Source: Escherichia phage EC148. Taken from it: 64,000 nucleotides of DNA. The notes below the pieces were generated by a model. It was not told the origin of the DNA, ran no database searches, and saw only the letters and a list, made by a program, of their open reading frames with translations. The stretch lies in the sequence record NC_106721.1. The stretch is one strand, 5' to 3'. How positions within the stretch are numbered: the stretch's first letter is position 1; each line of letters starts with the position of its first letter. Of this stretch, positions 1-64,000 are shown piece after piece. The translations under genes and the position numbers were made by a program.

Positions 1-19
1 ACAATTTCAACTTTAATTA

Positions 20-754
20 TTACGCAACTTTTAATTTCTCGATATATTGTTGCGGGCTGCAACTATATTCTGCGCGTTCTTCCTCGGTCATACCTTCCCA
101 ACATAATTTCAAACGATCAGCTAGGAATTGATAATCATTATCATCATCGAGGGATTCATCAATAAAGGTTTCACCTATCAATGCCACGCCGATTGATAGA
201 ATATCGTTAACGGCTTGCGCGTCCAGCGTTTTAAATCCGTATGATGCCGCCGCTGATAGTACACCCTTATGATCGTCAATCATTGTAAAATCAGCGTTCG
301 GATATAACTGTTTAAATAATTCAAAATAATAAGATTTATATACTGCGTCTTTGCTGTGGTATATTTCGCTAACTTTATCAGCTTCAAAATATTTGTGTAG
401 TGTATCACGGGAAAACACGCGGATATTACTATTACCACGACCGCGCAGACCTTGTTTACGCAAATAATAATAGTCCGACTTGCTCATTAGTCGAGCGGTA
501 CAAATAATGTTTAAAGTATTTGCGTCATTCATGCACTGGCGCATGTATTCAACTAATGGTAATAAAGTATCCTGCATTATTAAATGATGTTTGCAGGCTT
601 CATTTTTATACTTATTTAAATCTAAATTGCCCTCACTATCAAAGCAAGGCGCTACACGATGGAAAGAATTAACGATAGTGCCGTCTAAATCCCAAATCAT
701 GACGCGGGAAATATGCGGGAAGCTGCGGGAAAGATTCATGATAGCTTTATTCAT
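20..754 (-). CDS. dmp: 5'-deoxyribonucleotidase, HAD-family phosphatase (T5 dmp-like)
   Basis: 244 aa ORF with HAD motif I (WDLDGTIV) near the N-terminus; first gene of pre-early block. Confidence 0.65.
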   Translation of the reverse strand: MNKAIMNLSRSFPHISRVMIWDLDGTIVNSFHRVAPCFDSEGNLDLNKYKNEACKHHLIMQDTLLPLVEYMRQCMNDANTLNIICTARLMSKSDYYYLRKQGLRGRGNSNIRVFSRDTLHKYFEADKVSEIYHSKDAVYKSYYFELFKQLYPNADFTMIDDHKGVLSAAASYGFKTLDAQAVNDILSIGVALIGETFIDESLDDDNDYQFLADRLKLCWEGMTEEERAEYSCSPQQYIEKLKVA

Positions 755-833
755 TTGTTACGTTCTCCATTTAAGGGATTAGATTAATTCAGCATTACCC
801 GCTATTTATAAGCGGGTAATAATAAATTAACTA

Positions 834-1226
834 TTAAAGACCATAAGCCAACGCATCAGCGATAAAACTAACATCCTCACCGGATACGCTGGAACGAATA
901 CCCGCACAAGTATATACTTTCGCACTCGTTAGCTGATCATCAAGGCAAGCGGGGCAAGGCGCGACAACTGCAAAGGCTAGACCAGATTTTACCGCGTCAA
1001 TAATGATTGTTTCTTGTTTCATCGTGTCAACATAAACGCCTTTTGCTTTAATATGGCTTGTTAGTTTGCCTTGCATATATGCAAATGTTGTAACCTGCAT
1101 CGCATCATTGAAATCTAACAATTCATCAATAACGTGCCCCGCCTCGACGTGATAACGTTCACCATTAGAATAAACCAGAACAATGGAAGACTGAGCGCGA
1201 TCGAATGGAATATTTTGCTTTTTCAT
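834..1226 (-). CDS. hypothetical protein with HxE ... PCxxC zinc-binding signature
   Basis: 130 aa ORF; HVEAGH and APCPAC motifs resemble a deaminase-type zinc site but spacing (about 70 aa) is atypical. Confidence 0.4.
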   Translation of the reverse strand: MKKQNIPFDRAQSSIVLVYSNGERYHVEAGHVIDELLDFNDAMQVTTFAYMQGKLTSHIKAKGVYVDTMKQETIIIDAVKSGLAFAVVAPCPACLDDQLTSAKVYTCAGIRSSVSGEDVSFIADALAYGL

Positions 1227-1264
1227 ATTTATAAAACCCCAATTAGTTTAATAATGGATTTAAA

Positions 1265-1522
1265 TTATTTGATAATAATCTGCATCTGGTACGGCGTTAA
1301 TTCACCGTTTACGGGTAGATTATTATCACTTAGCCACTCATAAAAAGCGCTATCGTCATCAAAAGGAACAACATCATTATCACGGTAATCTACGGAAATA
1401 ACGCCATCAGTATTAGTTTTAGCGGCTAGGATAGGCCCGAAGCTGTAAACTTTATCAGATTCCATTTCATCCGGTGAAATGAATACTTTTTCGTCCAGTG
1501 TTTTGGGTAATGTAACTTTCAT
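1265..1522 (-). CDS. hypothetical protein
   Basis: 85 aa ORF co-directional with dmp/A1. Confidence 0.4.
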   Translation of the reverse strand: MKVTLPKTLDEKVFISPDEMESDKVYSFGPILAAKTNTDGVISVDYRDNDVVPFDDDSAFYEWLSDNNLPVNGELTPYQMQIIIK

Positions 1523-1577
1523 TTTTGTGACTCCTGAAATAGCGGCTATATTTCAAGCCGCTAGGGAAATAATTTAA

Positions 1578-3242
1578 TTACGCAAAGAATTTACCGTTTT
1601 TAAAGTCAATCAAAGTGCGCTGACCGTTTGCATAGGTAATTAAATGCGTCTGCGTCCAGCTTGACGCGCCAACGTTGTAACCCATATCCAGACTACCAGC
1701 TACGCCAGCGGTGTATACGCCGCCGTAAATGCTGGCGGTATGCGTATGCCCCGTGTTTAACTTGCCCAATTTCTTAAATTGTTTCGGGTTGCCACGGCTG
1801 CCGTTAATGCCGTTGTGACCGTGTACGCCGCATTCAATACCTGCAATCTTGAAAGATTGGTCAGTGGTTAGGAAAATGGCGTTAAACTCACAACCTGCAA
1901 CCTTGCGCAACGCATAATCTAGCACGTTGAAAGTATCGTCATGCTCACCGATTGCCGCGTAAATTGCAGCATTTAGGCGGTGATATAGTTCGGCGTTGGC
2001 GGGATCGTCTTTAATGTTAGCATTACGATCATCAAGCCAGCGGGATAGCGCCAAATCGTGATTCGATTCTACGATGATTGTTTGACTAAAATCACGTTCC
2101 ATTGATTCCAGCACGCGCCCCGTATCGATAAGATCATCCAGAACTTTATCACGTCCGGCGGCATACTGTTTCGCTAGGAATACACCGGATGCACGGTTAT
2201 GATGATTGCGCGATGTAAAATCATGCACGTCATGAATAAGCTGATATTTTGGTTTAAGAATATCAAGCAAACTATTCTCGCCAGCCCATGACGCAACGGC
2301 ACAATCATCATCTAATTTTTCGGCGTGAATATCGCCATACTGCAAGCCTAAAACATGCCCCGATGTTTCATAGCATCCGGCAGGAGTAGCGCAAACGTTC
2401 AGATCATAAAACACCCCGCTTTCGTCCATCGTTTCAAGCTGGCGTACAAAAAATTCCCCGTCGTCGTCGAACTCAACAATAAGCGCACCGAAGTTATGCA
2501 GCGCCTCGGCCTTTTGTCCTGCTTTCTGCTGAATGTAGTTTTTGAGCGTTGCCGTTCCGGTTGAATACATACGGCGCACTACTTCACCTTTTAAAGCTGG
2601 CACACTTTCAGCGGTGATTTTAGCGTGACCAATTGCCAGACCTTCAATATTTAAAGCCGTTGCAGTTTCTGCGAATCCAGAAAGCGGATAATCTGCGGTT
2701 GGCAAAACATTAATTTCAGCCATGAAAGCGAAACGGCGGTTATTTAAAAACACGTTTTTGCTGCAAATATATTTATCAAACGCGGAATCATATTTGATTC
2801 CATCCGCACCTTCCCCATTTTGAAAACCGTTTTTATTATAAATATACTTAGAAACGAGCAAATCAGCGCCGATAAATTTGGCATATTGTTCAAGTGAGGC
2901 CAAAAAGTTTTTATGCGGGAAAGTATTATTCTGAATCGATGTAATAATAAAGCGTTTGCCTTGTTTTACTTCCCACTGTTCAACCGTGCTAGAAACAACC
3001 CCCGCCGCTTCTGGGCGCTCGTCGTTTTTAATGGCTTTTGCTACTTTCGCCGCTTTCGGTTTCGCTGGTTTATTTGCTTCCAACCAATCACAAATGGCGG
3101 TGGAGTGTTTCGTTGTATCGTAGACCGCTTTTGATATATCGTCGCAGACTTCCAGTTTAGTAGCGCGCAGACGTTTACCATAGAAATTAAAGTCAGCGGC
3201 CATTTTCAGGATAACGGTTTGTTTTTCTGCGGAAATAATCAT
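1578..3242 (-). CDS. A1: A1-like pre-early protein, calcineurin-type metallophosphoesterase
   Basis: 554 aa ORF; phosphoesterase motifs GDIH, HDVHDF, ESNHD, GHNG/GHTH; position after dmp matches T5 pre-early order. Confidence 0.65.
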   Translation of the reverse strand: MIISAEKQTVILKMAADFNFYGKRLRATKLEVCDDISKAVYDTTKHSTAICDWLEANKPAKPKAAKVAKAIKNDERPEAAGVVSSTVEQWEVKQGKRFIITSIQNNTFPHKNFLASLEQYAKFIGADLLVSKYIYNKNGFQNGEGADGIKYDSAFDKYICSKNVFLNNRRFAFMAEINVLPTADYPLSGFAETATALNIEGLAIGHAKITAESVPALKGEVVRRMYSTGTATLKNYIQQKAGQKAEALHNFGALIVEFDDDGEFFVRQLETMDESGVFYDLNVCATPAGCYETSGHVLGLQYGDIHAEKLDDDCAVASWAGENSLLDILKPKYQLIHDVHDFTSRNHHNRASGVFLAKQYAAGRDKVLDDLIDTGRVLESMERDFSQTIIVESNHDLALSRWLDDRNANIKDDPANAELYHRLNAAIYAAIGEHDDTFNVLDYALRKVAGCEFNAIFLTTDQSFKIAGIECGVHGHNGINGSRGNPKQFKKLGKLNTGHTHTASIYGGVYTAGVAGSLDMGYNVGASSWTQTHLITYANGQRTLIDFKNGKFFA

Positions 3243-3581
3243 GATAATAAAACTCCATTAAAGGGATTAGATTAATAACGGCAATATTGCCAAATATAAC
3301 GCCTCGAATAATAGGCGTTATAATTTGCAACATTAATTTAAAGGCATAAGGCTAGAACTAACACCACAAGCAACGGCGGCAATAAAACAAATAATACGAA
3401 TCTAAATCATTTTGAAAATAAGCGAACAATAACGAGGCCGCCATAATAAACAAGCCTAGAATTAATGATTCAGTAGGATAAAAGATCATTTTAAAAACTC
3501 CTGATTTAAGGGAAGAAAATAACTATCGCTAAACAGTTATATTATTGCCCCCTCACTAAAAAAGGGGGCAAGGTATAACTA

Positions 3582-3989
3582 TTATTCGCCTGCGGCTTGT
3601 TTTACTTCATCGGCAACGCCTAACAATTGCGCTACTGCGTCCAGCGTTTCAAGTTTTGCACTTTCAAGGCTTGCCAGATCATCGGCATCTTTGATAATGC
3701 CGGAATCGATAGCGTGTTTTGCAATAACGCGTACATAATGAGCTTTGCGGATTGAACTACCGCCGCCAACTTTGCGAGGCTTATCGCTTTTTTGATATGC
3801 TTTTGCGCTGGTCAATTTTGACCGAACGGATACGGGAGAAGCCGCGCCCACTGCTTTTGCAATCTCTTTTAAACCGTCGCTATTTGCGAAATCTAAACCG
3901 TTTTCATTAATTAACTGTTGATACATGGAAACAGCTTTCTGAGTGTTTTCTTCATTCCATGCGAATTTTGCGATTTTAGCGTTAGTCAT
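3582..3989 (-). CDS. A2: A2-like pre-early protein
   Basis: 135 aa ORF downstream of A1 with the same conserved upstream leader motif as dmp and A1; size and position fit T5 A2. Confidence 0.45.
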   Translation of the reverse strand: MTNAKIAKFAWNEENTQKAVSMYQQLINENGLDFANSDGLKEIAKAVGAASPVSVRSKLTSAKAYQKSDKPRKVGGGSSIRKAHYVRVIAKHAIDSGIIKDADDLASLESAKLETLDAVAQLLGVADEVKQAAGE

Positions 3990-4085
3990 GATGTAACTCC
4001 TATTAGTTTAATTTAAGGGATTAGATTAACTTAATGTTAATCGTTATATCCCCCTGAAATAAGGGGATATAAAGTTAACACTAAT

Positions 4086-4337
4086 TTACAATACAGCTTC
4101 CCATTTTTCGTTGCGTTGAACAACCTTTACAACATCGCCGGATTTAACGCGAACGCTAAAAACGGGCTTGCCGTTGTTACTACGTTCATTTTCAGCGTAT
4201 ACCGCGTCGATTGTATCGAACGGCATAAGCGCCGCACCTTTAATACGTTCGGCCTTTCCGGTTAATTCATCCGTTTTAGTAACGAAAGGAATGAAGACGG
4301 ATTGACCAACTTTCGGCGCGGTAATAACGTTTTGCAT
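4086..4337 (-). CDS. hypothetical protein
   Basis: 83 aa ORF, co-directional pre-early block. Confidence 0.4.
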   Translation of the reverse strand: MQNVITAPKVGQSVFIPFVTKTDELTGKAERIKGAALMPFDTIDAVYAENERSNNGKPVFSVRVKSGDVVKVVQRNEKWEAVL

Positions 4338-5218
4338 AATATAAACTCCTAGTTATTTGGGGATTGTTCCGCATTACCTGCTAGAAAGTAACAGCAGGTA
4401 ATAAGTAACAATCCGCTCGCCAATATAATCAATTTTAAAGAACTCCACGTAGGCCGCTATATCCCGTTAGGGGGCGGGATGCATTATGGTAAGCACCGAC
4501 CGTCAAATTTTATCAAGTTATCGCTCTTATCGAACTGGGTACATCTTAAAACCTATCGGCTAGGTTGTCAAACAATTTTTTGCAATTTTTTATGATTTTC
4601 TTTTAGGTCAATCATAATATTTCGCCAGATCATTTCCAGACCTTGCTGGCGACCTTTCTTGTACTGCGTGAATCTATATCTTACTGATCTTTGAGCTACT
4701 GTCAACAAATTTTTTGTTTTGCTATCTAGTGCCTTAATAGGCTTGCCAGTGATCAAAAGCGTTTGTTTCATATCGTCGATTCCTTATAATGAATAAGTTT
4801 ACCGCCGATAGGCTTTAAGATGTACCCAATTTTTAAAGAGCGTGGCGGTAAACTTCCCGCCGTGTAGTTCGTCATTGCCGCCCTACGAGATAAATAATAG
4901 GGGATTCCCGAAAATGGCGCAACCTTATTTTTGTAAAGAAATGTAAAGGTAAAACTCACCGGACACCGTGCGGCGACGGCCTAAAATTAAAAGAAACGGG
5001 CGCGCGAATACCACAAAATAAAGCAAATAGGCAAGTAATTTTTTCATTTATATTTGCTTTGCCCTACTTGACAAAATCTAAAAAGCTCGTGGTAATGATA
5101 AACGGCTTATCCCCTTATGATGGGATGGCTAAAAACTTTATTGCGTTCTGGAGCGTTTTAGGCGCATTCTAGCCTTGTTGATAACTTATCCCCAAAAGCA
5201 AAAATGAAATTTTCCTAG

Positions 5219-5251
5219 TTATCCACTTGACTTTTATTTTCCAGTGGATAA
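5219..5251. promoter_or_regulatory. inverted pair of DnaA-box-like 9-mers (TTATCCACT / AGTGGATAA)
   Basis: 8/9 matches to TTATCCACA on both strands, 15 bp apart, in an ORF-free AT-rich region. Confidence 0.45.
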
Positions 5252-5505
5252 CTACTTATTTTATGAAATAAATTAATTGACTTTTATTTGTTAGTATGCA
5301 TCGGAAAGATAGCAGACTAATAATTGCTAGAATGATAATCATGCTGGTGGATTGTAACGACCTGAATTATTAGCAGACTATTAATCACGGAAAAATCTCA
5401 TTAGCCAACTAACTATTTCATGATATATAATATACATATAAATTAATGAGAAATAATAACTATAAGAAATCATCTAGCTAAGTGAGAACCACTATCATTT
5501 AAGTT

Positions 5506-5514
5506 ATACACAAA
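5506..5514 (+). promoter_or_regulatory. DnaA box (TTATCCACA)
   Basis: perfect 9-mer consensus read directly. Confidence 0.5.
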
Positions 5515-5576
5515 GTTATCCACAGCACTTTTTGACTTGACACGATAGGCGGCGATATAAGGACTTTTACACAGAC

Positions 5577-5585
5577 TTATCCACA
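5577..5585 (+). promoter_or_regulatory. DnaA box (TTATCCACA)
   Basis: perfect 9-mer consensus read directly. Confidence 0.5.
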
Positions 5586-5877
5586 GGTTATCCTACTGTA
5601 TATTTATACAGGGTAAAAAGGTAGTGTTAACAACTGCAATCAATTTTAAGCGGCTTAAATCGCATTCTAACGAGCTAAACGCTGTAAGGTAATATTAAAG
5701 TAAAGCCTCAATGCGTCGGCCTGGTGGCTTCGCCGTGGTTTGCTCTTTATTGCACCGCTGCGCGGTTATCATAAAAATAGGCGCTAGGCAAGGAAAATAA
5801 AAAGGTAAAATAATATTTGCCTATGCTAGAAATTTACCTTTATCATTCACTCACCGATTAACGAGGAGGCCGAACAA

Positions 5878-6888
5878 ATGAGGCTGTATAAACCTGATAA
5901 TGCCACCGTATTAAAGGGTGCATTGCGCAACCTGCTAGACGGTAGCAAGTCAACCAGCATTAAACATTTTATTAACAAGATTGAAACTATTCATCAAAAC
6001 TTTTTTGATGATTATGACGCTTATGATATGGATAGTTTTCTACCCTTATATAGACAAGGGGCAACGCTAGTTTTATATAATCGGGATTGCCATATCTTTA
6101 CAGGCAGGGGAGCGGGGCCGGATACCGATTTTATTGTTGCGCAGGGTAATAATATTGTTGCGTATCATAGCAATTCAGGCCGTCAATCATTTAATATAAA
6201 TAGTTTTGAGCTTATTGGACTTGATCTGATAAATGGACTTTCTAGCATTGAGGGATTTTTAGATGTTATCTGGAAGTATTTACCCGCTGGATGGCATAAG
6301 CCGGATAACGACGGATCTCAATATACCGGTATAATGGCTTTTGATGGCGACGGTAATTTTTTGTTACCACGGGAGCTATACCCATATATTTATGATGGGG
6401 ATATAGAAAGCGCTGGTTTTTCTTTCTGGAAAGATGAAGATCAGATTATTGACAGCGTAGAAAACCATGCTGTAAATTCTAACACTCAAAGCGTTAACAC
6501 TCAAACTACTGAAAACAAAGGAAAAAACACCATGACCAAGATTGCTAACATCGTTGCCGCCAATAAATCCGCTGTTGTAAATGCTGCAAAACTGGAGGCG
6601 GGTAAAATTGCATTAACTCAAATTACGAAAGTAGCGGCTAAAAAAGCACCATTCATGATCAAAGGTTATATCGATACACCTATTGGTCGTGTAGTGATCG
6701 CTAACCTGCTGAGTGTAGCGGTTGACCAGTACGCACCGACTAACCAAAAGGCGAAAGCGGTAGCGGGGGCGGCTATGGAAGCGGCAATGCTGGAAATGGT
6801 GCAAAGTTTTAACATCGCTGAAATGATTGATGAAATGGTGAAAGGTATTGATATTTCTACTTTTACCACTAACACCGAAAGCGAGTAA
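5878..6888 (+). CDS. hypothetical protein
   Basis: 336 aa ORF preceded by GAGGAGG RBS; Ala/Lys-rich C-terminal half; hairpin terminator follows. Confidence 0.5.
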   Translation: MRLYKPDNATVLKGALRNLLDGSKSTSIKHFINKIETIHQNFFDDYDAYDMDSFLPLYRQGATLVLYNRDCHIFTGRGAGPDTDFIVAQGNNIVAYHSNSGRQSFNINSFELIGLDLINGLSSIEGFLDVIWKYLPAGWHKPDNDGSQYTGIMAFDGDGNFLLPRELYPYIYDGDIESAGFSFWKDEDQIIDSVENHAVNSNTQSVNTQTTENKGKNTMTKIANIVAANKSAVVNAAKLEAGKIALTQITKVAAKKAPFMIKGYIDTPIGRVVIANLLSVAVDQYAPTNQKAKAVAGAAMEAAMLEMVQSFNIAEMIDEMVKGIDISTFTTNTESE

Positions 6889-6896
6889 TAATATTT

Positions 6897-6925
6897 AGCG
6901 GGGATTATTTCCCCGCTTTACTACT
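6897..6925 (+). terminator. hairpin terminator candidate
   Basis: stem AGCGGGGA/TCCCCGCT followed by T-rich tract directly after the 336 aa ORF. Confidence 0.45.
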
Positions 6926-6953
6926 CCCTTGTTAATTAATAGGAGGCTAATAA

Positions 6954-7448
6954 ATGGCTGAGGAAAAATACGGCTTCTCGCTAGGGGAAGTGAGCACGGC
7001 TAAACATGATATGATCATTTTAGTCGATTGTCATACTGGCTATTGCGGGGAAGGGAATACCGAGGAATACTTTGTTCCTGCTGGTACGGATCTGGACGCT
7101 TTCGCTCATGAAATGGCTATTGATAATGCTTCTCGTTTTGGTAGCGATGGCTATGAAGACGAAGAAACTGGCGAATGGTATGAAAATGAAAACGTATATG
7201 CTGGCCTTTATCATTATCAATTAAGTAAATCCGGCACATATGTAAACGGCGGCGATCCTATTAATTCCGTCATGAAATTAATTATTAAATATGGTGGCGT
7301 CGAAATAATTGATAATAAAGCGGTAATATACGCAAATCGATTAAAACAGCTTGTTTATATTCCTGATAATACCCGATGGGAGGAATACGCTGTTTTACAT
7401 GATGAATTAAAACGATGTTTCAATGTTGAATCCTTACAGGTAGTTTAA
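6954..7448 (+). CDS. hypothetical acidic protein
   Basis: 164 aa ORF with AGGAGG RBS. Confidence 0.5.
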   Translation: MAEEKYGFSLGEVSTAKHDMIILVDCHTGYCGEGNTEEYFVPAGTDLDAFAHEMAIDNASRFGSDGYEDEETGEWYENENVYAGLYHYQLSKSGTYVNGGDPINSVMKLIIKYGGVEIIDNKAVIYANRLKQLVYIPDNTRWEEYAVLHDELKRCFNVESLQVV

Positions 7449-7552
7449 TGTAAAGTTTTGTAAAGGTCGCCTTTTATGGTGGCCTTTTTTGTTATAATGC
7501 TTTTACACCAAAACGGTGGATTAAAAATTTCCCAAAAATTTGGAGGCTTAAA

Positions 7553-7783
7553 ATGGTTGCTTACTCTTCTGCTACTCATCTGTTCACCGCTCAAGGCTGG
7601 GTATCTAACCGCGCCATTATTCATGAAATGGTGCAGGAGTTCGGCATTGCTAAAACTTATAACACCATCCAAGAACTATACAACGCCGATAAAATCGATC
7701 AGCAAACGGCGGGCTTTTTGCTGGACACGCTGAAAGCGGAACACTGTACTAAAAAACAAGCTGCAAAAATTGTTTTAATGTAA
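7553..7783 (+). CDS. hypothetical protein
   Basis: 76 aa ORF with GGAGG RBS. Confidence 0.4.
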   Translation: MVAYSSATHLFTAQGWVSNRAIIHEMVQEFGIAKTYNTIQELYNADKIDQQTAGFLLDTLKAEHCTKKQAAKIVLM

Positions 7784-7830
7784 TTAGTAACGGGGGATAT
7801 TATATCCCCCACTGACTAGGAGAATAAAAA

Positions 7831-7980
7831 ATGGTTATTTTTCGAGCTATTCTGGCGGGTATCTTGGGCGCTATTTTATCGTTGTTTGCAATAGCTTTTG
7901 GCGTTCACGCCGTTATTATTGGCGCTGGCATTGCTGCGTTTTCTTATCTGCTGGGCTGCATGACTAGTAAAGGAGAATAA
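7831..7980 (+). CDS. small hydrophobic membrane peptide (49 aa)
   Basis: own translation: MVIFRAILAGILGAILSLFAIAFGVHAVIIGAGIAAFSYLLGCMTSKGE; RBS AGGAGAA upstream; below the 60 aa cutoff of the ORF track. Confidence 0.4.
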   Translation: MVIFRAILAGILGAILSLFAIAFGVHAVIIGAGIAAFSYLLGCMTSKGE

Positions 7981-7982
7981 AA

Positions 7983-8195
7983 ATGATCCGCAACGTTTCC
8001 CTTGCACGTTCGAAAGGCTTTAAGCTGGTGGATGTTAACACGTTCGAGCGGGAAGATTGTAAAATCGAATATGTAGCACGTAACAAAAATGCCTTTCGTG
8101 TTACCGAGAAAAAATTTGATAAGCGCGGCAACGTGATAGCTGAAACAGTTAAACACTTTGCCACCTTTTACGCTGCGTTTCGTGGGGTACTATGA
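7983..8195 (+). CDS. hypothetical protein
   Basis: 70 aa ORF, start 3 nt after previous stop. Confidence 0.4.
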   Translation: MIRNVSLARSKGFKLVDVNTFEREDCKIEYVARNKNAFRVTEKKFDKRGNVIAETVKHFATFYAAFRGVL

Positions 8196-8335
8196 AAAGC
8201 GTTATTGTTATTATCCTTGCAATGGCTGGCGGTTTTATCGCCACCTTATTTAAAAATGACCCCATTTCATTGGGGATCTTTATGCTTTTATCTGGCTATC
8301 TAATCGGGAGGCTAACAAATGATTCAGCAAATTAA
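8192..8335 (+). CDS. small hydrophobic membrane peptide (47 aa)
   Basis: own translation MKSVIVIILAMAGGFIATLFKND...; ATGA start/stop overlap with upstream gene. Confidence 0.4.
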   Translation: MKSVIVIILAMAGGFIATLFKNDPISLGIFMLLSGYLIGRLTNDSAN

Positions 8336-8441
8336 AACGGCTTTTCGTTTTTGGGGCGTCCTGCCTTCAATTGGTTTTATTCTGATAATTATTAGTCAGC
8401 TAATGATCATCGGCGGAACTATTTGGGAGCTATGCAAATGA
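8319..8441 (+). CDS. small hydrophobic membrane peptide (40 aa)
   Basis: own translation MIQQIKTAFRFWGVLPSIGFILIIISQLMIIGGTIWELCK; overlaps the previous peptide gene in another frame. Confidence 0.35.
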   Translation: MIQQIKTAFRFWGVLPSIGFILIIISQLMIIGGTIWELCK

Positions 8442-8782
8442 TAATTTATGAAGGCAATCGTTTTGTTGCTAATTGCCGCCCAGCATTATTAGCAAACTAT
8501 TTAAATCAGCTTTCCCCAGCTTATAAGGGCGTTATTAATATTTATGAGGGCAAGGCACATTATAAAATTAATGCGGTCGTTGCCCGTGAACTAGCGTTTC
8601 AATTTTTGACCTTTGCATCTTGTGACGTTCAGGTTATGGGTGAAGCATTAATTGCAGAAAATGAAGATGATTTTATTAATATTTTCCGCAAGGTATGTAC
8701 CGAGCGCCTGATAATGAAAGGCGCATATATTCAATCCACTGCGGATAGTATTGAAACAGCGTTTCGAAAGGTGGCGCAATGA
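8438..8782 (+). CDS. hypothetical protein
   Basis: ORF track 8423..8782; start moved to ATG at 8438 (ATGA overlap with upstream stop). Confidence 0.45.
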   Translation: MIIYEGNRFVANCRPALLANYLNQLSPAYKGVINIYEGKAHYKINAVVARELAFQFLTFASCDVQVMGEALIAENEDDFINIFRKVCTERLIMKGAYIQSTADSIETAFRKVAQ

Positions 8783-8883
8783 GATTATATATTTTCGTTG
8801 GTAATAGTAAGGCCGCTAATGATTCCGCTGGTGGCGATAACATTCGCCACTATTGGCAAAAATATATTTACTAGGGAGTTATT

Positions 8884-9078
8884 ATGAGTAATAAAATAGT
8901 TGTAACCAAGATCAGTACAATGGTTGATGTTTTTTACGTGCCAGATACGCCGGAGAATCGGCAAGCGGTCGAGCGTGGCGAATATGATAAAGTGATTTAT
9001 GATCACGATGGTTATTATCAGTATTTGGTGGATTCCTACGGGGAGGAGGAAAAAATCACGCATCGACTACCAGACTAA
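8884..9078 (+). CDS. hypothetical protein
   Basis: 64 aa ORF with GGGAG RBS. Confidence 0.4.
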   Translation: MSNKIVVTKISTMVDVFYVPDTPENRQAVERGEYDKVIYDHDGYYQYLVDSYGEEEKITHRLPD

Positions 9079-9119
9079 TAATCACGGGGCGCAACTATCA
9101 GGGAGTGCCCCCAATTTTC

Positions 9120-9140
9120 AAATGAGAATGATTCTCATTT
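9120..9140. repeat. palindrome AAATGAGAATGATTCTCATTT
   Basis: near-perfect 21 bp inverted repeat; second copy at 9616-9635. Confidence 0.6.
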
Positions 9141-9435
9141 AACCGCGCCCGCGATGGTTAGCCTGCTAATGATTAGGGTGTTACGTGTCGCCTTGTGTGA
9201 TCGTTAGCTCGCTAACTAATTTCTAAGCCTCCTCCAATTTTACCCGTGTTTTAGTATCCCCAACAAAATTAAACGCGTTAGAATGCGTTTGAGAGCGTTT
9301 TAGCTGTATATTAGAATTATTCACTGCATAGGAATACTGTATATTTATACAGTAGGATAAGCTGTTGATAAGTCTGTTGATAACGCCTCAAAATGGCTAG
9401 GATTTTGTCAAGTCAAATCGTGCTGTTGATAAGTC

Positions 9436-9444
9436 TGTGGATAA
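9436..9444 (-). promoter_or_regulatory. DnaA box (TGTGGATAA, reverse orientation)
   Basis: perfect reverse complement of TTATCCACA next to two TGTTGATAA half-matches. Confidence 0.45.
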
Positions 9445-9615
9445 CTTAAATAATAGTGTTTCTCACTTCCATTCTTAAATACGAATCAGTATCATTCGCA
9501 TTTCACTATCTAACTAATAATCATTCCACTTTTTAAATGAGAATCGTTTCACTTCCTGAATAATTCTCATTTCCATTCTTAAATGCGAATTATTATCATT
9601 CACATTCCGCTTTTT

Positions 9616-9635
9616 AAATGAGAATGATTCTCATT
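9616..9635. repeat. palindrome AAATGAGAATGATTCTCATT (copy 2)
   Basis: same inverted repeat as 9120-9140, inside a block of tandem 30-50 bp repeats (9440-9650). Confidence 0.6.
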
Positions 9636-9677
9636 ATCATTCGTATTCAGGCAAGCAGGGCAATTGCCCTGCGCTTT

Positions 9678-10278
9678 TGTGCAAATCCGACATTTGCCCC
9701 CATGGATTACGCGTGGGCGTGTATGTGCGAATCCGACAATTTTTGGTAGTGTGCAAATCCGACCCGAAAAATTTTTATAATGTGCGGATCCGACAATGAA
9801 TTTTCCTAAAAACTCCAGCAATCCGATGCTGCGCATCAATCCTGTGGAATTAACTAGAATATGTGCAAATCCGACATGGGTTTATTTGTGCGAATCCGAC
9901 AAGATTTTTGTGACTTCGATTGGAGAGTGTGTGATTGTAAGAGTTTGGGGAGAAGTTGAGAGATCGAGAAAAATTTGAGGGAACTGCGAGAGGGGCGCAT
10001 GTTTGGTGCGTAGCACCTGATTTGCGGGGATTTTGGGGAAGAGTTGAGAAGATTTGGGTTAATTTGAGATTAGTGCAGATAAAGTAAAATCTTATTAGCT
10101 AAATGGGGCAAAATAGCTTGACAAGTGAAAGTTTCTGTGGCTCTAAAAACTCAGGCAATCATGGGCCTTCGGCCCGAAATAATGCTGCCATTTTCAAGAG
10201 ATTATATGTTCCTAAAAACTTAGGCAATTGTGCAAATCCGACCATAAATTTCTAGAAACACAATGTGCAAATCCGACA
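9678..10278 (+). repeat. dispersed direct repeats TGTGCRRATCCGACA, 8 copies
   Basis: copies read at about 9678, 9724, 9751, 9781, 9862, 9887, 10229 and 10264; irregular spacing, no ORF. Confidence 0.7.
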
Positions 10279-10320
10279 GTAATTTCTGGAAATGTGTTTT
10301 CAAAAAATGTCTCCTAGAAA

Positions 10321-10400
10321 TAACCGCCCTCCCCATAACCGCCCTGTATTAAACCGCCTAGTATATGTTCCTAGAAACTTAGGAGAACCGCCCTAGAAAG
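10321..10400 (+). repeat. short direct repeats AACCGCCCT (x4) interleaved with CTAGAAA motifs
   Basis: read directly; same ORF-free repeat region. Confidence 0.5.
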
Positions 10401-10814
10401 AGTGAGTATTTCGTGAGAACTCTGGAGTTTCTAGGAAAGTGTTGTGCCATCCTAGCAGATGAGCGGCAACAGGTGTATCATCTTGAATGTAAATTATGTG
10501 GTCAAAAGTTTTACTTTTATTTTAAATATAAGATCCCCCAGGGTTCTCATATAGAGCTTTGCCCCCGCCAGAAGGTCTCGTGATGTTTCTAGCAATTTAT
10601 ATTAAATTACTTATTAACTTGTCCTGTCGCTCCGTATCCTCCGCTACAAGTTAGTAATTTTAAATTACTGAACCACCACACCTTCTGTGTGGCAACTCTA
10701 AATGGTTAATTCTATTAACTCATAGAGTTATGATAACATACATTTAGCTATCTGTCAACGAGAGTTTGTATTTGAGTCTCGGTACAGGTATTGTGCACCG
10801 AGACATGCAGGATC

Positions 10815-11699
10815 TTACAGTAACTCTTGGTATGCTTTTTGGTACGCCTCAGTGTCAGTAGGTGTATCTTTTGCTAGTGCAATTAGTTCATCTGTTATCT
10901 GAATGTTCGTATTATAACGTGTGTGGAACTCGTTAGGAATTTCTAGGTATCTATTGATGAATGCTGCAGCAAGCGGTGTGACTAAACCAATCTCTAGAGA
11001 TAGCTTAACTTGTTTTTCGTAGATTAAATATTGAGAATCAGATGGGGTTGGTGGGGTTACATCAATTTTCTCGGGTTCTTTTTCTGGAAGCAATGGATTA
11101 TTATATAATGCTTCATCTGGAAGCACAGATTTACGCTCTTTAAATATATAAGTTTCTAGATCCGATGCTTTAGATCCTGAGTATACCGCAAAGATGCTAG
11201 CTTTACCCTGTGATGCCCTAACTGGTAAATAACTAGTAGGATAGCTTCTTAATGCATCATGGAATGGACTTCCTGAGTACTTGTATGTATCTCCATAGAG
11301 ATCATCAATATTCATTCGTTCATCTTCAAAGATGTGAAATGACTTAAATGGTGGAATGGTGAAGTATTCCATCTGTAACCCATAAACTAAGAAACGATGT
11401 GCATATGCACTGATTTTTAAGACTGTGAATGCTTTTTCACCTTCTTTATGGGCGTTGCCTTTTGAAGTAACTTGGTAACGTTTACAAAACATCTCTACTA
11501 GACGTTTCTCATTAATACTAAGGGTGGAGTACAGTCGTCCACTTAATCCTATAAGTGCATCGAACATAAATGCTAGTTTATCTTTTTCTTCCTGGGTTAG
11601 TTCAGGAAATGGAAGTACTTTAGCATCAGGAACACTATTATTTTCCTTAGGTTTTGTTTTACCAGCGTTTTGTCTTAGTTTATCTTTAAAGTTATACAT
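10815..11699 (-). CDS. hypothetical protein
   Basis: 294 aa ORF, first gene of the minus-strand early block. Confidence 0.5.
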   Translation of the reverse strand: MYNFKDKLRQNAGKTKPKENNSVPDAKVLPFPELTQEEKDKLAFMFDALIGLSGRLYSTLSINEKRLVEMFCKRYQVTSKGNAHKEGEKAFTVLKISAYAHRFLVYGLQMEYFTIPPFKSFHIFEDERMNIDDLYGDTYKYSGSPFHDALRSYPTSYLPVRASQGKASIFAVYSGSKASDLETYIFKERKSVLPDEALYNNPLLPEKEPEKIDVTPPTPSDSQYLIYEKQVKLSLEIGLVTPLAAAFINRYLEIPNEFHTRYNTNIQITDELIALAKDTPTDTEAYQKAYQELL

Positions 11700-11776
11700 T
11701 ATTATCTCCCATTTTTAAGGTCTGGATGACCTTCTTTTTATTTTAGAGCCTCCGTAGAGGCTCATGTATTAGAGGA

Positions 11777-12391
11777 TTAGCTACCTCTCTTATCTTCATT
11801 AATAGCAGCTCCCAACGCCTCCATAATAGCATCCTCTAAACTTCCATGTTTACCAGGATTATTAAAATGAATAGTACAAACAGAACTCCTAGAAACTCCA
11901 GCATCCGCAGGTGCTACGCTTCGCATATCAGATTCAAAAGCTTCTTGAGTATGTTTTAGCTGTACAGATGGGCCGTAATCTTCCACAAACTTATATGACT
12001 GCGTACTACTTACCACACCCCCACAAGGAATATTGTGCATATCCGACATTAATCTTTTATCGGAGTTATTCAGCATTGCGATTGGTCCGGACGGCCATGA
12101 ATCTCGAATAGTTACTGGAGCACTAGGACGGTTCACCTCAGTCTTCACGAGTTTATAACCAGCGTCTATTAGTGCATTAATCAGGTTATCAGCCGGGATG
12201 CGAGCCGTGCCAAAAATCTTACGAGCATCTTCGAGCTTACTCTCAAGATCTTTACAGGCTTTAAGGTCGGTGTGTGCAAATGTTAGCTTCATAGATTTGA
12301 ATTGTACAGTAGCAGTTAAATCTTTAAAGCTGTAATCCCATGTGTTCAGTTCATGGTCTGGTACTACTTGAATAGGCTGTTGTGTAAACAT
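11777..12391 (-). CDS. hypothetical protein
   Basis: 204 aa ORF. Confidence 0.5.
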   Translation of the reverse strand: MFTQQPIQVVPDHELNTWDYSFKDLTATVQFKSMKLTFAHTDLKACKDLESKLEDARKIFGTARIPADNLINALIDAGYKLVKTEVNRPSAPVTIRDSWPSGPIAMLNNSDKRLMSDMHNIPCGGVVSSTQSYKFVEDYGPSVQLKHTQEAFESDMRSVAPADAGVSRSSVCTIHFNNPGKHGSLEDAIMEALGAAINEDKRGS

Positions 12392-12576
12392 TATTTATTC
12401 TCCAGTTTGTCTAACAGTTTATGGGCTGCTAGATTATATTGTTTAAGTTCACGGTTAAGGATTTGGTTCTCACACTTTAACTCTAGATTCTTGTTGTTAA
12501 GAATGTTGCAGATTAGTAGAAGTGCTAGTATTAGTAACAGAGAACCTACGAGCATTAAAAGAAAAAGAGTTTCCAT
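12391..12576 (-). CDS. small membrane protein
   Basis: 61 aa, single hydrophobic helix. Confidence 0.35.
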   Translation of the reverse strand: METLFLLMLVGSLLLILALLLICNILNNKNLELKCENQILNRELKQYNLAAHKLLDKLENK

Positions 12577-12809
12577 TATTTGATTCCCATGTAACGTTTA
12601 AGATATACGATGAAGTCTTCTGCTGTATGCTCTACACTACCTTGAGCTACGAATAGCTTGAGAGCTTCACGTTGTAGTTTGAGCCCCGCTACCTCACCAC
12701 GTAATTTTACTACATCTTCTGCTAATTCTCTGGCTCTACGCATAATAGCAAAAGATACAAGTACTATGATGAATAACATAACTACTAAAATAATTGCTAT
12801 GATTTCCAT
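12576..12809 (-). CDS. small membrane protein
   Basis: 77 aa, N-terminal hydrophobic helix. Confidence 0.4.
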   Translation of the reverse strand: MEIIAIILVVMLFIIVLVSFAIMRRARELAEDVVKLRGEVAGLKLQREALKLFVAQGSVEHTAEDFIVYLKRYMGIK

Positions 12810-13087
12810 ACTAACATCCAGCTTTTATCACACATTTGGGCATGATCTATCAATTCATTCATTGATGTATTGTTATCATAAATGCACTCTAGTATATACC
12901 TTCTGTCAAATTCGTCAACCAAATATTCTACGTTATTTATTACTACTTTATACAGATCTGGGACTAGAGAGCATGTATTTGGTATGGGGCGGCTGCTTAA
13001 TTCTATTTCATTATAGCCCCATGTTGTTTTAAATAGTTTGTTACTAAGTGCTGCTAATGGATTTGACCATATAATATAGCTACTCAC
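12797..13087 (-). CDS. hypothetical protein
   Basis: 96 aa ORF. Confidence 0.4.
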   Translation of the reverse strand: MSSYIIWSNPLAALSNKLFKTTWGYNEIELSSRPIPNTCSLVPDLYKVVINNVEYLVDEFDRRYILECIYDNNTSMNELIDHAQMCDKSWMLVWKS

Positions 13088-13526
13088 TATTTATCTCCAT
13101 TCTTAACTTTGAAAACTTATTATACCAAACTATATGATTATCGTCAATTACAAATTTATGATAACATGCTGGTACGGTATAAGTTCCATAATCCGTGACA
13201 CGCTGCACAACCTTGTGTGCGCACAGTCGACAACCATGCCCTTCTAAATGAGATCTAGCAGTTTGCCAGTAATAACCATCATGATCTGGACAATAGATCT
13301 CGACTTGCTGTTGCATTGTTTTATAATTTACATGCTCATATCCAAAGAAAGCTCCATGAACTGCAACAGCTTTCTTGATAAATATAATATTTAGTGCTTC
13401 TTGTTGAAAGTCGGGATGTAGCTGCTTAATCTTGGTTCTATTAATAGACCCATCCGATTTGATAAACCTATTTATTGGGAAGTTGTTAGCTTCCTCGATT
13501 AATAATTCATTTATTTTATCACGCAT
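13080..13526 (-). CDS. hypothetical Cys/His-rich protein
   Basis: 148 aa; cluster YCPDH ... HGCRLCAH ... PAC suggests a zinc site; nuclease identity not established. Confidence 0.4.
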   Translation of the reverse strand: MRDKINELLIEEANNFPINRFIKSDGSINRTKIKQLHPDFQQEALNIIFIKKAVAVHGAFFGYEHVNYKTMQQQVEIYCPDHDGYYWQTARSHLEGHGCRLCAHKVVQRVTDYGTYTVPACYHKFVIDDNHIVWYNKFSKLRMEINSE

Positions 13527-13527
13527 G

Positions 13528-13746
13528 TTACTTATTAAATAACTTATTTAGTTTGCAGTATAAGTCTTTTGCTTGTTCTTCGGATAGCCAAATAATATTG
13601 GGGGATGTTCCTCCACCTTTTTGAGCTAATCGTACTGTTTTATTTTTGCTTATTTCACAGGTTACAGCAGATTGATCTTCCGTAGGGCTATATCTAGCCT
13701 TTAGGTAGTTATCTAATGTTTTCATACTAAGTTCCTTGAAACACAA
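13528..13746 (-). CDS. hypothetical protein
   Basis: 72 aa ORF. Confidence 0.35.
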   Translation of the reverse strand: MCFKELSMKTLDNYLKARYSPTEDQSAVTCEISKNKTVRLAQKGGGTSPNIIWLSEEQAKDLYCKLNKLFNK

Positions 13747-13776
13747 AAGGCCAGAACAATTAAGTCCTGGCCTCTA
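13745..13776 (-). terminator. rho-independent terminator candidate
   Basis: stem AGGCCAG/CTGGCCT; minus-strand reading gives U-tract after the stem. Confidence 0.5.
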
Positions 13777-13779
13777 GAA

Positions 13780-14151
13780 TTAGTGGAGTTGTTTACCACT
13801 TCTTAAAATAGTGGCCGTTTCCATAAGATTTAACGTTATATCACGCTTTTTGATTTGTTTGTCCAGTTCATCGGTACGTTTGCCAATGTAAGCGTTAATA
13901 GCCATATTCATAGCTGAGGCGAGATCTTCTTTGGTTATCTCTTCATTATCTAAAGCTAATTTAGCTAAAGAATCGAAAGTACTAGAAAGTCCTATAAGAT
14001 CTGAGGTTTCACTGGCCAAAATAGGGTTAATATTATCTATTGTTACTTCCAACATAGAGTTAACAATATCTTCTCCGTCTACTAGACCAGATTCAATATT
14101 ACTCTCCCATTCCTTCATCTGCTCCAGCAATGGATTTTTCTTTTCTGTCAT
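13780..14151 (-). CDS. hypothetical protein
   Basis: ORF track 13780..14217; start probably the internal Met (MTEKKNP) to limit overlap with the upstream gene. Confidence 0.4.
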   Translation of the reverse strand: MTEKKNPLLEQMKEWESNIESGLVDGEDIVNSMLEVTIDNINPILASETSDLIGLSSTFDSLAKLALDNEEITKEDLASAMNMAINAYIGKRTDELDKQIKKRDITLNLMETATILRSGKQLH

Positions 14152-14560
14152 GGTAGAGGTTTCCTGTGTCAGTTGGTAAGAAAGCCGATTGAGCTTTAGG
14201 TGGATGTTGTTTAGCAATCCAGTTAAGAATCAGTACACGACTAGGAACAATATCGGTATTATACCAGAAATCATGAACCCATTGACGAGCATCCTCAAAC
14301 TTACCAAATTTATACGCTTTCTTAAACAATTCAAACCCAAAACAATCTGGTGTAAAATCTACTTCACGATATTGAATTACTTTAGAACCAGTTAAATCTT
14401 GGATAGCTGCATTAATTTCTGTATGGGAGAATTTTGTTTCGTGAAACTTATTAAAGAATCGGTAGTTGAAACGTCCGTTCGTTTCGACAAATAACTGGAT
14501 AAAGAGATCGTTAAATTGGTTATCAAACCAGTAATTCTGTAGTTGTTGTAGTGCTGTCAT
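14099..14560 (-). CDS. hypothetical protein
   Basis: 153 aa ORF. Confidence 0.45.
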   Translation of the reverse strand: MTALQQLQNYWFDNQFNDLFIQLFVETNGRFNYRFFNKFHETKFSHTEINAAIQDLTGSKVIQYREVDFTPDCFGFELFKKAYKFGKFEDARQWVHDFWYNTDIVPSRVLILNWIAKQHPPKAQSAFLPTDTGNLYHDRKEKSIAGADEGMGE

Positions 14561-14757
14561 TTACGAACTCCGTTAATTGCCACGATGATGCCTTCGTACA
14601 TAAAAGGAAGTAGTTTAGAAGTGTAGAAGATATTTTCCGTTATTCCTAGATGTCGAAAAAGTATATTAAATAATGCTGTTAGAAATACAATCTGAGGCAG
14701 TAATACAAAATACTCAGTTACAATCTTTGGTGCCTGATAAACAAGACGTTTTATCAT
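14557..14757 (-). CDS. small membrane protein
   Basis: 66 aa, hydrophobic. Confidence 0.3.
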   Translation of the reverse strand: MIKRLVYQAPKIVTEYFVLLPQIVFLTALFNILFRHLGITENIFYTSKLLPFMYEGIIVAINGVRK

Positions 14758-14856
14758 TGTTTTTAAGTCTCCTTATTACTTTGGCCTGCTCCACAATAAT
14801 AAAAACTGCGAGCACTAATAGTGCTAGTAGCCCCGCAGTAATTGGTACTAAATCAA

Positions 14857-15183
14857 TCATGGGAGACGCCATACGTAATTAGCTGTCTGTAGGATCTTAG
14901 GTGTGTCATCATGATACATTACTACAGACTTTGGTGAATAACTATCAGCTAGTTCTTTACGAATCATTTCACACTCTTCACCAGTATCAATATTTTTAAC
15001 TATCACTTTCATATTAAGTGGTGTTAATACAGAAAGTGGTTTCCAAGAGTCCTCAATCTCAATTCCTACCTTTTTCTCAATTATCATGAGAACTTCCAAT
15101 GTATCATCTGGAATACTAATATTATTATTCACAAACTGTAATATCTCATGTAAGGTATTTAATTCATTAAAATTAAGCTTCAT
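14857..15183 (-). CDS. hypothetical protein
   Basis: 108 aa ORF. Confidence 0.4.
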   Translation of the reverse strand: MKLNFNELNTLHEILQFVNNNISIPDDTLEVLMIIEKKVGIEIEDSWKPLSVLTPLNMKVIVKNIDTGEECEMIRKELADSYSPKSVVMYHDDTPKILQTANYVWRLP

Positions 15184-15418
15184 CTTTAATAATATCCTCT
15201 ACCATATCACAAGACTGTTGCAATTCATCAGCAATACGTTTAACATCGGTTTTTGTTACTTTACCGATTAGCATTACCAGTAACATAGAAAAGATAATAA
15301 AAGGTACTGGAATAACAAATAATGCTACCTTAGCTACATTCTTTGGTGTCCATGTATGGTACTTAGTAACTAGTACACCAACCACAACTAAATAAAATGC
15401 GAGAATAAACATCATCAT
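15173..15418 (-). CDS. membrane protein
   Basis: 81 aa, two hydrophobic helices. Confidence 0.4.
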   Translation of the reverse strand: MMMFILAFYLVVVGVLVTKYHTWTPKNVAKVALFVIPVPFIIFSMLLVMLIGKVTKTDVKRIADELQQSCDMVEDIIKDEA

Positions 15419-15696
15419 TTTTTAATCTCCGTAATTATCTGTGCACGCATTACTTTATTAGGTAGTTTTGTATTCCCAGCTATTGCTTCAATATTGTTTA
15501 GTTTTTCTTTTAGAATATCTGAGCGTCTTTGCGTTAGCTCAATATCTTGTTCTTGTTCTATTAAGCGACAGTGGAGTCCACTATTAGTAATACGCATACT
15601 CTCCATATTTTTTCGTATGCTTACAATACCAATAACCCCACCAATCGCTGCTAGTGTCATAAGCACTAGCAGTCCAATAAGAATTTCTATAATCAT
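15415..15696 (-). CDS. membrane protein
   Basis: 93 aa, N-terminal helix then charged coiled region. Confidence 0.4.
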   Translation of the reverse strand: MIIEILIGLLVLMTLAAIGGVIGIVSIRKNMESMRITNSGLHCRLIEQEQDIELTQRRSDILKEKLNNIEAIAGNTKLPNKVMRAQIITEIKK

Positions 15697-16118
15697 TTGT
15701 CCGTTACTCCATTACTACATTTAATGTAGGGGCTTACAGTTTCGTAGAATTTAATCTTGACTAAAGATCCGTTAACTGCTCTACAAAATCTCTTACCCTC
15801 TTCAATTTGAAGTTTGGCCTCAATTGAATCTTCCATTTTGTAGGCATCTACTACTTCAACCCCAGAATCTTTAGATAAGGCTTCATCTAGTTTTATTTGC
15901 CTGAGCACAAGGTCTGCTTCTGCAAGCATTATTTTATGTTTTGATAGTAACTTATTGCTTTCTGCCCTAGCTTTAATTTCTGGACTGATATGTTCCTCTA
16001 TTACAACTTCCTTCACTTCGTCACGTTGATTAAGTATATAGTCGGTAACACCAATCGATATTGCTAAAGAAAGCAGCGAGTTAACTGCTATAGTATAGAA
16101 AAATTGGCCATTAGTCAT
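15693..16118 (-). CDS. membrane-anchored protein
   Basis: 141 aa, N-terminal hydrophobic segment. Confidence 0.4.
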   Translation of the reverse strand: MTNGQFFYTIAVNSLLSLAISIGVTDYILNQRDEVKEVVIEEHISPEIKARAESNKLLSKHKIMLAEADLVLRQIKLDEALSKDSGVEVVDAYKMEDSIEAKLQIEEGKRFCRAVNGSLVKIKFYETVSPYIKCSNGVTDK

Positions 16119-16369
16119 TATTTCTTACCTTTCAGTTGCTTAACTTCACGCTCAAAAGATGCTGCACGACGTTCGGCAGTTGCCTGATGCTCTTTCGCAA
16201 AACGTGCTTCCTGTTTTGCGAGGTTGAACGCCATAGCATTCTTATTCAGAGAATCATACATCTTTTTCATTGCCGGAATAGACATCTTCATGAGCTGACC
16301 CTCAAAACCCTGCATGTCGAGGAGAATTGCCAGAACGTTAGCCATTTCATTTTTAGTCATGTTTTCCAT
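16118..16369 (-). CDS. hypothetical protein
   Basis: ORF track 16118..16387 starts at an ATG inside the conserved leader; true start taken as the next Met (MENMTKNEM). Confidence 0.4.
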   Translation of the reverse strand: MENMTKNEMANVLAILLDMQGFEGQLMKMSIPAMKKMYDSLNKNAMAFNLAKQEARFAKEHQATAERRAASFEREVKQLKGKK

Positions 16370-16401
16370 TAGAATTTCCTCTCTCATTAATTTATGAACT
16401 T

Positions 16402-16430
16402 ATTATACAGAATTTTAAGGCTTAAAGCAA
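16402..16430 (-). promoter_or_regulatory. early promoter, TTGCTT-17-TATAAT
   Basis: minus-strand hexamers with 17 bp spacer, followed by conserved leader AATTAATGAGAGAGG. Confidence 0.6.
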
Positions 16431-16447
16431 CTGAATTTTTTAATTAC

Positions 16448-16879
16448 TTACCAATCGTTAACAACGCCGGAGAACTCAGAAGCAAAAACCTTTTCAAATT
16501 TCTCTGCAATTTCAGGATGATCTTTGCAGATCAGCTCAATACATGCTTCTGGAGTCATTCCTTCATCTTCAGGATCACCGTAGTATTTGTCCCAAAGATC
16601 ATCAGGGATGATATGCTCCGCCAAATCTTGGAAAGAGATTAACTGATAACGTTCTGCTTCCTCAGCGATAAGAATTTCGCACAGATCTTTATCTATATCG
16701 CTACGATAATCCGCAATTAATAGGGCATTGCAAGCATGGCATTCCCAGACCATCAAACGTTCAGAGATAGGATTAGACTTATCTTGAACGTAAGACTGGA
16801 ACAAGGTTCGGAAAGTTGCCTTAACTTGTTCAAACTTATCTGCTGCTGCGAAAACTAGAGCTTTATCAACTTTGTTCAT
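16448..16879 (-). CDS. hypothetical acidic protein
   Basis: 143 aa ORF. Confidence 0.45.
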   Translation of the reverse strand: MNKVDKALVFAAADKFEQVKATFRTLFQSYVQDKSNPISERLMVWECHACNALLIADYRSDIDKDLCEILIAEEAERYQLISFQDLAEHIIPDDLWDKYYGDPEDEGMTPEACIELICKDHPEIAEKFEKVFASEFSGVVNDW

Positions 16880-16909
16880 TTTGATTCCTTCTCATCAATT
16901 TATAAAGTA

Positions 16910-16938
16910 ATTATACAGAAACTTAGGCATTTTAGCAA
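16910..16938 (-). promoter_or_regulatory. early promoter, TTGCTA-17-TATAAT
   Basis: same cassette architecture as 16402-16430. Confidence 0.55.
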
Positions 16939-17046
16939 ATAAAACTTTTAATTAAAATGCCTAATCCTGTACCAATAGCAATACAAATGATTATAAGTAT
17001 TGCTATCGCTTGTATAATTCGTTTAATAATAGCCTCAGCTATATAC

Positions 17047-17637
17047 TCAGACATTTATATCACCACGCAATACAGCAGCTACGTCTTCCCCTATTTGTAA
17101 TACCTCGCCGGTAGTACAATTAACTACTCTATCGTAACTAGTAAACTTACCAGACACAATATCTTCTAGTGGAATTGGAGTTTTACTCATTTCAAATGAG
17201 ACATTGATATAACGTGGATCACGTAGAGAAGTAGTATGTACGTGTCCGTGAATATTTAGTTTGCCACGAAGTTCATTAGGGTGCAAAGGGCAGTGAGATA
17301 GCCAAAACTTTTTGCCACCTCCAGTCTGTTTACCTAGAGCCTGAATATCGTCATAAACTTCCGCCAAGTCCCTAATGCTCAGTCCCTGACGTTCTGCATC
17401 ATGATTACCCATAATCAGTTGATTAGGAACATTGTGGATAACCGACTTTAATTTAGCTAGACCTTCACGACCTACTGCAATATCTCCTAGCAAAATAAGT
17501 TTTGTTCGTTTACCAATATGCTTGGACAAAGTATCTAGAATATACTCATCGTGCTCTTTCATGTTCTTAAACCACGGACGGAAACGTAACGCTCCAGGGT
17601 GGTCTAGGTGCAAGTCTGACCAGAATTTAACTTTCAT
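17047..17637 (-). CDS. calcineurin-like metallophosphoesterase
   Basis: 196 aa; motifs SDLHLD, GDIA, GNHD, GHVH. Confidence 0.6.
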   Translation of the reverse strand: MKVKFWSDLHLDHPGALRFRPWFKNMKEHDEYILDTLSKHIGKRTKLILLGDIAVGREGLAKLKSVIHNVPNQLIMGNHDAERQGLSIRDLAEVYDDIQALGKQTGGGKKFWLSHCPLHPNELRGKLNIHGHVHTTSLRDPRYINVSFEMSKTPIPLEDIVSGKFTSYDRVVNCTTGEVLQIGEDVAAVLRGDINV

Positions 17638-17926
17638 TACTCTTTTCCTTATTCTGTATTAAACTATCAACCCAAGAGGTTAACACTTTGGTTTTAAACT
17701 CCTCGGAAGTCTCTCCTTCCTTAAGGTCTACCTCATTAAGATAGGTAGTAAGCCTTGTTTCTACCTCTATTTCAGTAGGAGAATTAAAACAAAAATTGAC
17801 TGCTATCCCAGAATATATTACCCCCGTATCTCCTTTGACGAAAGCATTAACTAATGCCCTCCAACGAAGGGCATCAATACGCATTGCTCGTAATTCTTCT
17901 CGTACTTCTTTCATTCTATCATTCAT
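17627..17926 (-). CDS. hypothetical protein
   Basis: 99 aa ORF. Confidence 0.4.
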   Translation of the reverse strand: MNDRMKEVREELRAMRIDALRWRALVNAFVKGDTGVIYSGIAVNFCFNSPTEIEVETRLTTYLNEVDLKEGETSEEFKTKVLTSWVDSLIQNKEKSNES

Positions 17927-18801
17927 TAAAGAATCCTCTGTACACCACAGCTATCTTCCCGGAGTGTAGTAAATGTGGTGATTTTGCCCGTTTCATCATT
18001 AACTTGCGCAACCGTCAACTGCCCGTTGAAAACACCGCCAGTATCAAGGTAAACACGGTTTTTATAAAGAAGTGGGTAAGGTACTCCAGTATGCCCATGA
18101 AACACGAAATCTACCCCTTTAACTTCTGGCACTTCTACCATATATTTTTCTTTAAATCCTGAATAACGCTGGAAATACGGGTGTTCCTCACCATTTTTGG
18201 ACAAGTAGAAGCCTATTTCTTGGATTACATCTCGATCCCATAAATATGGTTCAATATGGTATCCAGGATGGTCATGTGGGTCTTCCTTAGCTGCTTCTAC
18301 TTGTGCAATAAGATTATCCCATACTGGGGTTTCTACTTCATTACCACATTCTTTGTACGTAAAAGGTACACCACCATGAACAACACCATACTTCTTACCA
18401 CGATGCCTAACAGTTAGGAATACTGGCATTTTTTCAGCCATATCTTCGGCGATATTTTTAATGGTGTCTGCATCCAGCTCTTCCATAGCCCATATACCAC
18501 CGTTATACATCCAATTAGCCCAATCTCCTGCAATCATAAATTGGTCGTGATTACCACGGACACTGATAAAATGTGGATTATACAGGAATTGGGCTAAAAC
18601 TTGTAGGTTTTGTGTGCCTCGGTCAATTAAGTCACCAACACATACTAAGCAATCTTTCTTGCTATTATACCCAGCTAATTTCAACGCATCTTCCAGCAAA
18701 TCATTGCATCCATGAATATCACCAACGAAAAACAAGTTGGCATCATCTGGCACTACTAGAGTTTTATGTACATTAAATTCTTTTTTCATAATTATTCCCA
18801 A
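17926..18801 (-). CDS. Ser/Thr protein phosphatase (PPP family)
   Basis: 291 aa; motifs GDIHGC, GDLIDRG, GNHD, HGG. Confidence 0.7.
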   Translation of the reverse strand: MGIIMKKEFNVHKTLVVPDDANLFFVGDIHGCNDLLEDALKLAGYNSKKDCLVCVGDLIDRGTQNLQVLAQFLYNPHFISVRGNHDQFMIAGDWANWMYNGGIWAMEELDADTIKNIAEDMAEKMPVFLTVRHRGKKYGVVHGGVPFTYKECGNEVETPVWDNLIAQVEAAKEDPHDHPGYHIEPYLWDRDVIQEIGFYLSKNGEEHPYFQRYSGFKEKYMVEVPEVKGVDFVFHGHTGVPYPLLYKNRVYLDTGGVFNGQLTVAQVNDETGKITTFTTLREDSCGVQRIL

Positions 18802-19037
18802 ATAACAGTTAAAATAGTTGTGCCATACTCATTAGATAGTTGGAGAGTATAACCCTCTTTATAGAGGGCTTTTATAGCTTCATAACTAATTTCATCACGA
18901 TTAAACTGTACAAAAGAACCTCCAATCTCCACAGAAGAAACTATTCTCTTTTTAACATACTTATATGGTTTCTTTCTGCTCTTAAGAATTGCAGCTCTAT
19001 TTATCCTAGCTAAACGTTTTGCTTGTTCCGCTAACAT
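18792..19037 (-). CDS. hypothetical protein
   Basis: 81 aa ORF. Confidence 0.4.
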   Translation of the reverse strand: MLAEQAKRLARINRAAILKSRKKPYKYVKKRIVSSVEIGGSFVQFNRDEISYEAIKALYKEGYTLQLSNEYGTTILTVIWE

Positions 19038-19041
19038 TTAA

Positions 19042-19419
19042 TTATCTCCAGTGGTTAGTATGCTTCTCAGCTTCCTCATCGTTAGGCTCAAAGACAACAT
19101 GGCAGTCAACTGCTTCCCAAAAAGCCTCACGGATTAAAGAGTTTTTAGCTGAAATGTCTAATTCTCCCCACTCTTCTAAAGTCTCTAGGTCTGTATCAAC
19201 TTCGGTATCACAGCCAACCAGCCCCAAAGAGACAACAATAGTAACGCGATCTTCACGCTGTTCGGGATAAACATCAGCATATTCCCAAGCAGCTTCTTCA
19301 ACATAATATTGTTGTTCCTTTTCTGGAAGTGACTTATACTTTTCTTCTGTAATACCCATCTCAACGGCGCGAGTACCACAAACTACATTGTTATTAATAA
19401 TTAGATATGCATAGTTCAT
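19042..19419 (-). CDS. hypothetical acidic protein
   Basis: 125 aa ORF. Confidence 0.4.
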   Translation of the reverse strand: MNYAYLIINNNVVCGTRAVEMGITEEKYKSLPEKEQQYYVEEAAWEYADVYPEQREDRVTIVVSLGLVGCDTEVDTDLETLEEWGELDISAKNSLIREAFWEAVDCHVVFEPNDEEAEKHTNHWR

Positions 19420-19530
19420 CGTAATACTCCTATTTCTTGAGTGGCAAAGATGTCCATTAATATGGCTAAAATCCCTGCAAAGATAGGTGGCGTAAGCATA
19501 TTAATGGCTCTCTTATCAATTTATATAAGT

Positions 19531-19559
19531 ATTATACCAAAATTTTTAGCAAAAAGCAA
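19531..19559 (-). promoter_or_regulatory. early promoter, TTGCTT-17-TATAAT
   Basis: conserved cassette; a 26 aa hydrophobic mini-ORF lies between it and the 125 aa gene. Confidence 0.5.
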
Positions 19560-19561
19560 GT

Positions 19562-19602
19562 AAAATAAAAGCCTGATCTGCTAAGATCAGGCTTTGTTTA
19601 TT
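19562..19602. terminator. bidirectional hairpin terminator candidate
   Basis: stem AAGCCTGATC/GATCAGGCTT with T-rich tracts on both sides. Confidence 0.5.
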
Positions 19603-19891
19603 AGTCCTCTGGATTATCATCCAGGAAATTTTTAATAGCTTCGTGCATAGTTTCTTTACGAAGCTGACGTCCAATCAAAATATGGTTAGCTTCTACTCGA
19701 CCATTAGGTAAGCGATCTGCCAGAACTACTACAGGAACTTGGCGCACACCAAATTTCTGCATTAATTCTGTATTATCAGTCTCTTTATGGATTTCCAAAT
19801 TATAGTCATTGACTACTTTATCAAATACTGGCTCAAACATTTTGCAAGGATTGCAAGTGGAACCTTTTAATAGGTATACTAATTTACTCAT
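19601..19891 (-). CDS. thioredoxin/glutaredoxin-like redoxin
   Basis: 96 aa with CNPC active-site-like motif. Confidence 0.5.
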   Translation of the reverse strand: MSKLVYLLKGSTCNPCKMFEPVFDKVVNDYNLEIHKETDNTELMQKFGVRQVPVVVLADRLPNGRVEANHILIGRQLRKETMHEAIKNFLDDNPED

Positions 19892-20315
19892 AGTTATTAA
19901 TGGCCTCTAAGAAGTTTTTCATAGTTTTTACGGTTGCGGTGCTCAGATCAAGATTTACACCCAAACACTCGGTTAATGCTTCCTGATAAGGAGCTTTTAA
20001 TCTGCCTTCCGGGACTTCTACCTTCTTATATTCTTTATTTTTGACCTTTTTAATCATAGTCTCTAGTACAAGAAGCGGTAATTTAGCACCTTCAATATCA
20101 GTACCCAAAAGTTCAGTTAAAATTTTATTAAGATCAAGACGAGTTAACTTTTTGCCCTTAGACATAGATGCACCTACCTTTGTATCAATAGATTTTTCCG
20201 CTTTCTTTTCGAGCTTTTTGTACTCAGGAGAGTCATGATCACGGAGTGCAATGTTTAGCTCGTAATGTGGTATACGAAAATGTTCCGCCATTTGAGTATA
20301 GAAACGATCAGACAT
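19884..20315 (-). CDS. hypothetical protein
   Basis: 143 aa ORF. Confidence 0.45.
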   Translation of the reverse strand: MSDRFYTQMAEHFRIPHYELNIALRDHDSPEYKKLEKKAEKSIDTKVGASMSKGKKLTRLDLNKILTELLGTDIEGAKLPLLVLETMIKKVKNKEYKKVEVPEGRLKAPYQEALTECLGVNLDLSTATVKTMKNFLEAINNYE

Positions 20316-20390
20316 AATATATACCTCTCTTAACTAATTTATGTATATATAATATAATAACTAGGGCTAAAAGTCAACTACTTTTTTATC

Positions 20391-20807
20391 TTAATCTACT
20401 GCATGTATAAATTTTTTCCTAACTAGATACATAGTTATTGGGTAAATTGAGTACATAAGTATCGGGGAGAAAAGGGTGAAATACGCTGTAACTCCCCCAG
20501 CTAACATCAAAGGTATTAATGCTAGAGTAAGGGCCATAAGAATCATACCGAATGAAACAGCCAAAGCTATGGATATAGGATTCTCTAGTTCCATCCATAA
20601 CCAACAATATTTCGTATCTCTATGGCAATTGCATTTACAAACGCCGAATGAACCCATAATTATATACTCTAGTCCGTGAATAACCTTTATTAATAAGCTA
20701 TTTCGGGTAGTTAATGCAATGATAGTAAAGACTATCATTAAAACGAATACTACTAGACTTATTTTCCAGATACCTAGCAGCATCATAGTGAATAGTTCTG
20801 CAAACAT
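20391..20807 (-). CDS. multi-pass membrane protein
   Basis: 138 aa with 3-4 hydrophobic segments. Confidence 0.45.
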   Translation of the reverse strand: MFAELFTMMLLGIWKISLVVFVLMIVFTIIALTTRNSLLIKVIHGLEYIIMGSFGVCKCNCHRDTKYCWLWMELENPISIALAVSFGMILMALTLALIPLMLAGGVTAYFTLFSPILMYSIYPITMYLVRKKFIHAVD

Positions 20808-20835
20808 GGCTTTCTCCTATCTTCAAAAATTATTA

Positions 20836-20874
20836 AAGCCCCCTTTGCCTAAAAAGGCGGGAATATTCCCGCCT
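20836..20874 (-). terminator. rho-independent terminator candidate
   Basis: stem GCGGGAATATTCCCGC followed by U-tract on the minus strand, directly after the endolysin stop. Confidence 0.5.
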
Positions 20875-20884
20875 CAGTTATTAA

Positions 20885-21298
20885 TTAAACTAGTTCGACA
20901 TGACCGCCATCATAGGTACCACGTTTTATTTCGTCGTGATAATCTCCCGAAGCATTCCAATCAGCACCAAAACGAAGTTTAATGCCTAGTTCTTTACCCG
21001 CTTGTTCAAAAGCCTTTTTAACTGCCCAAAATGCTTCTAAATCATTCCAATCAATTTTGCCATTAATGTATGGAGCAAAATCAAGGGCATCCCCAGTAAT
21101 ATGCTTGCTTTTACTAGGATCTTTTAAAAATGAAGTACCATTAGCAATATTCTGGGCACTTTGTGCTACTGTACGAATACCCTGTACGATCGTGAAATCA
21201 TATGGAGATAATTCTAAAGCTCTACGAGCTACTTTTTGTAGCTCTGGCTTAACGGTAGCTAATTGTTTTTCGCTATTTTTACCAAATTTAAAACTCAT
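20885..21298 (-). CDS. lys: endolysin, L-alanyl-D-glutamate peptidase (M15 family)
   Basis: 137 aa; H...D...H zinc-peptidase pattern (SKHITGD ... DGGHVEL); from memory the sequence looks near-identical to the T5 endolysin. Confidence 0.8.
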   Translation of the reverse strand: MSFKFGKNSEKQLATVKPELQKVARRALELSPYDFTIVQGIRTVAQSAQNIANGTSFLKDPSKSKHITGDALDFAPYINGKIDWNDLEAFWAVKKAFEQAGKELGIKLRFGADWNASGDYHDEIKRGTYDGGHVELV

Positions 21299-21951
21299 AT
21301 TGATCTACCTAAAGATCTCTGTTGTGGGGAACAGAGCTTTGTTAAATATTCCTTAAATTTCTCAGAATCGGCTGCATCTACAGGATTATCTTTCCAAGCA
21401 ATACCAATATATCCAGCATAGATATTGTTTAGATTGAAATATGGACAAGTGTATATGTAATTAAAAGTAACGTTCTTAAACGCAGGTATATTTAACCCCG
21501 TATATTTATTTACTCTTACACTTAAATCCGATGCGTAGTTAAAGCCCTCTAAGTGACGTCTGTATAGCTCAGACGTTTTATTTACTGCTTTATCGGCCAA
21601 GTCAGCCCTATCTAATTGCGCATTGCTTTCCCATGCAATAATGTTAGAATAATCATTAATGGCATCGGGTTTATACTTGACTACAAAAACAGCATCCGCA
21701 CCCGTTTGAGAAAAGAGTACCATGCTCTTTTCTCTAGCTACATTAGGAAAGTTATCTATCCTTTGAGTTTGAACATCCTGTAGAACCGCAGACGTGGAGA
21801 AAGTCTTTAAGAATGACATCACCTCGCTAGTATTACTAACAAATAAGAAAATAATGACAGCAACTAAGATAGTTAGCAGACGTTTAAGAAGCGATGCTGG
21901 ATCTTTCGCTTCTTGGAGCAGTACCGTTAATAATTGTAAGAACTTTTCCAA
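21295..21951 (-). CDS. hol: holin
   Basis: 218 aa with N-terminal TM helix, immediately upstream of and overlapping the endolysin gene. Confidence 0.6.
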   Translation of the reverse strand: MEKFLQLLTVLLQEAKDPASLLKRLLTILVAVIIFLFVSNTSEVMSFLKTFSTSAVLQDVQTQRIDNFPNVAREKSMVLFSQTGADAVFVVKYKPDAINDYSNIIAWESNAQLDRADLADKAVNKTSELYRRHLEGFNYASDLSVRVNKYTGLNIPAFKNVTFNYIYTCPYFNLNNIYAGYIGIAWKDNPVDAADSEKFKEYLTKLCSPQQRSLGRSI

Positions 21952-22065
21952 TTGTAACCTCCTCTAACCAGTACCATTATACTAATTTTGGAGGAAAATT
22001 ACAATGTGTTTTTAAAGATTTTCTTTGGAGCACAAAATTTTGTCGTTGTCAAGAAGAATTTTAGA

Positions 22066-22099
22066 TAAAAGAAAAGCCAGGGTCGTTAAACCCTGGCTT
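22066..22099 (-). terminator. rho-independent terminator candidate
   Basis: stem AGCCAGGGT/ACCCTGGCT with U-tract on minus strand. Confidence 0.55.
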
Positions 22100-22107
22100 A
22101 AAACTAC

Positions 22108-22707
22108 TTACTCTTCTTTATGCTCCTCTGATTGAGGTAACTGGGCTTTATTATACTGCTCAGATCGATATTTTGCCAAGATTTCAATACGCTTATGGAT
22201 TTCTTTGCTATCTAGATAGATATTTTTGTTGTCTTTTACCATCTCATCGATTTCGTCTATTGAGAAAAACGGATAGTAGACATCTAGCATCATATCTTCT
22301 ACGAACTTGTTGTAAGATTCATAGGCTTTCTTGATTTCTTGACCCTTCTCACAGAATCCGCCAGAGAACGTGTGTCCCATTAGTGTAGCATGTGGATGTA
22401 CTACCCACCCATGACAGGATAGGAAAATTGTGCAGTAAGCAGAAGCACTAGGACCAACCAGATGTCCTATAACTGTTCCACGGCAATTAGCAATTAAGTT
22501 AGATAACTGTGCAGCAGTATCAACATAACCACCAGGGCCATTAATCATCAGATTAATTTCGTCGTCCTCATTTGCTTGCATAAGTACCATTGATAAATCA
22601 CGGTATTCATCCGGCGGGCCTAATTCTTCATCAAAGAAAAAGGTATACTCATTAGATTGGCGAATGGAGTGAAACAGGTTAGTCTTTTCTTCTTTTTTAT
22701 TAGTCAT
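22108..22707 (-). CDS. ClpP-like serine peptidase (putative)
   Basis: 199 aa; GPGGYVD ... GPSASAY ... H pattern resembles S14/S49 peptidases. Confidence 0.4.
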   Translation of the reverse strand: MTNKKEEKTNLFHSIRQSNEYTFFFDEELGPPDEYRDLSMVLMQANEDDEINLMINGPGGYVDTAAQLSNLIANCRGTVIGHLVGPSASAYCTIFLSCHGWVVHPHATLMGHTFSGGFCEKGQEIKKAYESYNKFVEDMMLDVYYPFFSIDEIDEMVKDNKNIYLDSKEIHKRIEILAKYRSEQYNKAQLPQSEEHKEE

Positions 22708-22719
22708 AGTGATCCTTGA

Positions 22720-23472
22720 TTATCCAACTAGTGGTTCTAGCTCTAAGTCACAGAAGTTATAAACTTCTAGTTTAAGGTTATTGATACCATCGAATTTATT
22801 AACTAATTCGTGAGTAATATATTTTGCAGGAATACCACTTTCAGATGGATGATCTGATTTAATAGTGAACTTCTGCTCAGCGGGTACTACATTTACTATC
22901 AAAGAATCCATATCTAAATGGTTTGTTTCTCTGAGTAACTCTCCTTCATTGGGGAATCTAACATCTGTTATTACGGCGACATCTGGGTCGTCTTTAGCGA
23001 TGGATTGCTCCAGAATTATGAGCCAAATGCGTTCATGCACCAGCTGCCTTCCTAGCTCTGTCCCTACGAGCTGTAACATTTTTCTCGGAGAAATAAATAA
23101 GCTATAAAGACCGTCTTCTTTATTCTCTGATATAAGTTGTTGAGGATTAAGATATTTTTCCTCAAAAATAGGCCAAACGTACGAGAAGTCTTCAAACTTA
23201 TCGATACCGTACTTAAACCACACATCCCTGGCTCGTTCCAACTGAGATTGTGTGACCGTAAACCATTGGTCAATCTCTTTTCCCCTGCGCTCTCCTAGAA
23301 ACTCTGGAGTTACACCGAGGATTACGGATGCAAGTTCATAAACGGGCTTAGCAAAACTATAACGACGAGATAAACACGTTGGATACGTGTCATTACACCA
23401 ATCGATAATTAATTTTGCAACGGTATCTTTTCCCGAACCAGCTTCACCATGTAAACCGACTAATACTGACAT
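22720..23472 (-). CDS. dnk: deoxynucleoside monophosphate kinase (P-loop)
   Basis: 250 aa; N-terminal Walker A GLHGEAGSGKDT. Confidence 0.55.
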   Translation of the reverse strand: MSVLVGLHGEAGSGKDTVAKLIIDWCNDTYPTCLSRRYSFAKPVYELASVILGVTPEFLGERRGKEIDQWFTVTQSQLERARDVWFKYGIDKFEDFSYVWPIFEEKYLNPQQLISENKEDGLYSLFISPRKMLQLVGTELGRQLVHERIWLIILEQSIAKDDPDVAVITDVRFPNEGELLRETNHLDMDSLIVNVVPAEQKFTIKSDHPSESGIPAKYITHELVNKFDGINNLKLEVYNFCDLELEPLVG

Positions 23473-23825
23473 TAATCTTTCCTATTGTTAATTGGTGGAT
23501 AGTAAACTAAGCAACGTTTTTCTTGTAAATCTTGACGATAGAAGCAGACCATACCAGTCAGTCGTGAAATGTAAGAGTAAACTGCTTCCTCACATTTTGC
23601 TTTTGCATTCCAATCTTTGTATGGTATAACAACTACTACGCCATCTTCTCCATTTGTAGCTAATTTCTTTTCAAACTTAAAGTCAAAGCTACAAGGTTGA
23701 AGTCCTTTAGGCCAGTCTACATGAGCTTGCTTTAACTCATGAGATGGCTCTGGTTTTATTTCTTCTGCACAGCCTGTGATTGTGATTGTGGCTGCGAGCA
23801 GTACTCCAAGTTTCCAGTTAAACAC
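23472..23825 (-). CDS. lipoprotein, outer-membrane spanin candidate
   Basis: 117 aa; signal peptide plus lipobox ITGC; overlaps upstream membrane protein gene. Confidence 0.45.
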   Translation of the reverse strand: MFNWKLGVLLAATITITGCAEEIKPEPSHELKQAHVDWPKGLQPCSFDFKFEKKLATNGEDGVVVVIPYKDWNAKAKCEEAVYSYISRLTGMVCFYRQDLQEKRCLVYYPPINNRKD

Positions 23826-24205
23826 GCTAATCTTTCCTCGAACTCTTTATTCTGCTTTTTAGCAATCAATGTTACCAATCCAGGTTTTGCAGCGATAACA
23901 TCTTGACGACTAAGAGCTTTATCTAGCTGCTTAATCTTTTTGTCTAGATCTGCTTGAGAAATATTATTCATCGTGAAATACTGATTCATTCTAGTCTCAC
24001 GAAGTTCACTTTCAGCTTTCACCTTATTAAGGGAAGTCTCTAGAGAAGAGATCTTTTTAGTAGCTACTGCAAGATCTCCCGCTAAAGTCTCCACTTTATC
24101 TACTAAGTGATAAGCACCGAATCCGATGCCTATCGCTAGACCTGCTCCCAGGATATACCACTTACCGTGCCATATTCCTGAAAGAAGTTTTTGTATCAAA
24201 TCCAT
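23756..24205 (-). CDS. inner-membrane spanin candidate
   Basis: 149 aa; N-terminal TM helix then coiled-coil; 3' end overlaps the lipoprotein gene. Confidence 0.45.
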   Translation of the reverse strand: MDLIQKLLSGIWHGKWYILGAGLAIGIGFGAYHLVDKVETLAGDLAVATKKISSLETSLNKVKAESELRETRMNQYFTMNNISQADLDKKIKQLDKALSRQDVIAAKPGLVTLIAKKQNKEFEERLACLTGNLEYCSQPQSQSQAVQKK

Positions 24206-24860
24206 GCGCTGCTAACCTGTCTTTATCTGATACTTTAATCATATCAGGCTCACCAGTTCCTAGTACTCCAAAGATATACTGTTCGAGAACTTGGTGTAAA
24301 CGGTATAAGTTACTTTCAATTTCCTGCCACGGAATACCTGATTGATGGAAACGAATGTTAGTCTGAATCACGAAGTTACGAACATCATCGTTATCGTTCT
24401 TTTTAATACCTTTCACATATGCAATCGGTACACGCAGTTCGGATAAGATACGTTCTGCTTTAGGTTTTGCTTCCGCGAGCAAATCACGCATTGTTTCACG
24501 AACATCTCCGCGACTCTTATCCATTAAATAAGAGCGAGCATGCAATCCCATCTCTTCCATTTTATCGAACATAGTGTCGAGGTTGAACGTTTTGAAGCTA
24601 AATGCTGGATGCCAGCAGTACAGCTCGTGTAACCAGTAAACTTCACCTGCAACAAATAGTGGGTTTACAAAATATTCGAAATCACCACGGAAAGATAGCG
24701 AACCATCACGAAATACCTGGCGAGTATGCACAATGTTCTTTTCTGCATCATCGGTTACTTTGACCAGCAACTCTTCAGTTTTACGTTCCCAAACACGATC
24801 TGGGTCGAACAAACTGTTCTGCAAGTCATACACATCGGCGAACTTAGAAATAATCCTCAT
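24162..24860 (-). CDS. hypothetical protein
   Basis: 232 aa ORF. Confidence 0.5.
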   Translation of the reverse strand: MRIISKFADVYDLQNSLFDPDRVWERKTEELLVKVTDDAEKNIVHTRQVFRDGSLSFRGDFEYFVNPLFVAGEVYWLHELYCWHPAFSFKTFNLDTMFDKMEEMGLHARSYLMDKSRGDVRETMRDLLAEAKPKAERILSELRVPIAYVKGIKKNDNDDVRNFVIQTNIRFHQSGIPWQEIESNLYRLHQVLEQYIFGVLGTGEPDMIKVSDKDRLAAHGFDTKTSFRNMAR

Positions 24861-24891
24861 ATTTAATCCTCTTGCCTCAATCTATAAACAT

Positions 24892-24920
24892 ATTATACAA
24901 AAGTTTGGGCATCTAAGCAA
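24892..24920 (-). promoter_or_regulatory. early promoter, TTGCTT-17-TATAAT
   Basis: conserved cassette. Confidence 0.55.
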
Positions 24921-25014
24921 CTAAAATTTTATTATAAAAATAGCCCAGTCGCAAAAGTGCAGGCTGGGCTTTGTCATTATTTGCTTTTGCTAGTAAGTTG
25001 ATTTAGTATCAATC

Positions 25015-25395
25015 TTATGTAATATTAGTTTCTCTAGCTTTGCGTAGTACCCCTGCGTTTCTCCACAATTTGATGTCGGCAACTGTTTCTTTATATGGAG
25101 CAATGGTAGAACCAATTGGGCCAGCAACTAATAGTCCAAAGAACCCTACAATACGCATGTAGAACAAGCATTCTTTGGCTGTCATATTATTTACTGCTTT
25201 TTTCTGCTTTTCATCTTTAAACTTCTGTTCTTGATCATCAATACGTAGATACTTAACAAACCATTCAGCAGAATGTTCATCCAAATGTCTAATAATAGCT
25301 ATCGCATATCCAGCACCGATTAAAAACCAAGTTGTAACAAGAATTAGTAATATAGTCATATTATCTCCAGTTATGGCTAGCAGCCACCTCACCAC
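25015..25395 (-). CDS. membrane protein
   Basis: 126 aa, several hydrophobic segments. Confidence 0.4.
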   Translation of the reverse strand: MVRWLLAITGDNMTILLILVTTWFLIGAGYAIAIIRHLDEHSAEWFVKYLRIDDQEQKFKDEKQKKAVNNMTAKECLFYMRIVGFFGLLVAGPIGSTIAPYKETVADIKLWRNAGVLRKARETNIT

Positions 25396-25469
25396 TTACC
25401 GCACTAAGGGGCACGACTCCCTTATCCGTAACAGTTGCAGGTGACGCAACTCGGTCCTACGCGAGTTCT

Positions 25470-25754
25470 TTAGGTATTCTGCATTTCAGCTTTAAATTTT
25501 TTCATATTACGAGTCTTTCTATAAAAGAAAAACACAGATGTTGGGCCTAGAAGAATATCCACAATAAATATCATAGATCTAGCACATCTGAGTAATGTTT
25601 TATCATCAAGAGGAGGCAGATCTAACGGTCGAGTTTTATGTATAACGTATAATATTACATCTTTATTCTTAGAAATATACAGATCATCAACCAAGCTGTA
25701 AATAGCTACTATAGATCCAATGACGAACCAAAGGGCAAATGGAGAGATAATCAT
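25470..25754 (-). CDS. membrane protein
   Basis: 94 aa, hydrophobic. Confidence 0.4.
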   Translation of the reverse strand: MIISPFALWFVIGSIVAIYSLVDDLYISKNKDVILYVIHKTRPLDLPPLDDKTLLRCARSMIFIVDILLGPTSVFFFYRKTRNMKKFKAEMQNT

Positions 25755-26047
25755 TTCAGATCCTTTTCATTAATTAGAATATTAGTAAACAGTGGAGTAA
25801 CTCCTAGACTCATAGTAGGTCCAAACGTATTCATGGCTACCCACAATTGCATAGTAATCATCCCATCTTTAATCTCTGGATCTTTATATTCTTCGATACG
25901 TTTTTTAGCAAAGGCAACTACATCTGGAGTACTACCGTTCTTTACAACATGATCATGCCAAAACTGAGCGTTTTCACTCCGTAGGAATGTTAAAACATCC
26001 TTAGTTGCTGGAATCTGCACTGTGCTATTGATGTTTAGTCTTTTCAC
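25751..26047 (-). CDS. hypothetical protein
   Basis: 98 aa ORF. Confidence 0.4.
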   Translation of the reverse strand: MKRLNINSTVQIPATKDVLTFLRSENAQFWHDHVVKNGSTPDVVAFAKKRIEEYKDPEIKDGMITMQLWVAMNTFGPTMSLGVTPLFTNILINEKDLK

Positions 26048-26444
26048 GTTCTTCTCTCCGACGTTTAGATTCTTTCATCATATGAGCTGCTACAACTTCG
26101 TGGTAGTAGTCATTAATGTTATCTTCTGGCAAGAAATGCTTAATAGTCTCTAGCTGACAAATAACTCGATGAAGATGGTTATTTGGTAGACACAATTTTA
26201 TGCCTGCAACAAATCCAGAGAAGCCTGGAACACTGAACATGGGTTGGGCTTCTACTCTACCTTCAGGGTTGATATTAAGCTCAATTGAGATACCCATTTT
26301 CATACTATAAAGCTGGCAATATTCTCCATTACCAGACCTTGACCAAACAGTGAAATCCTCATCAATTTGATCTTGGATTTCTGTAATTGCAAATTTAATT
26401 CTAGGGTCTAAATTATTCATCTTCACCTTCAAAGTCGCAATCAT
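26025..26444 (-). CDS. hypothetical protein
   Basis: 139 aa ORF. Confidence 0.45.
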   Translation of the reverse strand: MIATLKVKMNNLDPRIKFAITEIQDQIDEDFTVWSRSGNGEYCQLYSMKMGISIELNINPEGRVEAQPMFSVPGFSGFVAGIKLCLPNNHLHRVICQLETIKHFLPEDNINDYYHEVVAAHMMKESKRRREEREKTKHQ

Positions 26445-26715
26445 AACGACAAGTAAAAGAACTGGAGCTATTAGTACGTTGGGTGGTTATTTCACCGCGT
26501 TTGCTAATAGTAATGGCTGGAGTAGAGAAGTTTTTATTAGTATAGATTTCTACTTTACCATTACGTTCCTTAACATCACGAACTTTACCATACTCGGTAA
26601 TAATGCCGTTCTGTTGGACTTTAACATTACCATTTTTCATAGAAACTTTGGTAGACGCCAGAGAACCGAAACTAACTGCGGAGATCATCAGTGCAATAAT
26701 AAACTTATTCATCTT
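26413..26715 (-). CDS. secreted protein (signal peptide)
   Basis: start taken at MKMNKFIIALMISAVSFGSLA, a typical signal peptide. Confidence 0.4.
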   Translation of the reverse strand, partial: KMNKFIIALMISAVSFGSLASTKVSMKNGNVKVQQNGIITEYGKVRDVKERNGKVEIYTNKNFSTPAITISKRGEITTQRTNSSSSFTCRYDCDFEGEDE

Positions 26716-26986
26716 CATCCTCCCCACTACAATCACGACATACATCATAATCATTGAAAGAACGTTCGTGAGCTTCACACCACCAAGAACAAGAATTGCA
26801 GAGGAACATTTCGGTTTTCTCCAGTGCTTGACCTAAAAGATCATCAGCTTCCTCAGCAGTAATCTTCAATCCGCACACATCTGCCACACGTTCTTTAATT
26901 AAACGACCTGCTTCGTGGTAAGACATACAGGTTCCAGCAACATCATGCTCAAGAACATGAACAGCACAGTCTAGACGAGTTTTCAT
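26705..26986 (-). CDS. Cys-rich zinc-ribbon-like protein
   Basis: 93 aa; CNSCSWWC ... CRDC. Confidence 0.4.
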   Translation of the reverse strand: MKTRLDCAVHVLEHDVAGTCMSYHEAGRLIKERVADVCGLKITAEEADDLLGQALEKTEMFLCNSCSWWCEAHERSFNDYDVCRDCSGEDEDE

Positions 26987-27016
26987 TTCAAACCTCTCTC
27001 ATCAATTTATAAACAT

Positions 27017-27045
27017 ATTATAGCAAGAAAAGAGAGGTTTAGCAA
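27017..27045 (-). promoter_or_regulatory. early promoter, TTGCTA-17-TATAAT
   Basis: conserved cassette. Confidence 0.55.
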
Positions 27046-27062
27046 ATGAATTATTTCAGAAT

Positions 27063-27410
27063 TTAGTCATAGCACCACCATAACCCACGCTTACGCATGT
27101 CATGATCGCGATTATAGTCGTAATTTTCTGGATCTTTCATCACGCGGTGAAGTTCTTGACGATTCCCTTGACGAACCATTTTATTAGAGTGCCACTTAAC
27201 ATTCTTACTAATGGAATTCCAGTTATAACCATCCTTTTTCTCATTACGAATGGTTGCTTCCTTCATTTCTTTTTTGATGTCGTCCCAGGATTTGGCATAA
27301 ATAACACGAATCCAGTAGCCATTTTCTTTGAAGAAAGAATATTCTTGAGAGAAGTGTTCTTTAGACTTCCACCACTGATCACCAGATTGTTTACGATAAG
27401 TACGGCTCAT
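27063..27410 (-). CDS. hypothetical basic protein
   Basis: 115 aa, Trp/Lys-rich. Confidence 0.4.
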   Translation of the reverse strand: MSRTYRKQSGDQWWKSKEHFSQEYSFFKENGYWIRVIYAKSWDDIKKEMKEATIRNEKKDGYNWNSISKNVKWHSNKMVRQGNRQELHRVMKDPENYDYNRDHDMRKRGLWWCYD

Positions 27411-27531
27411 ATTACCTCCATTAAGTCTTTTAAATTAACCTAATGTGGATGAATTTTATTATACATATATTATGTACCTTTATACAGAAAAACCCCAGAC
27501 TACTTATTCAATAGCTGGGGTTTGTTATTAA

Positions 27532-27846
27532 TTACAGATCGGGGCGTTCATCTTCGGAATAGCCTGAGCTGATTCCTTCTCCGAATCCTACAAAGCCATC
27601 AAATTCATCATTTGAGATGCCCATAATCATTGCTTCCATTTTCCTAATCTCCGAAATTTTCATGCCTGCTTTACTATTCTTATAATATTTGCGAGGGTTC
27701 CCGCACATCCAACAAGAACAGATGCAAGGAGTAGTAATGATAATACCTAACCGCTTAGGGCTTTCTTCATGTGGAAAGACTGTCCAATACTTCTTGCGGT
27801 TGTTCTTCACACGTTGCCGGTGATGGCGTCTTAATGCTCGATCCAC
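27532..27846 (-). CDS. hypothetical protein
   Basis: 104 aa, basic N-terminus and Cys cluster. Confidence 0.4.
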   Translation of the reverse strand: MDRALRRHHRQRVKNNRKKYWTVFPHEESPKRLGIIITTPCICSCWMCGNPRKYYKNSKAGMKISEIRKMEAMIMGISNDEFDGFVGFGEGISSGYSEDERPDL

Positions 27847-27927
27847 ACATTTCTCCTAAAACTTGGGAGATAAACGGAGTTTGCTCGACTACCTCACGTA
27901 GTTCGGAGAAATCGTACCCAAACCCCA

Positions 27928-28296
27928 TTACATCGCCTGAGTAAATGTACGACTAATAACGTCGTTCTGTTGTTCACGAGTCAGTGCGTTAAATCGAACA
28001 GCGTAGCCAGAGACACGGATGGTCAACTGAGGATATTTTTCAGGATGTTTCTGCGCATCCAAAAGCTGATCACAGCTTAACACATTGACATTTAGGTGCT
28101 GACCACCTTCGATTTGAGGGGCGACTTCCACTTTGACTTCACGGAAGGCTTCGGGATCGAATTGTGGTGTGATACCTTCTAGATCTTCAACTAGAACTTT
28201 CTGTTTAAGTTCACCGTTGTCGGAGTATAGCTGAATAATCTGATTTTCATGAACAAGGTTAATTACGCCAGATTTAAGATTTTGATATGCTTTCAT
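27928..28296 (-). CDS. grcA: autonomous glycyl-radical cofactor (GrcA/YfiD-like)
   Basis: 122 aa; C-terminal [10 protein letters not shown] ... [24 protein letters not shown] ... RTF matches the GrcA / PFL C-terminal glycyl-radical signature (RVSGY). Confidence 0.75.
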
Positions 28297-28338
28297 TAGA
28301 TCTCCCCGATGTTAGAATTTGGCTCAGCTATTTATTCT

Positions 28339-28533
28339 TTATACTTTTCCATAGTATACGGAAACTGTCTTACCAGTTTGGTTCATGACATATGCTACTT
28401 CATCTTCTTTTAAAAAGATGGCTTGGTCTACTCCAACTATAGCCAATCTTTTATTTCTAGGATTAAAGCTTACACTTTTGCCTGTATGAATCTGTTCCCC
28501 ATTCTTGGCTGACATTATTTTAATTGTTAACAT
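28339..28533 (-). CDS. hypothetical protein
   Basis: 64 aa ORF. Confidence 0.35.
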   Translation of the reverse strand: MLTIKIMSAKNGEQIHTGKSVSFNPRNKRLAIVGVDQAIFLKEDEVAYVMNQTGKTVSVYYGKV

Positions 28534-28570
28534 AGCTGCTCCTAAAGTTAGCTATCTCTAGCTCTTTTAA

Positions 28571-28646
28571 TGGTAGTTAGTAGTGGATTTGAACCACTGT
28601 AGTCGCTCCGTATGAAGGAGGTGCATAACCACTCTGCCAACTAACT
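28571..28646 (-). tRNA. tRNA, anticodon CAU (Met or Ile-lysidine)
   Basis: 76 nt; paired acceptor ends, T-arm GGATTTGAACC, anticodon loop TTCATAC, encoded CCA. Confidence 0.6.
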
Positions 28647-28813
28647 AGTTAATTCTTTATAGGTTAGATCTAGAAGATCTTTCTTACTGATAAGTCCTTC
28701 TCTATATTGGTCAATAAACATATCTATTCTAGAGTTCTCTGAGACTTCTATATCAGAAAGTTCAGCAAATATTTTTGCAAGTTTATCAATATCTTCCATA
28801 CATAACCTTAATT

Positions 28814-28890
28814 TGGTACTCCGGGAGGGATTTAAACCCCCGGTCTCTCGGTTATCAGCCGAGTGCTTTAGCTCGCTAAGCTACCGAAGC
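28814..28890 (-). tRNA. tRNA-Ile (GAU)
   Basis: 77 nt cloverleaf by hand; anticodon loop CTGATAA; encoded CCA. Confidence 0.6.
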
Positions 28891-28891
28891 A

Positions 28892-29119
28892 TTAACATTT
28901 TGCAGCAGAACGTTTGCCATTTCTAGGTGCACCTGGAAGTCGTGCACGTTCTGCCATTCTTCGCTTAATCTTTGAGATATTTTCTAGTGTTTGTTCTTCA
29001 GGCTTAATACCTGAAACACTACACCACTGATTACCATCCCATGCGGTAATGATCATAACACCATTACTCATGATCTTTTCTGTAAAAGTAATCCTCATTA
29101 TAGCAACTCGTCTAAGCAA
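28892..29119 (-). CDS. hypothetical protein
   Basis: 75 aa ORF between tRNAs. Confidence 0.3.
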   Translation of the reverse strand: MLRRVAIMRITFTEKIMSNGVMIITAWDGNQWCSVSGIKPEEQTLENISKIKRRMAERARLPGAPRNGKRSAAKC

Positions 29120-29391
29120 GAGGTATATTTAAGTTTACCATCTTTATCTACTTTGATTTCGACTTCCGCTCGTGGTACTTGACGAACTACACCATGAATC
29201 ATCTTATAGCGAATGCCTTTAGCTGGTTCATGCTCTTTTGGAAATACTTGCTTAACCGTTACTACCTTAAAACCCTCACGCGGTGTTAACACTACTACTT
29301 GATCACCTTCTTTGATCTTCCAAGAGCCAGGAAATTCATAGGTATAGCGTTGACCACCAGTTTGGAACACAACAGAAAGATAACGTTTCAT
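29098..29391 (-). CDS. hypothetical protein
   Basis: 97 aa ORF directly downstream of a conserved promoter/leader. Confidence 0.45.
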   Translation of the reverse strand: MKRYLSVVFQTGGQRYTYEFPGSWKIKEGDQVVVLTPREGFKVVTVKQVFPKEHEPAKGIRYKMIHGVVRQVPRAEVEIKVDKDGKLKYTSCLDELL

Positions 29392-29421
29392 TTGGCTTCC
29401 CTCTCATTAATTTATATAAAT

Positions 29422-29450
29422 ATTATAACAATAAATAAGAGAGAAAGCAA
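29422..29450 (-). promoter_or_regulatory. early promoter, TTGCTT-17-TATAAT
   Basis: conserved cassette; leader ...AATTAATGAGAGGGAAGCCAAATG. Confidence 0.6.
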
Positions 29451-29640
29451 ATGAATTTTTAATAAAGTTTAGTCACTTCATAAACTATACTACGAGATTC
29501 TTTATTACGTTCTATTAAATTAGAATATGCTTTTTCAGCTTCATTTTTAGTATTAAAGTCTATAACGTGGGAGGTATTCGCTCTATTTGATTGACTATAC
29601 CAGATAACTACTAATAATTTAAACATAATAGTCCTTAAGT

Positions 29641-29727
29641 TGGTGCTGGGCACAGGATTCGAACCTGTAACGGGATTACTCCTCCTGATTACAAATCAGG
29701 TGCATTCAACCATTCTGCCAACCCAGC
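29641..29727 (-). tRNA. type II tRNA (long variable arm), anticodon loop TTTGTAA (reads as UGU), identity unresolved
   Basis: 87 nt; Ser/Leu-like body (3 bp D-stem, 15 nt variable arm) but anticodon not Ser/Leu/Tyr. Confidence 0.45.
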
Positions 29728-29892
29728 AGAACCCGTTATTTCAACGGGATTTCTTTTTCAATAACAGGAGACTTATCAGTCATAACCGCCATTGCCATTT
29801 GTTGTAGAAATTCAAAGGTGAAGGCTACACGTTCTTCACCAATCTCTACTTCTACACGTTTCTTTTGTTTATCGATCTTGACTTTTAGGTTA

Positions 29893-30144
29893 TCAGCCAT
29901 TAGAGAGTACAGTACTGGTAGTTGGCAATACTACAGATGAAGCAACAGTGTTTAAATGCTTTCTCCAGTCTAGGTTAAATTGTTTTCGAAACTCTTCATA
30001 AGGTTCTTCTGGATAAAAGCTAAAACCTCCTTTCTCATCATTCAGGATAACAGAGCCGTCAGTTTGTTCGTATGCTCGGTATGTTTCTCCAATAACAATA
30101 ACTCGTTTTTCGGTACTTTTATTACGAAACTCAAAAACGTGCAT
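29893..30144 (-). CDS. hypothetical protein
   Basis: 83 aa ORF. Confidence 0.4.
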   Translation of the reverse strand: MHVFEFRNKSTEKRVIVIGETYRAYEQTDGSVILNDEKGGFSFYPEEPYEEFRKQFNLDWRKHLNTVASSVVLPTTSTVLSNG

Positions 30145-30160
30145 AATGTTTCCTTAAAGT

Positions 30161-30236
30161 TGGAGCGGCTAGAGGGAATCGAACCCTACTCAGCGAGGCT
30201 TGGAAGGCCTGCGGCACAACCCGTGTGCTTAACCGC
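30161..30236 (-). tRNA. tRNA-Gly (UCC)
   Basis: 76 nt; anticodon loop CTTCCAA; T-arm GGGAATCGAACCC. Confidence 0.6.
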
Positions 30237-30244
30237 TTATTGTT

Positions 30245-30320
30245 TGGCTGGAGAAGGAGGAATCGAACCTACCATTAACGGAGTCAAAGGCCGTTGTGCT
30301 AACCGTTACACTACTCTCCA
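30245..30320 (-). tRNA. tRNA-Gln (UUG)
   Basis: 76 nt; anticodon loop CTTTGAC. Confidence 0.55.
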
Positions 30321-30326
30321 ATTATT

Positions 30327-30402
30327 TGGCTGGGATGCCACGGATCGAACGTGGAACCTTCGGAGTCAGAGGCCGACGATCTGCCAATTGATCTACATCC
30401 CA
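30327..30402 (-). tRNA. tRNA-Gln (CUG)
   Basis: 76 nt; anticodon loop CTCTGAC. Confidence 0.55.
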
Positions 30403-30414
30403 ATAATTTTTATT

Positions 30415-30609
30415 CTACGGAAAAATTGTTGTTGGCTCAGATTCTTCCAAACGTTTGCCTTCATGATCAACACGAATAACGCCGCATCCTTCGCAAATCA
30501 CAACTGCACCATAACCTTCTTTGACCTCAGCTTCTGTAATCAAACCAGAAAGATCACCAGTATCTTTACCCCACATATCAATGGAGCATTGTTTGCAGAA
30601 ATCAGCCAT
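30415..30609 (-). CDS. small Cys-rich protein
   Basis: 64 aa; CxxC ... CxxC. Confidence 0.35.
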   Translation of the reverse strand: MADFCKQCSIDMWGKDTGDLSGLITEAEVKEGYGAVVICEGCGVIRVDHEGKRLEESEPTTIFP

Positions 30610-30632
30610 ATTTTATTTCCTATTTAAGTTAA

Positions 30633-30709
30633 TTTGGGGTGGCTAGTGGAATTCGAATCCACATAGGCCTGATTCACAATCAGGATCATTAACCAATTAT
30701 GATATAGCC
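30633..30709 (-). tRNA. tRNA-His (GUG)
   Basis: 77 nt (extra 5' G typical of His); anticodon loop TTGTGAA. Confidence 0.65.
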
Positions 30710-31077
30710 ACAATTGAAAACTCGCAGGGTTAGCGAAACCTTCCTCAATTAGCATGTTCTAGAATACTAATCAAGTTATCTCCTATTGCACGCAGCTCAA
30801 GACGAGTACGAATTTTCAATTGTGGCGGCTCTCAGAAACTCTTCTACTCTAGTCTTAGCAGCTTACTCCCGAACGCATGTCGGGGAAGTCTTACTAAGCG
30901 CATCAAATAGCACCGTTACACTTTGAGCCATTGGTGTATCAAGAAGCAGAAGGACTTGAACCTTCACGAGATAGACCATTTATCTCAGCCGCTTTATGAG
31001 GTATGTTGCAGGGAGTGGATGTTCCCTATAAACCTTTTAGGCAGCCCCGTCTACCGATTCCGGCATACTTCAGGATT

Positions 31078-31172
31078 TGGAGGTAGGTAAGGGGATCGAA
31101 CCCTTACACCGTATCACTACGATCAACCGATTTCAAGTCGGAGTCCAGCGCCAGCCATTGGATTGACCTACC
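31078..31172 (-). tRNA. tRNA-Ser (UGA), type II
   Basis: 95 nt; anticodon loop CTTGAAA; long variable arm. Confidence 0.5.
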
Positions 31173-31184
31173 ATATAAATTGTT

Positions 31185-31275
31185 TGGCGGAAGAGGAGAG
31201 ATTTGAACTCTCAAGCCGTTTTACCAGTCAGCCACTTTCCAAGCGGTTTTCGTCACCAATTCGATTTGCTCTTCC
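31185..31275 (-). tRNA. type II tRNA-like, anticodon unresolved
   Basis: 91 nt; perfect acceptor pairing and T-arm GAGAG-TTCAAAT-CTCTC but no canonical anticodon arm found by hand. Confidence 0.35.
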
Positions 31276-31311
31276 AATAACAAGATGATGCCTCTATCAC
31301 ACCAGGCAGTT

Positions 31312-31387
31312 ACGCCTCGCTGGGATTCGAACCCATTAAAACAGCTCAACCGAGATAGTAGGTTTAATTTACTCTGACCATCAAATT
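31312..31387 (-). tRNA. tRNA-like element, non-canonical
   Basis: T-arm GGGATTCGAACCC present but acceptor stem cannot be paired. Confidence 0.2.
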
Positions 31388-31464
31388 TGGTGCGTGACAA
31401 GGGATTCGAACCCTCAAAACCCGACTTCTAAGGACGGTATGTATGCCAATTCCATCAATCACGC
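31388..31464 (-). tRNA. tRNA, anticodon loop CTTAGAA (UAG, Leu by anticodon) on a class I body
   Basis: 77 nt; acceptor and T-arm clean; anticodon stem has one mismatch. Confidence 0.4.
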
Positions 31465-31469
31465 GTATT

Positions 31470-31548
31470 TGGTGGAGAATAACGGAATCGAACCGTTCTG
31501 ATGTCCTCGGTGCAAGCGAGGTGTCCACTCCATGCAGACCCATTCCCC
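31470..31548 (-). tRNA. tRNA-Ala (UGC)
   Basis: 79 nt; anticodon stem CCTCG/CGAGG, loop CTTGCAC. Confidence 0.55.
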
Positions 31549-31567
31549 AAATTATTTAGTTTACTAA

Positions 31568-31741
31568 GGCTATTAGCTCGGCGTAACTACAGCACCTTCG
31601 CTTCGAGCGGAAGGAACCGCGTCATCTCGCAAACCCGATACACTATTCAGTTGCCACTGAATCTAGTGGACTAATCTAGAACTTCTCCCGAATCGTAGGG
31701 ATCGTGCTTTTTGGCAGCCAGTCCTAGGTCGAGCTAATACC
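31568..31741 (-). ncRNA. structured RNA candidate closed by a 12 bp long-range stem
   Basis: GGCTATTAGCTCG at 31568 pairs with CGAGCTAATACC at 31730; internal GC-rich hairpins; no ORF; directly downstream of promoter 31787-31815. Confidence 0.3.
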
Positions 31742-31786
31742 TTAGTGAACTATGATGAGGATTTCTCCTCATCAATTTATATAAAT

Positions 31787-31815
31787 ATTATAACAAGAAA
31801 TTAAGCATTAAGCAA
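31787..31815 (-). promoter_or_regulatory. early promoter, TTGCTT-17-TATAAT, feeding the tRNA/structured-RNA unit
   Basis: conserved cassette; leader contains palindrome GATGAGGAGAAATCCTCATC. Confidence 0.55.
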
Positions 31816-31833
31816 CTGCGTTTTTCTTGAAAT

Positions 31834-31912
31834 TGGTAGATCGCCTGGGACTCGAACCCAGAACCTTCCGATTAAAAGTCGGATGCTACTAAACCTATTG
31901 AGCTAGCGATCT
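31834..31912 (-). tRNA. tRNA-Lys (UUU)
   Basis: 79 nt; anticodon stem TCCGA/TCGGA, loop CTTTTAA. Confidence 0.6.
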
Positions 31913-32101
31913 ATTAGTAACCATTATACACTTCTTTAATAGAGTGGACTTTTAAGTAAGGGTGATTAGTACTAAACTCTACCATTACTTCATCCCAATT
32001 TTTACCATAATGAGCGAGTAAGGATTTTGATGTATTCTTACCTAACCGTTTGTCACTTACTACTAATCGAAATACTTTCATTTCGAAATCCTCTATTAAA
32101 A

Positions 32102-32179
32102 TGGAAGCGGGTGCAGGAATCGAACCTACCTCTTTCTAGCTTATGAGACTAGCGATCTCTACCAGAGATCTAACCCGCA
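32102..32179 (-). tRNA. tRNA, anticodon CAU (Met or Ile-lysidine)
   Basis: 78 nt; D-stem GATC/GATC, anticodon loop CTCATAA. Confidence 0.6.
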
Positions 32180-32185
32180 ATTGTT

Positions 32186-32261
32186 TGGTCAGTGCGGCAG
32201 GACTCGAACCTGCGACCCGAAGCATCCAAGGCTCCCACGCTACCAACTGCGCTACGCACTG
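32186..32261 (-). tRNA. tRNA-Pro (UGG)
   Basis: 76 nt; anticodon loop CTTGGAT; T-arm GCAGG-TTCGAGT-CCTGC. Confidence 0.6.
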
Positions 32262-32270
32262 TTAATTCTT

Positions 32271-32468
32271 TTATTGTGGAGGAATATTAATAATTCGTCC
32301 GTCTACACAATAAACGGTACTAGGAATTGTACTATATATGTAGAAATTCTTTATATTACTCTCTCCGCCACAGAAATTTTTAGCAAATTCATACTCTTTA
32401 TTAATGGTTGAGTCAAGTTTAAAACAACCAGTAAGTAGGAATACAGACAGCAGTAAAACTTTTTTCAT
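32271..32468 (-). CDS. small lipoprotein
   Basis: 65 aa; signal peptide with lipobox LLTGC; own promoter upstream. Confidence 0.5.
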   Translation of the reverse strand: MKKVLLLSVFLLTGCFKLDSTINKEYEFAKNFCGGESNIKNFYIYSTIPSTVYCVDGRIINIPPQ

Positions 32469-32500
32469 TTTGCTTTCCTTCTCAACACTTTATAAGGTAT

Positions 32501-32529
32501 ATTATACAGAGAATTAAGCATAATAGCAA
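32501..32529 (-). promoter_or_regulatory. early promoter, TTGCTA-17-TATAAT
   Basis: conserved cassette upstream of the lipoprotein gene. Confidence 0.55.
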
Positions 32530-32679
32530 ATGAATTTTTAATAAATTTACTTATTGTGTAGGCCACCTGGAGGCTACCAACCCCACGGCTGACAAAGAAG
32601 TTTGCGAGACCTCTCTTAAGTGCCAGAATAGACCCGCCGATCTATCGGAACCTACATAATAAGTAAACTTTATAGTGTC

Positions 32680-32799
32680 ATTCTAGACAGGACTCGAACC
32701 TGTTATCACTTGTGCGGACTTACGAGAACCATTCTTTCACTCGAATCGAACGAGCTTCTGCCCTCGCCAAGCTGGTTTCCCCATCAACCACGCTAGAAT
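32680..32799 (-). tRNA. atypical 120 nt tRNA-like element (two T-arm-like hairpins)
   Basis: terminal 7 bp acceptor-like pairing ATTCTAG/CTAGAAT, T-arm ACAGG-TTCGAGT-CCTGT plus internal CTCG-TTCGATT-CGAG. Confidence 0.25.
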
Positions 32800-32810
32800 G
32801 TTTGATTGTT

Positions 32811-32915
32811 TTCAGTGCAAGAGTCCGAGTCTTGGACACGACCGCTTCGCAAGTACATAGGCAGCTTATCATGAGTCAGCACTTCCGAATTGCTAGCTCC
32901 GTGTTCTGCACTGAA
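32811..32915 (-). ncRNA. structured RNA candidate closed by TCAGTGCA/TGCACTGA
   Basis: 8 bp long-range inverted repeat enclosing about 85 nt of GC-richer sequence; overlapping plus-strand ORF looks spurious. Confidence 0.25.
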
Positions 32916-32921
32916 ATTTTA

Positions 32922-33269
32922 TTAGTTTAACCGTAAAGTATTATCTACTTCACCATTAATTGTTCGGCATTCTTCTGGGATTGCTGGTGTAGCCTTATAT
33001 TCCCACCATTCAGAACCGTCGTATTCACCACGTTCTAACCAAGTTCCATCAGTAAACCACACGTTACCATAAAGCAATTGCCCACCGAAACCAGAATCAT
33101 ATTTAAAGTCTAGATTATTTAGAAAATCTTCAATATCTTTTTCTGTATAACCTACGGGTAACACCCAAACTTCTTTGTCCCCATAATAACCGAATTCTAT
33201 CTTAATACACTTAACTTCAGAATTAATATTCTTTAAGGCAAGTAACAATTCTTCTTTAGCATTAATCAT
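32922..33269 (-). CDS. hypothetical protein
   Basis: 115 aa ORF. Confidence 0.45.
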   Translation of the reverse strand: MINAKEELLLALKNINSEVKCIKIEFGYYGDKEVWVLPVGYTEKDIEDFLNNLDFKYDSGFGGQLLYGNVWFTDGTWLERGEYDGSEWWEYKATPAIPEECRTINGEVDNTLRLN

Positions 33270-33295
33270 AGCATATTTCTCGTACTAGTTTAATT

Positions 33296-33372
33296 TGGCG
33301 CGACCGATGGGATTTGAACCCACATTCCCTCCCGTGACAGGGGAGTACCATTACCAAGCCAGCCCCGGTCGC
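33296..33372 (-). tRNA. tRNA-Asp (GUC)
   Basis: 77 nt; anticodon stem CTCCC/GGGAG, loop CTGTCAC. Confidence 0.65.
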
Positions 33373-33381
33373 ATAATTCAT

Positions 33382-33567
33382 TTACTCAGCTTTGAGTTTT
33401 TCAATAGCTGCATTAAGTTCTTTAAGAAACTTTTTTCGTACATTAAGACGGTTGAGACTTACTAGTATATCATGTTTAAGTTCTTCGATGTATTTCTTCT
33501 CAACTTCAATATTGTTGATAGTGCTATCACGATGAACTTCTAGCTGTGCAATTACATTCTTGGACAT
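33382..33567 (-). CDS. hypothetical coiled-coil protein
   Basis: 61 aa ORF. Confidence 0.3.
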   Translation of the reverse strand: MSKNVIAQLEVHRDSTINNIEVEKKYIEELKHDILVSLNRLNVRKKFLKELNAAIEKLKAE

Positions 33568-33669
33568 GCTTGTTTCCTCAGTTATTAATGAAAATGGTAT
33601 CTGTGACTGAATTCGATGTCAGCAATGATAGCTGGTTGGCTACCGGTTTACTTAACTCTACACAGAATT

Positions 33670-33752
33670 TGGCGGGCCGTGTAGGATTCGAACCTACGTT
33701 GTCTTTCGACATGGATTAACAGTCCACCGCCAAACCGCTTGGCTAACGACCC
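33670..33752 (-). tRNA. tRNA-Asn (GUU)
   Basis: 83 nt; anticodon loop CTGTTAA; unusually long (13 nt) variable region. Confidence 0.45.
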
Positions 33753-33904
33753 TAAATTTATATTGCTGACTAGGATTTTCACCTAGACGGAGTTAGCACC
33801 GTAGCGTGTAGCGGCATACCTCTCCAAACCGTGCCTCATCTTTCAATTACGGAGACAGTGTTCCTACGCGTGCCTGAATTGATTTAACAACTCTTTCAGC
33901 AAAT

Positions 33905-33980
33905 TGGACGACCGCATGAGATTTGAACTCACATAAAAAGGATTTGCAATCCTTCGCCTAAGCCATTCAGCCAACGGTCG
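33905..33980 (-). tRNA. tRNA-Cys (GCA)
   Basis: 76 nt; anticodon stem AAGGA/TCCTT, loop TTGCAAA. Confidence 0.6.
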
Positions 33981-34028
33981 ATTTATCTTGTTCTGTCATG
34001 TTGCTTCTCCAGTTCAATTTATGTAATT

Positions 34029-34057
34029 ATTATACAGAACTTTTGGAAACTAAGCAA
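34029..34057 (-). promoter_or_regulatory. early promoter, TTGCTT-17-TATAAT
   Basis: conserved cassette. Confidence 0.55.
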
Positions 34058-34337
34058 CTACATTTTTTAAAAATTTGATGCCTTTCTTTTTCTTCTTATA
34101 TTTCCACGTTAAGGGATTCTGTCGATTATGAACGCTTGAGATCTTTGTCTCGTCAAAGTTCTTCAATATCATGTAATCACAGGATAATTGTTCTAATGGA
34201 ATGTGATCACCGTCAAAAGCGTATACATAAGGCTGTTGACTAGCACGATAATGATAGACTTTGTTAATTCTACGCTTCAGCAACTTATCCGCGCAGTAAA
34301 TAAAGAAGTTTTCAGGATGCATCAGCAGCTCCCTCAA
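34050..34337 (-). CDS. hypothetical protein
   Basis: 95 aa ORF; 5' end may be shorter because the ORF start overlaps its own promoter. Confidence 0.3.
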   Translation of the reverse strand: MRELLMHPENFFIYCADKLLKRRINKVYHYRASQQPYVYAFDGDHIPLEQLSCDYMILKNFDETKISSVHNRQNPLTWKYKKKKKGIKFLKNVVA

Positions 34338-34339
34338 TT

Positions 34340-34414
34340 TGGTGCACCCTGTTCGTATCGAACGAACCTCTCAAGCTCTTCAGGCAAGCGCTAATCCATC
34401 TCAGCTAAAGGTGC
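34340..34414 (-). tRNA. tRNA-Phe (GAA), tentative
   Basis: 75 nt; anticodon loop CTGAAGA; anticodon stem has two U-U mismatches. Confidence 0.4.
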
Positions 34415-34420
34415 AAATTT

Positions 34421-34497
34421 TGGCAAACCTACTAGGACTCGAACCTAGACCGTACGGTTTTGGAGACCGACATGCTGTCCAGTAACACTCTAGGAAT
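34421..34497 (-). tRNA. tRNA-Trp (CCA)
   Basis: 77 nt; anticodon loop CTCCAAA; two acceptor mismatches. Confidence 0.45.
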
Positions 34498-34505
34498 GCA
34501 GGAAT

Positions 34506-34582
34506 TGGCGTCCTGTGCGGGGATCGAACCCACAAATCCTACCTTGAAAGGGTAGTGACTTTACCAGTTTGTCTAACAGGAC
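34506..34582 (-). tRNA. tRNA-Glu (UUC)
   Basis: 77 nt; anticodon stem CTACC/GGTAG, loop CTTTCAA. Confidence 0.6.
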
Positions 34583-34589
34583 TTAAATT

Positions 34590-34680
34590 TGGTGTTGGAT
34601 GATGGAGTCGAACCACCCGAGACCCTTCCGAGTCGGCAGATTTACAGTCTGCTTCGCTACCTCTACGATACTAATCCAAC
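34590..34680 (-). tRNA. tRNA-Tyr (GUA), type II
   Basis: 91 nt; anticodon stem GCAGA/TCTGC, loop CTGTAAA; long variable arm. Confidence 0.6.
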
Positions 34681-34761
34681 ATATTTAAAAGTATTCAAAT
34701 ACTAGTTTAAACACTTTTAGATATGTTTCCAAATTAGATAACTATTATATCAAGTTTTATG

Positions 34762-34800
34762 GCACTGAGCAAGTCAAATTTTAAAGAACTTGCTCAGTGC
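34762..34800 (-). terminator. 13 bp perfect hairpin (terminator or processing site)
   Basis: GCACTGAGCAAGT ... ACTTGCTCAGTGC immediately downstream of the TGA-containing ORF; no clear U-tract. Confidence 0.4.
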
Positions 34801-34808
34801 TGTATTAG

Positions 34809-35084
34809 TTAGTCGAACTTAGGAGCGACAGTTAAGGAGAATGGAAGTTCGAAAACTTCTTCGCCCTCATCACTAACAGTAATTACACGACCTTTAAGTT
34901 CAGACATTGAAATATCAATATCAGCTTTTGCATCTGGAGCCATGCCAGCTTCAATACATTTAGCTTTAACTTCCGGCAGAAGTTCTACATCGTAGAAATA
35001 AAGCCATTCAATCTCACCTTCCCAGCCTTCTCAGGATTTACAGATTGCACTTTCAATACCAGTTGCTATAACACGATTTTGCAT
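34809..35084 (-). CDS. early ORF interrupted by an in-frame TGA at codon 18
   Basis: promoter and conserved leader abut the ATG at 35084; 17 codons, then TGA (35031-35033), then 73 in-frame sense codons to TAA at 34809. Confidence 0.35.
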
Positions 35085-35114
35085 TCGTTAACTCCTTCAT
35101 CAATTTATATAACT

Positions 35115-35144
35115 ATTATACCAGAAATTTAAAGCAAAAGGCAA
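35115..35144 (-). promoter_or_regulatory. early promoter, TTGCCT-18-TATAAT
   Basis: conserved cassette with variant -35. Confidence 0.5.
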
Positions 35145-35174
35145 GTACATTTTTAAAAATTCTGTTTGGAGGAG

Positions 35175-35381
35175 CTAAACTCCAGATTCTTCAGCTAAGT
35201 CTAGGCTAATAAGAGATATAGCCATAATTGCTGCTCCGTGTTCTCTTTCTCCTGTCTCTTTAGCTAGGGTTATAATATCAAGAAATTGCTTATGAAAGTC
35301 TGCAACCTCTTGAGTCATACCTGCCTCAGCAATCATGCCTTTAAGCATGAAACGTTGTGCGGTAATTTCGGGATTAGCCAT
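35175..35381 (-). CDS. hypothetical protein
   Basis: 68 aa ORF. Confidence 0.4.
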   Translation of the reverse strand: MANPEITAQRFMLKGMIAEAGMTQEVADFHKQFLDIITLAKETGEREHGAAIMAISLISLDLAEESGV

Positions 35382-35556
35382 GTTGTTTCTCCAGTTTCAT
35401 GTTTAATAGTCTACAAATAAAATCAATGTCTTCATCTGTGCCTAGATCTCTATCTTCAAGAGTTGCCTTGAAGTTTTTCGTCAATTCCATGAGGATAACT
35501 TCTCTAGAACGACGTGTTGGCGGAGGTGGATGTCTATACATCTTATTTCCTTAAGT

Positions 35557-35633
35557 TGGTAGGGGTGGTGGGATTCGAACCCACAAAACCTGAATTTTAA
35601 GTCCAGTACCTATACCAATTCGATTACACCCCC
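35557..35633 (-). tRNA. tRNA, anticodon loop CTTAAAA (UAA, Leu by anticodon) on a class I body
   Basis: 77 nt; acceptor GGGGGTG, T-arm GTGGG-TTCGAAT-CCCAC; 5 nt variable loop. Confidence 0.4.
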
Positions 35634-35734
35634 ATGTAATCAGTTTATTAGTTGATACATATTATAGCCTAGTGAAAATCCTACTACTAGTCCCACAAAC
35701 CAACCAATATAATAATCTTTTAGTTTCACAGGTA

Positions 35735-35920
35735 TTATCCTCGTTCAATATCTAGGGAAACACCGCAGTTAGGATTAATACCTGTACCGTTGCAATTTGA
35801 ACAAATCCAGATATTGCAAAAAGTATCTCCTGCTTCTGCATCAGAACTTTCACCAATTCCCCTACACTCAGGGCAGGCACATTCTTCTAGCTCTTGCTTG
35901 AGTTCTTGAAACTTGGACAT
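35735..35920 (-). CDS. small Cys-rich protein
   Basis: 61 aa; CACPEC ... CSNCNG. Confidence 0.4.
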   Translation of the reverse strand: MSKFQELKQELEECACPECRGIGESSDAEAGDTFCNIWICSNCNGTGINPNCGVSLDIERG

Positions 35921-35929
35921 ATAGTCTCC

Positions 35930-36118
35930 TTAGTCAATTACTTTTGAGGCTTCAAGGGAGTCGATATAGTATACGTTTTCTACCATAATCATATAATCTG
36001 CCACTTTATCCATAGCTTGGGCCTCAGAGGTAGCTCTGGCTAACCTATATCCTTTTTTATATTCATCCGGGTATTCTCTATCTTGAATAAATACAACATA
36101 AACTATGTATAATTCCAC
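35930..36118 (-). CDS. hypothetical protein
   Basis: ORF track 35930..36265 runs into tRNA genes; start moved to a GTG with AGGGG RBS near 36118. Confidence 0.3.
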   Translation of the reverse strand: MELYIVYVVFIQDREYPDEYKKGYRLARATSEAQAMDKVADYMIMVENVYYIDSLEASKVID

Positions 36119-36138
36119 TTGTAATCCCCTAATTAAGT

Positions 36139-36216
36139 TGGTGGCTCCCCGAGGATTCGAACCTACGTACCTTCCGGTTATGAGCCGGGTGCTCATACCA
36201 TATGAGCTTGAGAACC
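36139..36216 (-). tRNA. tRNA, anticodon CAU (Met/fMet or Ile-lysidine)
   Basis: 78 nt; anticodon loop CTCATAA; third CAU tRNA in the cluster. Confidence 0.5.
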
Positions 36217-36222
36217 AGAATT

Positions 36223-36311
36223 TGGCGGAAGAAGTGGGAATCGAACCCACAAGGCTATATTTCAAACCGACAGATTAGCAATCTGCTGCAATACCGTTAT
36301 GCTATTCTTCC
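36223..36311 (-). tRNA. tRNA-Ser (GCU), type II
   Basis: 89 nt; anticodon loop TTGCTAA; long variable arm. Confidence 0.55.
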
Positions 36312-36332
36312 GAATTTATAAGATATATTATA

Positions 36333-36851
36333 TTAGAAATTTAGCTTCATAGCAAGAAAATTTTTCAAGTTTTCGGTAGACATCTCATCCACATCTACGG
36401 GAGAAACAAAGCCGTTTAATTTTCTAGCAAATTTTTCACCCGCAGGATCGTTGTCTCCGACAGCTACCAATTTAAAAGGTAATAATTTCAGTTGCTTTAA
36501 TAACGCTTTTCCTGGAGAAGAACCTAACATTGCCAGGGCTGGATAACCAGCGTTATGTAGCGCAACTGCCTTAAATACAGATTCAGCGATCAATACTACT
36601 TTTTCATCTCCATTGAGAGTTTCTAGTCCCCATACACACTGGGTAGTAGAATAAGTAAAATATTTAGCTTCAAAGGGACACTTACCATGACCTTTTGGAG
36701 CAGAAGGATTATACGTCTGATAGCCTCGCAACATCCCGGAGAAGTCATACAACGGGACTGTTAGCCATCCTTCCGGACTTAACCAGCAATGATATTTATC
36801 TGTATCAAATCCTCTGGATAAGAGGTGCTGTGTTAGCTCATCAACATTCAT
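36333..36851 (-). CDS. Toprim-like domain protein (putative)
   Basis: start taken at MNVDELT; C-terminal E ... VGDNDPAG resembles a Toprim acidic motif. Confidence 0.3.
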   Translation of the reverse strand: MNVDELTQHLLSRGFDTDKYHCWLSPEGWLTVPLYDFSGMLRGYQTYNPSAPKGHGKCPFEAKYFTYSTTQCVWGLETLNGDEKVVLIAESVFKAVALHNAGYPALAMLGSSPGKALLKQLKLLPFKLVAVGDNDPAGEKFARKLNGFVSPVDVDEMSTENLKNFLAMKLNF

Positions 36852-36881
36852 ATTTGGTTCCTCTCTCAAATTTATAGATAT

Positions 36882-36910
36882 ATTATACAGAGAATTTAGC
36901 ATTCAAGCAA
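36882..36910 (-). promoter_or_regulatory. early promoter, TTGCTT-17-TATAAT
   Basis: conserved cassette. Confidence 0.55.
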
Positions 36911-37026
36911 TCAAATTTTTTAACTTTTTAGAGGAAAATCATAGGGCACTTAAGGGTAGCAGATAAGTGGGGAGGACCAAAATTTGTGACCCCACTAAAA
37001 ATCCGGGGGCAATTTTTAAAGACCCC

Positions 37027-37055
37027 TTGACATTTTCGCTGGGGTAGTGTAAAGT
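37027..37055 (+). promoter_or_regulatory. plus-strand sigma70-type promoter (TTGACA-17-TAAAGT)
   Basis: consensus -35; differs from the TTGCTT-TATAAT early cassette; precedes the plus-strand three-gene cassette. Confidence 0.45.
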
Positions 37056-37117
37056 ATATGTTATGGATGAGTGATCAAAGAGACACACATTTTCTATATA
37101 CTAGGAGGTGTCAAAAT

Positions 37118-38107
37118 ATGACAGAAGAAGTAGCTAAGAGTCCTGAGACCGTCGCTAGCGTTGCAGCAGAACTGCACAGTCACGAGGAATCAGATAAGAA
37201 AAAGTGGGAGAAGGTCAGAGCCTACGAAGAAAAACATCGTGAACACGATGATGAAGAAGAAGATGACGATGATGAACATTGTCATAAATATGGAAAACAT
37301 AAAATGCAAGAACCAGTAAACGTATTCACTAGTGGCTTCCCTGGCCTACTGGGTGGTTACCCAGCAAACGCAGGTGCTTTCGGTGGTGAAGGTATGGGAC
37401 TATTCGGAGCTATCCTAATCGGTGCTCTATTAACCGGCGGATTCGGTGGTTTCGGTGGATTCGGTGGACGTGGTGTAGTTGGTGAAGGTACCGCAGTTGA
37501 TGCAGTACTTCAGAACCAAGATACCGCTAGTATTCTAGCAGCTATCAACACTACTCGTACAGAGGCTAACCAGGGTACTGGAGCTGTTTTAAGCGCAGTT
37601 AACAATGGTTTTAGCCAGACAACCCAAAACCAGAGCCGTGATACTCAGTCTGTACTAACTACGATCTACGGTACAGGTGCTAATCTGTCTAATCAGATCT
37701 GCCAGGAAACTCGCAACGTTATTCAGGGTCAGTTCGATCTTTCTCGCCAGATTGATCAATCTTTCGCAGCTAACCAGATAGCTCGTGCACAAGATAAGTT
37801 TGATTCTGCACAGATCGCTTTCCAGCAGACTTTACAAACTAATAACCAGTTTGCCGCTGTTCAGGCTCAGATGTGTGCTAACCAGAACTCTCTGGAACGT
37901 CAGATCGCTGAATGTTGCTGTGAACTTCAGACTGCGATCGCTGGTGTAACTACTGCGCGTATCCAGGATGAGTTAGACGCATGTCGCCTACGTGAAGCAA
38001 TCGCTGCGGGTAGCGGTGCTAACGGTCAGGTAATTAATCAAATCGCTTTAAGTCTTGGTGCTATCACTCAGACTCTGGCTGGTCTGCAGGCTAAACTGCC
38101 GGCTTAA
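37118..38107 (+). CDS. membrane-anchored Gly-zipper / Gln-Asn-rich protein
   Basis: start moved to ATG with AGGAGG RBS; acidic N-terminus, GLFGAILIGALLTGGFGGFGGFGG hydrophobic Gly-rich segment, then Q/N/T-rich repeats and a CCC motif. Confidence 0.55.
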   Translation: MTEEVAKSPETVASVAAELHSHEESDKKKWEKVRAYEEKHREHDDEEEDDDDEHCHKYGKHKMQEPVNVFTSGFPGLLGGYPANAGAFGGEGMGLFGAILIGALLTGGFGGFGGFGGRGVVGEGTAVDAVLQNQDTASILAAINTTRTEANQGTGAVLSAVNNGFSQTTQNQSRDTQSVLTTIYGTGANLSNQICQETRNVIQGQFDLSRQIDQSFAANQIARAQDKFDSAQIAFQQTLQTNNQFAAVQAQMCANQNSLERQIAECCCELQTAIAGVTTARIQDELDACRLREAIAAGSGANGQVINQIALSLGAITQTLAGLQAKLPA

Positions 38108-38128
38108 TATTAAGGGGAGGAGCCCATT

Positions 38129-38545
38129 ATGAGTAAATATGGTTTTGTAAATAACGGACTTAATCAAAGTATGGGCTCCCAGCAGCCCATTCCGGGTCTG
38201 GATAACCCCTACTTACAACAGTTGCAACAGCGTTTAGCAGAAGCGCAACAGATGCAGCAACAACTCCAGCAAAACCCTGGAAGTGTGAGTCCTATGCAAA
38301 TGATGCAGCAAATGAGCGGGCAGTCGCAAATGCCTCAACAAATGCAGCAACAGGTGCCTCAGCAGCAAGTTCAGCAACAAACCCAACAACCGCAGGTTTC
38401 TGCGGAAGGACAGGCAGTACTAGCCCTTTTCGAAGACTTCGCAAAGACAGAGGATGGGAAACAGCTTGTATCACTTATGGGTAAGTTTAATAGCTTCTGC
38501 CAAAGCCAAGTTGCAAAAGCTCAAAATGGGGGTAGTAACTCCTAA
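38129..38545 (+). CDS. Gln-rich low-complexity protein
   Basis: 138 aa; GGGGAGG RBS; poly-Q/M tracts. Confidence 0.5.
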   Translation: MSKYGFVNNGLNQSMGSQQPIPGLDNPYLQQLQQRLAEAQQMQQQLQQNPGSVSPMQMMQQMSGQSQMPQQMQQQVPQQQVQQQTQQPQVSAEGQAVLALFEDFAKTEDGKQLVSLMGKFNSFCQSQVAKAQNGGSNS

Positions 38546-38554
38546 GGAGGAAAT

Positions 38555-38749
38555 ATGTGTTGCAGAAAATCTGTTTCGTGCTGCCCAGTGCCTGTAGCAC
38601 GTTGTTGCTCTCCAGCAATGTTTACGCAAATACCGGCGTTCAATCCCTTTGCCTTTAAGCCTACTCTTATCCTGCCCCCTAGAGTAGATTTTCAGTCAAG
38701 ATTGGCCTCCCGTATGGGTGGTTGCTGTACACCGAGAGTATGGTTCTAA
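38555..38749 (+). CDS. Cys-rich peptide with four CC doublets
   Basis: 64 aa; AAGGAGG RBS; MCCRKSVSCCPVPVARCCSP ... GGCCTPRVWF. Confidence 0.45.
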   Translation: MCCRKSVSCCPVPVARCCSPAMFTQIPAFNPFAFKPTLILPPRVDFQSRLASRMGGCCTPRVWF

Positions 38750-38757
38750 ACCAAAAA

Positions 38758-38796
38758 CAAAAGCCCCTGCCGAAAGGTAAGGGGCTTTTTCTTTTG
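38758..38796 (+). terminator. rho-independent terminator
   Basis: stem AGCCCCT/AGGGGCT followed by TTTTTCTTTT. Confidence 0.65.
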
Positions 38797-38804
38797 CCTT
38801 AAAT

Positions 38805-38842
38805 ACAGAAAAGCCCGCGCTCTCGTAGGAAACGCGGGCTTG
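38805..38842 (-). terminator. rho-independent terminator
   Basis: stem AGCCCGCG/CGCGGGCT with U-tract on the minus strand after the SPFH gene stop. Confidence 0.6.
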
Positions 38843-38864
38843 GTTCGAAGATTACGTGTAACTA

Positions 38865-39812
38865 TTACTTGTTACGCATATCCATGATCATTTGACCATC
38901 GTAGCCAGTACCTACCACAGTCTGAGGTACACCACCTTGATACTTCTGAGCACGGATCATTTCAACTTCCAGTTGTTTCCAACGAATCATTTCAGGAGTA
39001 ATGGTACGTTGCAATGCGGCGTTAGCTTCAGCTTCTTTCTTAGCTGCGTACAGTTTAGCATCTGCGTCACGTTCATTAGCAATAGCTTGGTTGTTACGAG
39101 CTTCACGATCTGCTTCTGCTTGTTTAACTTTTTGCTGTGCTTCCTGTTCAACGCGAGCAAGTTCAGCTTTCGCAGCATTAACTTGCTCTTCACGAACTTT
39201 GGTATTCTGTACCTGTTCCATGATTACTGGCGGCAAGGTAATATCCTGAAGGAATACCTGCTTAACTGTGTAACCATATGGGCGCGCATACTCTTCAACT
39301 TCCTGTTGAATTGCAGTTTGCAATTGAGCCTGAATTTTAGCATCAAATAAATCTTGTGCTTTAGGTACAGACTTACCAAACTCACGAATAGTAGACAGTA
39401 ATTTTTCAGTTACATACTTGTCTAGTGCCTGATCCTGAGTACCTGCGTTAATACGGTTAATCGGTGCTTTAGAACCATCAAACTGCAACATAACAGTCAG
39501 GTCAACAGTGGATTTAAACTTATCCTGGCTAGGAACCTGAAGTTTATCTAATTTTACAGCAATATCTTTTGTACTAAAAGTATCGAAAGATGCAAACGGG
39601 TTTACAAGATGGAAGCCCGGCAATACTGGATTAGGGTCTACTTTACCCAGGAATGTTTGGGTTTTAACCGTACCATCAGAAACAATAGTATATGAATTAA
39701 AAGCTAGGATTAAACCTGCTAAACCAACTACAGCACCAATACCCCAACGTTTAATAGTACGAATTACTTTCTGCTCAGAAGTCAGTTCTTTCATATTTTT
39801 AGTAGCAAACAT
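38865..39812 (-). CDS. SPFH/band-7 (prohibitin/HflKC-like) membrane protein
   Basis: 315 aa; N-terminal TM helix, SPFH-like core, Ala/Glu/Gln coiled coil, prohibitin-like C-terminus. Confidence 0.55.
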   Translation of the reverse strand: MFATKNMKELTSEQKVIRTIKRWGIGAVVGLAGLILAFNSYTIVSDGTVKTQTFLGKVDPNPVLPGFHLVNPFASFDTFSTKDIAVKLDKLQVPSQDKFKSTVDLTVMLQFDGSKAPINRINAGTQDQALDKYVTEKLLSTIREFGKSVPKAQDLFDAKIQAQLQTAIQQEVEEYARPYGYTVKQVFLQDITLPPVIMEQVQNTKVREEQVNAAKAELARVEQEAQQKVKQAEADREARNNQAIANERDADAKLYAAKKEAEANAALQRTITPEMIRWKQLEVEMIRAQKYQGGVPQTVVGTGYDGQMIMDMRNK

Positions 39813-39846
39813 ATATTTCCTTTGTTTTAGTTACAGTTAATAAAAT

Positions 39847-39921
39847 TGGCCGAGGTGACAGGATTCGAACCTGCATAAAGGAATTTAGAAGACTCCTGCC
39901 TCTCCCTTAGACTACACCCCG
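39847..39921 (-). tRNA. tRNA-Arg (UCU)
   Basis: 75 nt; anticodon loop CTTCTAA; T-arm ACAGG-TTCGAAT-CCTGC. Confidence 0.5.
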
Positions 39922-40423
39922 TTTAAGTATTTTTAAGAACTCTCGTAAAAACTCTTAAAAATACAGACGATACCGGGAGAGTCATAAGTCTCACTCATTA
40001 AGTATTTCAAGACAAAATACAGTAACGTCTATTATTTTCCAGTTTAAGTCAGGGTGACTTAGTGGTTATGTCCTGCGGTATATTGAGGACTCGGTTAGGC
40101 TTGGGGTCATGACTTCCCACCTTTTGCTGCTACTCAACAGGAGTTATCGCGAATTACCTGTGCTATTGTGCACCATTAGTGACATCTCTCATGTCAGCAT
40201 TTCCCACTTTGTGGATAGCTTGAAAAACTACTCCGATATGGAGAAAGAACTTCACTATCCTAGAATACCTTCTAAAGTTCTTCTTTAGCCTGGACATAGT
40301 TAAATCGTAATAAAACTATTCAGCAGACTGGTTGGTTAGTCTGGAACCAACTACCGCGTGGTTTAGGCAGTGCGCAACTAACCTCGGAAGCTTTTATGTT
40401 AAAAGCATCAGTTATCCAGTTCT

Positions 40424-40493
40424 TACCGACCGTAGGATTCGAACCTACATCTTCCACCAGTTACGGCTTGATAATACCAATTATACTAGGACG
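40424..40493 (-). tRNA. tRNA-like element, anticodon unresolved
   Basis: T-arm GTAGG-ATTCGAA-CCTAC and plausible acceptor pairing; internal arms not resolved. Confidence 0.25.
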
Positions 40494-40718
40494 GCAGTGT
40501 TACTACATAAGTGATTTCCACACCCCACTATTTATAAATCAGAGAAGAGTTTAGGGGAGAGGTTTCAGACGCCTCATTTTACACGTTCTAGCCACTAACC
40601 GGGATTGCCGCCCCCTGTGTACTAGTTTTACAACTAACCCACCGACTCTATTCAATGCGCTCCGGTTGGGATTCTGCACTCAGCGTAATCGGCTCGCTGT
40701 TCCCTAATTTATGAATAT

Positions 40719-40747
40719 ATTATACAGAATTTATAAGCATTTAGCAA
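40719..40747 (-). promoter_or_regulatory. early promoter, TTGCTA-17-TATAAT
   Basis: conserved cassette. Confidence 0.55.
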
Positions 40748-40755
40748 ATGAATTT

Positions 40756-41190
40756 TTAGAAAAATTCACTAGCAATCAAAGCAGTTGTTTTACCGTCATA
40801 ACGTCCGGGAAATTCTGCCTTAATAGTTTTCATTAATAGAGCTTTGGTAATACCTGGGTTTAATTTAACCAGTTCTGCAAAATACTCACGAATCTGAACC
40901 TCAGTCAGTTGACTTGGCTGATACTCTTGCAGCATGGAATAAAGCAGTTGCTCATAGTCTACATCAGTAGGAACTTCCATACCAACTTTAATAGCGCGTT
41001 GTTTTGCATTTTCTAGAGCCTTAATCTGAGCTTTCAGATAGGCTACGAACTCGGTTCGAGTAACAATGTCTTTATCAATACGTTGCAGATCACCAATCAT
41101 GGTCTGAAGATTAAGTGCCCGTTCCTTATCACCGTGAGTACGTGCTAGACTAAGTAGTCCACGAAGGGTCATTAGAATATTTTCACCCAT
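40756..41190 (-). CDS. hypothetical protein
   Basis: 144 aa ORF. Confidence 0.45.
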   Translation of the reverse strand: MGENILMTLRGLLSLARTHGDKERALNLQTMIGDLQRIDKDIVTRTEFVAYLKAQIKALENAKQRAIKVGMEVPTDVDYEQLLYSMLQEYQPSQLTEVQIREYFAELVKLNPGITKALLMKTIKAEFPGRYDGKTTALIASEFF

Positions 41191-41194
41191 TATT

Positions 41195-41362
41195 TCATCC
41201 CCAATGCTTGGTTAAAAGATTGTTCTGTCATAACTGCTGAGACTTTGGCGAAATCAAACTTTTTAGGGTTCGTAGTTATTTCAGCAACGTTAGAAGTTTT
41301 AACAGTTTTCGTAGTACGAATACCGCGAGTGTTAACACCAATAATTACAACTGATTTCATAT
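41195..41362 (-). CDS. hypothetical small protein (55 aa)
   Basis: own translation MKSVVIIGVNTRGIRTTKTVK...; directly behind promoter 41392-41420; stop overlaps next start. Confidence 0.35.
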
Positions 41363-41391
41363 TTCGCTTCCTCTCATTAATTTATGAAAGT

Positions 41392-41420
41392 ATTATACAG
41401 AAATTTAAGTAGCTAAGCAA
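41392..41420 (-). promoter_or_regulatory. early promoter, TTGCTT-17-TATAAT
   Basis: conserved cassette. Confidence 0.55.
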
Positions 41421-41428
41421 GTAAATTT

Positions 41429-41896
41429 TTAAGTTTTAGTGACAACAGGTTTATAGAATGTATGTCCCTTAATCTTAGTTGTTTTCTTAAACTTCTTTGT
41501 CCAGTAAGGTTTATCTTTACCACTATGGAAGTATAGTGCTCCATATGTAGGATCTTGTGGTAAATCAACGTAGTATATCACTCTAGCTAAATTCTTAGCA
41601 GTTTGCCAAGCCTCATCAGTTTTATCAACTTTTGGTCTCTTAGATACCCAAGAGAACTGGTTAGACTGATATACTACTTTACAGTAGGAATCTGGGAATT
41701 TACCGGAGTTTACACGGTTTTTAGTAACATGTGCAATCGCCGTCATTCCCTTTATGCCCTCACCACGACTTTCGAAATAGATATTTTTAGCAATGCAATC
41801 TATTTCTTTTGCATCGTGCGATGCCTGACTACTAAAGCTGAAGGTAAGGGCAGCTACTAAAAGCAAAGCTGCCTTCATTCTTTTTACTCCTGCCAA
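41429..41896 (-). CDS. secreted cell-wall hydrolase, SleB/Hydrolase_2-like
   Basis: 155 aa; signal peptide; ESRGEG ... AIAHVTKNRVNSGKFP ... QSNQFSW matches the SleB-family signature. Confidence 0.5.
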   Translation of the reverse strand: MAGVKRMKAALLLVAALTFSFSSQASHDAKEIDCIAKNIYFESRGEGIKGMTAIAHVTKNRVNSGKFPDSYCKVVYQSNQFSWVSKRPKVDKTDEAWQTAKNLARVIYYVDLPQDPTYGALYFHSGKDKPYWTKKFKKTTKIKGHTFYKPVVTKT

Positions 41897-42201
41897 TCAT
41901 ATTCAACACGATTGGGATTTTCTTTATACCCTAAGTCAAGCAAATCATTACGCATATTTTGCTTAGCTACTGGGTTCGAGGTTACTAGTACCACTTTCTT
42001 TGGTCTCTGCCCAAATTCTAAGAGTAAACGAAGAATTTGATAACCTTCCATACCATCTACAGCCAAGTCATTATCCATATAAACGAAATGGCCGGTGGTA
42101 TCAGTTTTATTCAGAAACTCTACAGCGGCTTCTGGGGTTCGAATGATAATGTCCATTCCGTGAAGATTACGCACATCATCAATCAAAATATGAAAAGTCA
42201 T
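41884..42201 (-). CDS. CheY-like receiver-domain protein (tentative)
   Basis: 105 aa; HILIDDV, YMDNDL, VVLVTS pattern resembles receiver beta1/beta3/beta4 motifs. Confidence 0.3.
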   Translation of the reverse strand: MTFHILIDDVRNLHGMDIIIRTPEAAVEFLNKTDTTGHFVYMDNDLAVDGMEGYQILRLLLEFGQRPKKVVLVTSNPVAKQNMRNDLLDLGYKENPNRVEYDWQE

Positions 42202-42231
42202 AATAGCCTCGTTTCATCAATTTAAAAATAT

Positions 42232-42260
42232 ATTATACAGATAACTTAGTAAATTAGCAA
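42232..42260 (-). promoter_or_regulatory. early promoter, TTGCTA-17-TATAAT
   Basis: conserved cassette. Confidence 0.55.
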
Positions 42261-42643
42261 ATACATTTTTAAATTGTGAAACTAGTAAACCGATAAACAG
42301 CCTAGAGGCGCCACAGGCCATATCTTATGAGCCATGTACCTTTGATCTAGGGTTTGAATCATCAACGAATACTTTGCATCTTTTAGCTTTAGAAGTTTAG
42401 AAGTTTGAGTTCTTTAAACTTTTCAGCTTTCATACTTAAATGTTGATCTTTGAAGTTGTGTCGGTAATATCAACGACGCTTTGTTCTTACGTGTCAGCTT
42501 AAAAGGCTGGTGTAATAAACATAATCTCCAATAGATTATACTTTATAGTATGGTCAGCGGTCTTATTTAACCTCGTATTTCAACCGCTGCTGCGAGGTAA
42601 GATGCTTGGGCTTTCGTCTACCGATTTACTAGCTTTTAAATTA

Positions 42644-43282
42644 TTACTCTACTTCAATGAAGGTAGAGGCGTTAGACTCGGACAGAACAAAGTCAACATT
42701 TGTTGCAAAGTCCTGGTATTCCTCGTCATGCTGCTTAATCAACTTCTCCAGTTCCAGCGGATCAATCAAGAATGGAGTATTCTTGAGTTCCAGCAGGTTG
42801 AGTTGCATTTTAACTTCATCTTCGGAAGTTTTCTTATCACGGGTAGCCATGCTATCCTGCAAACGCTCATATTTAGCATCAAACTGTGCTTTCTGCGTAT
42901 TAAACTTAACCGTAGCGGCATGGAACTGCTTACGCATGTTAGCCAGCAGTTGAGCTTTAAGCTCCATAGAACGCTTAGCTTCAATTGCTTCCGCAACAGT
43001 CATTTTACGAGAACCGATCTCAACGATTGTTTCTGCATTGCTCTTAATCAGAGCAGATTTAATACGATCACGCTGAGACATCATATCCAGCAGAGACTGG
43101 AAATCAGTCTTAATACGAGTAGACAGATCAGCTACTTCGATTGCAGCGCCAACTACAACCTGGTTTTTATCCTTACCTTCACCAACAGCGATCAGAAGCT
43201 GCTGTTCAGTAGCTTTACGGATTTTAGCTTCCAGAGATTTGATAGTTGCTAGAGCGCGAGTTTTAGAAATACGAGTAGTCAT
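42644..43282 (-). CDS. hypothetical protein
   Basis: 212 aa; strongly biased codons (CGT, CTG, GGT); overlapping plus-strand ORF 42602..43252 judged spurious. Confidence 0.5.
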   Translation of the reverse strand: MTTRISKTRALATIKSLEAKIRKATEQQLLIAVGEGKDKNQVVVGAAIEVADLSTRIKTDFQSLLDMMSQRDRIKSALIKSNAETIVEIGSRKMTVAEAIEAKRSMELKAQLLANMRKQFHAATVKFNTQKAQFDAKYERLQDSMATRDKKTSEDEVKMQLNLLELKNTPFLIDPLELEKLIKQHDEEYQDFATNVDFVLSESNASTFIEVE

Positions 43283-43335
43283 TATTTGTTTCCTTATATG
43301 AGGTTTGAGATTTGAATTTGTTTAAAGTTGGTCTA

Positions 43336-43518
43336 TTACAGACCAATTGCCAGCAGAGTGCGCAGAACAGTATCGTTACTGTTATCAATTTTAGGATTAG
43401 CACGATTTAGCAGATCAAAGATTTTCTGGACACCTGATTGACGTTCAGCCATACGACGGATACCCAGATTACGAGTAGCTTTCTTACCATTTTTACGAAC
43501 ATTTTTAGATACTGGCAT
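43336..43518 (-). CDS. small basic protein
   Basis: 60 aa, Lys/Arg-rich. Confidence 0.4.
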   Translation of the reverse strand: MPVSKNVRKNGKKATRNLGIRRMAERQSGVQKIFDLLNRANPKIDNSNDTVLRTLLAIGL

Positions 43519-43558
43519 ATTTGTTTTCCTTTTATTGTTTTCTCAAATTTATGAATAT

Positions 43559-43587
43559 ATTATACAGAATTTTGGAGCCGGAAGCAA
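43559..43587 (-). promoter_or_regulatory. early promoter, TTGCTT-17-TATAAT
   Basis: conserved cassette. Confidence 0.55.
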
Positions 43588-43588
43588 A

Positions 43589-44290
43589 TCAAATTTTCAT
43601 TTTTTCGATCATAGCTGCAACACAATAGCTTTCAACTAAGGCATCAAATGCAGGATCATGCTTAACCGGATAGATCCCATAACGAATGGTGTCCATCTTC
43701 TCCATTTTAGCTTTTGCCCAGCTAATACCTTCAGCCTCTAGATCTTTGTAACTATAATCAGCTTGCATCCAGAGATTACGAAGAGATCGAACATTGCCCA
43801 AATTCCAGAATTTCCACGGAACTACCTCTTCATTGGTTCCAGCATGGAATGTGTTTGCAGAGTAGATAGTCATATCAAACTCTGGGCCATTACCATAATA
43901 CAAAGCATTTTCGCCTAGAGCCAACTCCATAATATTTTGAGCCATAGAGAAGGCAGCATAGTTTGAGCCAAATTTATTAGTGCAATGATGTTTACCATTT
44001 TGGAAGGCAATCAGTTTTGGATTACGTTCCTTCATAGCTTCCATAATGTGAATAGCAGACGGGCTATTTTTAGCTTGATCCATCCAGAATGCTAGAGTAG
44101 ATGCTGTAACTTTAGCACCAGAATTAAGCTGATCTTGTACATCCAAAGTAACAAATACTAGATCAGGGTCTTTATCAATTCCATGCATAGCCACAAAAGC
44201 GAAAGAAGGCATTGCGATATGAGTAGTACCACAATCTCCTGGAGTTCCCAGAGATTCAATATCTAGCATACCAAATGGTTTTACTTTCAT
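43589..44290 (-). CDS. hypothetical protein, possible DEDD-type exonuclease
   Basis: 233 aa; N-terminal MLDIESLGT resembles Exo I motif (D-x-E); other motifs not confirmed. Confidence 0.3.
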   Translation of the reverse strand: MKVKPFGMLDIESLGTPGDCGTTHIAMPSFAFVAMHGIDKDPDLVFVTLDVQDQLNSGAKVTASTLAFWMDQAKNSPSAIHIMEAMKERNPKLIAFQNGKHHCTNKFGSNYAAFSMAQNIMELALGENALYYGNGPEFDMTIYSANTFHAGTNEEVVPWKFWNLGNVRSLRNLWMQADYSYKDLEAEGISWAKAKMEKMDTIRYGIYPVKHDPAFDALVESYCVAAMIEKMKI

Positions 44291-44318
44291 AAGTTATCCT
44301 TTATTGTGTAGAAAACTA

Positions 44319-44555
44319 TTAAAGAGCTGTCTCTTTAATAGACTCCCACTTCTTGGGGTCTTTAAAACCAGGGAGCATATCCTCACTGACATCCCAGTTC
44401 TCTTCCATAGAGAAGTCGGGCCATTCATCCCAACTACCTTCCAACTCTTCATAACAGGTATCCATTACCTCATGACTAGAAAGTCGTGTATAATCCCTAG
44501 CTGACTTATGGGTGGTAGCACGGTTAAAATCATTCTTTGCCACAAAATTACGCAT
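44319..44555 (-). CDS. hypothetical acidic protein
   Basis: 78 aa ORF. Confidence 0.4.
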   Translation of the reverse strand: MRNFVAKNDFNRATTHKSARDYTRLSSHEVMDTCYEELEGSWDEWPDFSMEENWDVSEDMLPGFKDPKKWESIKETAL

Positions 44556-44561
44556 AGTTTC

Positions 44562-44590
44562 TCCAAATAAGAGGGGCTTTCGCCCCCTGA
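44562..44590 (-). terminator. rho-independent terminator candidate
   Basis: stem AGGGGC/GCCCCT with UUCG-like loop and U-tract on minus strand. Confidence 0.5.
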
Positions 44591-44596
44591 TTTAAA

Positions 44597-44812
44597 TCAC
44601 TTGCCCAGCAGTTTAAGGATATTTTCCATAATAGTTTGGGCAGATTTTTCACTCTTGTTGGTTTCAGCCAACTTTAAAGCGAGTTCTTCCTGCTGTTTCT
44701 GAATATCAGCTGCGATTTTTTGATCAGCCTCAATACGAGCTTGAAGCTCATCAGTGATAGTGGTAAAGGAAGCAACGATTTCAGTAACAGAACGTGGTTT
44801 CTTAGAGAACAT
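44597..44812 (-). CDS. hypothetical coiled-coil protein
   Basis: 71 aa ORF. Confidence 0.4.
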   Translation of the reverse strand: MFSKKPRSVTEIVASFTTITDELQARIEADQKIAADIQKQQEELALKLAETNKSEKSAQTIMENILKLLGK

Positions 44813-44876
44813 AAAAAATATCCTTGATTAGTTAGAGAATTAGTGGATTGTAGGGGCTTCTGCCCCTATTTATCTA

Positions 44877-45392
44877 TTACTTCGCTTTACGCTTGCGAGC
44901 TGGTTTAGCAGATTTACGAGCAGAATCACCAGTGAACTTAATGCCTACACCGTAACACAGAGCGCGAACATTATCTTTACTATACTCTACGCCAAAGATA
45001 TTTGGCTTAACAGAACCAAACTGTCCACGAGTATCGCGCAATACATCTGCTGTTGGTTTACGCTTCTGGTTAACTGCCTTCTCGTAGTCTTTCATAGACA
45101 TACCATTACGAGAGAACAATTCAGCCCCAGCGTTGAAACTCAAAGATACTGGGACAGATTTGTGGCCGTAATTTTCTACATACATAACCATTTTGTAGGA
45201 TTTACGGGTGGCATTTTTAGCTTTAGGCTTCTTACGAATCGGAGCCGGATTATTCAATGCTTGCGCAGCCTGAGCATCGGTAGGATGCTTACGCAGGTGA
45301 CGTTCCAGACGAGCTTTGCGATTAGCCTCGGTCTGCGGGAAAGTTTTAACTGCCGGGGCTGCTTGAGTTTTTGCGTTTTTCTGCTTAGCCAT
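44877..45392 (-). CDS. basic protein, possible nucleic-acid-binding
   Basis: 171 aa; Lys/Arg-rich termini. Confidence 0.45.
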   Translation of the reverse strand: MAKQKNAKTQAAPAVKTFPQTEANRKARLERHLRKHPTDAQAAQALNNPAPIRKKPKAKNATRKSYKMVMYVENYGHKSVPVSLSFNAGAELFSRNGMSMKDYEKAVNQKRKPTADVLRDTRGQFGSVKPNIFGVEYSKDNVRALCYGVGIKFTGDSARKSAKPARKRKAK

Positions 45393-45430
45393 TATTTGTT
45401 TTCCTTTTTGTTTATCAATTTATGAAGTAT

Positions 45431-45459
45431 ATTATACGAGAATTTGAAGCGTTTAGCAA
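45431..45459 (-). promoter_or_regulatory. early promoter, TTGCTA-17-TATAAT
   Basis: conserved cassette. Confidence 0.55.
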
Positions 45460-45467
45460 ATGAATTT

Positions 45468-45917
45468 TTAATTTATTAACTGTAAGCTTCTTTTAATTTC
45501 AGACCTTACTTGCATCAAAAGGACTCCTAAAGTATTATCCCCGATGCCTCGGCAAACACCCCAATATGTATCTCCCCAGGTATTTCCTTCGATCAAAGTT
45601 GCATTTTCTGTTGCTAACAGTTTATCTCTTAAATCAGGAATTGCAAACTTTAATCGTAAAAGCTCTAGCATTACATCATCTTTTACTTTATCCCAGTCAG
45701 AGCGTAGGGTTAATTTACGTCCTCTACGTTTAGCAACTCCTGCATTTAGGGAGCGGAGTACATGAGCTACATCATCTTTTTGGTCGGATTTCATAGCCTG
45801 AAAAGCATGTTCTACAGTATCAGCATGCCATATCTCATTTAGATATTCGAAAGTAATTGGTGATAAATAAAAGTTAGATAAGAAACTATAAGTACCTTTA
45901 AATTCAGTAATCTTCAT
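45468..45917 (-). CDS. NADAR / YbiA-like (DUF1768) domain protein
   Basis: 149 aa; LSNFY ... EHAFQA ... GR ... W ... ENxWGDxxWG ... G.GxNxLG ... VR matches the NADAR family pattern. Confidence 0.65.
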   Translation of the reverse strand: MKITEFKGTYSFLSNFYLSPITFEYLNEIWHADTVEHAFQAMKSDQKDDVAHVLRSLNAGVAKRRGRKLTLRSDWDKVKDDVMLELLRLKFAIPDLRDKLLATENATLIEGNTWGDTYWGVCRGIGDNTLGVLLMQVRSEIKRSLQLIN

Positions 45918-46198
45918 TTTTTACGCCCCGCATCTTTAGCCTCCTCGGCTGTATAGATATACTGATAAGCCCCTTTGGAGTAGGCTGGAGCAGTACACAT
46001 TTTCTTACGCTCAATCTCTTCTTGAGCTTTTCTTTCGCGTTCCGCTAATTCTTCGTCCAAATAAACTAAACGTTGTTCTGGAGGAGGTGGAAGACGTGTT
46101 TCTGGCTCGCCAATATTAGCCTTTCTTATTTGACGAGGTGATTGTGCACGTTTTCTCAATGGTTTAAATCCTAATGAATTTGAGTTATAGATCCGCAT
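45914..46198 (-). CDS. hypothetical protein
   Basis: 94 aa ORF. Confidence 0.4.
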   Translation of the reverse strand: MRIYNSNSLGFKPLRKRAQSPRQIRKANIGEPETRLPPPPEQRLVYLDEELAERERKAQEEIERKKMCTAPAYSKGAYQYIYTAEEAKDAGRKK

Positions 46199-46225
46199 AA
46201 AGCCCTCCTCACTTTCAATACGAAT

Positions 46226-46254
46226 ATTATACTAAATTATAGGGCTTTAAGCAA
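46226..46254 (-). promoter_or_regulatory. early promoter, TTGCTT-17-TATAAT
   Basis: conserved cassette. Confidence 0.55.
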
Positions 46255-46275
46255 GAGAATTTTTTAATTTATTTA

Positions 46276-46764
46276 TCACATCTCAGCCATTTCAGCTTCA
46301 GTAATAACTGTATTACATAAGGCGTCTACAGCCTCATTACCACTAATACCAGAATGTCCTTTAACCTTAATAAAGGTAGGGTTAGTATTATGAAAGTTGA
46401 TATACTGCTGTGTTAATTTAAATGCTTCCTGCCAAAGTTCTAGATTAAGAGGAACTTCACCATCTGCTTTCTTCCAGCCTTTCCTTTGCCAAGAAAACAT
46501 CCAACTTTCCATGCCATTTTTGCAATAAGCAGAGTCAGTATAGATAGCAATTGGTCTATTATCTTTTTTAACAGACCAACGTAGGGCTTCTACGATAGCT
46601 GTGAGTTCCATCTCATTATTTGTAGTTTTAGGATTATAACCAGATTTAGAACCTAAACGATCGTCGTTATCATCATAGACAATAAAACCCCAAGCACCTG
46701 GACCTGGATTAGACTTACAAGCACCATCTGTGTAAATGTGGAAAACCGACATTATACCTCCCAA
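46276..46764 (-). CDS. rnh: ribonuclease H
   Basis: 162 aa; RNase HI motifs YTDGAC, GPG, TNNxxEL, YTDS, KVKGHSG..GNE..D. Confidence 0.7.
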   Translation of the reverse strand: MGGIMSVFHIYTDGACKSNPGPGAWGFIVYDDNDDRLGSKSGYNPKTTNNEMELTAIVEALRWSVKKDNRPIAIYTDSAYCKNGMESWMFSWQRKGWKKADGEVPLNLELWQEAFKLTQQYINFHNTNPTFIKVKGHSGISGNEAVDALCNTVITEAEMAEM

Positions 46765-47033
46765 CTAATTTTAAGACCCATGTCTACAAAGGCGGCTTCT
46801 CGGTAGTATTGAGAGAGATGATACCCCTTATCCGATAAGGTTTTTAGTACCGATTTAGCGGCTCCTGGCATTTCTCTAGGATTATATAGCCACCTAGCGT
46901 AAGGATTATCTCGAATAATTACTTCTGTATTTCCAGACTTAGCAGCTTCTACAATCTTTTCTTCTATAAACTTTAGAAAAGCGGGTACTTCTGTTAATCC
47001 TGCAAGTTCTTGGGCTTCTTTGGCTGAAATCAT
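46752..47033 (-). CDS. hypothetical protein
   Basis: 93 aa ORF. Confidence 0.4.
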   Translation of the reverse strand: MISAKEAQELAGLTEVPAFLKFIEEKIVEAAKSGNTEVIIRDNPYARWLYNPREMPGAAKSVLKTLSDKGYHLSQYYREAAFVDMGLKISWEV

Positions 47034-47233
47034 GGCTTTTCACCTTCTGCTACACTTCTGGTTTTTGGTGGGATGGGAGGGTTAGGTTTTATAGCCGCTA
47101 ATTCCCTATCTAAGAATTCCTCTATTGCTCTATCTACAAAGTAGTCATAGGGTAAATGATAATGTTCTGATAGAGTAAGAAGTTTGTGCTCTTGGCTTTC
47201 TGTTAAATAAACTTTCTTTCTAAAGAGTCCCAT
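47030..47233 (-). CDS. hypothetical protein
   Basis: 67 aa ORF. Confidence 0.35.
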   Translation of the reverse strand: MGLFRKKVYLTESQEHKLLTLSEHYHLPYDYFVDRAIEEFLDRELAAIKPNPPIPPKTRSVAEGEKP

Positions 47234-47280
47234 ATGTGTATCTCCAATCTATAAAATATATTATATTTAAATTTCGAAAT

Positions 47281-47308
47281 TTAAATATAATAGCCCCGAA
47301 GGGCTATT
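47281..47308 (-). terminator. rho-independent terminator candidate
   Basis: stem TAGCCC/GGGCTA with CGAA loop and U-tract on minus strand after the thyA stop. Confidence 0.5.
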
Positions 47309-47312
47309 TAAA

Positions 47313-48167
47313 TTACACAGTGAATGGATATGCAATAGCAGGATGGTGTTCGTAACCACGAACAGTAAAATCATCCTTATTTACCCAGGTCAATACATCC
47401 TCCAGAGTTCGGATATTTGGATTGATTTCTAGAGTAGGAGGTGCAAAGGGTTCACGATCAAATTGCTTATGCTCCATCAAAACATTATACTGATCCTCAT
47501 AGATATGAAGATTGATAATCTTCTGGCGTGCAATCCCTGGTTTAAGGCCTGTAATCTGTGCCATTAATGCTAGAAGCGTATAGCACTGAACCATGTTAAA
47601 TACTTGGCCTAACAGGAAGTCATTAGATCTCTGGAAAGAGTTCAGATATAATGTATCTCCCAAAATAGAGAACTGATGAGTATGCATACATGGACGTAAG
47701 CAACCCTTTGAGAACTCCCCCGGATTCCAGAAGGTTAGAATTTCCCCACGATCATCAATGCCCTTTTTCAGATTATGATAAATCTTGGCTAGTTGGTCAA
47801 ACATAAGACCATCGGAATTAGTCCACTGACGTCCTTGAACACCATAGACTCGTCCCATATCATCCTCACCTTTACGGTATGGATTGTCTAGCCAAGCTAA
47901 GTTTTCATTTGCATTAGCATTCCATGTGTTAACACCAATAGCGCGGAATTGTGCTGCTGAATCATACCCACGTAGATACCCAATCATTTCCATTATTGCT
48001 TGTTTTGCAAACGCCTTACGAGTAGTAATAAGTGGGAATTCACCTGCACCTACGTTAAAAGTAAAATCTGCATCAATAATGGTGAGGCAACGAACCCCTG
48101 TTCTGGGATTCGTTACCCACTGACCTTCTGATAGAATACGTTTTCCAACTTCTATATACTGATCCAT
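47313..48167 (-). CDS. thyA: thymidylate synthase
   Basis: 284 aa; FPLITTRK and PCMHTHQF ... QRSNDFLLG ... FN ... Y.LL..M.AQ pattern typical of ThyA. Confidence 0.7.
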
Positions 48168-48700
48168 TAATAAGTAACCAATTCCTGTACAAATCGCAGG
48201 CTGTTATCACTGTTTGCGCCAGTTGCGTAAACTAAACGAGTAGATTCATAGTTGTAATCTAGAATCGTATTATCCAGATATACATCTGCCTCTAGTTTTT
48301 GATTACTAAAGATTGTGGATACAAAAGCACTTTCAATATGACCATATTGATACATTTCTAGAAGAAGGTTAGCACCACCTAGAACTACTGTCTGCTGATC
48401 TTTCAGAAATGTAGGTAAAGCATCCCCAATCTTAGAAATTGGGGTGTAAATATCATGTGTAATATCATCTGGCAGTGGACGATCAGCACGAATAAATAGG
48501 TCAGAAGCTCCAATCATACGTTCTCTAACGGCGTATGGAAGAGCTAAATAAGTACCCGCACCAATGATGATGTTATCTGGATTCAACACGTCCAGTTGAG
48601 AATAGAAAGCATCTAGTTCTTCTTTGAAGGAACCCCATGGAAGTTTACCGCGGAGGCCGAACTCCCCATTCGGCCCAACTGCATACATTGCTGTAATCAT
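48167..48700 (-). CDS. dihydrofolate reductase
   Basis: 177 aa; N-terminal [22 protein letters not shown] resembles the DHFR signature; adjacent to thyA. Confidence 0.55.
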
Positions 48701-49842
48701 AAGAAATCTCCAAATTCATTACCCAGATCTTTCAGAGTATCAGTAGAGGTCTCAGTTACCTGACCTACACGGTAGGCTGCACCAATCTGGATTTCTTGTG
48801 GAGCAGGCTGTAGAGAAGTAGTATCCAACCAGTTCATAATCCACGGAATAGGGTTTTTGGTGATTACTGGTAAATGACTAGGCCATTCTACACCGATGTG
48901 CATAAATGCATTACGTCCCACAAAATACAGATATTCTTCTAGAAGTTCTGCATTCAAGCCAATCAGACTACGACCTTTGAAAATGAAATGACCCCATTCA
49001 ATTTCAGTTTTCAGAGTTTTCAGGAGCTGTGCTGGTGCTTTAGCCACTGCTTCATCTACCAGATCTTTGTCAAATTGCTGAAACATAATCTGGATGATTG
49101 CTTTGGACATCTGAGTGTGCAGAGCTTCATCTTTAGCGATTAATTGCAGATTTTTAGCAATACCTTGCAGAATATCGTTCTCTGCTAATGCAAAGGTACA
49201 TGCAAAGGATGCGTAAAACTGCATTGCTTCCAGACCATAGATCGCAAAGTAAGCGTCTAATAGTTTAGCCTGAGTTTCACGTTTAACTTCAGGGAACTCA
49301 GTTTCTGGATATGTATTGTCGCCACGATGATCGCGTACTGCGATGAAATACTGACCTAACTGGTACAGTTCATCGAATAGTTCAACAGAATCAGCGATGC
49401 GCGCGAATGCTTCTTGGTTTTTGGTTACAGAATCAATAAATTCTGCTGGATCAGTCAGCACATTACGAATAATATTGCTATAAGCACGACTATGCAGGTC
49501 TTCAAAATAGCTCCACTGTTTGAGCATACCTTCCAATTCTGGACGACTTACAAGCGGCATAATAGCTGCTTCAGGGGCACGACTGATAAAGGAATCAGTT
49601 TGAGTTTGCCATGCTAAGTTCAGGAGTGTAATTTCCTGAATTTCTCGTGGGAGATTAGGCCATTGTTTCTTATCTGCTTCCAGACTGATTTCAGTTTCAG
49701 TCCAAAATTGAGAGCGCTGCAGAAGTGCCAGACGTTCTAGTTCTGGATGTGCTACACGTACATAATCTGCGATACCGAGAGAATCTCCCAGGAAAAGGTC
49801 GGCGTTAGTATGATCCCAATTCAGGTTTAGTAAAGTAGTCAT
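48697..49842 (-). CDS. nrdB: ribonucleotide reductase class I small subunit
   Basis: 381 aa immediately downstream of NrdA; size and position typical. Confidence 0.65.
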   Translation of the reverse strand: MTTLLNLNWDHTNADLFLGDSLGIADYVRVAHPELERLALLQRSQFWTETEISLEADKKQWPNLPREIQEITLLNLAWQTQTDSFISRAPEAAIMPLVSRPELEGMLKQWSYFEDLHSRAYSNIIRNVLTDPAEFIDSVTKNQEAFARIADSVELFDELYQLGQYFIAVRDHRGDNTYPETEFPEVKRETQAKLLDAYFAIYGLEAMQFYASFACTFALAENDILQGIAKNLQLIAKDEALHTQMSKAIIQIMFQQFDKDLVDEAVAKAPAQLLKTLKTEIEWGHFIFKGRSLIGLNAELLEEYLYFVGRNAFMHIGVEWPSHLPVITKNPIPWIMNWLDTTSLQPAPQEIQIGAAYRVGQVTETSTDTLKDLGNEFGDFL

Positions 49843-49873
49843 TGATTTTCCTCTTTCTCACTATTTCAGGAAT

Positions 49874-49902
49874 ATTATAGCAAATCTGGTAGCGATTAGC
49901 AA
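49874..49902 (-). promoter_or_regulatory. early promoter, TTGCTA-17-TATAAT
   Basis: conserved cassette between nrdA and nrdB. Confidence 0.5.
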
Positions 49903-49948
49903 GTAAAATTTCAAAGAAAAAGGAGACCCGAAGATCTCCTTGTTTTTA

Positions 49949-52384
49949 TTAAATAGTACAACCGCCTGATGCACAACCAGCTGCTTCTTCTCCAGCACCA
50001 CCACCATTTGCGGTGTTGAAGTTAGCATAATACCAAGTTTTCCACCCGTATTTAACAGCAGTCATGAAATCACGAACTACTACTGGGCCAGGAATAATTT
50101 CATTCTCAAACTTGGTGTAGTCGTAGTACATATTAGTACTAACAGACTGGCTGAAGAATTTCTGCATAGTTGCTACCCATTTGATCCACTCGATACGATC
50201 TACATCATAAGCCAATTTATAGCTCATTAACGTTTCCCAATCGGTTGCACCTGGAGCAATTGCAATTACTTTATTTACTGCACTACCCTTGATAGATACA
50301 ATCTTACGAGGTGGTTCGATAGAGTTAGTAACACCTAACAGAACAGAAGAACTTTCTCCCGGCATCTGAGCAGTCAGAACAGAGTTACGCATACCATATT
50401 TCAGAATATCTGCACGCAGAGACTCCCAGTCCATTTCTAGACCTACGGATACCAGCTCATCAACAGTTTTCTTGTACGTGTCGATTACCAGAATTCCTTT
50501 AGATGGTTTAGTACGATCAAACCACTCACATGCACCCTGTTCCTTAGCCAGGCGTACAGAGGCTTTATGCAGGAAGTAAGACAGTTTTTCAGCCTCACGG
50601 TGGATCCAGTTACGAGCTTCAATACCTTCGTAAGCCAGACCTTCTGCTGCCATTGCACCTGCTGCGTTCATTAGGCCAATACCGACATTACGACGTTTCT
50701 TAGCCGTATATTCCATAGTTGGGAACGGATAATCCTGAATTTCAATAATTGTATCAACGAATTTCAGAAGGATGTAGCAAGTTTTTTCCCACTCAGCCAG
50801 AGATTCCATGCGTCCAAGTACAACACCACCTAAGTTACACAGAGATACTTCACCAATATCCTCCGGCTTCATTTGATCAAGCTGCTCTTTTGTCTTGTAC
50901 AGCTCTGTAATGTGATGGAACGGGCGTGTAGGCTGAGTAATTTCAACACAAAGGTTTGTCATACGGATCGGATCAAGGAAGTTACCGTGACGATTAGATT
51001 CCCCAATGTGGTGAGCATACATACGTCCTGTTTCCATTCGGATACGTAGCCAAGTATCTAGGATTTCTTTTGCAGAGACTTTAGGAGCTGCAGGAACTGT
51101 TTTTCCTTCGTGGTCGATCTTTGTAAGAGATGCCACACGTTTCTCCGCTGCCACGTAGATTTCTTCAAATTTAGCCTCGTCATCACTATAAAACGCTTCA
51201 TGAACTTCTGGAGCATAGAAGTATGACATTAGCGTAATATCTTCGTTTTTAAGATAACGTTTTAACAAAAGATTGTTAAAGCTCAGAGAATAATCCATCT
51301 TATCGATTTTATTCTCATCTGTAGCACGTTGTTGCTTAACCTGCATCAATTGAATGATTTCAGGGTCGAAGTATGGATAAGACACTGTAGCAGAACCACC
51401 ACGAGTTTGCTGAGTATTGGCCTTTACTGAGCGGTCAATGTGTCGATAATACGGCAGTTTTCCGGAATGCGGGAATGCCCCATTTCGCACCGGATCAGCA
51501 ATTGATCGGCTTTCAAGATGATACCCGATTCCCGCTCTGGCTGCGACCATTTTGAAGACGATGTGCTCGGCGGTGTCGATTGAATCCAACGTGTCAGTGG
51601 AATCCACGAGACAGCAACTAGCAAATCCACGGTCACTAGAGCGCAGACCAACCAGTGGCGGCGTAGGAACGTTGATTTTGTGGAGCGACATTGCGTTGTA
51701 GAGGTCGATTGCATCTAGAATTGTCCAGTTAGGTTGAGATAACATCGCCATTGCCATACCCATGTAGGCGAATTGCGGGGTTTCATAAATTTCACCAGTG
51801 GCTATATTACGACGGGAATACTTATCAAAGAACTGCTTCAGCCCACCACTAGTAAAAAGACGGTCACGATCATGGTCGATAACCTGATTCAGAGCTTCAA
51901 ATTGCTCATCGGTAATCCATGCACTCATGTCTTCCCATGCACCTACGCTAACCATGTGGTCATGGAAGAAGCGTAAAGAAGGTGGTTCGAAAGAGTCATA
52001 AAGGCGTTTACGCATTTGCGCAAGACGTAATTCCTTTGCTGGCACATCGTATGCTGGATTATCTTTAATAAGACTTTCAGCAGCTTTAATTAATGCATCC
52101 ATCAGAGTGTCGGAATCTACAACCCCTTTAGGCAGAGTTTTTTGAGCAGCCATAGTAATGGCTGACCAGCTTACATCAACTGTTTTGCAACCATACTCTG
52201 CCCAACCATTGATTTTTTCAGGAGCAAAGTCTTCTACAGTACCGTCACGTTTAATTACTTTTTCAATGCGATGGCTCATTTGGCTTTCCTTTTTATAGTT
52301 ATCAGGATTTAAGGAATATTCTACTTTATTATCGGTCATTAGGCAAATAAAATTTTCTGATAGAAAAGGCCCGAGTATTTTCAT
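49949..52384 (-). CDS. nrdA: ribonucleotide reductase class I large subunit
   Basis: 811 aa (true start probably an internal Met); ATP-cone-like N-terminus, active-site NLCVEI, C-terminal Cys pair. Confidence 0.8.
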   Translation of the reverse strand: MKILGPFLSENFICLMTDNKVEYSLNPDNYKKESQMSHRIEKVIKRDGTVEDFAPEKINGWAEYGCKTVDVSWSAITMAAQKTLPKGVVDSDTLMDALIKAAESLIKDNPAYDVPAKELRLAQMRKRLYDSFEPPSLRFFHDHMVSVGAWEDMSAWITDEQFEALNQVIDHDRDRLFTSGGLKQFFDKYSRRNIATGEIYETPQFAYMGMAMAMLSQPNWTILDAIDLYNAMSLHKINVPTPPLVGLRSSDRGFASCCLVDSTDTLDSIDTAEHIVFKMVAARAGIGYHLESRSIADPVRNGAFPHSGKLPYYRHIDRSVKANTQQTRGGSATVSYPYFDPEIIQLMQVKQQRATDENKIDKMDYSLSFNNLLLKRYLKNEDITLMSYFYAPEVHEAFYSDDEAKFEEIYVAAEKRVASLTKIDHEGKTVPAAPKVSAKEILDTWLRIRMETGRMYAHHIGESNRHGNFLDPIRMTNLCVEITQPTRPFHHITELYKTKEQLDQMKPEDIGEVSLCNLGGVVLGRMESLAEWEKTCYILLKFVDTIIEIQDYPFPTMEYTAKKRRNVGIGLMNAAGAMAAEGLAYEGIEARNWIHREAEKLSYFLHKASVRLAKEQGACEWFDRTKPSKGILVIDTYKKTVDELVSVGLEMDWESLRADILKYGMRNSVLTAQMPGESSSVLLGVTNSIEPPRKIVSIKGSAVNKVIAIAPGATDWETLMSYKLAYDVDRIEWIKWVATMQKFFSQSVSTNMYYDYTKFENEIIPGPVVVRDFMTAVKYGWKTWYYANFNTANGGGAGEEAAGCASGGCTI

Positions 52385-52421
52385 ACCCAGGCCCTGTATA
52401 TTACCAGTCTAGCTTTTTAGC

Positions 52422-52644
52422 TTATTCAATTACTTTAGTTCTAGCTACTTCTTTTAATAGAATATCTATGGAGGTGCTCAACTCGTTATAATTGAATGGT
52501 TTATTTGGATTTGAGGTTACAATTTTCCACGCTAGGGTTGTCTTAGGACTTTCTTCCCCTTCCTTACGTGTAATCATATTAGCAGCACTCAGTGAAGTAC
52601 GATGTATTTTAGTTTTACGGCTCAGATGAACGACGTTTCCCATA
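52422..52644 (-). CDS. hypothetical protein
   Basis: ORF track 52422..52712 overlaps phoH; start moved to ATG at 52644 with GGAAGGTG RBS. Confidence 0.35.
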
Positions 52645-53406
52645 TTACACCTTCCCCATGTCTTTAAAGATGTCATAGAATGCTTTAGACTCAACAGAAC
52701 GAACGTTATCAATCAATTCGATCATTGAGAATGGGGCATTTTCGTATTTCTCATAGACTTCCATAAGGAGTGCTAGACCTGAGTCACCTTTAATGTCTTT
52801 CTGAGCTATATCTCCGCAGATAATTAAACGGCAGTCTTGCCCTACACGAGTTAGAAGACAAATCATTGCCTCAACGGAAATATTCTGAGCTTCATCGACA
52901 ATTACATAGGAGTTGTTGAAAGTTCTGCCACGAGCATGTTCGACAGCCAAAAATTTAATTTTCTGACGTTCGACATATCCCTTATAGGCATGATCGCCGA
53001 TGGCCCATTTCATACCATCAGCTATTGGCTCCAACCAAGGCTCTAGCTTTTCTGCTAGATCACCAGGAAGCATACCAAGAGACTTACCTAGAGGTTCATT
53101 AGGACGTACGAGGATCACTTGCTCAATATCTGAGTGAATGTCTACGAGTTCCTGAGCTGCAAGAACGGACGGAATAAAGGTTTTACCAGTACCTGGCTCA
53201 CCGATGCCCACAGTCACTGTGTTGTTCTTGATCATATTGATATATGATTTTTGCTCGCGGTTTTTACCTACTAGGGATTTAGCAACTGGGTTAGCGTAAT
53301 CATTAGAAAAATCAGCCTGAATTACGTTATTCTCATACTTGTTGCCACGCTTTCTTGAACCATTGCGGTTCTCTCTTTTTTGACGTGCTTTTCCCATAAA
53401 TAACAC
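52645..53406 (-). CDS. phoH: PhoH-like ATPase
   Basis: 253 aa; Walker A GEPGTGKTF and PhoH-like layout. Confidence 0.7.
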   Translation of the reverse strand: MLFMGKARQKRENRNGSRKRGNKYENNVIQADFSNDYANPVAKSLVGKNREQKSYINMIKNNTVTVGIGEPGTGKTFIPSVLAAQELVDIHSDIEQVILVRPNEPLGKSLGMLPGDLAEKLEPWLEPIADGMKWAIGDHAYKGYVERQKIKFLAVEHARGRTFNNSYVIVDEAQNISVEAMICLLTRVGQDCRLIICGDIAQKDIKGDSGLALLMEVYEKYENAPFSMIELIDNVRSVESKAFYDIFKDMGKV

Positions 53407-53470
53407 TCCTATAGTGTACTTCGCTAACAGAGGATCAACAAAAAGATCTTGTTTATCAACTTACAAATAT

Positions 53471-53499
53471 ATTATACCAATATATACAGTAAAAAGCAA
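53471..53499 (-). promoter_or_regulatory. early promoter, TTGCTT-17-TATAAT
   Basis: conserved cassette in the divergent intergenic region. Confidence 0.55.
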
Positions 53500-53691
53500 C
53501 TACAATTTTAAATAAGCCTATGATATTGCATTTAAATAAAAAATTTGCTTGCTTTTAACGTGAGATGTGTGATACTAGATAATCATTTTATATCGCGTGC
53601 ACGAGTGCGTGATTATACAATTTTTAATAGAGATTGGCAAATAAAATTTTTTGACTCAGATCATGTTACAGAACTTTATAGTAAAATATTG

Positions 53692-53720
53692 TTGACATCC
53701 ACCCTCGAATGAGTTATAAT
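53692..53720 (+). promoter_or_regulatory. plus-strand promoter, TTGACA-17-TATAAT
   Basis: perfect consensus hexamers 30 bp upstream of nrdD. Confidence 0.65.
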
Positions 53721-53749
53721 AGTAGTCTTAGTTAGAGAAGGAGAGTATA

Positions 53750-55624
53750 ATGAATCGCAATGAAGAACTAAAGTATAAAGAAATGCAGGCGTTAATTAGA
53801 AACTGCAAAGAGATTATCGAAGGGTCAGCAGATGAAGAGCTGCTGTTTAATAATGCCAATAAACCCTCAGAACGTTTCCCTACACAGAGGGATATGCTTG
53901 CAGGTGAATTGAGTAAGTATCTGATTCTAGAAGAAATGCCAATTCAGATTCGAAATGCTCATATGATTGGGGATATTCATTTCCATGATGCTGATTATGC
54001 TGCATTAGGCATGACTAATTGTTGTCTGGTAGCTCTGGAAGATATGTTGAAGAATGGTATGAAGGTTGGTAATGCTGAAATTAGCACTCCAAACTCTATC
54101 ACTACTGCGGCAGCTATTACAGCTCAGATTATCACACAGGTTAGCTCCCATCAGTATGGTGGTACTTCCGTGGATCGCCTTGATGAAGTATTAGCTCCTT
54201 ATGTTCGTAAATCCTATGACAAAAATCATGCGTTTGCAAAACGTTGGACTAAAGATGAGGCCAAAGCATCAGTAATGGCTACGGAGATGACTGAAAAAGA
54301 AGTTTATGATGCCTGTCAGGGTCTAGAATATGAAATCAATACCATGTTCAACTCTAATGGTCAGAGTCCATTTATTACCTTTGGTTTTGGTCTAGGAACT
54401 TCTTGGGAAGCACGTCTAGTACAGAAAGCAATACTGAAAGTACGCATGGATGGCTTAGGTATCAATAAACGTACAGCTATCTTCCCGAAACTGGTATTTG
54501 TACTTCGTGATGGCGTTAACATGAAACCAGGAGATGTTAATTATGACATCAAGAAGTTAGCTATGAAATGTACTGCTGAACGTATGTATCCAGATTATAT
54601 CAGCTATGATAAGGTTGTGGAAGTTACTGGTGACTATAAAGTTTCTATGGGCTGCCGTTCATTCCTAGCTGCTACAGAAGATGGTGAAACTGCCGGTCGT
54701 AATAACTTAGGTGTTGTTTCTGTAAACTTGCCTAGAATTGCTATCGAAGCTGAAGGAAATATTGATCTATTCTTTGATTTGCTTGAGCTACGTGTGGATA
54801 CAGCATTAAAAGCGTTGGAGTGGAGAGTTGATCGCTTAAAATACATTCAAGCTAAAGCTGCACCCATCCTCTATATGTCAGGAGCCTTTGGACTGCGCTT
54901 GGAGCCTGATGAATACGTATTCGATCATTTCTATAACCGTGCTTCTGTATCTCTAGGATATATTGGTTGTCATGAAATGCTACAGTTCATGTTTGGCAAA
55001 GATGTAGACACAATGTCCGAGACCAGCATCAAGTTTGTTCAGCGTGTATTGCAGTACATGCGAGATAGAGTCGATCAGAAGAAGGAAGAAACTAAGTTAG
55101 GTTATAGCCTGTATGCTACACCGTCAGAGTCCCTGTGTGATAGGTTTTGCCGTTTAGATCGTGAATATTTCCCGGAGCATGAAGATATTCTGTCCAAAGG
55201 ATACTACACTAACTCTCACCACCTTGATGTGGAACGTAAAGTTGCTCCCAATGTGAAATTTGATTATGAATCTAACTTTACTCCGATTGCTTCTGGTGGG
55301 TGTATTTCCTATGTAGAACTACCGGATATGAAACGATTCCCAGATGCACTAGAATGGGTTATTAATTATGCTGCTAGTAAAGTTCATTACTTCGGTATTA
55401 ATACTCCAGTGGATTCTTGTGGTAAATGTGGATTCTTAGGTGAAACAATAGCATCCGAAGATGGATTTAAGTGCCCTATCTGTGGTAATCATGACCCCGA
55501 AACTCTTGAAGTAACTCGTCGAGTTTGTGGGTATCTTGGAAATCCAGGTGCTCGTCCATTTAACCCAGGCAAACAGCATGAGGTTATGGGCAGGGTGAAA
55601 CATCAGGATATTCGAGCTAAGTAA
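53750..55624 (+). CDS. nrdD: anaerobic ribonucleoside-triphosphate reductase (class III)
   Basis: 624 aa; C-terminal zinc ribbon CGKCGF ... CPICG and glycyl-radical motif RVCGYLG. Confidence 0.8.
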   Translation: MNRNEELKYKEMQALIRNCKEIIEGSADEELLFNNANKPSERFPTQRDMLAGELSKYLILEEMPIQIRNAHMIGDIHFHDADYAALGMTNCCLVALEDMLKNGMKVGNAEISTPNSITTAAAITAQIITQVSSHQYGGTSVDRLDEVLAPYVRKSYDKNHAFAKRWTKDEAKASVMATEMTEKEVYDACQGLEYEINTMFNSNGQSPFITFGFGLGTSWEARLVQKAILKVRMDGLGINKRTAIFPKLVFVLRDGVNMKPGDVNYDIKKLAMKCTAERMYPDYISYDKVVEVTGDYKVSMGCRSFLAATEDGETAGRNNLGVVSVNLPRIAIEAEGNIDLFFDLLELRVDTALKALEWRVDRLKYIQAKAAPILYMSGAFGLRLEPDEYVFDHFYNRASVSLGYIGCHEMLQFMFGKDVDTMSETSIKFVQRVLQYMRDRVDQKKEETKLGYSLYATPSESLCDRFCRLDREYFPEHEDILSKGYYTNSHHLDVERKVAPNVKFDYESNFTPIASGGCISYVELPDMKRFPDALEWVINYAASKVHYFGINTPVDSCGKCGFLGETIASEDGFKCPICGNHDPETLEVTRRVCGYLGNPGARPFNPGKQHEVMGRVKHQDIRAK

Positions 55625-55630
55625 GCTAAT

Positions 55631-55666
55631 CAGCCGGGTTGCTAGTCGACCTGGCTTTTATTTTAT
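55631..55666 (+). terminator. terminator candidate
   Basis: imperfect stem AGCCGGG/CCTGGCT followed by TTTTATTTTATTT. Confidence 0.45.
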
Positions 55667-55695
55667 TTGCTTTCAGCCAAAAATTTATATATAAT
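55667..55695 (+). promoter_or_regulatory. plus-strand early promoter, TTGCTT-17-TATAAT
   Basis: same cassette as the minus-strand promoters, with leader ATTTATAAATTTGAGAGGAG. Confidence 0.55.
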
Positions 55696-55723
55696 AGATT
55701 TATAAATTTGAGAGGAGAAAGAT

Positions 55724-56104
55724 ATGGAATTAAAGCCCTATATAGTTGAATCTACATGTGGTAGTTTCCATCTGGGTGTAGATGATATTGCTGAGGCTGT
55801 CTTTGCTGCCACAGGTGATTACTCGCATATAGAGGGTGTTGGATACCCTACCATTATTGGCGATTGGGTGGGAACAAATCTAGATGTATCGCCTTATAAC
55901 CCATATTGCTTGTTTGATGAAGACAGAGATGAAGTAAAATGTAATCTTGAATTTGTGTATAATAGAGTGTTAAAAGTATACCAACGTAGCCCCAATGGGT
56001 ACGAAGATATTACTTGGAGTATTAAACAGTATCTTAAAGATGTATACTCTAGTTTTTCTGACGAAGACCTAGAAACAGTTGCAGTGGAGTTTAATAATGA
56101 CTAA
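55724..56104 (+). CDS. hypothetical protein
   Basis: 126 aa ORF. Confidence 0.45.
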   Translation: MELKPYIVESTCGSFHLGVDDIAEAVFAATGDYSHIEGVGYPTIIGDWVGTNLDVSPYNPYCLFDEDRDEVKCNLEFVYNRVLKVYQRSPNGYEDITWSIKQYLKDVYSSFSDEDLETVAVEFNND

Positions 56105-56303
56105 GAATGTGAAACACCTTAAATATCGCTTAATTTACAACGGACGTATGGAAACAGAAGATCTGGCCCAATTAGCTATTAACTCTAATGAGGTTACAGT
56201 GCGTGCACTGGCAATTGAAAAGTTGCGTGCCTCTTATGAAAATCGTGTTATGGAACTAGAGGAGAAACTTTATGGCATTCTCGAAGCCGATACTACCAGA
56301 TAA
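56079..56303 (+). CDS. hypothetical protein
   Basis: 74 aa ORF. Confidence 0.4.
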   Translation: MQWSLIMTKNVKHLKYRLIYNGRMETEDLAQLAINSNEVTVRALAIEKLRASYENRVMELEEKLYGILEADTTR

Positions 56304-56493
56304 GGGTTTAAACTCCGCTTTGGAAAATGCATTAATGCAGCAGTGGGAAACTGGCTATAAGGATGGTGTTGAATCCTGCGCTACTATGCTAGAAGTTATT
56401 GCTAATACCTTAATGGAGAAAGGCAATAAAGAATTAGCTGAGCTATTAGACAGTATTGGGCAAAACTTCAGAGAACAGGTGAAAAATGCGTAG
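56272..56493 (+). CDS. hypothetical protein
   Basis: 73 aa ORF. Confidence 0.4.
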   Translation: MAFSKPILPDKGLNSALENALMQQWETGYKDGVESCATMLEVIANTLMEKGNKELAELLDSIGQNFREQVKNA

Positions 56494-57322
56494 ATTAATT
56501 ATTATTAGTGGTGCGGGTTTGAGTGTTGAAAGTGGTGTACGAGCCTTCCGTACTGATACTGCTAGTGGTAAAGCATTGTGGGATGACTATGATCTAGAAG
56601 AAGTATGTAATATTCATGCCTTTCGTGGTAATTTTTATCATAAAACCCATATGTTTTACAACAAGCGTCGTGAAGAGCTAAAAACTGTTGAACCCAATCT
56701 TGCGCATTTGCGTATTGGTGAATGGTATAAACAATATCCAGGTCAAGTAGTAAACTTGACTACCAACGTTGATGACCTTATTGAGCGTGCTGGCGTTCCA
56801 CATAGTGACATTCTGCATATTCACGGATATTTAAAAGAGGTTGTTGTAGCTGATAGCTACAATAGTAGCAATAAACGGATTATTGATGTAGGATACAATT
56901 CTATTGATCCAGATGATTATAAATGGGTTAAACCTAATGTAATCTTCTTTGGAGAGCATGCTCCTGCATACGCAGAAATGTATAATGTTTTTGACGGTAT
57001 TACCAGTCAAGATATGATCATTGTGGTTGGTTGCTCTAACCAAGTAATTAACTTCTACTGGGAATTATTTCCTGTTCTTAATAGGACTGCTGCGAAATTT
57101 ATGGTAGTTAACTACTATGATAGTGCCCTCGCGGCGGAACCGGGCTATCAAGGTATGACTCGTAGTGAGATGTACCAGCTGGAAGAACGTGGTGTCCCTT
57201 ACTGGAGTAAAGGTGCGGTAGATGCTTTTAGTGATCCTGATTTTATTGCTCGTGTAGAAGCTCATTTAGAGGGTAGACCTTATGTGTCGAGAAGCAAGGG
57301 AAACAGATATGTCCATAGTTAA
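56486..57322 (+). CDS. Sir2-family (sirtuin-like) NAD-dependent enzyme lacking the zinc-ribbon module
   Basis: 278 aa; GAGLSVESGVRAFR, TTNVDDLIERAG, HIHG, VIFFGE match sirtuin NAD-binding motifs; no CxxC pairs. Confidence 0.6.
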   Translation: MRRLIIISGAGLSVESGVRAFRTDTASGKALWDDYDLEEVCNIHAFRGNFYHKTHMFYNKRREELKTVEPNLAHLRIGEWYKQYPGQVVNLTTNVDDLIERAGVPHSDILHIHGYLKEVVVADSYNSSNKRIIDVGYNSIDPDDYKWVKPNVIFFGEHAPAYAEMYNVFDGITSQDMIIVVGCSNQVINFYWELFPVLNRTAAKFMVVNYYDSALAAEPGYQGMTRSEMYQLEERGVPYWSKGAVDAFSDPDFIARVEAHLEGRPYVSRSKGNRYVHS

Positions 57323-57491
57323 ATCTGTGTATACACACCCCGATGATATATTTGTATGGGCGGATGGTAGTTGGTGCTATCGCTGTGAGCTGTGGGAGAT
57401 GGACTATAAATCCGATGACTATGGTGTTATATATGTTGATACGGTTGAGTATGATACGTTCTTAGAAAGGAACAAAAATGGAAATAAGTAA
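57282..57491 (+). CDS. hypothetical protein
   Basis: 69 aa ORF. Confidence 0.35.
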   Translation: MCREARETDMSIVKSVYTHPDDIFVWADGSWCYRCELWEMDYKSDDYGVIYVDTVEYDTFLERNKNGNK

Positions 57492-57984
57492 TACTCCAAT
57501 TATTTTTCTAGATATTGATGGGGTGCTCAATTCGAGCATCTCCCACCATCATGCACCTGATGACGAAAAGATTTTCTTTGGAAGTGATTGGGTTTTCAAA
57601 CCGCTTCTCAAGGCTTTTCAGGACTTTATTCGTCCTTCTCCGATAATGATTGTTGGAGTATCCTCATGGTTCTCTGTCAGGAATGAGATGGAGAACGTTC
57701 AGATTATGACCGGATTAGGTCTTATCGATCGTTTTCTTGGTACAACGGATTTTACTGGGGGTGGATTATCTAGGGGTAATTCTGTTCTTCGCTTCGTTGA
57801 AAAGCATAAGCTCAAACATTGGTGTGTTCTGGATGACGCTGGTGCTATGATGTACCAGTATCCAACGGTTATAGTCAACGGTAGAACTGGAATAAATCTT
57901 CAAGATTTAATGGCTGTTAGCTATATGCTAGAATTTAGTCCAGATCTTGAAATGTGTAAAGCCCTACAACAATTTAAGGTGTAA
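57478..57984 (+). CDS. HAD-superfamily phosphatase
   Basis: 168 aa; motif I FLDIDGVLN. Confidence 0.5.
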   Translation: MEISNTPIIFLDIDGVLNSSISHHHAPDDEKIFFGSDWVFKPLLKAFQDFIRPSPIMIVGVSSWFSVRNEMENVQIMTGLGLIDRFLGTTDFTGGGLSRGNSVLRFVEKHKLKHWCVLDDAGAMMYQYPTVIVNGRTGINLQDLMAVSYMLEFSPDLEMCKALQQFKV

Positions 57985-57986
57985 AT

Positions 57987-58415
57987 ATGTTCAATAATGT
58001 ATTCTCTAAAGAAGCTAACCCAATTTTGGTTAACTTTTGGCGTACTCTACCGGCTAGCCTGTATAATGAGGCTATTAACTCCTTGAAAATATGGTGTGAG
58101 AATAACGAAATCTCCTTTGCTTTTAAAGATGATATTGATGAGGCCCCCTGTATTGGTTTAATTGTGCAGGTAGAGGATGGTCTTGAAGAGATTGTGGGCT
58201 GGAAAGAGTTAGACGAAATGGGCTTAGTTTTTGCGTTAAATTATAAGCTGTTTATGCCTGCTAAGCATCGCCTTGTTGTTAACTATAAAACTAGTGAATC
58301 TCCTGGTTTTCAGGTTAATGAACGTTATGGTTGGTCTTACTCACCGGAAGAAGTAAATGAGGGGATTCAGAAACTTCGACGTTTCGGGTATATGATCCCA
58401 GGTTTAACTGCTTAA
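57987..58415 (+). CDS. hypothetical protein (paralog A)
   Basis: 142 aa; shares a domain with the next gene (C-x-G-[LV] ... W-x-ELD ... MGL[VI]-x-ALN ... P-GL). Confidence 0.45.
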   Translation: MFNNVFSKEANPILVNFWRTLPASLYNEAINSLKIWCENNEISFAFKDDIDEAPCIGLIVQVEDGLEEIVGWKELDEMGLVFALNYKLFMPAKHRLVVNYKTSESPGFQVNERYGWSYSPEEVNEGIQKLRRFGYMIPGLTA

Positions 58416-58424
58416 GGAGGCAGA

Positions 58425-58817
58425 ATGGAACAAGTATATTGGCGTCAGATTGATCCTAGTTTGGTGAAACGTGCGGAGAAGCTGCTACAACGTTGGTTGG
58501 GGGTAAGACAAGCCTCCTTCACTTTTCCGGAGCAGCAAATAGATGATCCCTGTGTTGGTGTTTTCCTATCCGGCTACGCGGGGGAATGGGAGTTGGATTG
58601 GAATGAGTTGTCTGCTATGGGTTTAATTGTTGCCCTAAATTTCTCTTTGTTCCACCCACGTGGTTTGGCCATATGTCGTGTGTCGGATGATGGTTGTTCG
58701 CCCCATCTTTTACAGGTGGAAGATGATATTTGGGAGTACACTCCAGATATTCTCAAAGAAGCTAAAGAACAATTAAACCGTGTTGGGATTTATGTTCCAG
58801 GCTTAAATGATGAATGA
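58425..58817 (+). CDS. hypothetical protein (paralog B)
   Basis: 130 aa tandem paralog of 57987..58415. Confidence 0.45.
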   Translation: MEQVYWRQIDPSLVKRAEKLLQRWLGVRQASFTFPEQQIDDPCVGVFLSGYAGEWELDWNELSAMGLIVALNFSLFHPRGLAICRVSDDGCSPHLLQVEDDIWEYTPDILKEAKEQLNRVGIYVPGLNDE

Positions 58818-58837
58818 TTTTTATTAGCTGAACTCTG

Positions 58838-58868
58838 ATTACCGAGTCATTTTGGCTCGGTTTTATCC
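58838..58868 (+). terminator. rho-independent terminator
   Basis: stem ACCGAG/CTCGGT followed by TTTTATCC. Confidence 0.55.
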
Positions 58869-58908
58869 GTACTCAAGACCAATGATAGCACCATCCGGAA
58901 AATTTTAC

Positions 58909-58937
58909 TTGCAGGATGCCCAAAATCTTGATATAAT
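58909..58937 (+). promoter_or_regulatory. plus-strand early promoter, TTGCAG-17-TATAAT
   Basis: conserved cassette and leader, but no ORF follows for about 480 nt. Confidence 0.5.
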
Positions 58938-58944
58938 ATTTATA

Positions 58945-59430
58945 TTGAATTGAGAGACATTAGTAAAAATTGATTTTGCTAATTTTTCTTGTTTACAATC
59001 CGCGATACGGAACAGTTAGGCTGCCCCATTAAGGGTTGTTTTAACTGTTACGTGTTAGTTTTTAAACAAATAGTTAATAGAATACTTAGCGATCTGCGTC
59101 CCATAGGAACCCTGGTAAGGCCTCGAAGCAACCTAGTATGAGGTGGTTGTGAAGTGAGATGGGAGGAGTGAAAAACTCCGAGACGTGATTCTGTAAGTTA
59201 TATTGCATCTAGTATGAGCTAGTATATGAAGCATTAGGTGAGCAAATCTGGCTTAGCGGCCATCCTCAAGGATTTGTGCGATATAGCAAAGCAGCAGCGC
59301 AGCGTGAAAGTGGAAGTTGCCACCCCCCTTCAGTATTTGCGATTAATTTGTTGAGAAATTGACAGTAACAGTTGTTCTATTCTTTCTGAATAGTCCTAAA
59401 GAAAACTTATTTTATTTCCAACACAGGAGT
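58945..59430 (+). ncRNA. promoter-driven ORF-free transcript (candidate ncRNA or long structured leader)
   Basis: only 4-10 codon ORFs in any frame; GC-richer than surroundings. Confidence 0.3.
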
Positions 59431-59436
59431 ATTGTT

Positions 59437-62226
59437 GTGTTCTCAATCCTACAAGGTCATGCAGGATTTCATCGCGATTTAGCCACAGGCAATTGGCGAG
59501 AAGTTAAAGCAGAAGACTATCTTTTTGCTAAAAGATTTTCCTCAAAGCATCCTGAAGGTAAACCAGCCTCAATGCCCTTCAAGTTTGATGTAATTGATGA
59601 AGTTGATCCTCAAACCCTAGTAGAAATGCTTCCTCTTATGAGACGTTTAACGTCTGACCCTCATATCGTTGCGGTACGAGGTCGATGTCTTGCACCTAAA
59701 AATAATGTGCGACGTAAGAAGGGCAACTTTAATGTATCTAATCCAAGTCATATAATTGCAATGGACGTGGATGGTATTGTAGATACAGGTGGTTGTAACA
59801 AGTTTGATCTTGTTGGCATGGCTCGACATATTATTAGGATGTTAAATAGTATTAGTGAGGATATGTTTCCTCTTGATGCAGGGTTTATCGCTCATGCATC
59901 GTCTTCGGCTGGGCTAAAACCAGGTATCCGAATGCACTTAATACTAGAATCTAATGTTAAAGTAACTCAGGGTCAAATCAAATTCTTATTTACATCTATC
60001 AATGAAAGTAGTAGACAAAAGTACGGCTTTGATATTGCCGACTTAGCTTATTACTCTTCCGTACAGCTCCATTATTTTGCAGATCCGTTATTTACTGATG
60101 GTATAGTAGATCCGTTTAAGGCGGAGGGTGCTTCACGTCTGGTATTTGTTAAAGGTTCTAAAGTAAATTTACCAAATAATCTGGTTGACTATGAAACAAC
60201 TAGAGGTGAGTTTAAGGAGGAGTTTTACTCTTTACTCGATCAAATTAAAGGTAAAAAAGCTGCCTCTGATAAAGTAGAGGAAACTATCAGCGAACTAGAA
60301 GAAGCTGAGGATGGGGTGTACTTGCGTATTATCCCCAAACTATACCATAGAGCATTAGAGGATGGTGTTGATTTTGCATGGCTAGAAAAAGAAATCCGTC
60401 CAGCCTTATCAGAATATATCGCAACTAAAGATAACAGTCGTAATATTCAAGATTATTTTAATAACGGTCGTAAGCAGGCTCTGAAAGCGTTTGTTAATAA
60501 TTCTAAACGCGATATACCCGATATTTTAAAAGGTATTCCACTTAAAAAGCTAGAAACTAATTCTCTAGAAACTGATAATTTCTTGAAACTAAATACTGTG
60601 CCACCAGAAGGTTATATGACTTTTGTAAAAGCGAGTTTAGGCACAGGTAAAACCACGGCGGTTGTGCGTTGGTTAGATTCAGGAGTTATTAAAGGTAATT
60701 TTTTAGCAATTACCAATACTAGAGCACTGGTATCTTCAAATGCTAAGAAATTTAGTGCAGGACAATACGATAAGTCTGTAGATATGCTTAATTTTAAGCG
60801 TGGTGCTATTGACCGTATGTCCACAACTATTCACTCTTTGCATAAGTTCAAGAGTTTTATTGGTCAAATTGATGCAATCTTTATCGATGAATGTGATGCA
60901 GTAATGAACGACCTATTATTCGCCCCGGTTGTTAAACAACGTCGTGAATGTATTCAGGTTCTTCGGGATATTCTTGCAACTGCAAAAATCATTATATTAT
61001 CTGATGGGGATATTAGTGCAGAAACAATTGAAGCATATGGTTCTTTGATTGAGTTTGATAAACCGGTTGCATTTTATAATCATCACCGTAAAATGCTATC
61101 AAAAGCTCATGCTTATGAGTTCCCTGATGAATCCAGTATTTGGGTTGCACTTCAGACTTCTCTAGAGATGGGTGAGAAATCTATCCTAGTATCTGACTGT
61201 GGGCCAGATGAACTGAATGAGAAGGGCATGGCATTGCGTCGTAATACGGGTGCGTTAGTTAAGGAAATCCACTCAAACTCTACATCTGATGTGGATATTA
61301 GACGTATTCTGGATTATACAACTAATGAGCTAATTGACCAACAAATTGATTGCTTATTATGTAGTCCATCCGTAACGAGTGGAGTTGACTTCAACTATTT
61401 TGATAACGTATTTGTTATTACTAGAACTAGTAACCAGGCGCCAAACATGCGTTTCCAAGCAATCAGGCGCGACCGTGGTGCTCAGAATATTTATTATTTT
61501 ATTGATAAATCTACGAGTGGATTCTCCGCAGGTTCTGAACAATATAACATTGATGAAGGTTGGCTGGAATTAGCACAGCAATTATACGCACGTCGTAGGG
61601 AGCTGGAGTCTAGGAACTATACTAGTACTTTACGTTATTACTTGCTTGATCAGGGTGCAACTATTGATATTTTCAGTGAAAGCTGGGGAAATATCGAAGG
61701 TGCAGGAAAAGAGTACACGGAAGAGCGAATCAAAGCCATTTTGTATTCAACTCCTGATTATTGTGCTCCACGCCATGCAGATGCGTATGAAGCTAAACTA
61801 CTTCTTGTTCGCTACTATCATCTTGAGTCTATCAAAGATGTAACAGTTGAGCATGTTGAACAATATATCAAGGATAAACCGAATGATCGAGCGGCATTCT
61901 TCCATAAGATGCACGAGATGTTCTGGGAGGATATTAAGAAGTGTTCAAATGTCACTATCAAACCATTCATAGAAGCTCTGAAAGGTAAGAAGAAAGATTT
62001 CTTCCTTAAAACAGGTCAAAGTGCTAACCCAAAATATGCCAGAATGTATCTTGGTATGATGGGTATTGGTAAGGATATGAACACGGAGAATATTGTAGAC
62101 TGGTACAGAACTTATTGTAAAATCGAGTGTATGCCAATCCCATATAAGTTTATGACTGATGAGGAAAAACATATGCATGATGAAGCAATGGCAGAGCTAG
62201 GTGCTAGAAATGACAGTGAAGAATAA
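59437..62226 (+). CDS. primase-helicase candidate (prim-pol-like N-terminus plus P-loop ATPase)
   Basis: ORF track 59359..62226; start moved to GTG with AGGAG RBS; IIAMDVDGI (D-x-D), Walker A GTGKTT, Walker B IFIDECDAV. Confidence 0.45.
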   Translation: MFSILQGHAGFHRDLATGNWREVKAEDYLFAKRFSSKHPEGKPASMPFKFDVIDEVDPQTLVEMLPLMRRLTSDPHIVAVRGRCLAPKNNVRRKKGNFNVSNPSHIIAMDVDGIVDTGGCNKFDLVGMARHIIRMLNSISEDMFPLDAGFIAHASSSAGLKPGIRMHLILESNVKVTQGQIKFLFTSINESSRQKYGFDIADLAYYSSVQLHYFADPLFTDGIVDPFKAEGASRLVFVKGSKVNLPNNLVDYETTRGEFKEEFYSLLDQIKGKKAASDKVEETISELEEAEDGVYLRIIPKLYHRALEDGVDFAWLEKEIRPALSEYIATKDNSRNIQDYFNNGRKQALKAFVNNSKRDIPDILKGIPLKKLETNSLETDNFLKLNTVPPEGYMTFVKASLGTGKTTAVVRWLDSGVIKGNFLAITNTRALVSSNAKKFSAGQYDKSVDMLNFKRGAIDRMSTTIHSLHKFKSFIGQIDAIFIDECDAVMNDLLFAPVVKQRRECIQVLRDILATAKIIILSDGDISAETIEAYGSLIEFDKPVAFYNHHRKMLSKAHAYEFPDESSIWVALQTSLEMGEKSILVSDCGPDELNEKGMALRRNTGALVKEIHSNSTSDVDIRRILDYTTNELIDQQIDCLLCSPSVTSGVDFNYFDNVFVITRTSNQAPNMRFQAIRRDRGAQNIYYFIDKSTSGFSAGSEQYNIDEGWLELAQQLYARRRELESRNYTSTLRYYLLDQGATIDIFSESWGNIEGAGKEYTEERIKAILYSTPDYCAPRHADAYEAKLLLVRYYHLESIKDVTVEHVEQYIKDKPNDRAAFFHKMHEMFWEDIKKCSNVTIKPFIEALKGKKKDFFLKTGQSANPKYARMYLGMMGIGKDMNTENIVDWYRTYCKIECMPIPYKFMTDEEKHMHDEAMAELGARNDSEE

Positions 62227-62443
62227 AAAATGGGAAACAAGGAAGTTCCCAGTAAAAGAACGTAAAGTTCCTGTTTACGACACTTCGGAAAAGCTATGTA
62301 GGGTGGTACCGCATAGATTAGCTGGCATCCCTAATATATCCGAATGGTTACTTAAACAACGGAAAACAAACGTGTCTCTTCGCATCGGCTTTGAGTTAGA
62401 TAAAGTCTATGCTGAACTTGCTTCTTTGCTCAAGGAATCGTAA
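62201..62443 (+). CDS. hypothetical protein
   Basis: 80 aa ORF. Confidence 0.4.
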   Translation: MLEMTVKNKKWETRKFPVKERKVPVYDTSEKLCRVVPHRLAGIPNISEWLLKQRKTNVSLRIGFELDKVYAELASLLKES

Positions 62444-62451
62444 AAATTTAT

Positions 62452-62480
62452 TTGCATAGTGCAAAAAATTTCTGTATAAT
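62452..62480 (+). promoter_or_regulatory. plus-strand early promoter, TTGCAT-17-TATAAT
   Basis: conserved cassette, leader ATTCATAAATTTGAGAGAGGAG before ATG 62512. Confidence 0.55.
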
Positions 62481-62511
62481 AGATTCATAAATTTGAGAGA
62501 GGAGTTTAAAT

Positions 62512-63216
62512 ATGGCTGGTTCTCGTAGAAAGAAACATATCCATGAAATCCCGGATGAAGTCTTTAAAAAGGTTATAGAGCATCTGGAGAACGGTGGTAC
62601 CAAGAAAGCAGCATGTGAAATGCTCGGCGTATCATCCAATCCAACTATGGAAAGGATGATTGAAGAATGGCAAGACCGCCAGATTCAAGTGGCTGAAATG
62701 AAGAAAAAGAAACGTGGCACACTCATTGAAGGCATTGAGTTAGCTAACGTTATTGAACAGTATTTGTCTGGTGATTCTTTTGAAGAAATTGCCGATCGTA
62801 ATTACCGCTCTGTAGCAATGGTTAAATCTGTTCTGGAACGATATGGTGCTCTGCTTCGTTTGAATGATATTGTAGATCCATTGAATCCTCCAATTATTCC
62901 TGATGATGCTGTAGCAGAAGAATTTGCAGTTGGTGAGCTTGTTTGGGTTCCTGGATACCAGTGTATCGGTGAAATCAAAAAAGCAATGGATAACCCTGTT
63001 GGTTGTTACCGTGTATGGCTTCTATCAGAAGGCAAACAACAGAACGTTCATTATATGAATTACGAGCTGGCTTCTGTTAAACATCTGGAAAAGTTAGGGG
63101 TAGACGTAAAATCTCTAGGATATAAGTGGACTCGTGAAGAAATTATTACGTTGATTAACGAAGCTGTTAAGGCTGCCCTGAAACTTGATAAAGAAAAAGG
63201 AAAACGCCGTGAGTAA
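62512..63216 (+). CDS. helix-turn-helix DNA-binding protein
   Basis: 234 aa; HTH-like GGTKKAACEMLGVSSN near N-terminus; could correspond to a D5-like regulator but unverified. Confidence 0.45.
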   Translation: MAGSRRKKHIHEIPDEVFKKVIEHLENGGTKKAACEMLGVSSNPTMERMIEEWQDRQIQVAEMKKKKRGTLIEGIELANVIEQYLSGDSFEEIADRNYRSVAMVKSVLERYGALLRLNDIVDPLNPPIIPDDAVAEEFAVGELVWVPGYQCIGEIKKAMDNPVGCYRVWLLSEGKQQNVHYMNYELASVKHLEKLGVDVKSLGYKWTREEIITLINEAVKAALKLDKEKGKRRE

Positions 63217-63460
63217 GCTAACAGATTTGCTTAAAGATGGGGAAGTAAAAACTCTATATCGTAGAAGCTGGGATAATGACAATAATGGCTTAGTGTTACT
63301 AACTTTAGACGCTGACTCAGATGTAGTTACCCAACATACCTGGGTAGCTGGTAATTATCCCTATAGTGAGGTTGTTACGTTAACAGTATGCGAAGCTATT
63401 GCTGACGATTGGGAGATTGCCAGCATTGATGATATGCTTGCTGTTGGCCTGGTGGAGTAA
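63185..63460 (+). CDS. hypothetical protein
   Basis: 91 aa ORF. Confidence 0.4.
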   Translation: MIKKKENAVSKLTDLLKDGEVKTLYRRSWDNDNNGLVLLTLDADSDVVTQHTWVAGNYPYSEVVTLTVCEAIADDWEIASIDDMLAVGLVE

Positions 63461-63477
63461 CTACAGAAAAATTTCAG

Positions 63478-63506
63478 TTGCTTAATCCTATAATTCTTGA
63501 TATAAT
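63478..63506 (+). promoter_or_regulatory. plus-strand early promoter, TTGCTT-17-TATAAT
   Basis: conserved cassette. Confidence 0.5.
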
Positions 63507-63563
63507 ATTCTCATAGTTTGAAAGAACTATTCTGTTTAATTCTTAATTAAGGAAATATAAAAT

Positions 63564-63974
63564 ATGACTACTCCAACTCAGTGGACTGATGAACTGTTCG
63601 AAAAAATGTCTTCCGAATACGTTGCTCGTATGGAGCAATTCCCAGAGGATGAACGTCCGGGTGTTAGCATGGAAATTGTTAGCGAAATTGCTCAGGAAAA
63701 TGGTGTAACTCCGAACGGTTTTCGTATGAAGTTGACCAAAGCAGGTGTATATATCAAGAAAGCTGCTGGCTCTGCTTCTAAATCTAGTGCATCTACTGGA
63801 GAAAAAGCTTCTGGTGGTTCTCGCACTTCCAAAGCCCAAGCTCATGCCGATCTTCGTTCAGCATTCTCTGATGCTGGCCTAGCACCAGATTTTCTGGATG
63901 ATGCAATTATCGACAAACTGACCGGTAAAGCGGCTGCTCATCTGGCAGAAGCAATCCGAGCTATCACTAAGTAA
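63564..63974 (+). CDS. hypothetical protein
   Basis: 136 aa ORF, Ala/Ser-rich C-terminal half. Confidence 0.45.
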   Translation: MTTPTQWTDELFEKMSSEYVARMEQFPEDERPGVSMEIVSEIAQENGVTPNGFRMKLTKAGVYIKKAAGSASKSSASTGEKASGGSRTSKAQAHADLRSAFSDAGLAPDFLDDAIIDKLTGKAAAHLAEAIRAITK

Positions 63975-64000
63975 TTTTTAGATAAATCCACCAACAAAAG

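What the first reader, a model, noticed from the sequence alone, without database searches (positions are those of the whole stretch)
32271..32529. Small lipoprotein with its own promoter inside the tRNA cluster
A 65 aa lipoprotein (lipobox LLTGC) is expressed from a canonical early promoter. T5-type phages are known to use a small lipoprotein (Llp) to block their receptor, although that gene is usually encoded elsewhere in the genome. A second early lipoprotein could be an additional exclusion or envelope factor.
Basis: partly seen in the sequence, partly recalled or inferred. Interest (0 to 1): 0.35.

Follow-up and report, generated by a model that had tools for sequence, protein, structure and literature searches.

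The report
Uncharacterised small lipoprotein in T5-like phage
A T5-like phage carries a real, conserved 65-residue lipoprotein gene inserted between a strong early promoter and the tRNA genes that promoter normally drives. It is neither the phage's receptor-blocking lipoprotein nor the "spanin" that databases call it, and its envelope function is untested.

Summary
Window 32271..32468 (minus strand) encodes a 65-aa protein with a textbook lipoprotein signal (MKK, hydrophobic core, LTGC). A strong ribosome-binding site and a TTGCTA-17-TATAAT promoter lie upstream.

- **Promoter.** It is promoter P13a of the T5 and BF23 records. In BF23 and oldekolle it drives tRNA-Pro directly. Here a ~219-bp cassette (ribosome-binding site plus ORF) sits between promoter and tRNA.
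- **Variable slot.** Reference T5 holds an unrelated 52-aa ORF annotated with two transmembrane domains. GEC_vB_N5 holds a homing endonuclease. About 13% of T5-like records carry the lipoprotein.
- **Real gene.** dN/dS is about 0.10. It belongs to an uncharacterised family: 38 cluster representatives, two invariant cysteines, motif WAxxFCG...VxCxDGRxxDIP.
- **Distribution.** The family occurs in T5-like, Seunavirus and 7-11-like phages.
- **Fold.** One helix plus three strands, with no PDB match.
- **Not Llp.** The matching phage record has its own receptor-blocking lipoprotein beside its receptor-binding protein gene.
- **Not a spanin.** A complete spanin pair lies at 23472..24205. Many homologues carry inner-membrane-type anchors.
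- **Closest known.** A weak resemblance to lambda Bor is the only lead.

Most likely it is an accessory periplasmic envelope factor of the exclusion type. The function is inferred only.

The parts
32501..32529 (-). Sigma-70 promoter P13a: -35 TTGCTA (32529..32524), 17-nt spacer, -10 TATAAT (32506..32501). An A/T-rich stretch lies just upstream (32530..32552).
   Evidence: The scan is. The same sequence is annotated 'promoter P13a' in T5 NC_005859 and BF23 AJ604530. It is conserved in Tequintavirus and Epseptimavirus.
32473..32483 (-). Ribosome-binding site GAGAAGGAAAG, 4 nt upstream of the ATG (7 nt from the AAGGA core).
   Evidence: Read from the sequence. The same ribosome-binding site precedes the unrelated ORF T5.066 in reference T5.
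32271..32468 (-). Coding sequence of the 65-aa prolipoprotein, stop codon included.
   Evidence: ORF list. dN/dS is about 0.10 against Epseptimavirus orthologues. phrog_6073 matches at E 1.2e-28. The family has 38 cluster representatives.
32427..32468 (-). Signal peptide, residues 1-14: MKK, then the hydrophobic core VLLLSVFLL. The lipobox L-T-G-C is residues 12-15 (32424..32435). Cys15 (32424..32426) is the predicted lipidation site. The +2 residue is Phe, which implies outer-membrane sorting by the E. coli +2 rule.
   Evidence: Lipobox rule test. Family alignment. The +2 rule is established knowledge and was not tested here.
32274..32423 (-). Mature periplasmic domain, residues 16-65: one helix followed by a three-stranded sheet. 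The invariant cysteines are C33 (32370..32372) and C54 (32307..32309), predicted to form one disulfide. Motif: (W/F)AxxFCG...VxCxDGRxxDIP.
   Evidence: AF2 models have mean pLDDT 80 and 83, with blocks up to 98. C33 and C54 are invariant in 40 sequences.
32268..32486 (-). Approximate extent of the inserted cassette (ribosome-binding site plus ORF, about 219 bp) relative to phages with an empty slot.
   Evidence: Four-way alignment of the window, BF23, oldekolle and reference T5.
32186..32261 (-). tRNA-Pro(UGG), which starts 9 nt after the stop codon and is co-transcribed from P13a.
   Evidence: ARAGORN and Rfam at 62.7 bits. No terminator lies between the ORF and the tRNA.
31834..32179 (-). 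Remainder of the same leftward gene string: tRNA-fMet (32102..32179), a 55-aa ORF (31914..32081) and tRNA-Lys (31834..31912).
   Evidence: That these belong to one transcription unit is inferred from the absence of a terminator and from the T5 and BF23 annotation.

Best explanation
**What it is (shown).** The gene encodes a small secreted lipoprotein. Its mature part is about 50 residues and 5.8 kDa: one helix, three strands and probably one disulfide between C33 and C54. The lipid-modified cysteine holds it at a membrane facing the periplasm. With Phe at +2, that membrane is inferred to be the inner leaflet of the outer membrane.

**How it is expressed (shown and inferred).** The gene is an optional, moron-like cassette. 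It is inserted as the first cistron behind the strong promoter P13a, which otherwise drives tRNA-Pro, tRNA-fMet and tRNA-Lys directly. It should therefore be made from the start of second-step gene expression, together with those tRNAs.

**What it does (inferred).** It most likely acts on the cell envelope of the infected cell as an accessory, non-essential factor. The most probable role is of the superinfection-exclusion or progeny-protection type: binding or blocking an envelope or periplasmic component that competing phages need. It does this by its own fold, not as a relative of Llp or Cor. It is not part of the lysis machinery.
For: - **Real and selected.** dN/dS is about 0.10, with dS about 0.8-0.9, against IrmaTschudi and MET_P1. 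Against EH3 the protein is 69% identical although synonymous sites are saturated.
- **Signal and expression elements.** The lipoprotein signal is clear. Promoter and ribosome-binding site are present.
- **Optional insert in a variable slot.** The slot is empty in BF23 and oldekolle. It holds the 52-aa T5.066, annotated with two transmembrane domains, in reference T5 and a homing endonuclease in GEC_vB_N5. The lipoprotein is present in 65 of 492 T5-like records. T5.066-like ORFs are in 113 records.
- **Same slot in two genera.** It always lies 9 nt upstream of tRNA-Pro.
- **Spread of the family.** It occurs in unrelated virulent phage lineages, always among small accessory ORFs and never next to structural or lysis genes: PVP-SE1 gp211, a relative of phage 7-11, and others. 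Two pattern scans of 185,579 bacterial genomes found nothing.
- **Dispensable region.** The T5 tRNA region can be deleted, and this operon also carries the anti-PARIS tRNA-Lys. The neighbourhood is therefore an accessory and counter-defence one (PMC11464382).
- **Confident compact fold.** pLDDT is 87-98 over residues 21-60. Only about 3-5 residues separate the lipid anchor from the domain, so it sits at the membrane surface.
- **Precedent.** T5 Llp is an early small lipoprotein that blocks FhuA (PMC9586334 and other papers listed).
Against: - There is no homology to any characterised exclusion protein. Llp, Cor, NCBIfam and PADLOC give only signal-peptide-level matches.
- No fold match exists in the PDB at E <= 0.001.
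- The anchor is not conserved. Of 36 members with a lipobox, 12 have Asp at +2. Four of 40 have an uncleaved transmembrane anchor. This fits poorly with obligatory action at the outer membrane. It suggests instead a periplasmic or inner-membrane-facing target, or that tethering alone matters.
- The phage already has a cognate receptor-blocking lipoprotein.
- No experiment bears on this protein, and no paper in the searched library mentions it.
Confidence: 0.4

Rival explanations
1. It is an o-spanin (Rz1-like outer-membrane lipoprotein) that completes lysis by fusing the inner and outer membranes together with an i-spanin. This is what PHROGs, Pharokka and RefSeq annotation say ('Rz-like spanin').
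For: phrog_6073, labelled 'Rz-like spanin', matches at E 1.2e-28. Many records carry that label. It is a small lipoprotein with non-Asp +2 and extra cysteines, which superficially resembles an o-spanin.
Against: - The window already has a complete overlapping spanin pair. The i-spanin lies at 23756..24205 and the o-spanin at 23472..23825 (phrog_739 and phrog_812, PseT.3/PseT.2-like), 1.5 kb from the holin and endolysin genes.
- The curated spanin census (PMC6139136 supplement) places the spanins of Spc35 and FFH1 at 22.4-23.6 kb and those of PVP-SE1 at 60.6-61.3 kb. None of these is the homologue of this protein, which lies at 31.5 kb, 32.0 kb and 130.9 kb respectively.
- No gene for a type-II membrane protein with a coiled coil lies next to it in any of five contexts.
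- Twelve homologues have Asp at +2 and four have a transmembrane anchor. Neither is compatible with an outer-membrane partner.
- The slot is empty in BF23 and in most T5-like phages.
- hhalign scores of the mature domain against Rz1 (5.7) and the T5 o-spanin (11.2) lie within the shuffle range (mean 8.3, maximum 17.3).
Confidence: 0.05
2. It is a counter-defence or host-takeover factor rather than an exclusion factor. In this view the membrane-tethered periplasmic domain neutralises a host or prophage envelope-located component. Candidates are an envelope stress sensor, a periplasmic protease or hydrolase, or a membrane-bound abortive-infection or exclusion protein. Neutralising it would let infection proceed.
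For: - It sits in an operon and region rich in counter-defence functions: the anti-PARIS tRNA-Lys and the retron inhibitor Rad described nearby in T5 (PMC10644984).
- Its distribution is patchy and it exchanges with other small membrane proteins.
- Anchor variability between outer-membrane, inner-membrane and transmembrane types argues for a periplasmic or inner-membrane-facing target rather than an outer-membrane receptor.
- The family is confined to virulent phages in the scans done.
Against: No similarity to any known anti-defence protein or defence component was found. No target can be named. The evidence does not discriminate this from exclusion.
Confidence: 0.25
3. It is a miniature relative of the lambda Bor/Iss outer-membrane lipoproteins and shares their still undefined surface-protective activity.
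For: hhalign of the family profile against lambda Bor gives probability 92% with signal peptides included. With mature parts only, it gives probability 57% and score 24.1. The alignment pairs AxxFCGGxxNI with AAKICGGAENV and both (V)YC motifs, so that the two invariant cysteines align with the two non-lipid cysteines of Bor. Of 200 shuffles of Bor, none reached that score (mean 8.3, sd 2.0, maximum 17.3).
Against: Only 27 columns align, and the alignment needs a 16-residue gap. Pfam Lambda_Bor (PF06291) is not hit by any of 40 members at E <= 1, although Bor itself scores 1.9e-30. The N-terminal half of Bor is absent. All Bor homologues in the phage collection are at least 90% identical, so no Bor profile could be built. 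Bor is a lysogenic-conversion gene, whereas this family was seen only in virulent phages.
Confidence: 0.1
4. The protein itself has no function. In this view the ORF is a leader sequence whose translation or RNA merely modulates expression or processing of the downstream tRNAs.
For: It lies between a tRNA-operon promoter and tRNA-Pro, with only 9 nt of spacer. The operon works without it in BF23.
Against: The amino-acid sequence is under strong purifying selection, with dN/dS about 0.10. Homologues with the same invariant cysteines and motif occur in unrelated genomic contexts without adjacent tRNAs. The predicted fold is confident.
Confidence: 0.03

Closest known systems
T5 Llp and the receptor-blocking lipoproteins of T5-like phages (functional analogues: Cor of phi80/N15)
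   Same: A small lipoprotein of 60-90 aa in a T5-like phage. It is made from a sigma-70 promoter early in infection. It has non-Asp +2, which predicts outer-membrane sorting, and extra cysteines.
   Different: No sequence similarity. It is not next to the receptor-binding protein gene, and the phage has a separate cognate gene there. The family shows variable membrane anchoring. No receptor link is known.
Lambda Bor / Iss (Pfam PF06291)
   Same: A phage lipoprotein with an A-x-x-(I/F)-C-G-G-x-x-N-(V/I) motif and a C-terminal (V)YC. The hhalign score is well above shuffles.
   Different: It is half the size and lacks the N-terminal half and the hydrophobic insert of Bor. It does not hit the Pfam model. 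It occurs in virulent rather than temperate phages. Homology is unproven.
o-spanins (lambda Rz1; T4 PseT.2 / T5.044 class)
   Same: A small phage lipoprotein with outer-membrane-type +2. Databases label it 'Rz-like spanin'.
   Different: It has no i-spanin partner and is not in the lysis cassette. A true spanin pair is present elsewhere. Homologues carry inner-membrane anchors. The gene is dispensable and patchily distributed.
T5.066 and other small membrane-protein ORFs of the T5 tRNA region
   Same: It occupies exactly the same slot, behind the same promoter P13a and the same ribosome-binding site. It is small, envelope-targeted and of unknown function.
   Different: The sequences are unrelated. 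T5.066 is annotated with two transmembrane domains and has no lipobox.

Membership tests
Bacterial-type lipoprotein (SPase II substrate) | An N-terminal signal peptide with a positively charged n-region and a hydrophobic core. It ends in the lipobox [LVI][ASTVI][GAS]C, with the Cys at positions 15-35. | tested here: met
   The sequence is MKK-VLLLSVFLL-TGC with Cys15. It passes the PROSITE-like rule (the rule is from memory). Only 2 credible genes in the window pass it. The lipobox Cys is conserved in at least 90% of 40 family members.
Bacterial-type lipoprotein (SPase II substrate) | Actual diacylglyceryl modification and globomycin-sensitive cleavage. | not testable with these tools
   This needs labelling or processing experiments.
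o-spanin (Rz1-like) | Encoded embedded in, overlapping or adjacent to a cognate i-spanin gene, normally in or near the lysis cassette. | tested here: not met
   The neighbours are tRNAs, stable RNAs and soluble small ORFs. The phage's i-spanin at 23756..24205 overlaps a different o-spanin. The curated census assigns other genes in Spc35, FFH1 and PVP-SE1.
o-spanin (Rz1-like) | Obligatory outer-membrane anchoring (no Lol-avoidance signal) across the family. | tested here: not met
   The +2 residue is Phe in the T5-like clade. However, 12 of 36 lipobox-bearing homologues have Asp at +2, and 4 of 40 have an uncleaved transmembrane anchor.
o-spanin (Rz1-like) | Sequence relationship to a characterised o-spanin family. 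| tested here: not met
   hhalign scores of the mature domain against Rz1 (5.7) and T5.044 (11.2) lie within the shuffle range (mean 8.3, maximum 17.3). The phrog_6073 label has no traceable experimental basis.
Llp / Cor receptor-blocking lipoproteins | Homology to Llp or Cor. | tested here: not met
   BLASTP gives no alignment. hhalign aligns only the signal peptide, and the mature-part score is 8.0. Matches to NCBIfam Cor and PHROG Cor cover the signal peptide only.
Llp / Cor receptor-blocking lipoproteins | Gene divergently adjacent to the receptor-binding protein gene. | tested here: not met
   That position in LR597659 (107573..107839) holds a different 88-aa lipoprotein annotated 'receptor-blocking protein'.
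Llp / Cor receptor-blocking lipoproteins | Blocks adsorption or infection through an outer-membrane receptor when expressed alone. | not testable with these tools
   This needs plating and adsorption assays.
Bor / Iss (PF06291) | Match to the Pfam Lambda_Bor model. | tested here: not met
   None of 40 members hit it at E <= 1. Bor itself scores 1.9e-30.
Bor / Iss (PF06291) | Profile-level similarity of the mature domains, including both conserved cysteines. | tested here: inconclusive
   hhalign gives probability 57% and score 24.1 over 27 columns. None of 200 shuffles reached it. No diverse Bor profile was available.

The most novel reading that the evidence does not exclude
This would be the T5-like representative of an unrecognised family of phage periplasmic mini-proteins, which I call the 'FCG...C-DGR' family. 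Each has about 45 folded residues, one helix, three strands and one invariant disulfide, and is tethered by a lipid or a transmembrane anchor. The family has spread as a solo cassette among unrelated virulent enterobacterial phages: Demerecviridae, Seunavirus and 7-11-like phages. In the novel reading it carries out a mechanism not yet described, either receptor-independent superinfection exclusion or neutralisation of an envelope-based host defence. It may also be an ancient offshoot of Bor/Iss, which would give that old family its first mechanistic handle.
Probability: 0.3. Interest if true: 0.55.

Novelty: new variant of a known kind. Interest (0 to 1): 0.3.

Why it matters
- **Annotation.** It corrects a widely propagated label. 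'Rz-like spanin' (phrog_6073) is being stamped on this gene in dozens of T5-like and Seunavirus genomes, many of them candidates for therapy or biocontrol.
- **A defined family.** The work defines a conserved, structurally compact and experimentally tractable family of phage envelope proteins. It comes with clear handles: Cys15 and the C33-C54 pair.
- **A hot-swap slot.** Different small envelope proteins or a homing endonuclease are exchanged behind promoter P13a, upstream of tRNA-Pro. The operon also carries the anti-PARIS tRNA-Lys.
- **If it excludes phages.** T5-like phages would then carry a second, receptor-independent layer of lytic conversion. That is relevant to the design of phage cocktails.

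Otherwise it is one more small accessory gene of unknown function.

Tried and rejected
- **Family libraries.** Pfam, NCBIfam and PADLOC scans of the protein and of 40 family members gave only matches at the level of the lipoprotein signal peptide.
- **PDB sequence search.** A single-sequence search and a profile search found nothing meaningful.
- **Foldseek.** Two AF2 models, full-length and mature, gave no PDB hit at E <= 0.001. BFVD returned only family members.
- **Spanin reading.** Rejected for the reasons listed under rival explanations.
- **Conserved partner gene.** The upstream genes in PVP-SE1, L006, L008 and L009 overlap the start codon, but on reading they show no evident relationship to each other and none is i-spanin-like.
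- **Bor profile.** It could not be built, because all phage-collection homologues are at least 90% identical.
- **Census of the slot in IMG/VR by exact promoter pattern.** It returned only T5 itself.
- **Bacterial-genome scans.** Two scans found no relatives. Both were pattern-limited, so they would detect only close relatives.
- **IMG/VR scan with the central subfamily.** It gave one locus.
- **Megablast of L006 against the phage collection.** No match.
- **Literature.** Searches found no paper dealing with this gene.
- **Proline content.** It was considered as an argument against a spanin role and dropped, because T5's own o-spanin is not proline-rich either.
- **'Early promoter' as an anti-lysis argument.** It was down-weighted, because the T5 lysis genes lie in the same leftward early region.

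Full report
**Identity of the window.** The 1.6 kb around the finding is 100% identical to Escherichia phage T5_ev212 (LR597659). It is 95-99.9% identical to many Tequintavirus isolates. ARAGORN finds 21 tRNA genes on the minus strand between 28.5 and 39.9 kb. The finding therefore lies inside the tRNA cluster of a T5-like phage.

**Observation check.**
- The ORF runs 32271..32468 on the minus strand and encodes MKKVLLLSVFLLTGCFKLDSTINKEYEFAKNFCGGESNIKNFYIYSTIPSTVYCVDGRIINIPPQ.
- The N-terminus has two lysines, a nine-residue hydrophobic core and the lipobox L-T-G-C with Cys15. A PROSITE-style lipobox rule is passed by only 6 of 1109 start/ORF combinations in the window. Only two of these are credible genes: this one and the o-spanin.
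- A TTGCTA-17-TATAAT promoter lies at 32529..32501. The ribosome-binding site GAGAAGGAAAG lies 4 nt before the ATG (7 nt from its AAGGA core).
- The consensus scan is not by itself above chance. However, the same sequence is annotated as promoter P13a in the T5 reference and in the BF23 tRNA-region record.
- The promoter is almost invariant between Tequintavirus and Epseptimavirus, whereas synonymous sites of the ORF are near saturation.

**The promoter is not the ORF's own.**
- In BF23 and in Salmonella phage oldekolle, P13a is followed within about 20 nt by tRNA-Pro, then tRNA-fMet.
- In the window, a cassette of about 219 bp (ribosome-binding site plus ORF) is inserted between them. The stop codon lies 9 nt from tRNA-Pro, with no terminator.
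- In reference T5, the same promoter and the same ribosome-binding site precede an unrelated 52-aa ORF, T5.066, annotated with two transmembrane domains. It is followed by a divergent tRNA-Pro allele.
- In GEC_vB_N5 the slot holds a homing endonuclease.
- Of 492 records matching this 600-bp stretch, 65 carry the lipoprotein cassette. T5.066-like ORFs occur in 113 records.
- In three Epseptimavirus genomes the lipoprotein occupies the identical position.
- The gene is thus an optional leader cistron of a tRNA operon. That operon ends with tRNA-Lys, the tRNA shown in T5 to neutralise PARIS. The same paper uses viable T5 mutants with deletions in this region (PMC11464382).

**It is a real protein.** The window compared with IrmaTschudi or MET_P1 gives dN about 0.08, dS about 0.8-0.9 and dN/dS about 0.10. 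Against EH3, synonymous sites are saturated while the protein stays 69% identical.

**It belongs to an uncharacterised family.**
- An exhaustive profile search of 1.84 billion cluster representatives found 38 with E <= 1e-3 and 17 with E <= 1e-10.
- The 40-sequence alignment has two invariant residues, C33 and C54. It shows the motif (W/F)AxxFCG...VxCxDGRxxDIP.
- AlphaFold2 gives a confident small fold: a helix ending at C33, then three strands, with C54 at the end of the second. Mean pLDDT is 80-83, and the best blocks reach 98.
- Foldseek finds no PDB match at E <= 0.001 with either model. In BFVD it finds only family members.

**Where the family occurs.**
- Members occur in T5-like phages.
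- They occur in Seunavirus myophages. PVP-SE1 gp211 is 46% identical.
- One lies in a contig related to podophage 7-11.
- Others lie in unidentified phage contigs.
- In every case the gene sits in a string of small accessory ORFs, and the flanking genes are not conserved.
- Two pattern-limited scans of 185,579 bacterial genomes found none.

**It is not Llp.** LR597659 has its own 88-aa 'receptor-blocking protein' lipoprotein, divergent from the receptor-binding protein gene at 107.5 kb and outside the window. The present protein shows no similarity to T5 Llp.

**It is not a spanin, despite the database label.**
- phrog_6073 is labelled 'Rz-like spanin', and the label appears in many records.
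- The window has a canonical overlapping spanin pair. The i-spanin lies at 23756..24205, with an N-terminal transmembrane domain and a coiled coil. The o-spanin lies at 23472..23825, with lipobox ITGC. They match phrog_739 and phrog_812 and correspond to T5.045 and T5.044, and they lie near the holin and endolysin genes.
- The curated spanin census (PMC6139136) lists exactly those loci for Spc35 and FFH1. For PVP-SE1 it lists a pair at 60.6-61.3 kb, not gp211.
- No i-spanin-like gene adjoins any family member examined.
- Of 36 lipobox-bearing members, 12 have Asp at +2, which is the enterobacterial inner-membrane retention signal. Two of these come from Salmonella phages closely related to PVP-SE1. 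Four members replace the lipobox with an uncleaved transmembrane anchor.
- An outer-membrane partner in a membrane-spanning complex could not tolerate such anchors.

**A weak lead to Bor.**
- Profile against sequence, hhalign aligns the family's AxxFCGGxxNI...VYC with Bor's AAKICGGAENV...VYC.
- Probability is 92% with signal peptides included. It is 57%, with score 24.1, on mature parts only.
- None of 200 shuffles of Bor reached that score (mean 8.3, sd 2.0, maximum 17.3). Llp, Rz1 and the T5 o-spanin score within the shuffle range.
- Pfam Lambda_Bor is not hit by any member, and no diverse Bor profile could be assembled.
- I treat this as unproven.

**Mechanism.**
- *Shown:* the gene is real, selected and optional. 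Its product carries a lipoprotein export signal and a compact domain with a conserved cysteine pair. It is placed directly behind a strong sigma-70 promoter at the head of a tRNA operon.
[quoted passage not shown] It is made early and acts on an envelope or periplasmic component.
- *Best guess (about 0.4):* an accessory exclusion or progeny-protection factor that works by a fold unrelated to Llp and Cor.
- *Main rival (about 0.25):* it neutralises an envelope-located host or prophage function. The family's indifference to which membrane anchors it fits that rival slightly better than it fits a strict outer-membrane receptor plug.
- *Unlikely:* a spanin role (0.05), Bor-like activity (0.1) or a mere leader ORF (0.03).

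**Novelty and score.** The gene is present in public records as 'hypothetical', 'lipoprotein' or, wrongly, 'Rz-like spanin'. No paper in the searched library addresses it. It is a new, unstudied sequence and fold family within a familiar kind of thing, the small phage-encoded envelope lipoproteins. Interest is modest (0.3). The useful outputs are the corrected annotation, the defined family and motif, the swap-slot architecture and a set of simple decisive experiments.

Noticed in passing
window 32561..32800 (minus strand): The stretch upstream of P13a corresponds to the 'rnaIV' and 'rna2' stable RNAs annotated in T5 and BF23, of unknown function, one of them tRNA-like. ARAGORN does not call them, and no Rfam family matches at E <= 0.1.
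   Followed up: partly
window 32186..32261 (tRNA-Pro): This tRNA-Pro(UGG) allele is 95-97% identical to the tRNA-Pro of Vequintavirinae myophages (arall, AV123, ECGD1, PVP-SE1). It is strongly divergent from the tRNA-Pro of reference T5. The allele is also the one in BF23 and oldekolle. This suggests tRNA exchange across phage families. Seunavirus members of the same subfamily also carry the lipoprotein family.
   Followed up: partly
window 23472..24205 (minus strand): This is the canonical overlapping two-component spanin. The i-spanin is 149 aa (23756..24205) and the o-spanin 117 aa (23472..23825), homologous to T5.045 and T5.044. The holin (21295..21951) and endolysin (20885..21298) genes lie 1.5 kb away.
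   Followed up: yes
window 32465..32566 (minus strand): A 33-aa GTG-initiated ORF, annotated as a CDS in Pharokka-annotated relatives, lies exactly on promoter P13a and its upstream A/T tract. Its conservation is explained by the promoter, so it is probably a spurious gene call.
   Followed up: partly
window 31834..31912 (tRNA-Lys), same operon: The last tRNA of the P13a gene string corresponds by position and anticodon to T5 tRNA-Lys(UUU). That tRNA was shown experimentally to neutralise the PARIS defence system. The rescuing T5 fragment 31885-32870 is this operon (PMC11464382).
   Followed up: partly
L014 (Salmonella phage GEC_vB_N5) 533..1108: In this phage the P13a slot holds a 191-aa homing endonuclease, and no tRNA-Pro is annotated there. 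This fits nuclease-mediated cassette exchange at this site.
   Followed up: no
L004 (PVP-SE1) 3630..4004 and 4225..4872: The Seunavirus homologue gp211 is flanked by two genes. Upstream is a Cys-rich 124-aa protein (gp212) whose stop overlaps the start of gp211. Downstream is a 215-aa protein (gp210), annotated with two transmembrane domains and having a charged, probably helical C-terminus. Neither resembles an i-spanin, and their functions are unknown.
   Followed up: partly

What the first reader, a model, noticed from the sequence alone, without database searches (positions are those of the whole stretch)
34809..35144. Early ORF with an in-frame TGA directly downstream of a canonical promoter-leader, next to the tRNA cluster
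The conserved early promoter and leader place the ATG at 35084. The frame reads 17 sense codons, TGA at 35031-35033, then 73 further sense codons in the same frame to TAA at 34809, followed by a 13 bp perfect hairpin. An open run of 73 codons in roughly 40 percent GC DNA is unlikely by chance, so the downstream part is probably coding. Possible explanations are programmed UGA read-through or recoding (Trp, Cys or Sec; a tRNA-Trp lies about 600 bp away), a leader peptide plus a non-ATG restart, a nonsense pseudogene, or a sequencing error. I did not find a tRNA with a UCA anticodon by hand.
Basis: seen in the sequence. Interest (0 to 1): 0.65.

Follow-up and report, generated by a model that had tools for sequence, protein, structure and literature searches.

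The report
Nonsense mutation in dispensable phage gene
The in-frame TGA is real, but it is an ordinary one-base mutation (Trp TGG to stop TGA) that knocks out a small, non-essential early gene in one T5-like phage isolate, not a case of programmed stop-codon recoding.

Summary
On the minus strand there is a promoter, a Shine-Dalgarno site, ATG 35084, 17 codons, TGA 35033-35031, 73 more codons, TAA 34809 and a 13-bp hairpin.

The window is Escherichia phage EC148, a T5-like Tequintavirus. The ORF is the orthologue of T5 ORF068/T5.072 (phrog_4551, function unknown).

- **Conservation:** every relative examined has TGG (an invariant Trp) at this codon. This held for 34 of 34 protein cluster representatives and 29 of 29 fetched loci. 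With TGG restored, the surrounding 81-mer is identical to 57 deposited genomes; with TGA it matches none.
- **No recoding machinery:** the nearest relative differs in this gene only at that base. There is no UCA-anticodon tRNA, no SECIS-like fold, and no other genuine in-frame stop in the window.
- **Coding gene, but dispensable:** dN/dS is about 0.2, and the gene lies inside the deletion of the viable strain T5st0.
- **Not a sequencing error:** the TGA is reproduced by an independent assembly of the public reads, and the genome was sequenced at 187x.

GenBank already annotates only the 44-aa remnant. One point remains of minor interest: a second isolate (Citrobacter phage Cit2) independently has TGA at another invariant Trp, codon 27. 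Verdict: a strain-specific null or leaky allele, of low interest.

The parts
35115..35144 (-). Early sigma-70-type promoter (TTGCCT / overlapping TTGCTT, then TATAAT with an upstream TG) driving the ORF
   Evidence: 10 of 12 matches, TG present. The orthologous site is annotated as a promoter in AKFV33 and as early promoter T5P20 in T5.
35092..35097 (-). Shine-Dalgarno AAGGAG, 7 nt upstream of the ATG
   Evidence: Read directly from the sequence. Identical in T5_ev212 and AKFV33.
34809..35084 (-). Orthologue of T5 ORF068/T5.072 (phrog_4551, 91 codons), interrupted at codon 18
   Evidence: It is 98.9% identical to the intact T5_ev212 protein. Family dN/dS is 0.21.
35031..35033 (-). Opal stop TGA replacing the invariant Trp18 codon TGG. 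This is a G-to-A transition on the coding strand; on the + strand, position 35031 is T in the window and C in the relative.
   Evidence: The same base is found in the independent assembly L033.
34809..34943 (-). Residual 44-aa ORF starting at the internal Met47. This is what GenBank annotates for phage EC148 (URF91807.1). It has no convincing Shine-Dalgarno site.
   Evidence: The upstream sequence was read.
34762..34800 (-). 13-bp perfect hairpin with a 13-nt loop, 9 nt after the TAA. It has no T-run. Its 3' arm overlaps the -35 element of the next promoter.
   Evidence: It was not scored as an intrinsic terminator. The next promoter is mapped from the AKFV33 annotation.
34743..34772 (-). Next early promoter (TTGCTC-N17-TATAATA), which drives the tRNA-Tyr/Glu/Trp/Phe cluster. 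The downstream tRNAs therefore do not depend on transcription through the broken ORF.
   Evidence: AKFV33 regulatory feature at locus 1829-1858, mapped onto the window. T5 early promoter T5P19. Sequence read.
34421..34497 (-). Phage tRNA-Trp with anticodon CCA. It is the only conceivable phage-borne near-cognate reader of UGA. It has no difference from the copy in TGG-bearing T5_ev212.
   Evidence: (36.3 bits).

Best explanation
The window comes from Escherichia phage EC148, a T5-like Tequintavirus. The ORF is the orthologue of T5 ORF068/T5.072, a 91-aa early protein of unknown function found only in T5-like phages. In EC148 a single G-to-A transition changed the invariant Trp18 codon TGG to the opal stop TGA.

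Translation from the intact promoter, Shine-Dalgarno site and ATG therefore ends after 17 residues, and the allele is null or at best strongly hypomorphic. The lesion is recent, because the rest of the gene is base-for-base identical to intact relatives. It is tolerated because the gene is an accessory gene in the deletable, tRNA-rich early region.

Shown: the mutation, its derived state, its presence in the read consensus, the absence of any recoding machinery, and the dispensability of the gene. Inferred: loss of the protein, and the absence of a polar effect, since the downstream tRNAs have their own promoter.

Any trace of full-length protein would come from ordinary near-cognate decoding of UGA by tRNA-Trp(CCA), which would restore the wild-type residue. 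That is background leakiness, not a programmed event.
For: 1. **Derived single-base change.** T5_ev212 is identical over 351 nt except TGG for TGA. Only about 30 scattered differences separate the two genomes across window 7.5-54.6 kb.
2. **Trp18 is invariant.** It is present in 34 of 34 cluster representatives and is TGG in 29 of 29 fetched loci. The TGG-restored 81-mer is 100% identical to 57 deposited phage genomes, while the TGA version matches none of 296. IMG/VR holds 25 TGG loci and no TGA locus. The only TGA pattern hits in the genome and metagenome collections are an unrelated archaeal gene.
3. **Real in the reads.** The Logan assembly of SRR21280016 is 100% identical over 6135 nt, including the TGA. 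EC148 was sequenced at 187x on MiSeq.
4. **No recoding apparatus.** No tRNA has a UCA anticodon in default or relaxed ARAGORN or in Rfam. The RNA downstream of the stop folds no better than shuffled sequence (z = -0.33), and there is no Rfam match. The phage tRNA-Trp is unchanged relative to TGG-bearing relatives.
5. **Not genome-wide.** Against all 239 T5_ev212 ORFs, the window has this one genuine in-frame stop.
6. **Coding gene, yet dispensable.** dN/dS is 0.21. The viable strain T5st0 lacks wild-type T5 positions 33602-41799, which contain ORF068.
7. **Other lesions occur sporadically in the same gene and its neighbours.** Cit2 has TGA at codon 27, SP-3 has a replaced C-terminus, P0030 is frameshifted, and L005 has Gly114-to-TGA in a neighbouring gene.
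8. **Already treated as truncated.** GenBank annotates only the 44-aa remnant.
Against: - No protein or ribosome data exist, so loss of the product is inferred.
- The stop falls on a Trp codon. That is the one position where background UGA misreading by tRNA-Trp would regenerate the wild-type protein, so the allele may be leaky rather than null.
- A second independent Trp-to-TGA allele in the same gene (Cit2) is a mild coincidence.
- I did not inspect raw reads. A subpopulation with TGG cannot be excluded.
- It is unknown whether the mutation arose in nature or during the three or more rounds of plaque purification.
Confidence: 0.9

Rival explanations
1. Functionally meaningful UGA-to-Trp read-through. 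Host tRNA-Trp and/or the phage-encoded tRNA-Trp(CCA) decode the UGA often enough that the gene still works. Trp-to-opal changes in T5-like phages would then be nearly neutral, or would act as an expression throttle.
For: - The stop sits on an invariant Trp codon.
- A second isolate has TGA at another invariant Trp, codon 27.
- The phage carries its own tRNA-Trp about 550 nt away. Its D-stem has a Watson-Crick U11-A24 pair. From my own knowledge, that is the state produced by the Hirsh UGA-suppressor mutation G24A in E. coli tRNA-Trp.
- The rest of the ORF is undecayed.
Against: - TGA is not conserved: it occurs in one lineage against several hundred with TGG.
- TGG-to-TGA is simply one of the few single-transition routes to a stop, so finding stops at Trp codons is expected.
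- An undecayed ORF is equally expected for a recent mutation.
- The tRNA-Trp is identical in TGG-bearing relatives, scores poorly (36.3 bits), has two U.U mismatches in its acceptor stem, and is absent from T5 itself.
- A U11-A24 pair is the common state in tRNAs generally (my own knowledge).
- Other stops in neighbouring genes replace Gly, Gln and Arg, not Trp.
- No other Trp-to-TGA change exists in the window.
Confidence: 0.05
2. Sequencing or assembly error: the true phage has TGG.
For: It is a single-base difference from the nearest relative, and no other record shares it.
Against: - Two assemblies agree on the TGA: the GenBank record made with CLC, from which the 44-aa ORF is annotated, and the independent Logan assembly of the same run.
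- Average Illumina coverage was 187x, and substitution errors do not survive such a consensus.
- The site is not in a homopolymer.
- Both assemblies use the same library, so an error at the PCR or library stage is not strictly excluded.
Confidence: 0.03
3. Selected knock-out. The protein is harmful on particular hosts, for example because it triggers a host defence system, and nonsense alleles were selected during isolation on ECOR4 (EC148) and on Citrobacter freundii (Cit2).
For: - There are two independent nonsense alleles in a 91-codon gene.
- Four further distinct 44-aa remnants are called in other assemblies.
- Both confirmed cases were isolated on non-K-12 hosts.
Against: - A rough background estimate: one internal nonsense per roughly 33,000 aligned codons in neighbouring genes. 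That predicts about 0.6 events in the 46 N-terminal codons across about 430 genomes, so 1-2 observed events are not an excess.
- In an evenly spread sample of 60 of the 416 matching records, 58 had a CDS annotated over the N-terminal half; the other two were a record with no annotation and one with only a 35-nt match.
- The gene has no PADLOC or Pfam link; Pfam gave no hit.
- I could not retrieve the other truncated alleles.
Confidence: 0.05
4. A 17-aa leader peptide plus re-initiation produces a functional C-terminal fragment, the 44-aa product from Met47.
For: An in-frame ATG exists at 34943, and gene callers annotate the 44-aa ORF.
Against: - In all relatives the two parts form one continuous frame under uniform purifying selection.
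- No relative has a stop after codon 17.
- There is no canonical start between the TGA and Met47 and no good Shine-Dalgarno site before Met47.
- The fragment would lack the most conserved N-terminal half, including C15, W18, W21 and W27.
Confidence: 0.02

Closest known systems
T5 ORF068 / T5.072 (YP_006900.1), phrog_4551: a hypothetical early protein of Tequintavirus and Markadamsvirinae phages
   Same: Same synteny: promoter, ORF, hairpin, promoter, then tRNA-Tyr/Glu/(Trp)/Phe. It is 92% identical to the T5 protein, and identical to the T5_ev212 protein at every codon except the stop at 18 (98.9%). It is the same length, 91 codons.
   Different: Codon 18 is TGA instead of TGG, so the product is cut to 17 aa.
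Ordinary nonsense (opal) alleles of dispensable phage accessory genes, i.e. strain-specific pseudogenes
   Same: A single derived transition, otherwise intact regulatory signals and ORF, a gene located in a deletable region (T5st0), and similar sporadic lesions in other isolates.
   Different: Nothing essential. The only nuance is that the stop replaces Trp, so background UGA misreading by tRNA-Trp would restore the native residue.
Programmed UGA recoding: selenocysteine insertion, UGA=Trp genetic codes, or suppressor-tRNA-dependent read-through in recoded phages
   Same: An in-frame TGA in a coding ORF next to a phage tRNA cluster.
   Different: The stop is not conserved in any relative. There is no tRNA-Sec or UCA suppressor tRNA and no SECIS element. 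TGA is not used in-frame in any other gene of the window.
Hirsh suppressor (E. coli tRNA-Trp G24A, which reads UGA without an anticodon change). Recalled from my own knowledge, not tested here.
   Same: The phage tRNA-Trp(CCA) has U11-A24 in its D-stem.
   Different: It has a different tRNA body with a weak acceptor stem. It is identical in phages that keep TGG, and its suppression activity is unknown and untested.

Membership tests
Programmed stop-codon read-through / recoding | The in-frame stop is conserved among orthologues | tested here: not met
   TGG in 34 of 34 cluster representatives and 29 of 29 loci. 57 genomes match the TGG-restored 81-mer exactly and none matches the TGA version. 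IMG/VR has 25 TGG loci and no TGA locus.
Programmed stop-codon read-through / recoding | A dedicated decoder: a tRNA with anticodon UCA (suppressor or tRNA-Sec) | tested here: not met
   ARAGORN default and relaxed settings, plus Rfam, on 27.5-41.5 kb found 25-27 tRNA-like genes. None has a UCA anticodon.
Selenocysteine insertion (bacterial) | A SECIS hairpin immediately 3' of the UGA | tested here: not met
   The 81 nt spanning the UGA (7 nt before to 71 nt after) fold at -16.2 kcal/mol, z = -0.33 against shuffles. There is no Rfam hit at E<=10 apart from noise. The sequence is identical to that of TGG-bearing relatives.
Alternative genetic code (TGA = Trp) in the phage | TGA occurs in-frame in many genes at conserved Trp positions | tested here: not met
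   Only this one genuine in-frame stop appears when all 239 T5_ev212 ORFs are compared with the window.
Strain-specific nonsense allele (pseudogene) of T5 ORF068 / phrog_4551 | Orthology to an intact, selected coding gene | tested here: met
   phrog_4551 E = 1.2e-44. Synteny with T5, AKFV33 and T5_ev212. dN/dS 0.21.
Strain-specific nonsense allele (pseudogene) of T5 ORF068 / phrog_4551 | The stop is a derived point change from a sense codon | tested here: met
   It is the only difference from T5_ev212 in the 351 nt aligned around the gene, and the only difference from 8 records within a 701-nt query.
Strain-specific nonsense allele (pseudogene) of T5 ORF068 / phrog_4551 | The gene is dispensable, so the lesion is tolerated | tested here: met
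   The T5st0 deletion (wild-type T5 33602-41799) removes ORF068. tblastn finds no copy in the 25-kb stretch of T5st0 (record 20000-45000) that spans the syntenic locus.
Strain-specific nonsense allele (pseudogene) of T5 ORF068 / phrog_4551 | The full-length product is absent | not testable with these tools
   This needs proteomics or ribosome profiling of EC148-infected cells.
Sequencing artefact | The base is not supported by the reads or by an independent assembly | tested here: not met
   The independent Logan assembly of SRR21280016 has the TGA. Coverage was 187x. I did not inspect the raw read pile-up.
Leader peptide (uORF) plus downstream cistron | A separate short ORF and an independent start site, conserved in relatives | tested here: not met
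   Relatives have one continuous 91-codon frame. The first canonical start after the stop is Met47, which has no clear Shine-Dalgarno site.

The most novel reading that the evidence does not exclude
Trp-to-opal changes may be unusually well tolerated in T5-like phages because UGA is misread as Trp at an appreciable rate during infection. The EC148 (codon 18) and Cit2 (codon 27) alleles would then be leaky, low-expression versions of the gene rather than nulls. A related variant of this reading is that the repeated knock-outs are selected because the protein is harmful on certain natural hosts.
Probability: 0.06. Interest if true: 0.45.

Novelty: already known. Interest (0 to 1): 0.08.

Why it matters
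It matters little biologically. It is one more strain-specific null allele in the dispensable, tRNA-rich accessory region of a T5-like phage, and the database record already treats the gene as truncated.

Its practical value is as a caution. An in-frame stop next to a phage tRNA cluster looks like recoding, but it can be settled quickly by comparing orthologues.

If the minority reading were true (appreciable UGA-to-Trp read-through in infected cells), it would bear on what phage-encoded tRNAs do. Nothing found here requires that reading.

Tried and rejected
- **Suppressor tRNA.** ARAGORN default and relaxed settings, plus Rfam, found no UCA anticodon. The odd tRNA-like gene at 40424-40495 has a non-canonical anticodon loop and no UCA.
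- **SECIS or other structured element after the stop.** The fold z-score is -0.33 and Rfam gave nothing.
- **TGA allele elsewhere.** IMG/VR has none. The single hits in genome contigs and metagenome contigs are one unrelated archaeal gene in another frame. The extra hit of the allele-neutral pattern (L032) is also unrelated.
- **Paralogues in the window.** None.
- **Function of the protein.** Pfam gave no hit. PHROGs gave only phrog_4551 (unknown function) and a weak N-terminal match to phrog_4991. AlphaFold2 on 31 sequences gave mean pLDDT 56 and pTM 0.35, too poor for a fold search, so none was run.
- **Literature.** There were no hits for T5.072, and nothing for the deletable region in the searchable library. 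I tested dispensability directly from the T5st0 record instead.
- **Genome-wide TGA = Trp.** Rejected.

Full report
**1. Observation.**
On the minus strand, window 35084..34809 translates as MQNRVIATGIESAICKS*EGWEGEIEWLYFYDVELLPEVKAKCIEAGMAPDAKADIDISMSELKGRVITVSDEGEEVFELPFSLTVAPKFD*. That is 17 sense codons, TGA at 35033-35031, 73 sense codons, and TAA at 34811-34809.

A promoter-like site (TTGCCT-18-TATAAT with a TG extension) lies at 35144-35115. AAGGAG sits 7 nt before the ATG. A 13-bp perfect inverted repeat with a 13-nt loop lies at 34762-34800. tRNA-Trp(CCA) is at 34421-34497. Every factual element of the finding is confirmed.

**2. What the window is.**
The region matches more than 400 deposited T5-like phages (Demerecviridae, Tequintavirus). 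The best matches are 99.9% identical over 701 nt. The nearest is T5_ev212 (LR597659). Across window 7.5-54.6 kb, only about 30 scattered differences separate the two genomes. The left end of the window (up to about 7.5 kb) and a block at 54.6-57.3 kb are mosaic.

The 44-aa remnant ORF (from Met47) is deposited as URF91807.1 of Escherichia phage EC148. It is also called on a 107,637-bp Logan contig assembled from run SRR21280016. That contig is 100% identical to the window over 6135 nt, including the TGA.

The genome announcement (PMC9583813) describes EC148 (ON185585.1, 107,754 bp). It was isolated from bird faeces on E. coli ECOR4, plaque-purified at least three times, and sequenced on MiSeq at 187x average coverage. 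The announcement also names T5_ev212 as the closest relative.

**3. The orthologues.**
T5_ev212 and AKFV33 annotate an intact 276-nt CDS at exactly this place. In the 351-nt alignment, T5_ev212 differs from the window at one base only: TGG (Trp) where the window has TGA. In T5 itself the gene is ORF068, also called T5.072, preceded by early promoter T5P20.

- The protein family has 34 clusters at 90% identity and is restricted to T5-like phages. It corresponds to phrog_4551 (unknown function) and has no Pfam domain.
- Trp18 is invariant in all 34 representatives.
- At the DNA level, 29 of 29 fetched loci read TGG.
- IMG/VR holds 25 T5-like loci with TGG and none with TGA. An allele-neutral pattern added only an unrelated sequence.
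- The window's 81-mer around the stop matches none of 296 deposited records exactly. The same 81-mer with TGG restored matches 57 records at 100%.
- TGA pattern hits in the genome and metagenome collections are an unrelated archaeal gene read in another frame.

The TGA is therefore a derived, lineage-specific G-to-A transition.

**4. Is it a real coding gene?**
Yes. Across 24 distinct alleles, dN/dS is 0.21 for the whole ORF, 0.13 for codons 19-46 and 0.20 for codons 47-91. The two parts form one frame under purifying selection in relatives. This is not a leader peptide followed by a second cistron.

**5. Tests of recoding.**
- No tRNA with a UCA anticodon was found by ARAGORN (default or relaxed settings) or by Rfam across the tRNA cluster.
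- The RNA downstream of the UGA folds no better than shuffled controls (z = -0.33), and no Rfam family matches.
- The whole gene and the tRNA-Trp are identical to those of TGG-bearing relatives, so nothing has co-evolved with the stop.
- Comparing all 239 ORFs of at least 40 aa in T5_ev212 with the window gives only this one genuine in-frame stop. The other hit is in an unannotated alternative frame. TGA is therefore not used as a sense codon in this genome.

**6. Is it an error?**
This is unlikely. Two assemblies of the data (the GenBank record and Logan) agree, coverage was 187x, and the site is not in a homopolymer. I did not inspect raw reads.

**7. Why it is tolerated.**
The viable laboratory strain T5st0 (AY692264) lacks wild-type T5 positions about 33,602-41,799. 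That interval contains ORF068 (35,538-35,813). tblastn finds no copy in the 25-kb stretch of T5st0 that spans the syntenic locus. The gene is therefore dispensable for lytic growth.

The downstream tRNA-Tyr/Glu/Trp/Phe cluster has its own promoter at 34772-34743. I infer from this that no polar effect is expected.

Other isolates carry other lesions:
- SP-3 has a replaced C-terminus, and P0030 has a frameshift.
- A neighbouring 329-aa gene has Gly114-to-TGA in IMG/VR locus L005.

In an evenly spread sample of 60 of the 416 matching records, 58 have a CDS annotated over the N-terminal half of the gene. The other two are a record with no annotation and one with only a 35-nt match. Disruption is therefore rare and sporadic.

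**8. The one curiosity.**
Citrobacter phage vB_CfrD-Cit2 (OP745948) keeps TGG at codon 18 but has TGA at codon 27, another invariant Trp. It too is annotated as the 44-aa remnant. Four further distinct 44-aa remnants exist in other assemblies, but I could not retrieve them.

Two independent Trp-to-opal alleles might suggest tolerated UGA-to-Trp read-through. The phage tRNA-Trp also has a U11-A24 D-stem pair. From my own knowledge, that is the state created by the Hirsh suppressor mutation.

Several points weigh against this reading:
- TGG-to-TGA and TGG-to-TAG are among the very few single-transition routes to a stop. In the first 46 codons, 6 of the 7 such routes are at the three Trp codons (read from the sequence).
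- The tRNA is weak, with 36 bits and two U.U mismatches in its acceptor stem. It is unchanged in TGG-bearing phages and absent from T5.
- A rough background rate is one internal nonsense per about 33,000 aligned codons. That predicts roughly 0.6 such events in this gene's N-terminal half across about 430 genomes, so 1-2 observed events are not an excess.

**9. Mechanism and verdict.**
This is a recent TGG-to-TGA nonsense mutation at Trp18 of a dispensable early accessory gene in one isolate. Transcription and initiation signals are intact, and translation ends after 17 residues. Any full-length product would arise only from background near-cognate misreading of UGA by tRNA-Trp, which happens to restore the native residue.

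It is not programmed recoding, not a leader peptide, and probably not an error. GenBank already annotates the gene as truncated. This is an ordinary feature of low interest (0.08). The residual novel reading (appreciable read-through or a selected knock-out) has a probability of about 0.06.

Noticed in passing
L034 (OP745948.1, Citrobacter phage vB_CfrD-Cit2), locus position 438-440: A second, independent Trp-to-TGA change in the same gene, at the invariant Trp27. The predicted protein is otherwise identical to that of its nearest intact relative, NBSal003 (L007). It is annotated only as the 44-aa remnant. Four more distinct 44-aa remnants (P0039, P0040, P0041, P0043) exist in Logan/ENA assemblies, with unknown lesions.
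   Followed up: partly
window 34421-34497 (minus strand): The phage tRNA-Trp(CCA) has two U.U mismatches in its acceptor stem, a U11-A24 D-stem pair, and one of the lowest Rfam scores in the cluster (36.3 bits). Wild-type T5 has no detectable tRNA-Trp in the 86-nt gap between tRNA-Glu and tRNA-Phe at the syntenic position.
   Followed up: partly
window 40424-40495 (minus strand): A tRNA-like gene (Rfam 35.5 bits) that default ARAGORN misses. In relaxed mode it is called 'Ser(act)' with a non-canonical anticodon loop (A rather than U before the anticodon). The T5 record flags the orthologue as a pseudo-tRNA.
   Followed up: partly
window 30161-30236, 31078-31172, 36139-36216 (minus strand): Default ARAGORN misses tRNA-Gly(tcc), tRNA-Ser(tga) and a third tRNA-Met(cat). 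They appear only with relaxed thresholds or in the relative's annotation. Rfam at gathering threshold finds the Met but not the Gly or the Ser. T5_ev212 also annotates a second tRNA-Ser at about window 31185-31275, which neither tool found here.
   Followed up: partly
window 34743-34800 (minus strand): The 3' arm of the 13-bp hairpin after the ORF overlaps the -35 element (TTGCTC) of the next early promoter. The hairpin has no T-run, so it is not a canonical intrinsic terminator. It might couple termination or RNA processing with promoter occupancy.
   Followed up: no
window 1-7500 and 54600-57330: The window is mosaic relative to T5_ev212. These blocks are only 92-95% identical or densely polymorphic, whereas the centre is about 99.9% identical. 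This suggests recombination among T5-like phages.
   Followed up: no
window 18921; 47275: There is a 1-nt insertion relative to T5_ev212 inside the orthologue of CDS VUF54882.1 (reference 19366-19530), which is a possible frameshift in one of the two records. There is also a 15-nt deletion in an intergenic region at 47275.
   Followed up: no
window 28843, 28872 (tRNA-Ile) and 34532 (tRNA-Glu): There are point differences from T5_ev212 inside tRNA genes. I did not assess their effect on tRNA structure.
   Followed up: no
L005 position 5912 (IMGVR_UViG_2974579171_000001): Gly114-to-TGA in the orthologue of the 329-aa protein encoded at about window 37118-38107 (+). This is another sporadic nonsense lesion in the accessory early region of a different isolate.
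   Followed up: no
L019 (Salmonella phage SP-3) and P0030: Other disrupted alleles of the same gene. In SP-3 the C-terminus is replaced from about codon 57. In P0030 there is a frameshift near codon 72.
   Followed up: partly
AY587007.1 ORF068 annotation (L036 12001-12276): The T5 record tags this protein 'IPR000531: TonB-dependent receptor protein'. Pfam finds nothing in the 91-aa protein, so the tag is probably a spurious short-signature match.
   Followed up: partly

What the first reader, a model, noticed from the sequence alone, without database searches (positions are those of the whole stretch)
37027..38842. Self-contained plus-strand three-gene cassette embedded in the minus-strand tRNA/early region
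A cassette with its own TTGACA-type promoter (37027-37055), three strong RBSs and its own terminator (38758-38796) sits antisense to about 40 kb of minus-strand early genes, convergent with an SPFH gene. It encodes (1) a membrane-anchored protein with an acidic N-terminus, a Gly-zipper segment (GLFGAILIGALLTGGFGGFGGFGG) and long Q/N/T-rich repeats, (2) a Gln-rich low-complexity protein and (3) a 64 aa peptide with four CC doublets. GC content and codon choice (CGT, CTG, GGT) look different from the AT-rich flanks, as expected for a moron-like insertion. I recognise no family for any of the three proteins. The architecture suggests a host-directed module (superinfection exclusion, envelope or defence interference), which is inference only.
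Basis: partly seen in the sequence, partly recalled or inferred. Interest (0 to 1): 0.8.

Follow-up and report, generated by a model that had tools for sequence, protein, structure and literature searches.

The report
Mobile thiol-rich membrane operon of T5
The three genes are real and form a self-contained, dispensable operon of phage T5 (promoter P12, T5.077, T5.078, a 64-codon gene, a bidirectional terminator) that also occurs in unrelated phages and encodes a long-helix membrane protein plus two cysteine-bearing partners of unknown function.

Summary
The window is a T5-like phage, and the cassette is the already annotated T5 unit: promoter P12, T5.077, T5.078, an unnamed 64-aa CDS and an "efficient bidirectional terminator". 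All three ORFs are under purifying selection (dN/dS 0.14, 0.14, 0.29). No Pfam, NCBIfam, PHROG, PADLOC, PDB or fold search gives a function.

New findings:
- Only about half of roughly 436 T5-like records carry the cassette. Empty sites keep the last codons of ORF3, so they arose by deletion, not by failure to insert.
- The laboratory strain T5Mos lacks P12 and half of T5.077 yet grows.
- The same trio, at 35-45% identity, sits in an N4-like phage and three other phage contigs. There it has a divergent zinc-ribbon gene in place of P12.
- ORF1 belongs to a broad phage-only superfamily (120 clusters) defined by a helix motif, Q-[LMI]-A-E-CCC-E-[LI]-K. Members occur in phages of Gram-negative and Gram-positive hosts.
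- AlphaFold predicts one 155-residue helix after the Gly-rich membrane segment.

The raised GC reflects amino-acid composition (ORF1 GC3 is ordinary), not foreign origin.

Best reading, at low confidence: a non-essential, horizontally mobile envelope complex aimed at the host or at competitors. It is not a spanin, holin, kinase or virion part.

The parts
36963..37026 (+). Left end of the cassette-specific DNA. Homology with cassette-less relatives stops at about 36961-36964. The stretch holds GGGG/CCCC inverted repeats upstream of the promoter.
   Evidence: BLAST of the window against empty sites in S132, TrudiRoth and DT571/2 and the junction sequences. The fold of 36960-37030 is not better than shuffles (z = -1.1).
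37027..37055 (+). Sigma-70 promoter P12 (TTGACA, 17 nt spacer, TAAAGT).
   Evidence: Consensus scan, 10 of 12 matches. Annotated as promoter P12 in T5 AY543070 and phage 5 AJ604531, and as 'putative early promoter' in AY587007. The -35 and -10 blocks are nearly identical in L033, whose proteins are 36% identical. TTGACA-17-TAGAGT is present in L012.
37103..37108 (+). Shine-Dalgarno AGGAGG of ORF1.
   Evidence: Read from the sequence. Annotated as an RBS in AJ604531.
37118..38107 (+). ORF1 = T5.077 homologue, 329 aa. It has an acidic, His-bearing N-terminal helix, a Gly-rich hydrophobic segment, a long helical C-terminal domain and an invariant CCC.
   Evidence: ORF list. phrog_8119, function unknown, E = 4.5e-204. 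dN/dS 0.14. Family alignment A1. AlphaFold model, pLDDT 72.
37151..37258 (+). ORF1 residues 12-47: confidently predicted N-terminal helix carrying the near-invariant H22-E23-x-x-D26.
   Evidence: AlphaFold block means 92-97 across about residues 11-40, falling to 66 for residues 41-50. Near-invariant columns.
37394..37468 (+). ORF1 residues 93-117, MGLFGAILIGALLTGGFGGFGGFGG: probable single transmembrane segment.
   Evidence: Hessa 19-mer sum 1.56 kcal/mol and Kyte-Doolittle 1.72. The SPFH neighbour's anchor scores 2.25 and 1.79. G92, G94, L100, G102, L104, G108, G111 and G113 are invariant.
37631..38095 (+). ORF1 residues 172-326: one continuous predicted alpha-helix of 155 residues (about 23 nm).
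   Evidence: AlphaFold with a 75-sequence alignment; block means are 80-96 for residues 181-300, lower at both ends (64 for 171-180; 78, 83 and 73 for 301-329). No significant structural match in PDB or BFVD.
37913..37921 (+). Codons for C266-C267-C268, the core of the family motif Q-[LMI]-A-E-CCC-E-[LI]-K.
   Evidence: Invariant in A1. Present in 84 of 117 representatives from the exhaustive search. Motif frequencies.
38114..38122 (+). Shine-Dalgarno GGGGAGGAG of ORF2.
   Evidence: Read from the sequence. Annotated as an RBS in AJ604531.
38129..38545 (+). ORF2 = T5.078 homologue, 138 aa. It has a conserved N-terminal helix (YLQQLQQRLAEAQ), a Q/P/M-rich spacer of variable length, and a conserved C-terminal domain of about 40 aa with an invariant Cys124.
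   Evidence: Alignments A3 and A4. phrog_7894, function unknown. dN/dS 0.14. All 124 homologues are small phage proteins.
38544..38550 (+). Shine-Dalgarno AAGGAGG of ORF3.
   Evidence: Read from the sequence. Annotated as an RBS in AJ604531.
38555..38749 (+). ORF3, 64 aa (CDS AAS77125 in T5, left unannotated in most records). It starts MCC, has four CC doublets, an NPF motif and an aromatic C-terminus.
   Evidence: tblastn finds it in 220 phage records, 219 of them nearly full length. dN/dS 0.29. Divergent equivalents occupy the same position in L010, L012, L013, L033, L044 and L045.
38716..38749 (+). 3' end of ORF3, which survives as the scar in cassette-less relatives. This marks the right end of the common deletion.
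   Evidence: Empty sites read GTTGCTGTAATAAGAGTATATGGTTCTAA, which encodes GCCNKSIWF-stop, the alternative ORF3 allele.
38759..38796 (.). Bidirectional intrinsic terminator (ter1).
   Evidence: Fold energies: -22.8 kcal/mol (z = -4.4) on the plus strand and -21.2 kcal/mol (z = -2.5) on the minus strand. Annotated as an efficient bidirectional terminator.
38811..38841 (-). Not part of the cassette. This is the terminator hairpin of the SPFH gene, and it overlaps T5's major single-strand interruption (32.6% nick, GCGC).
   Evidence: Terminator scan. Fold -20.7 kcal/mol, z = -4.2. Nick annotations in AY543070 and AY587007. The hairpin is retained in empty sites.

Best explanation
This is the phage T5 P12 operon. 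It is a dispensable accessory ('moron-type') transcription unit that moves between unrelated lytic phages and builds a thiol-rich complex at the host inner membrane.

Proposed anatomy:
- ORF1 is a single-pass membrane protein.
- Its charged N-terminal helix (HExxD motif, His/Asp/Glu-rich) stays in the cytoplasm.
- The Gly-rich segment crosses the membrane.
- About 200 helical residues, including one 155-residue helix of roughly 23 nm with an invariant CCC cluster, project to the other side as an oligomeric stalk.
- ORF2 (two conserved helical ends joined by an elastic Gln/Pro spacer) and ORF3 (a CC-doublet peptide) have no export signals. They would dock on the ORF1 N-terminal domain, held by cysteine chemistry, either metal-thiolate or disulfide.

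Proposed role: acting on the host envelope or on competitors, for example excluding superinfecting phage or countering an envelope-linked host response. It is not for replication, morphogenesis or lysis.

Shown: the unit's anatomy, selection, dispensability, mobility and family spread.
Inferred: topology, the contacts between partners, and the role.
For: Independent unit: promoter, three RBSs and a bidirectional terminator are annotated as P12 and ter1 in T5 and phage 5. The promoter is conserved more strongly than the proteins.

Real genes: dN/dS is 0.14, 0.14 and 0.29. ORF1 has a high CAI (rank 4 of 78), and all three ORFs have strong RBSs.

Accessory: the whole cassette is in 216-220 of about 436 T5-like records. 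There are at least two independent deletions, one with an ORF3 scar. T5Mos carries the deletion 30661-38625, which removes P12 (37954-38028) and codons 1-187 of T5.077 (38064-39029), yet it is propagated.

Mobile: the trio occurs at 35-45% identity in an N4-like contig with a virion RNA polymerase (L010/L011), a contig with a Mu-type portal (L013), a contig where it lies next to a holin-lysozyme-Rz cassette (L044), and L045.

Membrane anchor: hydrophobicity equals that of the neighbouring SPFH protein's anchor, and the Gly positions are invariant.

Stalk: AlphaFold predicts a helix at 172-326, with block-mean pLDDT of 80-96 over residues 181-300 and lower values at both ends.

N-in topology:
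- The 92-residue N-tail carries 11 Lys/Arg. Such a tail is unlikely to be translocated.
- The N-terminal domain co-occurs with ORF2 and ORF3. All seven long-form contexts have both partners. The four short forms (eiAU, phiWae15, L034, Clostridium HMD-PC1) and three soluble forms (L039, L041, L042) have neither.

Not lysis: eiAU has its own holin, spanin and endolysin about 19 kb from its family member. L044 has a complete lysis cassette beside the trio. The family also occurs in Clostridium phages.
Against: - No experiment, and no homology to a characterised protein, supports any particular role.
- The conserved Arg just after the hydrophobic segment, and the net-negative residues before it, fit the opposite topology (N-out, C-in) for the short forms.
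- Hydrophobic periodicity in the helical domain is weak: best period 3.70, and 35 of 500 shuffles reach it. A classical heptad coiled coil is therefore not shown.
- Soluble family members without any membrane segment (for example P0251 and P0168) show that the CCC helix does not need a membrane.
- One long form, P0157 (L046), has no ORF2 or ORF3 next to it.
- PADLOC has no match. No library of anti-defence proteins was available.
- Expression timing is unknown.
Confidence: 0.35

Rival explanations
1. A cytoplasm-facing metal- or thiol-binding complex. ORF1 would be anchored N-out/C-in, or only peripherally, so that its CCC helix, the Cys124 domain of ORF2 and the CC doublets of ORF3 all sit in the reducing cytoplasm and coordinate a soft metal (Zn, Cu(I), Ni). 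Alternatively they would buffer thiols, with the His/Asp/Glu-rich N-terminus as a second metal site.
For: - Cysteines are invariant in all three proteins.
- ORF2 and ORF3 have no signal peptide and no hydrophobic segment.
- An Arg is conserved right after the hydrophobic segment, and the residues before it are acidic. The positive-inside rule then favours C-in.
- His-rich tracts recur: up to 16 His in the N-domains of relatives, His-rich N-termini in P0151 and P0153, and a His-rich protein (gp09) next to the eiAU member.
- H22-E23-x-x-D26 is near-invariant on a confidently predicted helix.
Against: - A 92-residue N-tail with 11 Lys/Arg is a poor substrate for N-tail translocation.
- His content varies greatly between close relatives and is low in the most divergent cassettes.
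- There is no match to any metal-binding family in Pfam or NCBIfam.
- The co-occurrence of the N-domain with ORF2 and ORF3 places the partners on the N-terminal side, not the C-terminal side.
Confidence: 0.2
2. A lysis-related, spanin-like or fusion-protein-like device. ORF1 would act like an i-spanin or a class I fusion protein: a membrane-active Gly-rich segment plus a periplasm-spanning helix locked by disulfides. ORF3 would be a Pro/Cys-rich partner. Together they would help disrupt or fuse the envelope, or tune lysis timing as a holin/antiholin set does.
For: - The architecture resembles lambda Rz: an N-terminal anchor, long helices and cysteines. That comparison is from my own knowledge of Rz.
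- The predicted helix is about 23 nm, close to the width of the periplasm.
- ORF3 is small and rich in Pro and Cys.
- The best, though non-significant, PDB sequence matches are influenza HA2 residues 1-95 aligned in register from the fusion peptide. GLFGAI is identical, at E = 0.19.
- Three family members lie within about 1.5 kb of lysis genes (L034 VanY-like, L042 lysozyme, L044 holin-lysozyme-Rz).
Against: - ORF3 has no signal peptide or lipobox.
- The cassette is dispensable and is missing from half of T5-like phages.
- eiAU and L044 already have their own Rz-like spanin.
- Family members occur in Clostridium perfringens phages, whose hosts have no outer membrane.
- No holin or spanin Pfam match.
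- The HA2 match is not significant, and ORF1 lacks a second membrane anchor.
Confidence: 0.1
3. A virion or morphogenesis component, such as an abundant helical scaffold, an internal protein or a fibre-associated protein that is expressed at high level.
For: - ORF1 has high codon adaptation and a strong RBS.
- It has a long helix, as scaffolds and fibres do.
- The eiAU member sits directly after the tail genes.
Against: - The cassette lies in the tRNA/early region, far from the late genes, behind a sigma-70 promoter that is annotated as early.
- It is absent from half of the relatives and disrupted in viable T5Mos.
- It moves between phages with unrelated virions: sipho-, podo- and N4-like.
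- Published counts of T5 virion proteins (16, as cited in PMC8624392) were not checked for T5.077.
Confidence: 0.05

Closest known systems
Phage morons / accessory transcription units (for example HK97 gp15, lambda bor and lom, T4 imm and sp)
   Same: The unit has its own promoter and terminator and sits between genes of a conserved backbone in the opposite orientation. It is present or absent among close relatives and dispensable in the laboratory. Its main product is membrane-anchored. It is shared by otherwise unrelated phages.
   Different: It sits in strictly lytic phages, so there is no prophage expression. It has three or four co-inherited genes rather than one. In T5-like phages the polymorphism comes from deletions of an old cassette. 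GC3 gives no sign of foreign origin. There is no sequence relationship to any characterised moron product.
Two-component spanins (lambda Rz/Rz1)
   Same: There is an N-terminal membrane anchor followed by long helices that carry conserved cysteines, and a small Pro/Cys-rich protein is encoded close by. The predicted helix length is close to the width of the periplasm.
   Different: ORF3 has no lipoprotein signal. The genes are not embedded or overlapping in the Rz/Rz1 manner. The cassette is not in a lysis cassette and is not needed for growth. It coexists with bona fide Rz genes (eiAU, L044). The family extends to phages of Gram-positive hosts. ORF1 has an extra 92-residue N-terminal domain.
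Influenza haemagglutinin HA2 and other class I fusion subunits
   Same: A Gly-rich hydrophobic segment (GLFGAI is identical to the HA2 N-terminus) is followed by a long Q/N-rich helix and then a cysteine cluster. HA2 chains are the top PDB sequence hits.
   Different: The match is not significant (E = 0.19 to 8). The hydrophobic segment is internal, not a freed N-terminus. There is no C-terminal anchor and no heptad signal. This is resemblance only.
T4 holin T with antiholins RI and RIII
   Same: A single-pass membrane protein with a large extramembrane domain that contains cysteines, plus two small partner proteins.
   Different: There is no sequence or profile similarity. T5-like phages and eiAU have separate lysis genes. 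The cassette is dispensable.
PHROG families 8119, 9288 and 16490 (function unknown)
   Same: ORF1 is a full-length member of phrog_8119. It cross-hits 9288 (Edwardsiella and Aeromonas phages) and 16490 (Clostridium phages), which together with metagenomic relatives form the CCC-helix superfamily.
   Different: These are uncharacterised clusters and give no functional information.

Membership tests
Phage moron / accessory transcription unit | Own promoter and own terminator flanking the genes | tested here: met
   TTGACA-17-TAAAGT, conserved in divergent cassettes. Bidirectional hairpin terminator. Annotated as P12 and ter1.
Phage moron / accessory transcription unit | Present or absent among otherwise syntenic relatives, and dispensable | tested here: met
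   The whole cassette is in 216-220 of about 436 records. Empty sites in S132, TrudiRoth, DT571/2 and AKFV33. The T5Mos deletion removes P12 and half of T5.077.
Phage moron / accessory transcription unit | Composition that differs from the backbone, indicating acquisition | tested here: inconclusive
   GC is 0.47-0.48, z = 2.3-2.7. ORF1 GC3 is 0.35 (z = 0.4), ORF2 GC3 is 0.45 and ORF3 GC3 is 0.41. The excess is mostly amino-acid driven.
Phage moron / accessory transcription unit | Found in unrelated phage backbones (horizontal mobility) | tested here: met
   N4-like contig with vRNAP, Mu-portal contig, L044 and L045.
Two-component spanin | o-spanin with a lipoprotein signal peptide and lipobox Cys | tested here: not met
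   ORF3 starts MCCRKSVSCC. Its maximum 19-mer hydropathy is 0.97, and it has no hydrophobic h-region.
Two-component spanin | i-spanin: type II N-terminal anchor with a periplasmic coiled coil | tested here: inconclusive
   A hydrophobic segment and a long helix are present. Topology is untested, the heptad signal is weak, and there is an extra N-terminal domain.
Two-component spanin | Part of the lysis cassette and required for lysis of Gram-negative hosts | tested here: not met
   Dispensable. eiAU and L044 carry separate Rz-like genes. Relatives occur in Clostridium phages.
Class I viral fusion protein (HA2-like) | Significant sequence or fold similarity, and a C-terminal membrane anchor | tested here: not met
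   Best PDB profile hit is HA2 at E = 0.19. Foldseek finds no hit with E below 1. ORF1 has only one hydrophobic segment.
Holin / antiholin families | Match to a holin or antiholin profile | tested here: not met
   No Pfam, NCBIfam or PHROG lysis family at E up to 1.
cAMP-dependent protein kinase catalytic subunit (the 'kapc' label on ORF2 in AY587007 and derived records) | Protein kinase domain | tested here: not met
   No kinase family in Pfam or NCBIfam. ORF2 is 138 aa, made of a Q-rich spacer plus a 40-aa domain. The label appears.
Known anti-phage defence proteins (PADLOC) | Match to a defence-system profile | tested here: not met
   No hit at E up to 1 for ORF1-3 or for the SPFH neighbour.
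Superinfection exclusion proteins (functional class) | Blocks DNA entry or adsorption of a second phage | not testable with these tools
   This needs plating or injection assays. Only the membrane-anchored, accessory character is consistent with it.
CCC-helix superfamily (phrog_8119/9288/16490 and metagenomic relatives; uncharacterised) | Helix motif L-x2-Q-[LMI]-A-E-CCC-E-[LI]-K | tested here: met
   ORF1 reads RQIAECCCELQ. 120 cluster representatives at E up to 1e-3, and 84 of 117 carry CCC. PHROG cross-hits.

The most novel reading that the evidence does not exclude
The cassette is the best-conserved example of a previously unrecognised, widespread phage system built around the CCC helix. 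That system would be an oligomeric stalk, covalently or metal-locked and anchored in the membrane by a Gly-rich, fusion-peptide-like segment, which remodels or gates the host envelope. In its long form, two cytoplasmic cysteine-bearing partners and (outside T5) a divergent zinc-ribbon regulator would control it. This would be a new class of phage competition or counter-defence machinery shared by T5-like, N4-like, P22-like and Gram-positive phages.
Probability: 0.15. Interest if true: 0.75.

Novelty: new variant of a known kind. Interest (0 to 1): 0.5.

Why it matters
T5 has been a model phage for decades, yet this strongly signalled operon still has no function. The analysis turns a 'hypothetical' trio into a defined and testable object.

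- It is dispensable, and natural and laboratory deletion strains already exist (T5Mos, DT571/2, AKFV33, BASEL Bas30 versus Bas26/27/32).
- It travels as a unit between unrelated lytic phages.
- Its main protein belongs to a phage-only superfamily of at least 120 sequence clusters, with an unusual invariant triple cysteine on a very long helix.

If the role proves to be exclusion or counter-defence at the envelope, it would add a new protein class to phage-phage and phage-host conflict. It could also help explain host-range differences among therapeutic T5-like Salmonella and E. coli phages.

The analysis also corrects a 'cAMP-dependent protein kinase' label that has propagated through the databases.

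Tried and rejected
- **Profile libraries for ORF1-3** (Pfam, NCBIfam, PHROGs, PADLOC): only unknown-function PHROGs and sub-threshold noise such as RIFIN and TFIIA.
- **PDB sequence search:** nothing for ORF2 or ORF3. Only non-significant HA2 hits for ORF1.
- **First AlphaFold run** (18 sequences): pLDDT 46, unusable. The second run (75 sequences) was usable, but Foldseek against PDB and BFVD gave no hit with E below 1. The top rows (spliceosome, vimentin) are generic long helices.
- **Heptad or hendecad repeat idea:** periodicity is weak (35 of 500 shuffles reach it), and there is no internal repeat.
- **Foreign-origin GC signature:** rejected, because ORF1 GC3 is ordinary.
- **IMG/VR scan:** returned only T5-like loci.
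- **Literature searches** by gene names, accessions, T5 transcriptomics and the ECCCE motif: no functional paper. Glukhov 2018 is not held. One search failed on a term that was too short.
- **Rfam:** no RNA family in the cassette or its leader.
- **The upstream GGGG/CCCC inverted repeats as a structured element:** the fold is no better than shuffles.
- **The 49-aa minus-strand ORF 36939-37088** (annotated in phage MM-1): it overlaps P12 and has no support, so I treated it as spurious.
- **** failed on a one-base frame error in my ORF1 start. I corrected the start to 37118.


Full report
**Identity of the region**

The window is a T5-like phage (Tequintavirus). The 2-kb query is 100% identical to T5_ev212 and SUT_E420/E520, and 97-98% identical to many Salmonella and Escherichia T5-like phages. 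The cassette is already annotated.
- In T5 (AY543070) it reads: promoter P12, T5.077, T5.078, an unnamed 64-aa CDS (AAS77125), and an 'efficient bidirectional rho-independent transcription terminator'. One of T5's major single-strand interruptions follows directly.
- Salmonella phage 5 (AJ604531) annotates 'P12, ORF 327aa, ORF 138aa, ORF 64aa, ter1'.
- AY587007 calls the promoter 'putative early', splits ORF1 in two, and labels ORF2 'cAMP-dependent protein kinase catalytic subunit'. Later records copy that label. Nothing supports it: no kinase domain is found.

**Check of the observation**

- The ORF1 start is the ATG at 37118, after AGGAGG.
- All 21 tRNAs are on the minus strand, as are nearly all ORFs between about 9 and 53 kb.
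- The convergent gene is an SPFH/Band 7 protein.
- GC is raised (0.47-0.48 against 0.389 +/- 0.034), but ORF1 GC3 is ordinary (0.35). The excess reflects Ala/Gly/Gln content.
- Only ORF1 shows high-expression codon usage (CAI 0.45, rank 4 of 78).
- The 'repeats' in ORF1 are compositional, not true repeats.

**Are they genes?**

Across 15-24 distinct T5-like alleles, dN/dS is 0.14 for ORF1, 0.14 for ORF2 and 0.29 for ORF3. Most genome records leave ORF3 unannotated, but tblastn finds it in 220 records, nearly full length in 219.

**Accessory status**

About 436 phage records match the flanks, but only 216-220 carry the cassette.
- In S132 and TrudiRoth (Epseptimavirus) and DT571/2 (Tequintavirus), the flanks are joined by a short spacer. 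The spacer reads GTTGCTGTAATAAGAGTATATGGTTCTAA, which encodes GCCNKSIWF-stop. That is exactly the alternative allele of the ORF3 C-terminus.
- These sites are therefore deletions of about 36963-38716, not virgin sites.
- AKFV33 has a different and larger deletion.
- The PARIS study used strain T5Mos, which carries the deletion 30661-38625 in AY543070 coordinates (PMC11464382). That removes P12 (37954-38028) and the first 187 codons of T5.077 (38064-39029). The cassette is therefore dispensable for growth on laboratory E. coli.

**Mobility**

ORF1 relatives at 35-45% identity lie in five kinds of context:
- two divergent T5-like contigs (L012, L033);
- an N4-like contig that encodes a virion RNA polymerase (L010/L011);
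- a 61-kb contig with a Mu-type portal (L013);
- a contig where the cassette is divergent from a holin-lysozyme-Rz cassette (L044);
- L045.

In every one of these, an ORF2 homologue and a small cysteine-doublet ORF follow, and in those inspected (L010, L012, L013 and L033) a terminator hairpin comes after them.
- ORF3 equivalents share little beyond an N-terminal MCC (MSCNCGC in L044), further CC doublets, Pro-rich stretches such as RCCPMPVPRCC, an NPF motif and usually an aromatic C-terminus.
- ORF2 has a conserved N-terminal helix, a Q/P/M spacer of very variable length, and a conserved 40-residue C-terminal domain with an invariant Cys.
- The T5-like cassettes share the promoter. In L033 the block AAATTTTAAAGACCCCTTGACATTTT...TGTAAAGTATA is almost unchanged, although the proteins are 36% identical.
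- The four non-T5 cassettes instead have a divergently transcribed gene of about 50 codons directly upstream. It encodes a zinc ribbon (C..CG...CPECG.WF......Q.YC.P.CR.RK.R, resembling the N-terminus of lambda NinG). This may be a regulator.
- In the N4-like contig, as in T5-like phages, the cassette abuts a tRNA cluster.

**The ORF1 superfamily**

An exhaustive profile search of 1.8 billion cluster representatives found 120 proteins at E up to 1e-3.
- Their common feature is a helix motif, L-x2-Q-[LMI]-A-E-CCC-E-[LI]-K. It is present in 84 of 117 representatives.
- Some members have the N-terminal Gly-rich hydrophobic segment. Others are soluble, with different N-terminal repeats.
- All contexts inspected are phage-like: a P22-like contig where the gene stands alone against the flow (L039), L041, L042, Edwardsiella phage eiAU gp08, Aeromonas phiWae15, and Clostridium perfringens phages.
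- PHROGs 8119, 9288 and 16490 cross-hit one another, and all have unknown function.

**Structure**

With 75 sequences AlphaFold gives a mean pLDDT of 72.
- There is a confident N-terminal helix at 12-47, which carries the near-invariant H22-E23-x-x-D26.
- The acidic linker and the Gly-rich segment are predicted with low confidence.
- There is one uninterrupted helix from 172 to 326, with block-mean pLDDT of 80-96 over residues 181-300 and lower values at the two ends, about 23 nm long.
- Foldseek finds nothing significant.
- The hydrophobic segment is as membrane-competent as the neighbouring SPFH protein's anchor.
- Hydrophobic periodicity is weak.

**Mechanism**

The family occurs in phages of Gram-positive hosts. 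It coexists with complete lysis cassettes in eiAU and L044. It is dispensable. ORF3 also lacks a lipobox. Together these points argue against a spanin or holin role.

The top PDB sequence hits are influenza HA2, aligned from the fusion peptide (GLFGAI is identical). The E-value is 0.19, so this is a resemblance only.

Two facts favour an N-in, C-out topology:
- The 92-residue N-tail carries 11 Lys/Arg.
- The N-terminal domain co-occurs with ORF2 and ORF3, which have no export signals. All seven long-form contexts have both partners, and none of the seven short or soluble contexts has either.

The conserved Arg after the hydrophobic segment argues the other way.

I therefore favour, at low confidence, an accessory envelope complex. 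It would consist of a membrane-anchored stalk, oligomerised and possibly cysteine-locked, with two cytoplasmic cysteine-bearing partners. Its purpose would be to act on the host envelope or on competitors.

The alternatives are a cytoplasmic metal/thiol complex, a lysis-associated device and a virion component. They are ranked in the rivals section. None of the roles has been tested.

**Novelty**

The cassette itself has been annotated for about twenty years. What is new here:
- its status as a mobile three- or four-gene module;
- the deletion scars;
- the CCC-helix superfamily;
- the predicted 155-residue helix;
- the correction of the kinase label.

It is best filed as an unusual variant of the phage accessory-operon (moron) kind, with protein content unlike any characterised system.

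Noticed in passing
window 38811-38841 (minus-strand hairpin, contains GCGC): This hairpin is the SPFH gene's terminator. It coincides with one of T5's major single-strand DNA interruptions ('nick 3, 32.6%'; consensus Pu-pGCGC), as annotated in AY543070 and AY587007. It is retained in cassette-less relatives.
   Followed up: partly
L010 3759-3911 (-), L013 3749-3892 (-), L044 2744-2917 (-), L045 about 2850-2960 (-): A zinc-ribbon gene of about 50 codons (C..CG...CPECG.WF......Q.YC.P.CR.RK.R, resembling the N-terminus of lambda NinG) is transcribed divergently, directly upstream of ORF1, in all four non-T5 cassettes. It is absent from T5-like phages. It may be the module's regulator. Most gene callers missed it.
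   Followed up: partly
window 38129-38545 (ORF2) and records AY587007, ESCO30/40, HMD-P3, EH3, UTK0010: ORF2 is labelled 'cAMP-dependent protein kinase catalytic subunit (kapc)' in several GenBank and UniRef entries. It has no kinase domain. The label looks like a low-complexity (poly-Gln) artefact that has been propagated.
   Followed up: yes
window 39922-40650 (-), including the tRNA-like match at 40424-40495: The stretch downstream of tRNA-Arg corresponds to 'RNAX, stable RNA with unknown functions' in the T5, phage 5 and DT571/2 records. Infernal finds a tRNA-like element inside it that ARAGORN missed. A second missed tRNA (tRNA-Ile2/Met CAU) lies at 36142-36216.
   Followed up: no
L036 4346-4711 (eiAU gp09) and L038 4340-4618: The gene after the short-form CCC protein in eiAU encodes a protein with a His-rich N-terminus (HHHYYH...HPKHHDSH). 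Its C-terminal half is shared with the Aeromonas phage neighbour. This echoes the His-rich N-terminal domain of the T5-like ORF1.
   Followed up: no
L037 3419-3652 (Clostridium phage HMD-PC1) and L034 804-1190: Small Gln/Met/Pro-rich proteins (NPMQLIQMMQ..., NPQMIQQ...) sit directly upstream of the short-form CCC proteins. Their composition is similar to the ORF2 spacer and recalls the Met/Gln-rich STI1/ubiquilin-type motifs that bind hydrophobic segments. No significant family match was found.
   Followed up: partly
window 36939-37088 (-): A 49-codon GTG ORF is annotated as a CDS in phage MM-1. It overlaps promoter P12 on the opposite strand and has no homology support. It is probably a gene-caller artefact.
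   Followed up: no
L010 3278-3675; L012 and L033 flanks; window 28571-39921: The cassette lies inside or beside tRNA gene clusters both in T5-like phages and in the unrelated N4-like contig. tRNA clusters may therefore serve as exchange points for this module.
   Followed up: partly
L004 and L005 718-2452 (S132, TrudiRoth): In cassette-less Epseptimaviruses, the DNA left of the deletion scar carries NadR-like nicotinamide-nucleotide adenylyltransferase and PnuC transporter genes. Neither gene lies in the corresponding stretch left of the cassette in this window, which holds the primase-like gene and tRNA genes.
   Followed up: no
P0218, P0248, P0250, P0196 (metagenomic relatives): These are long soluble members of the CCC-helix family. 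They have N-terminal arrays of 'ERNG / DTRR'-type repeats and Arg/Ser- or Arg/Asp-rich C-terminal tails. Their origin and function are unknown.
   Followed up: no
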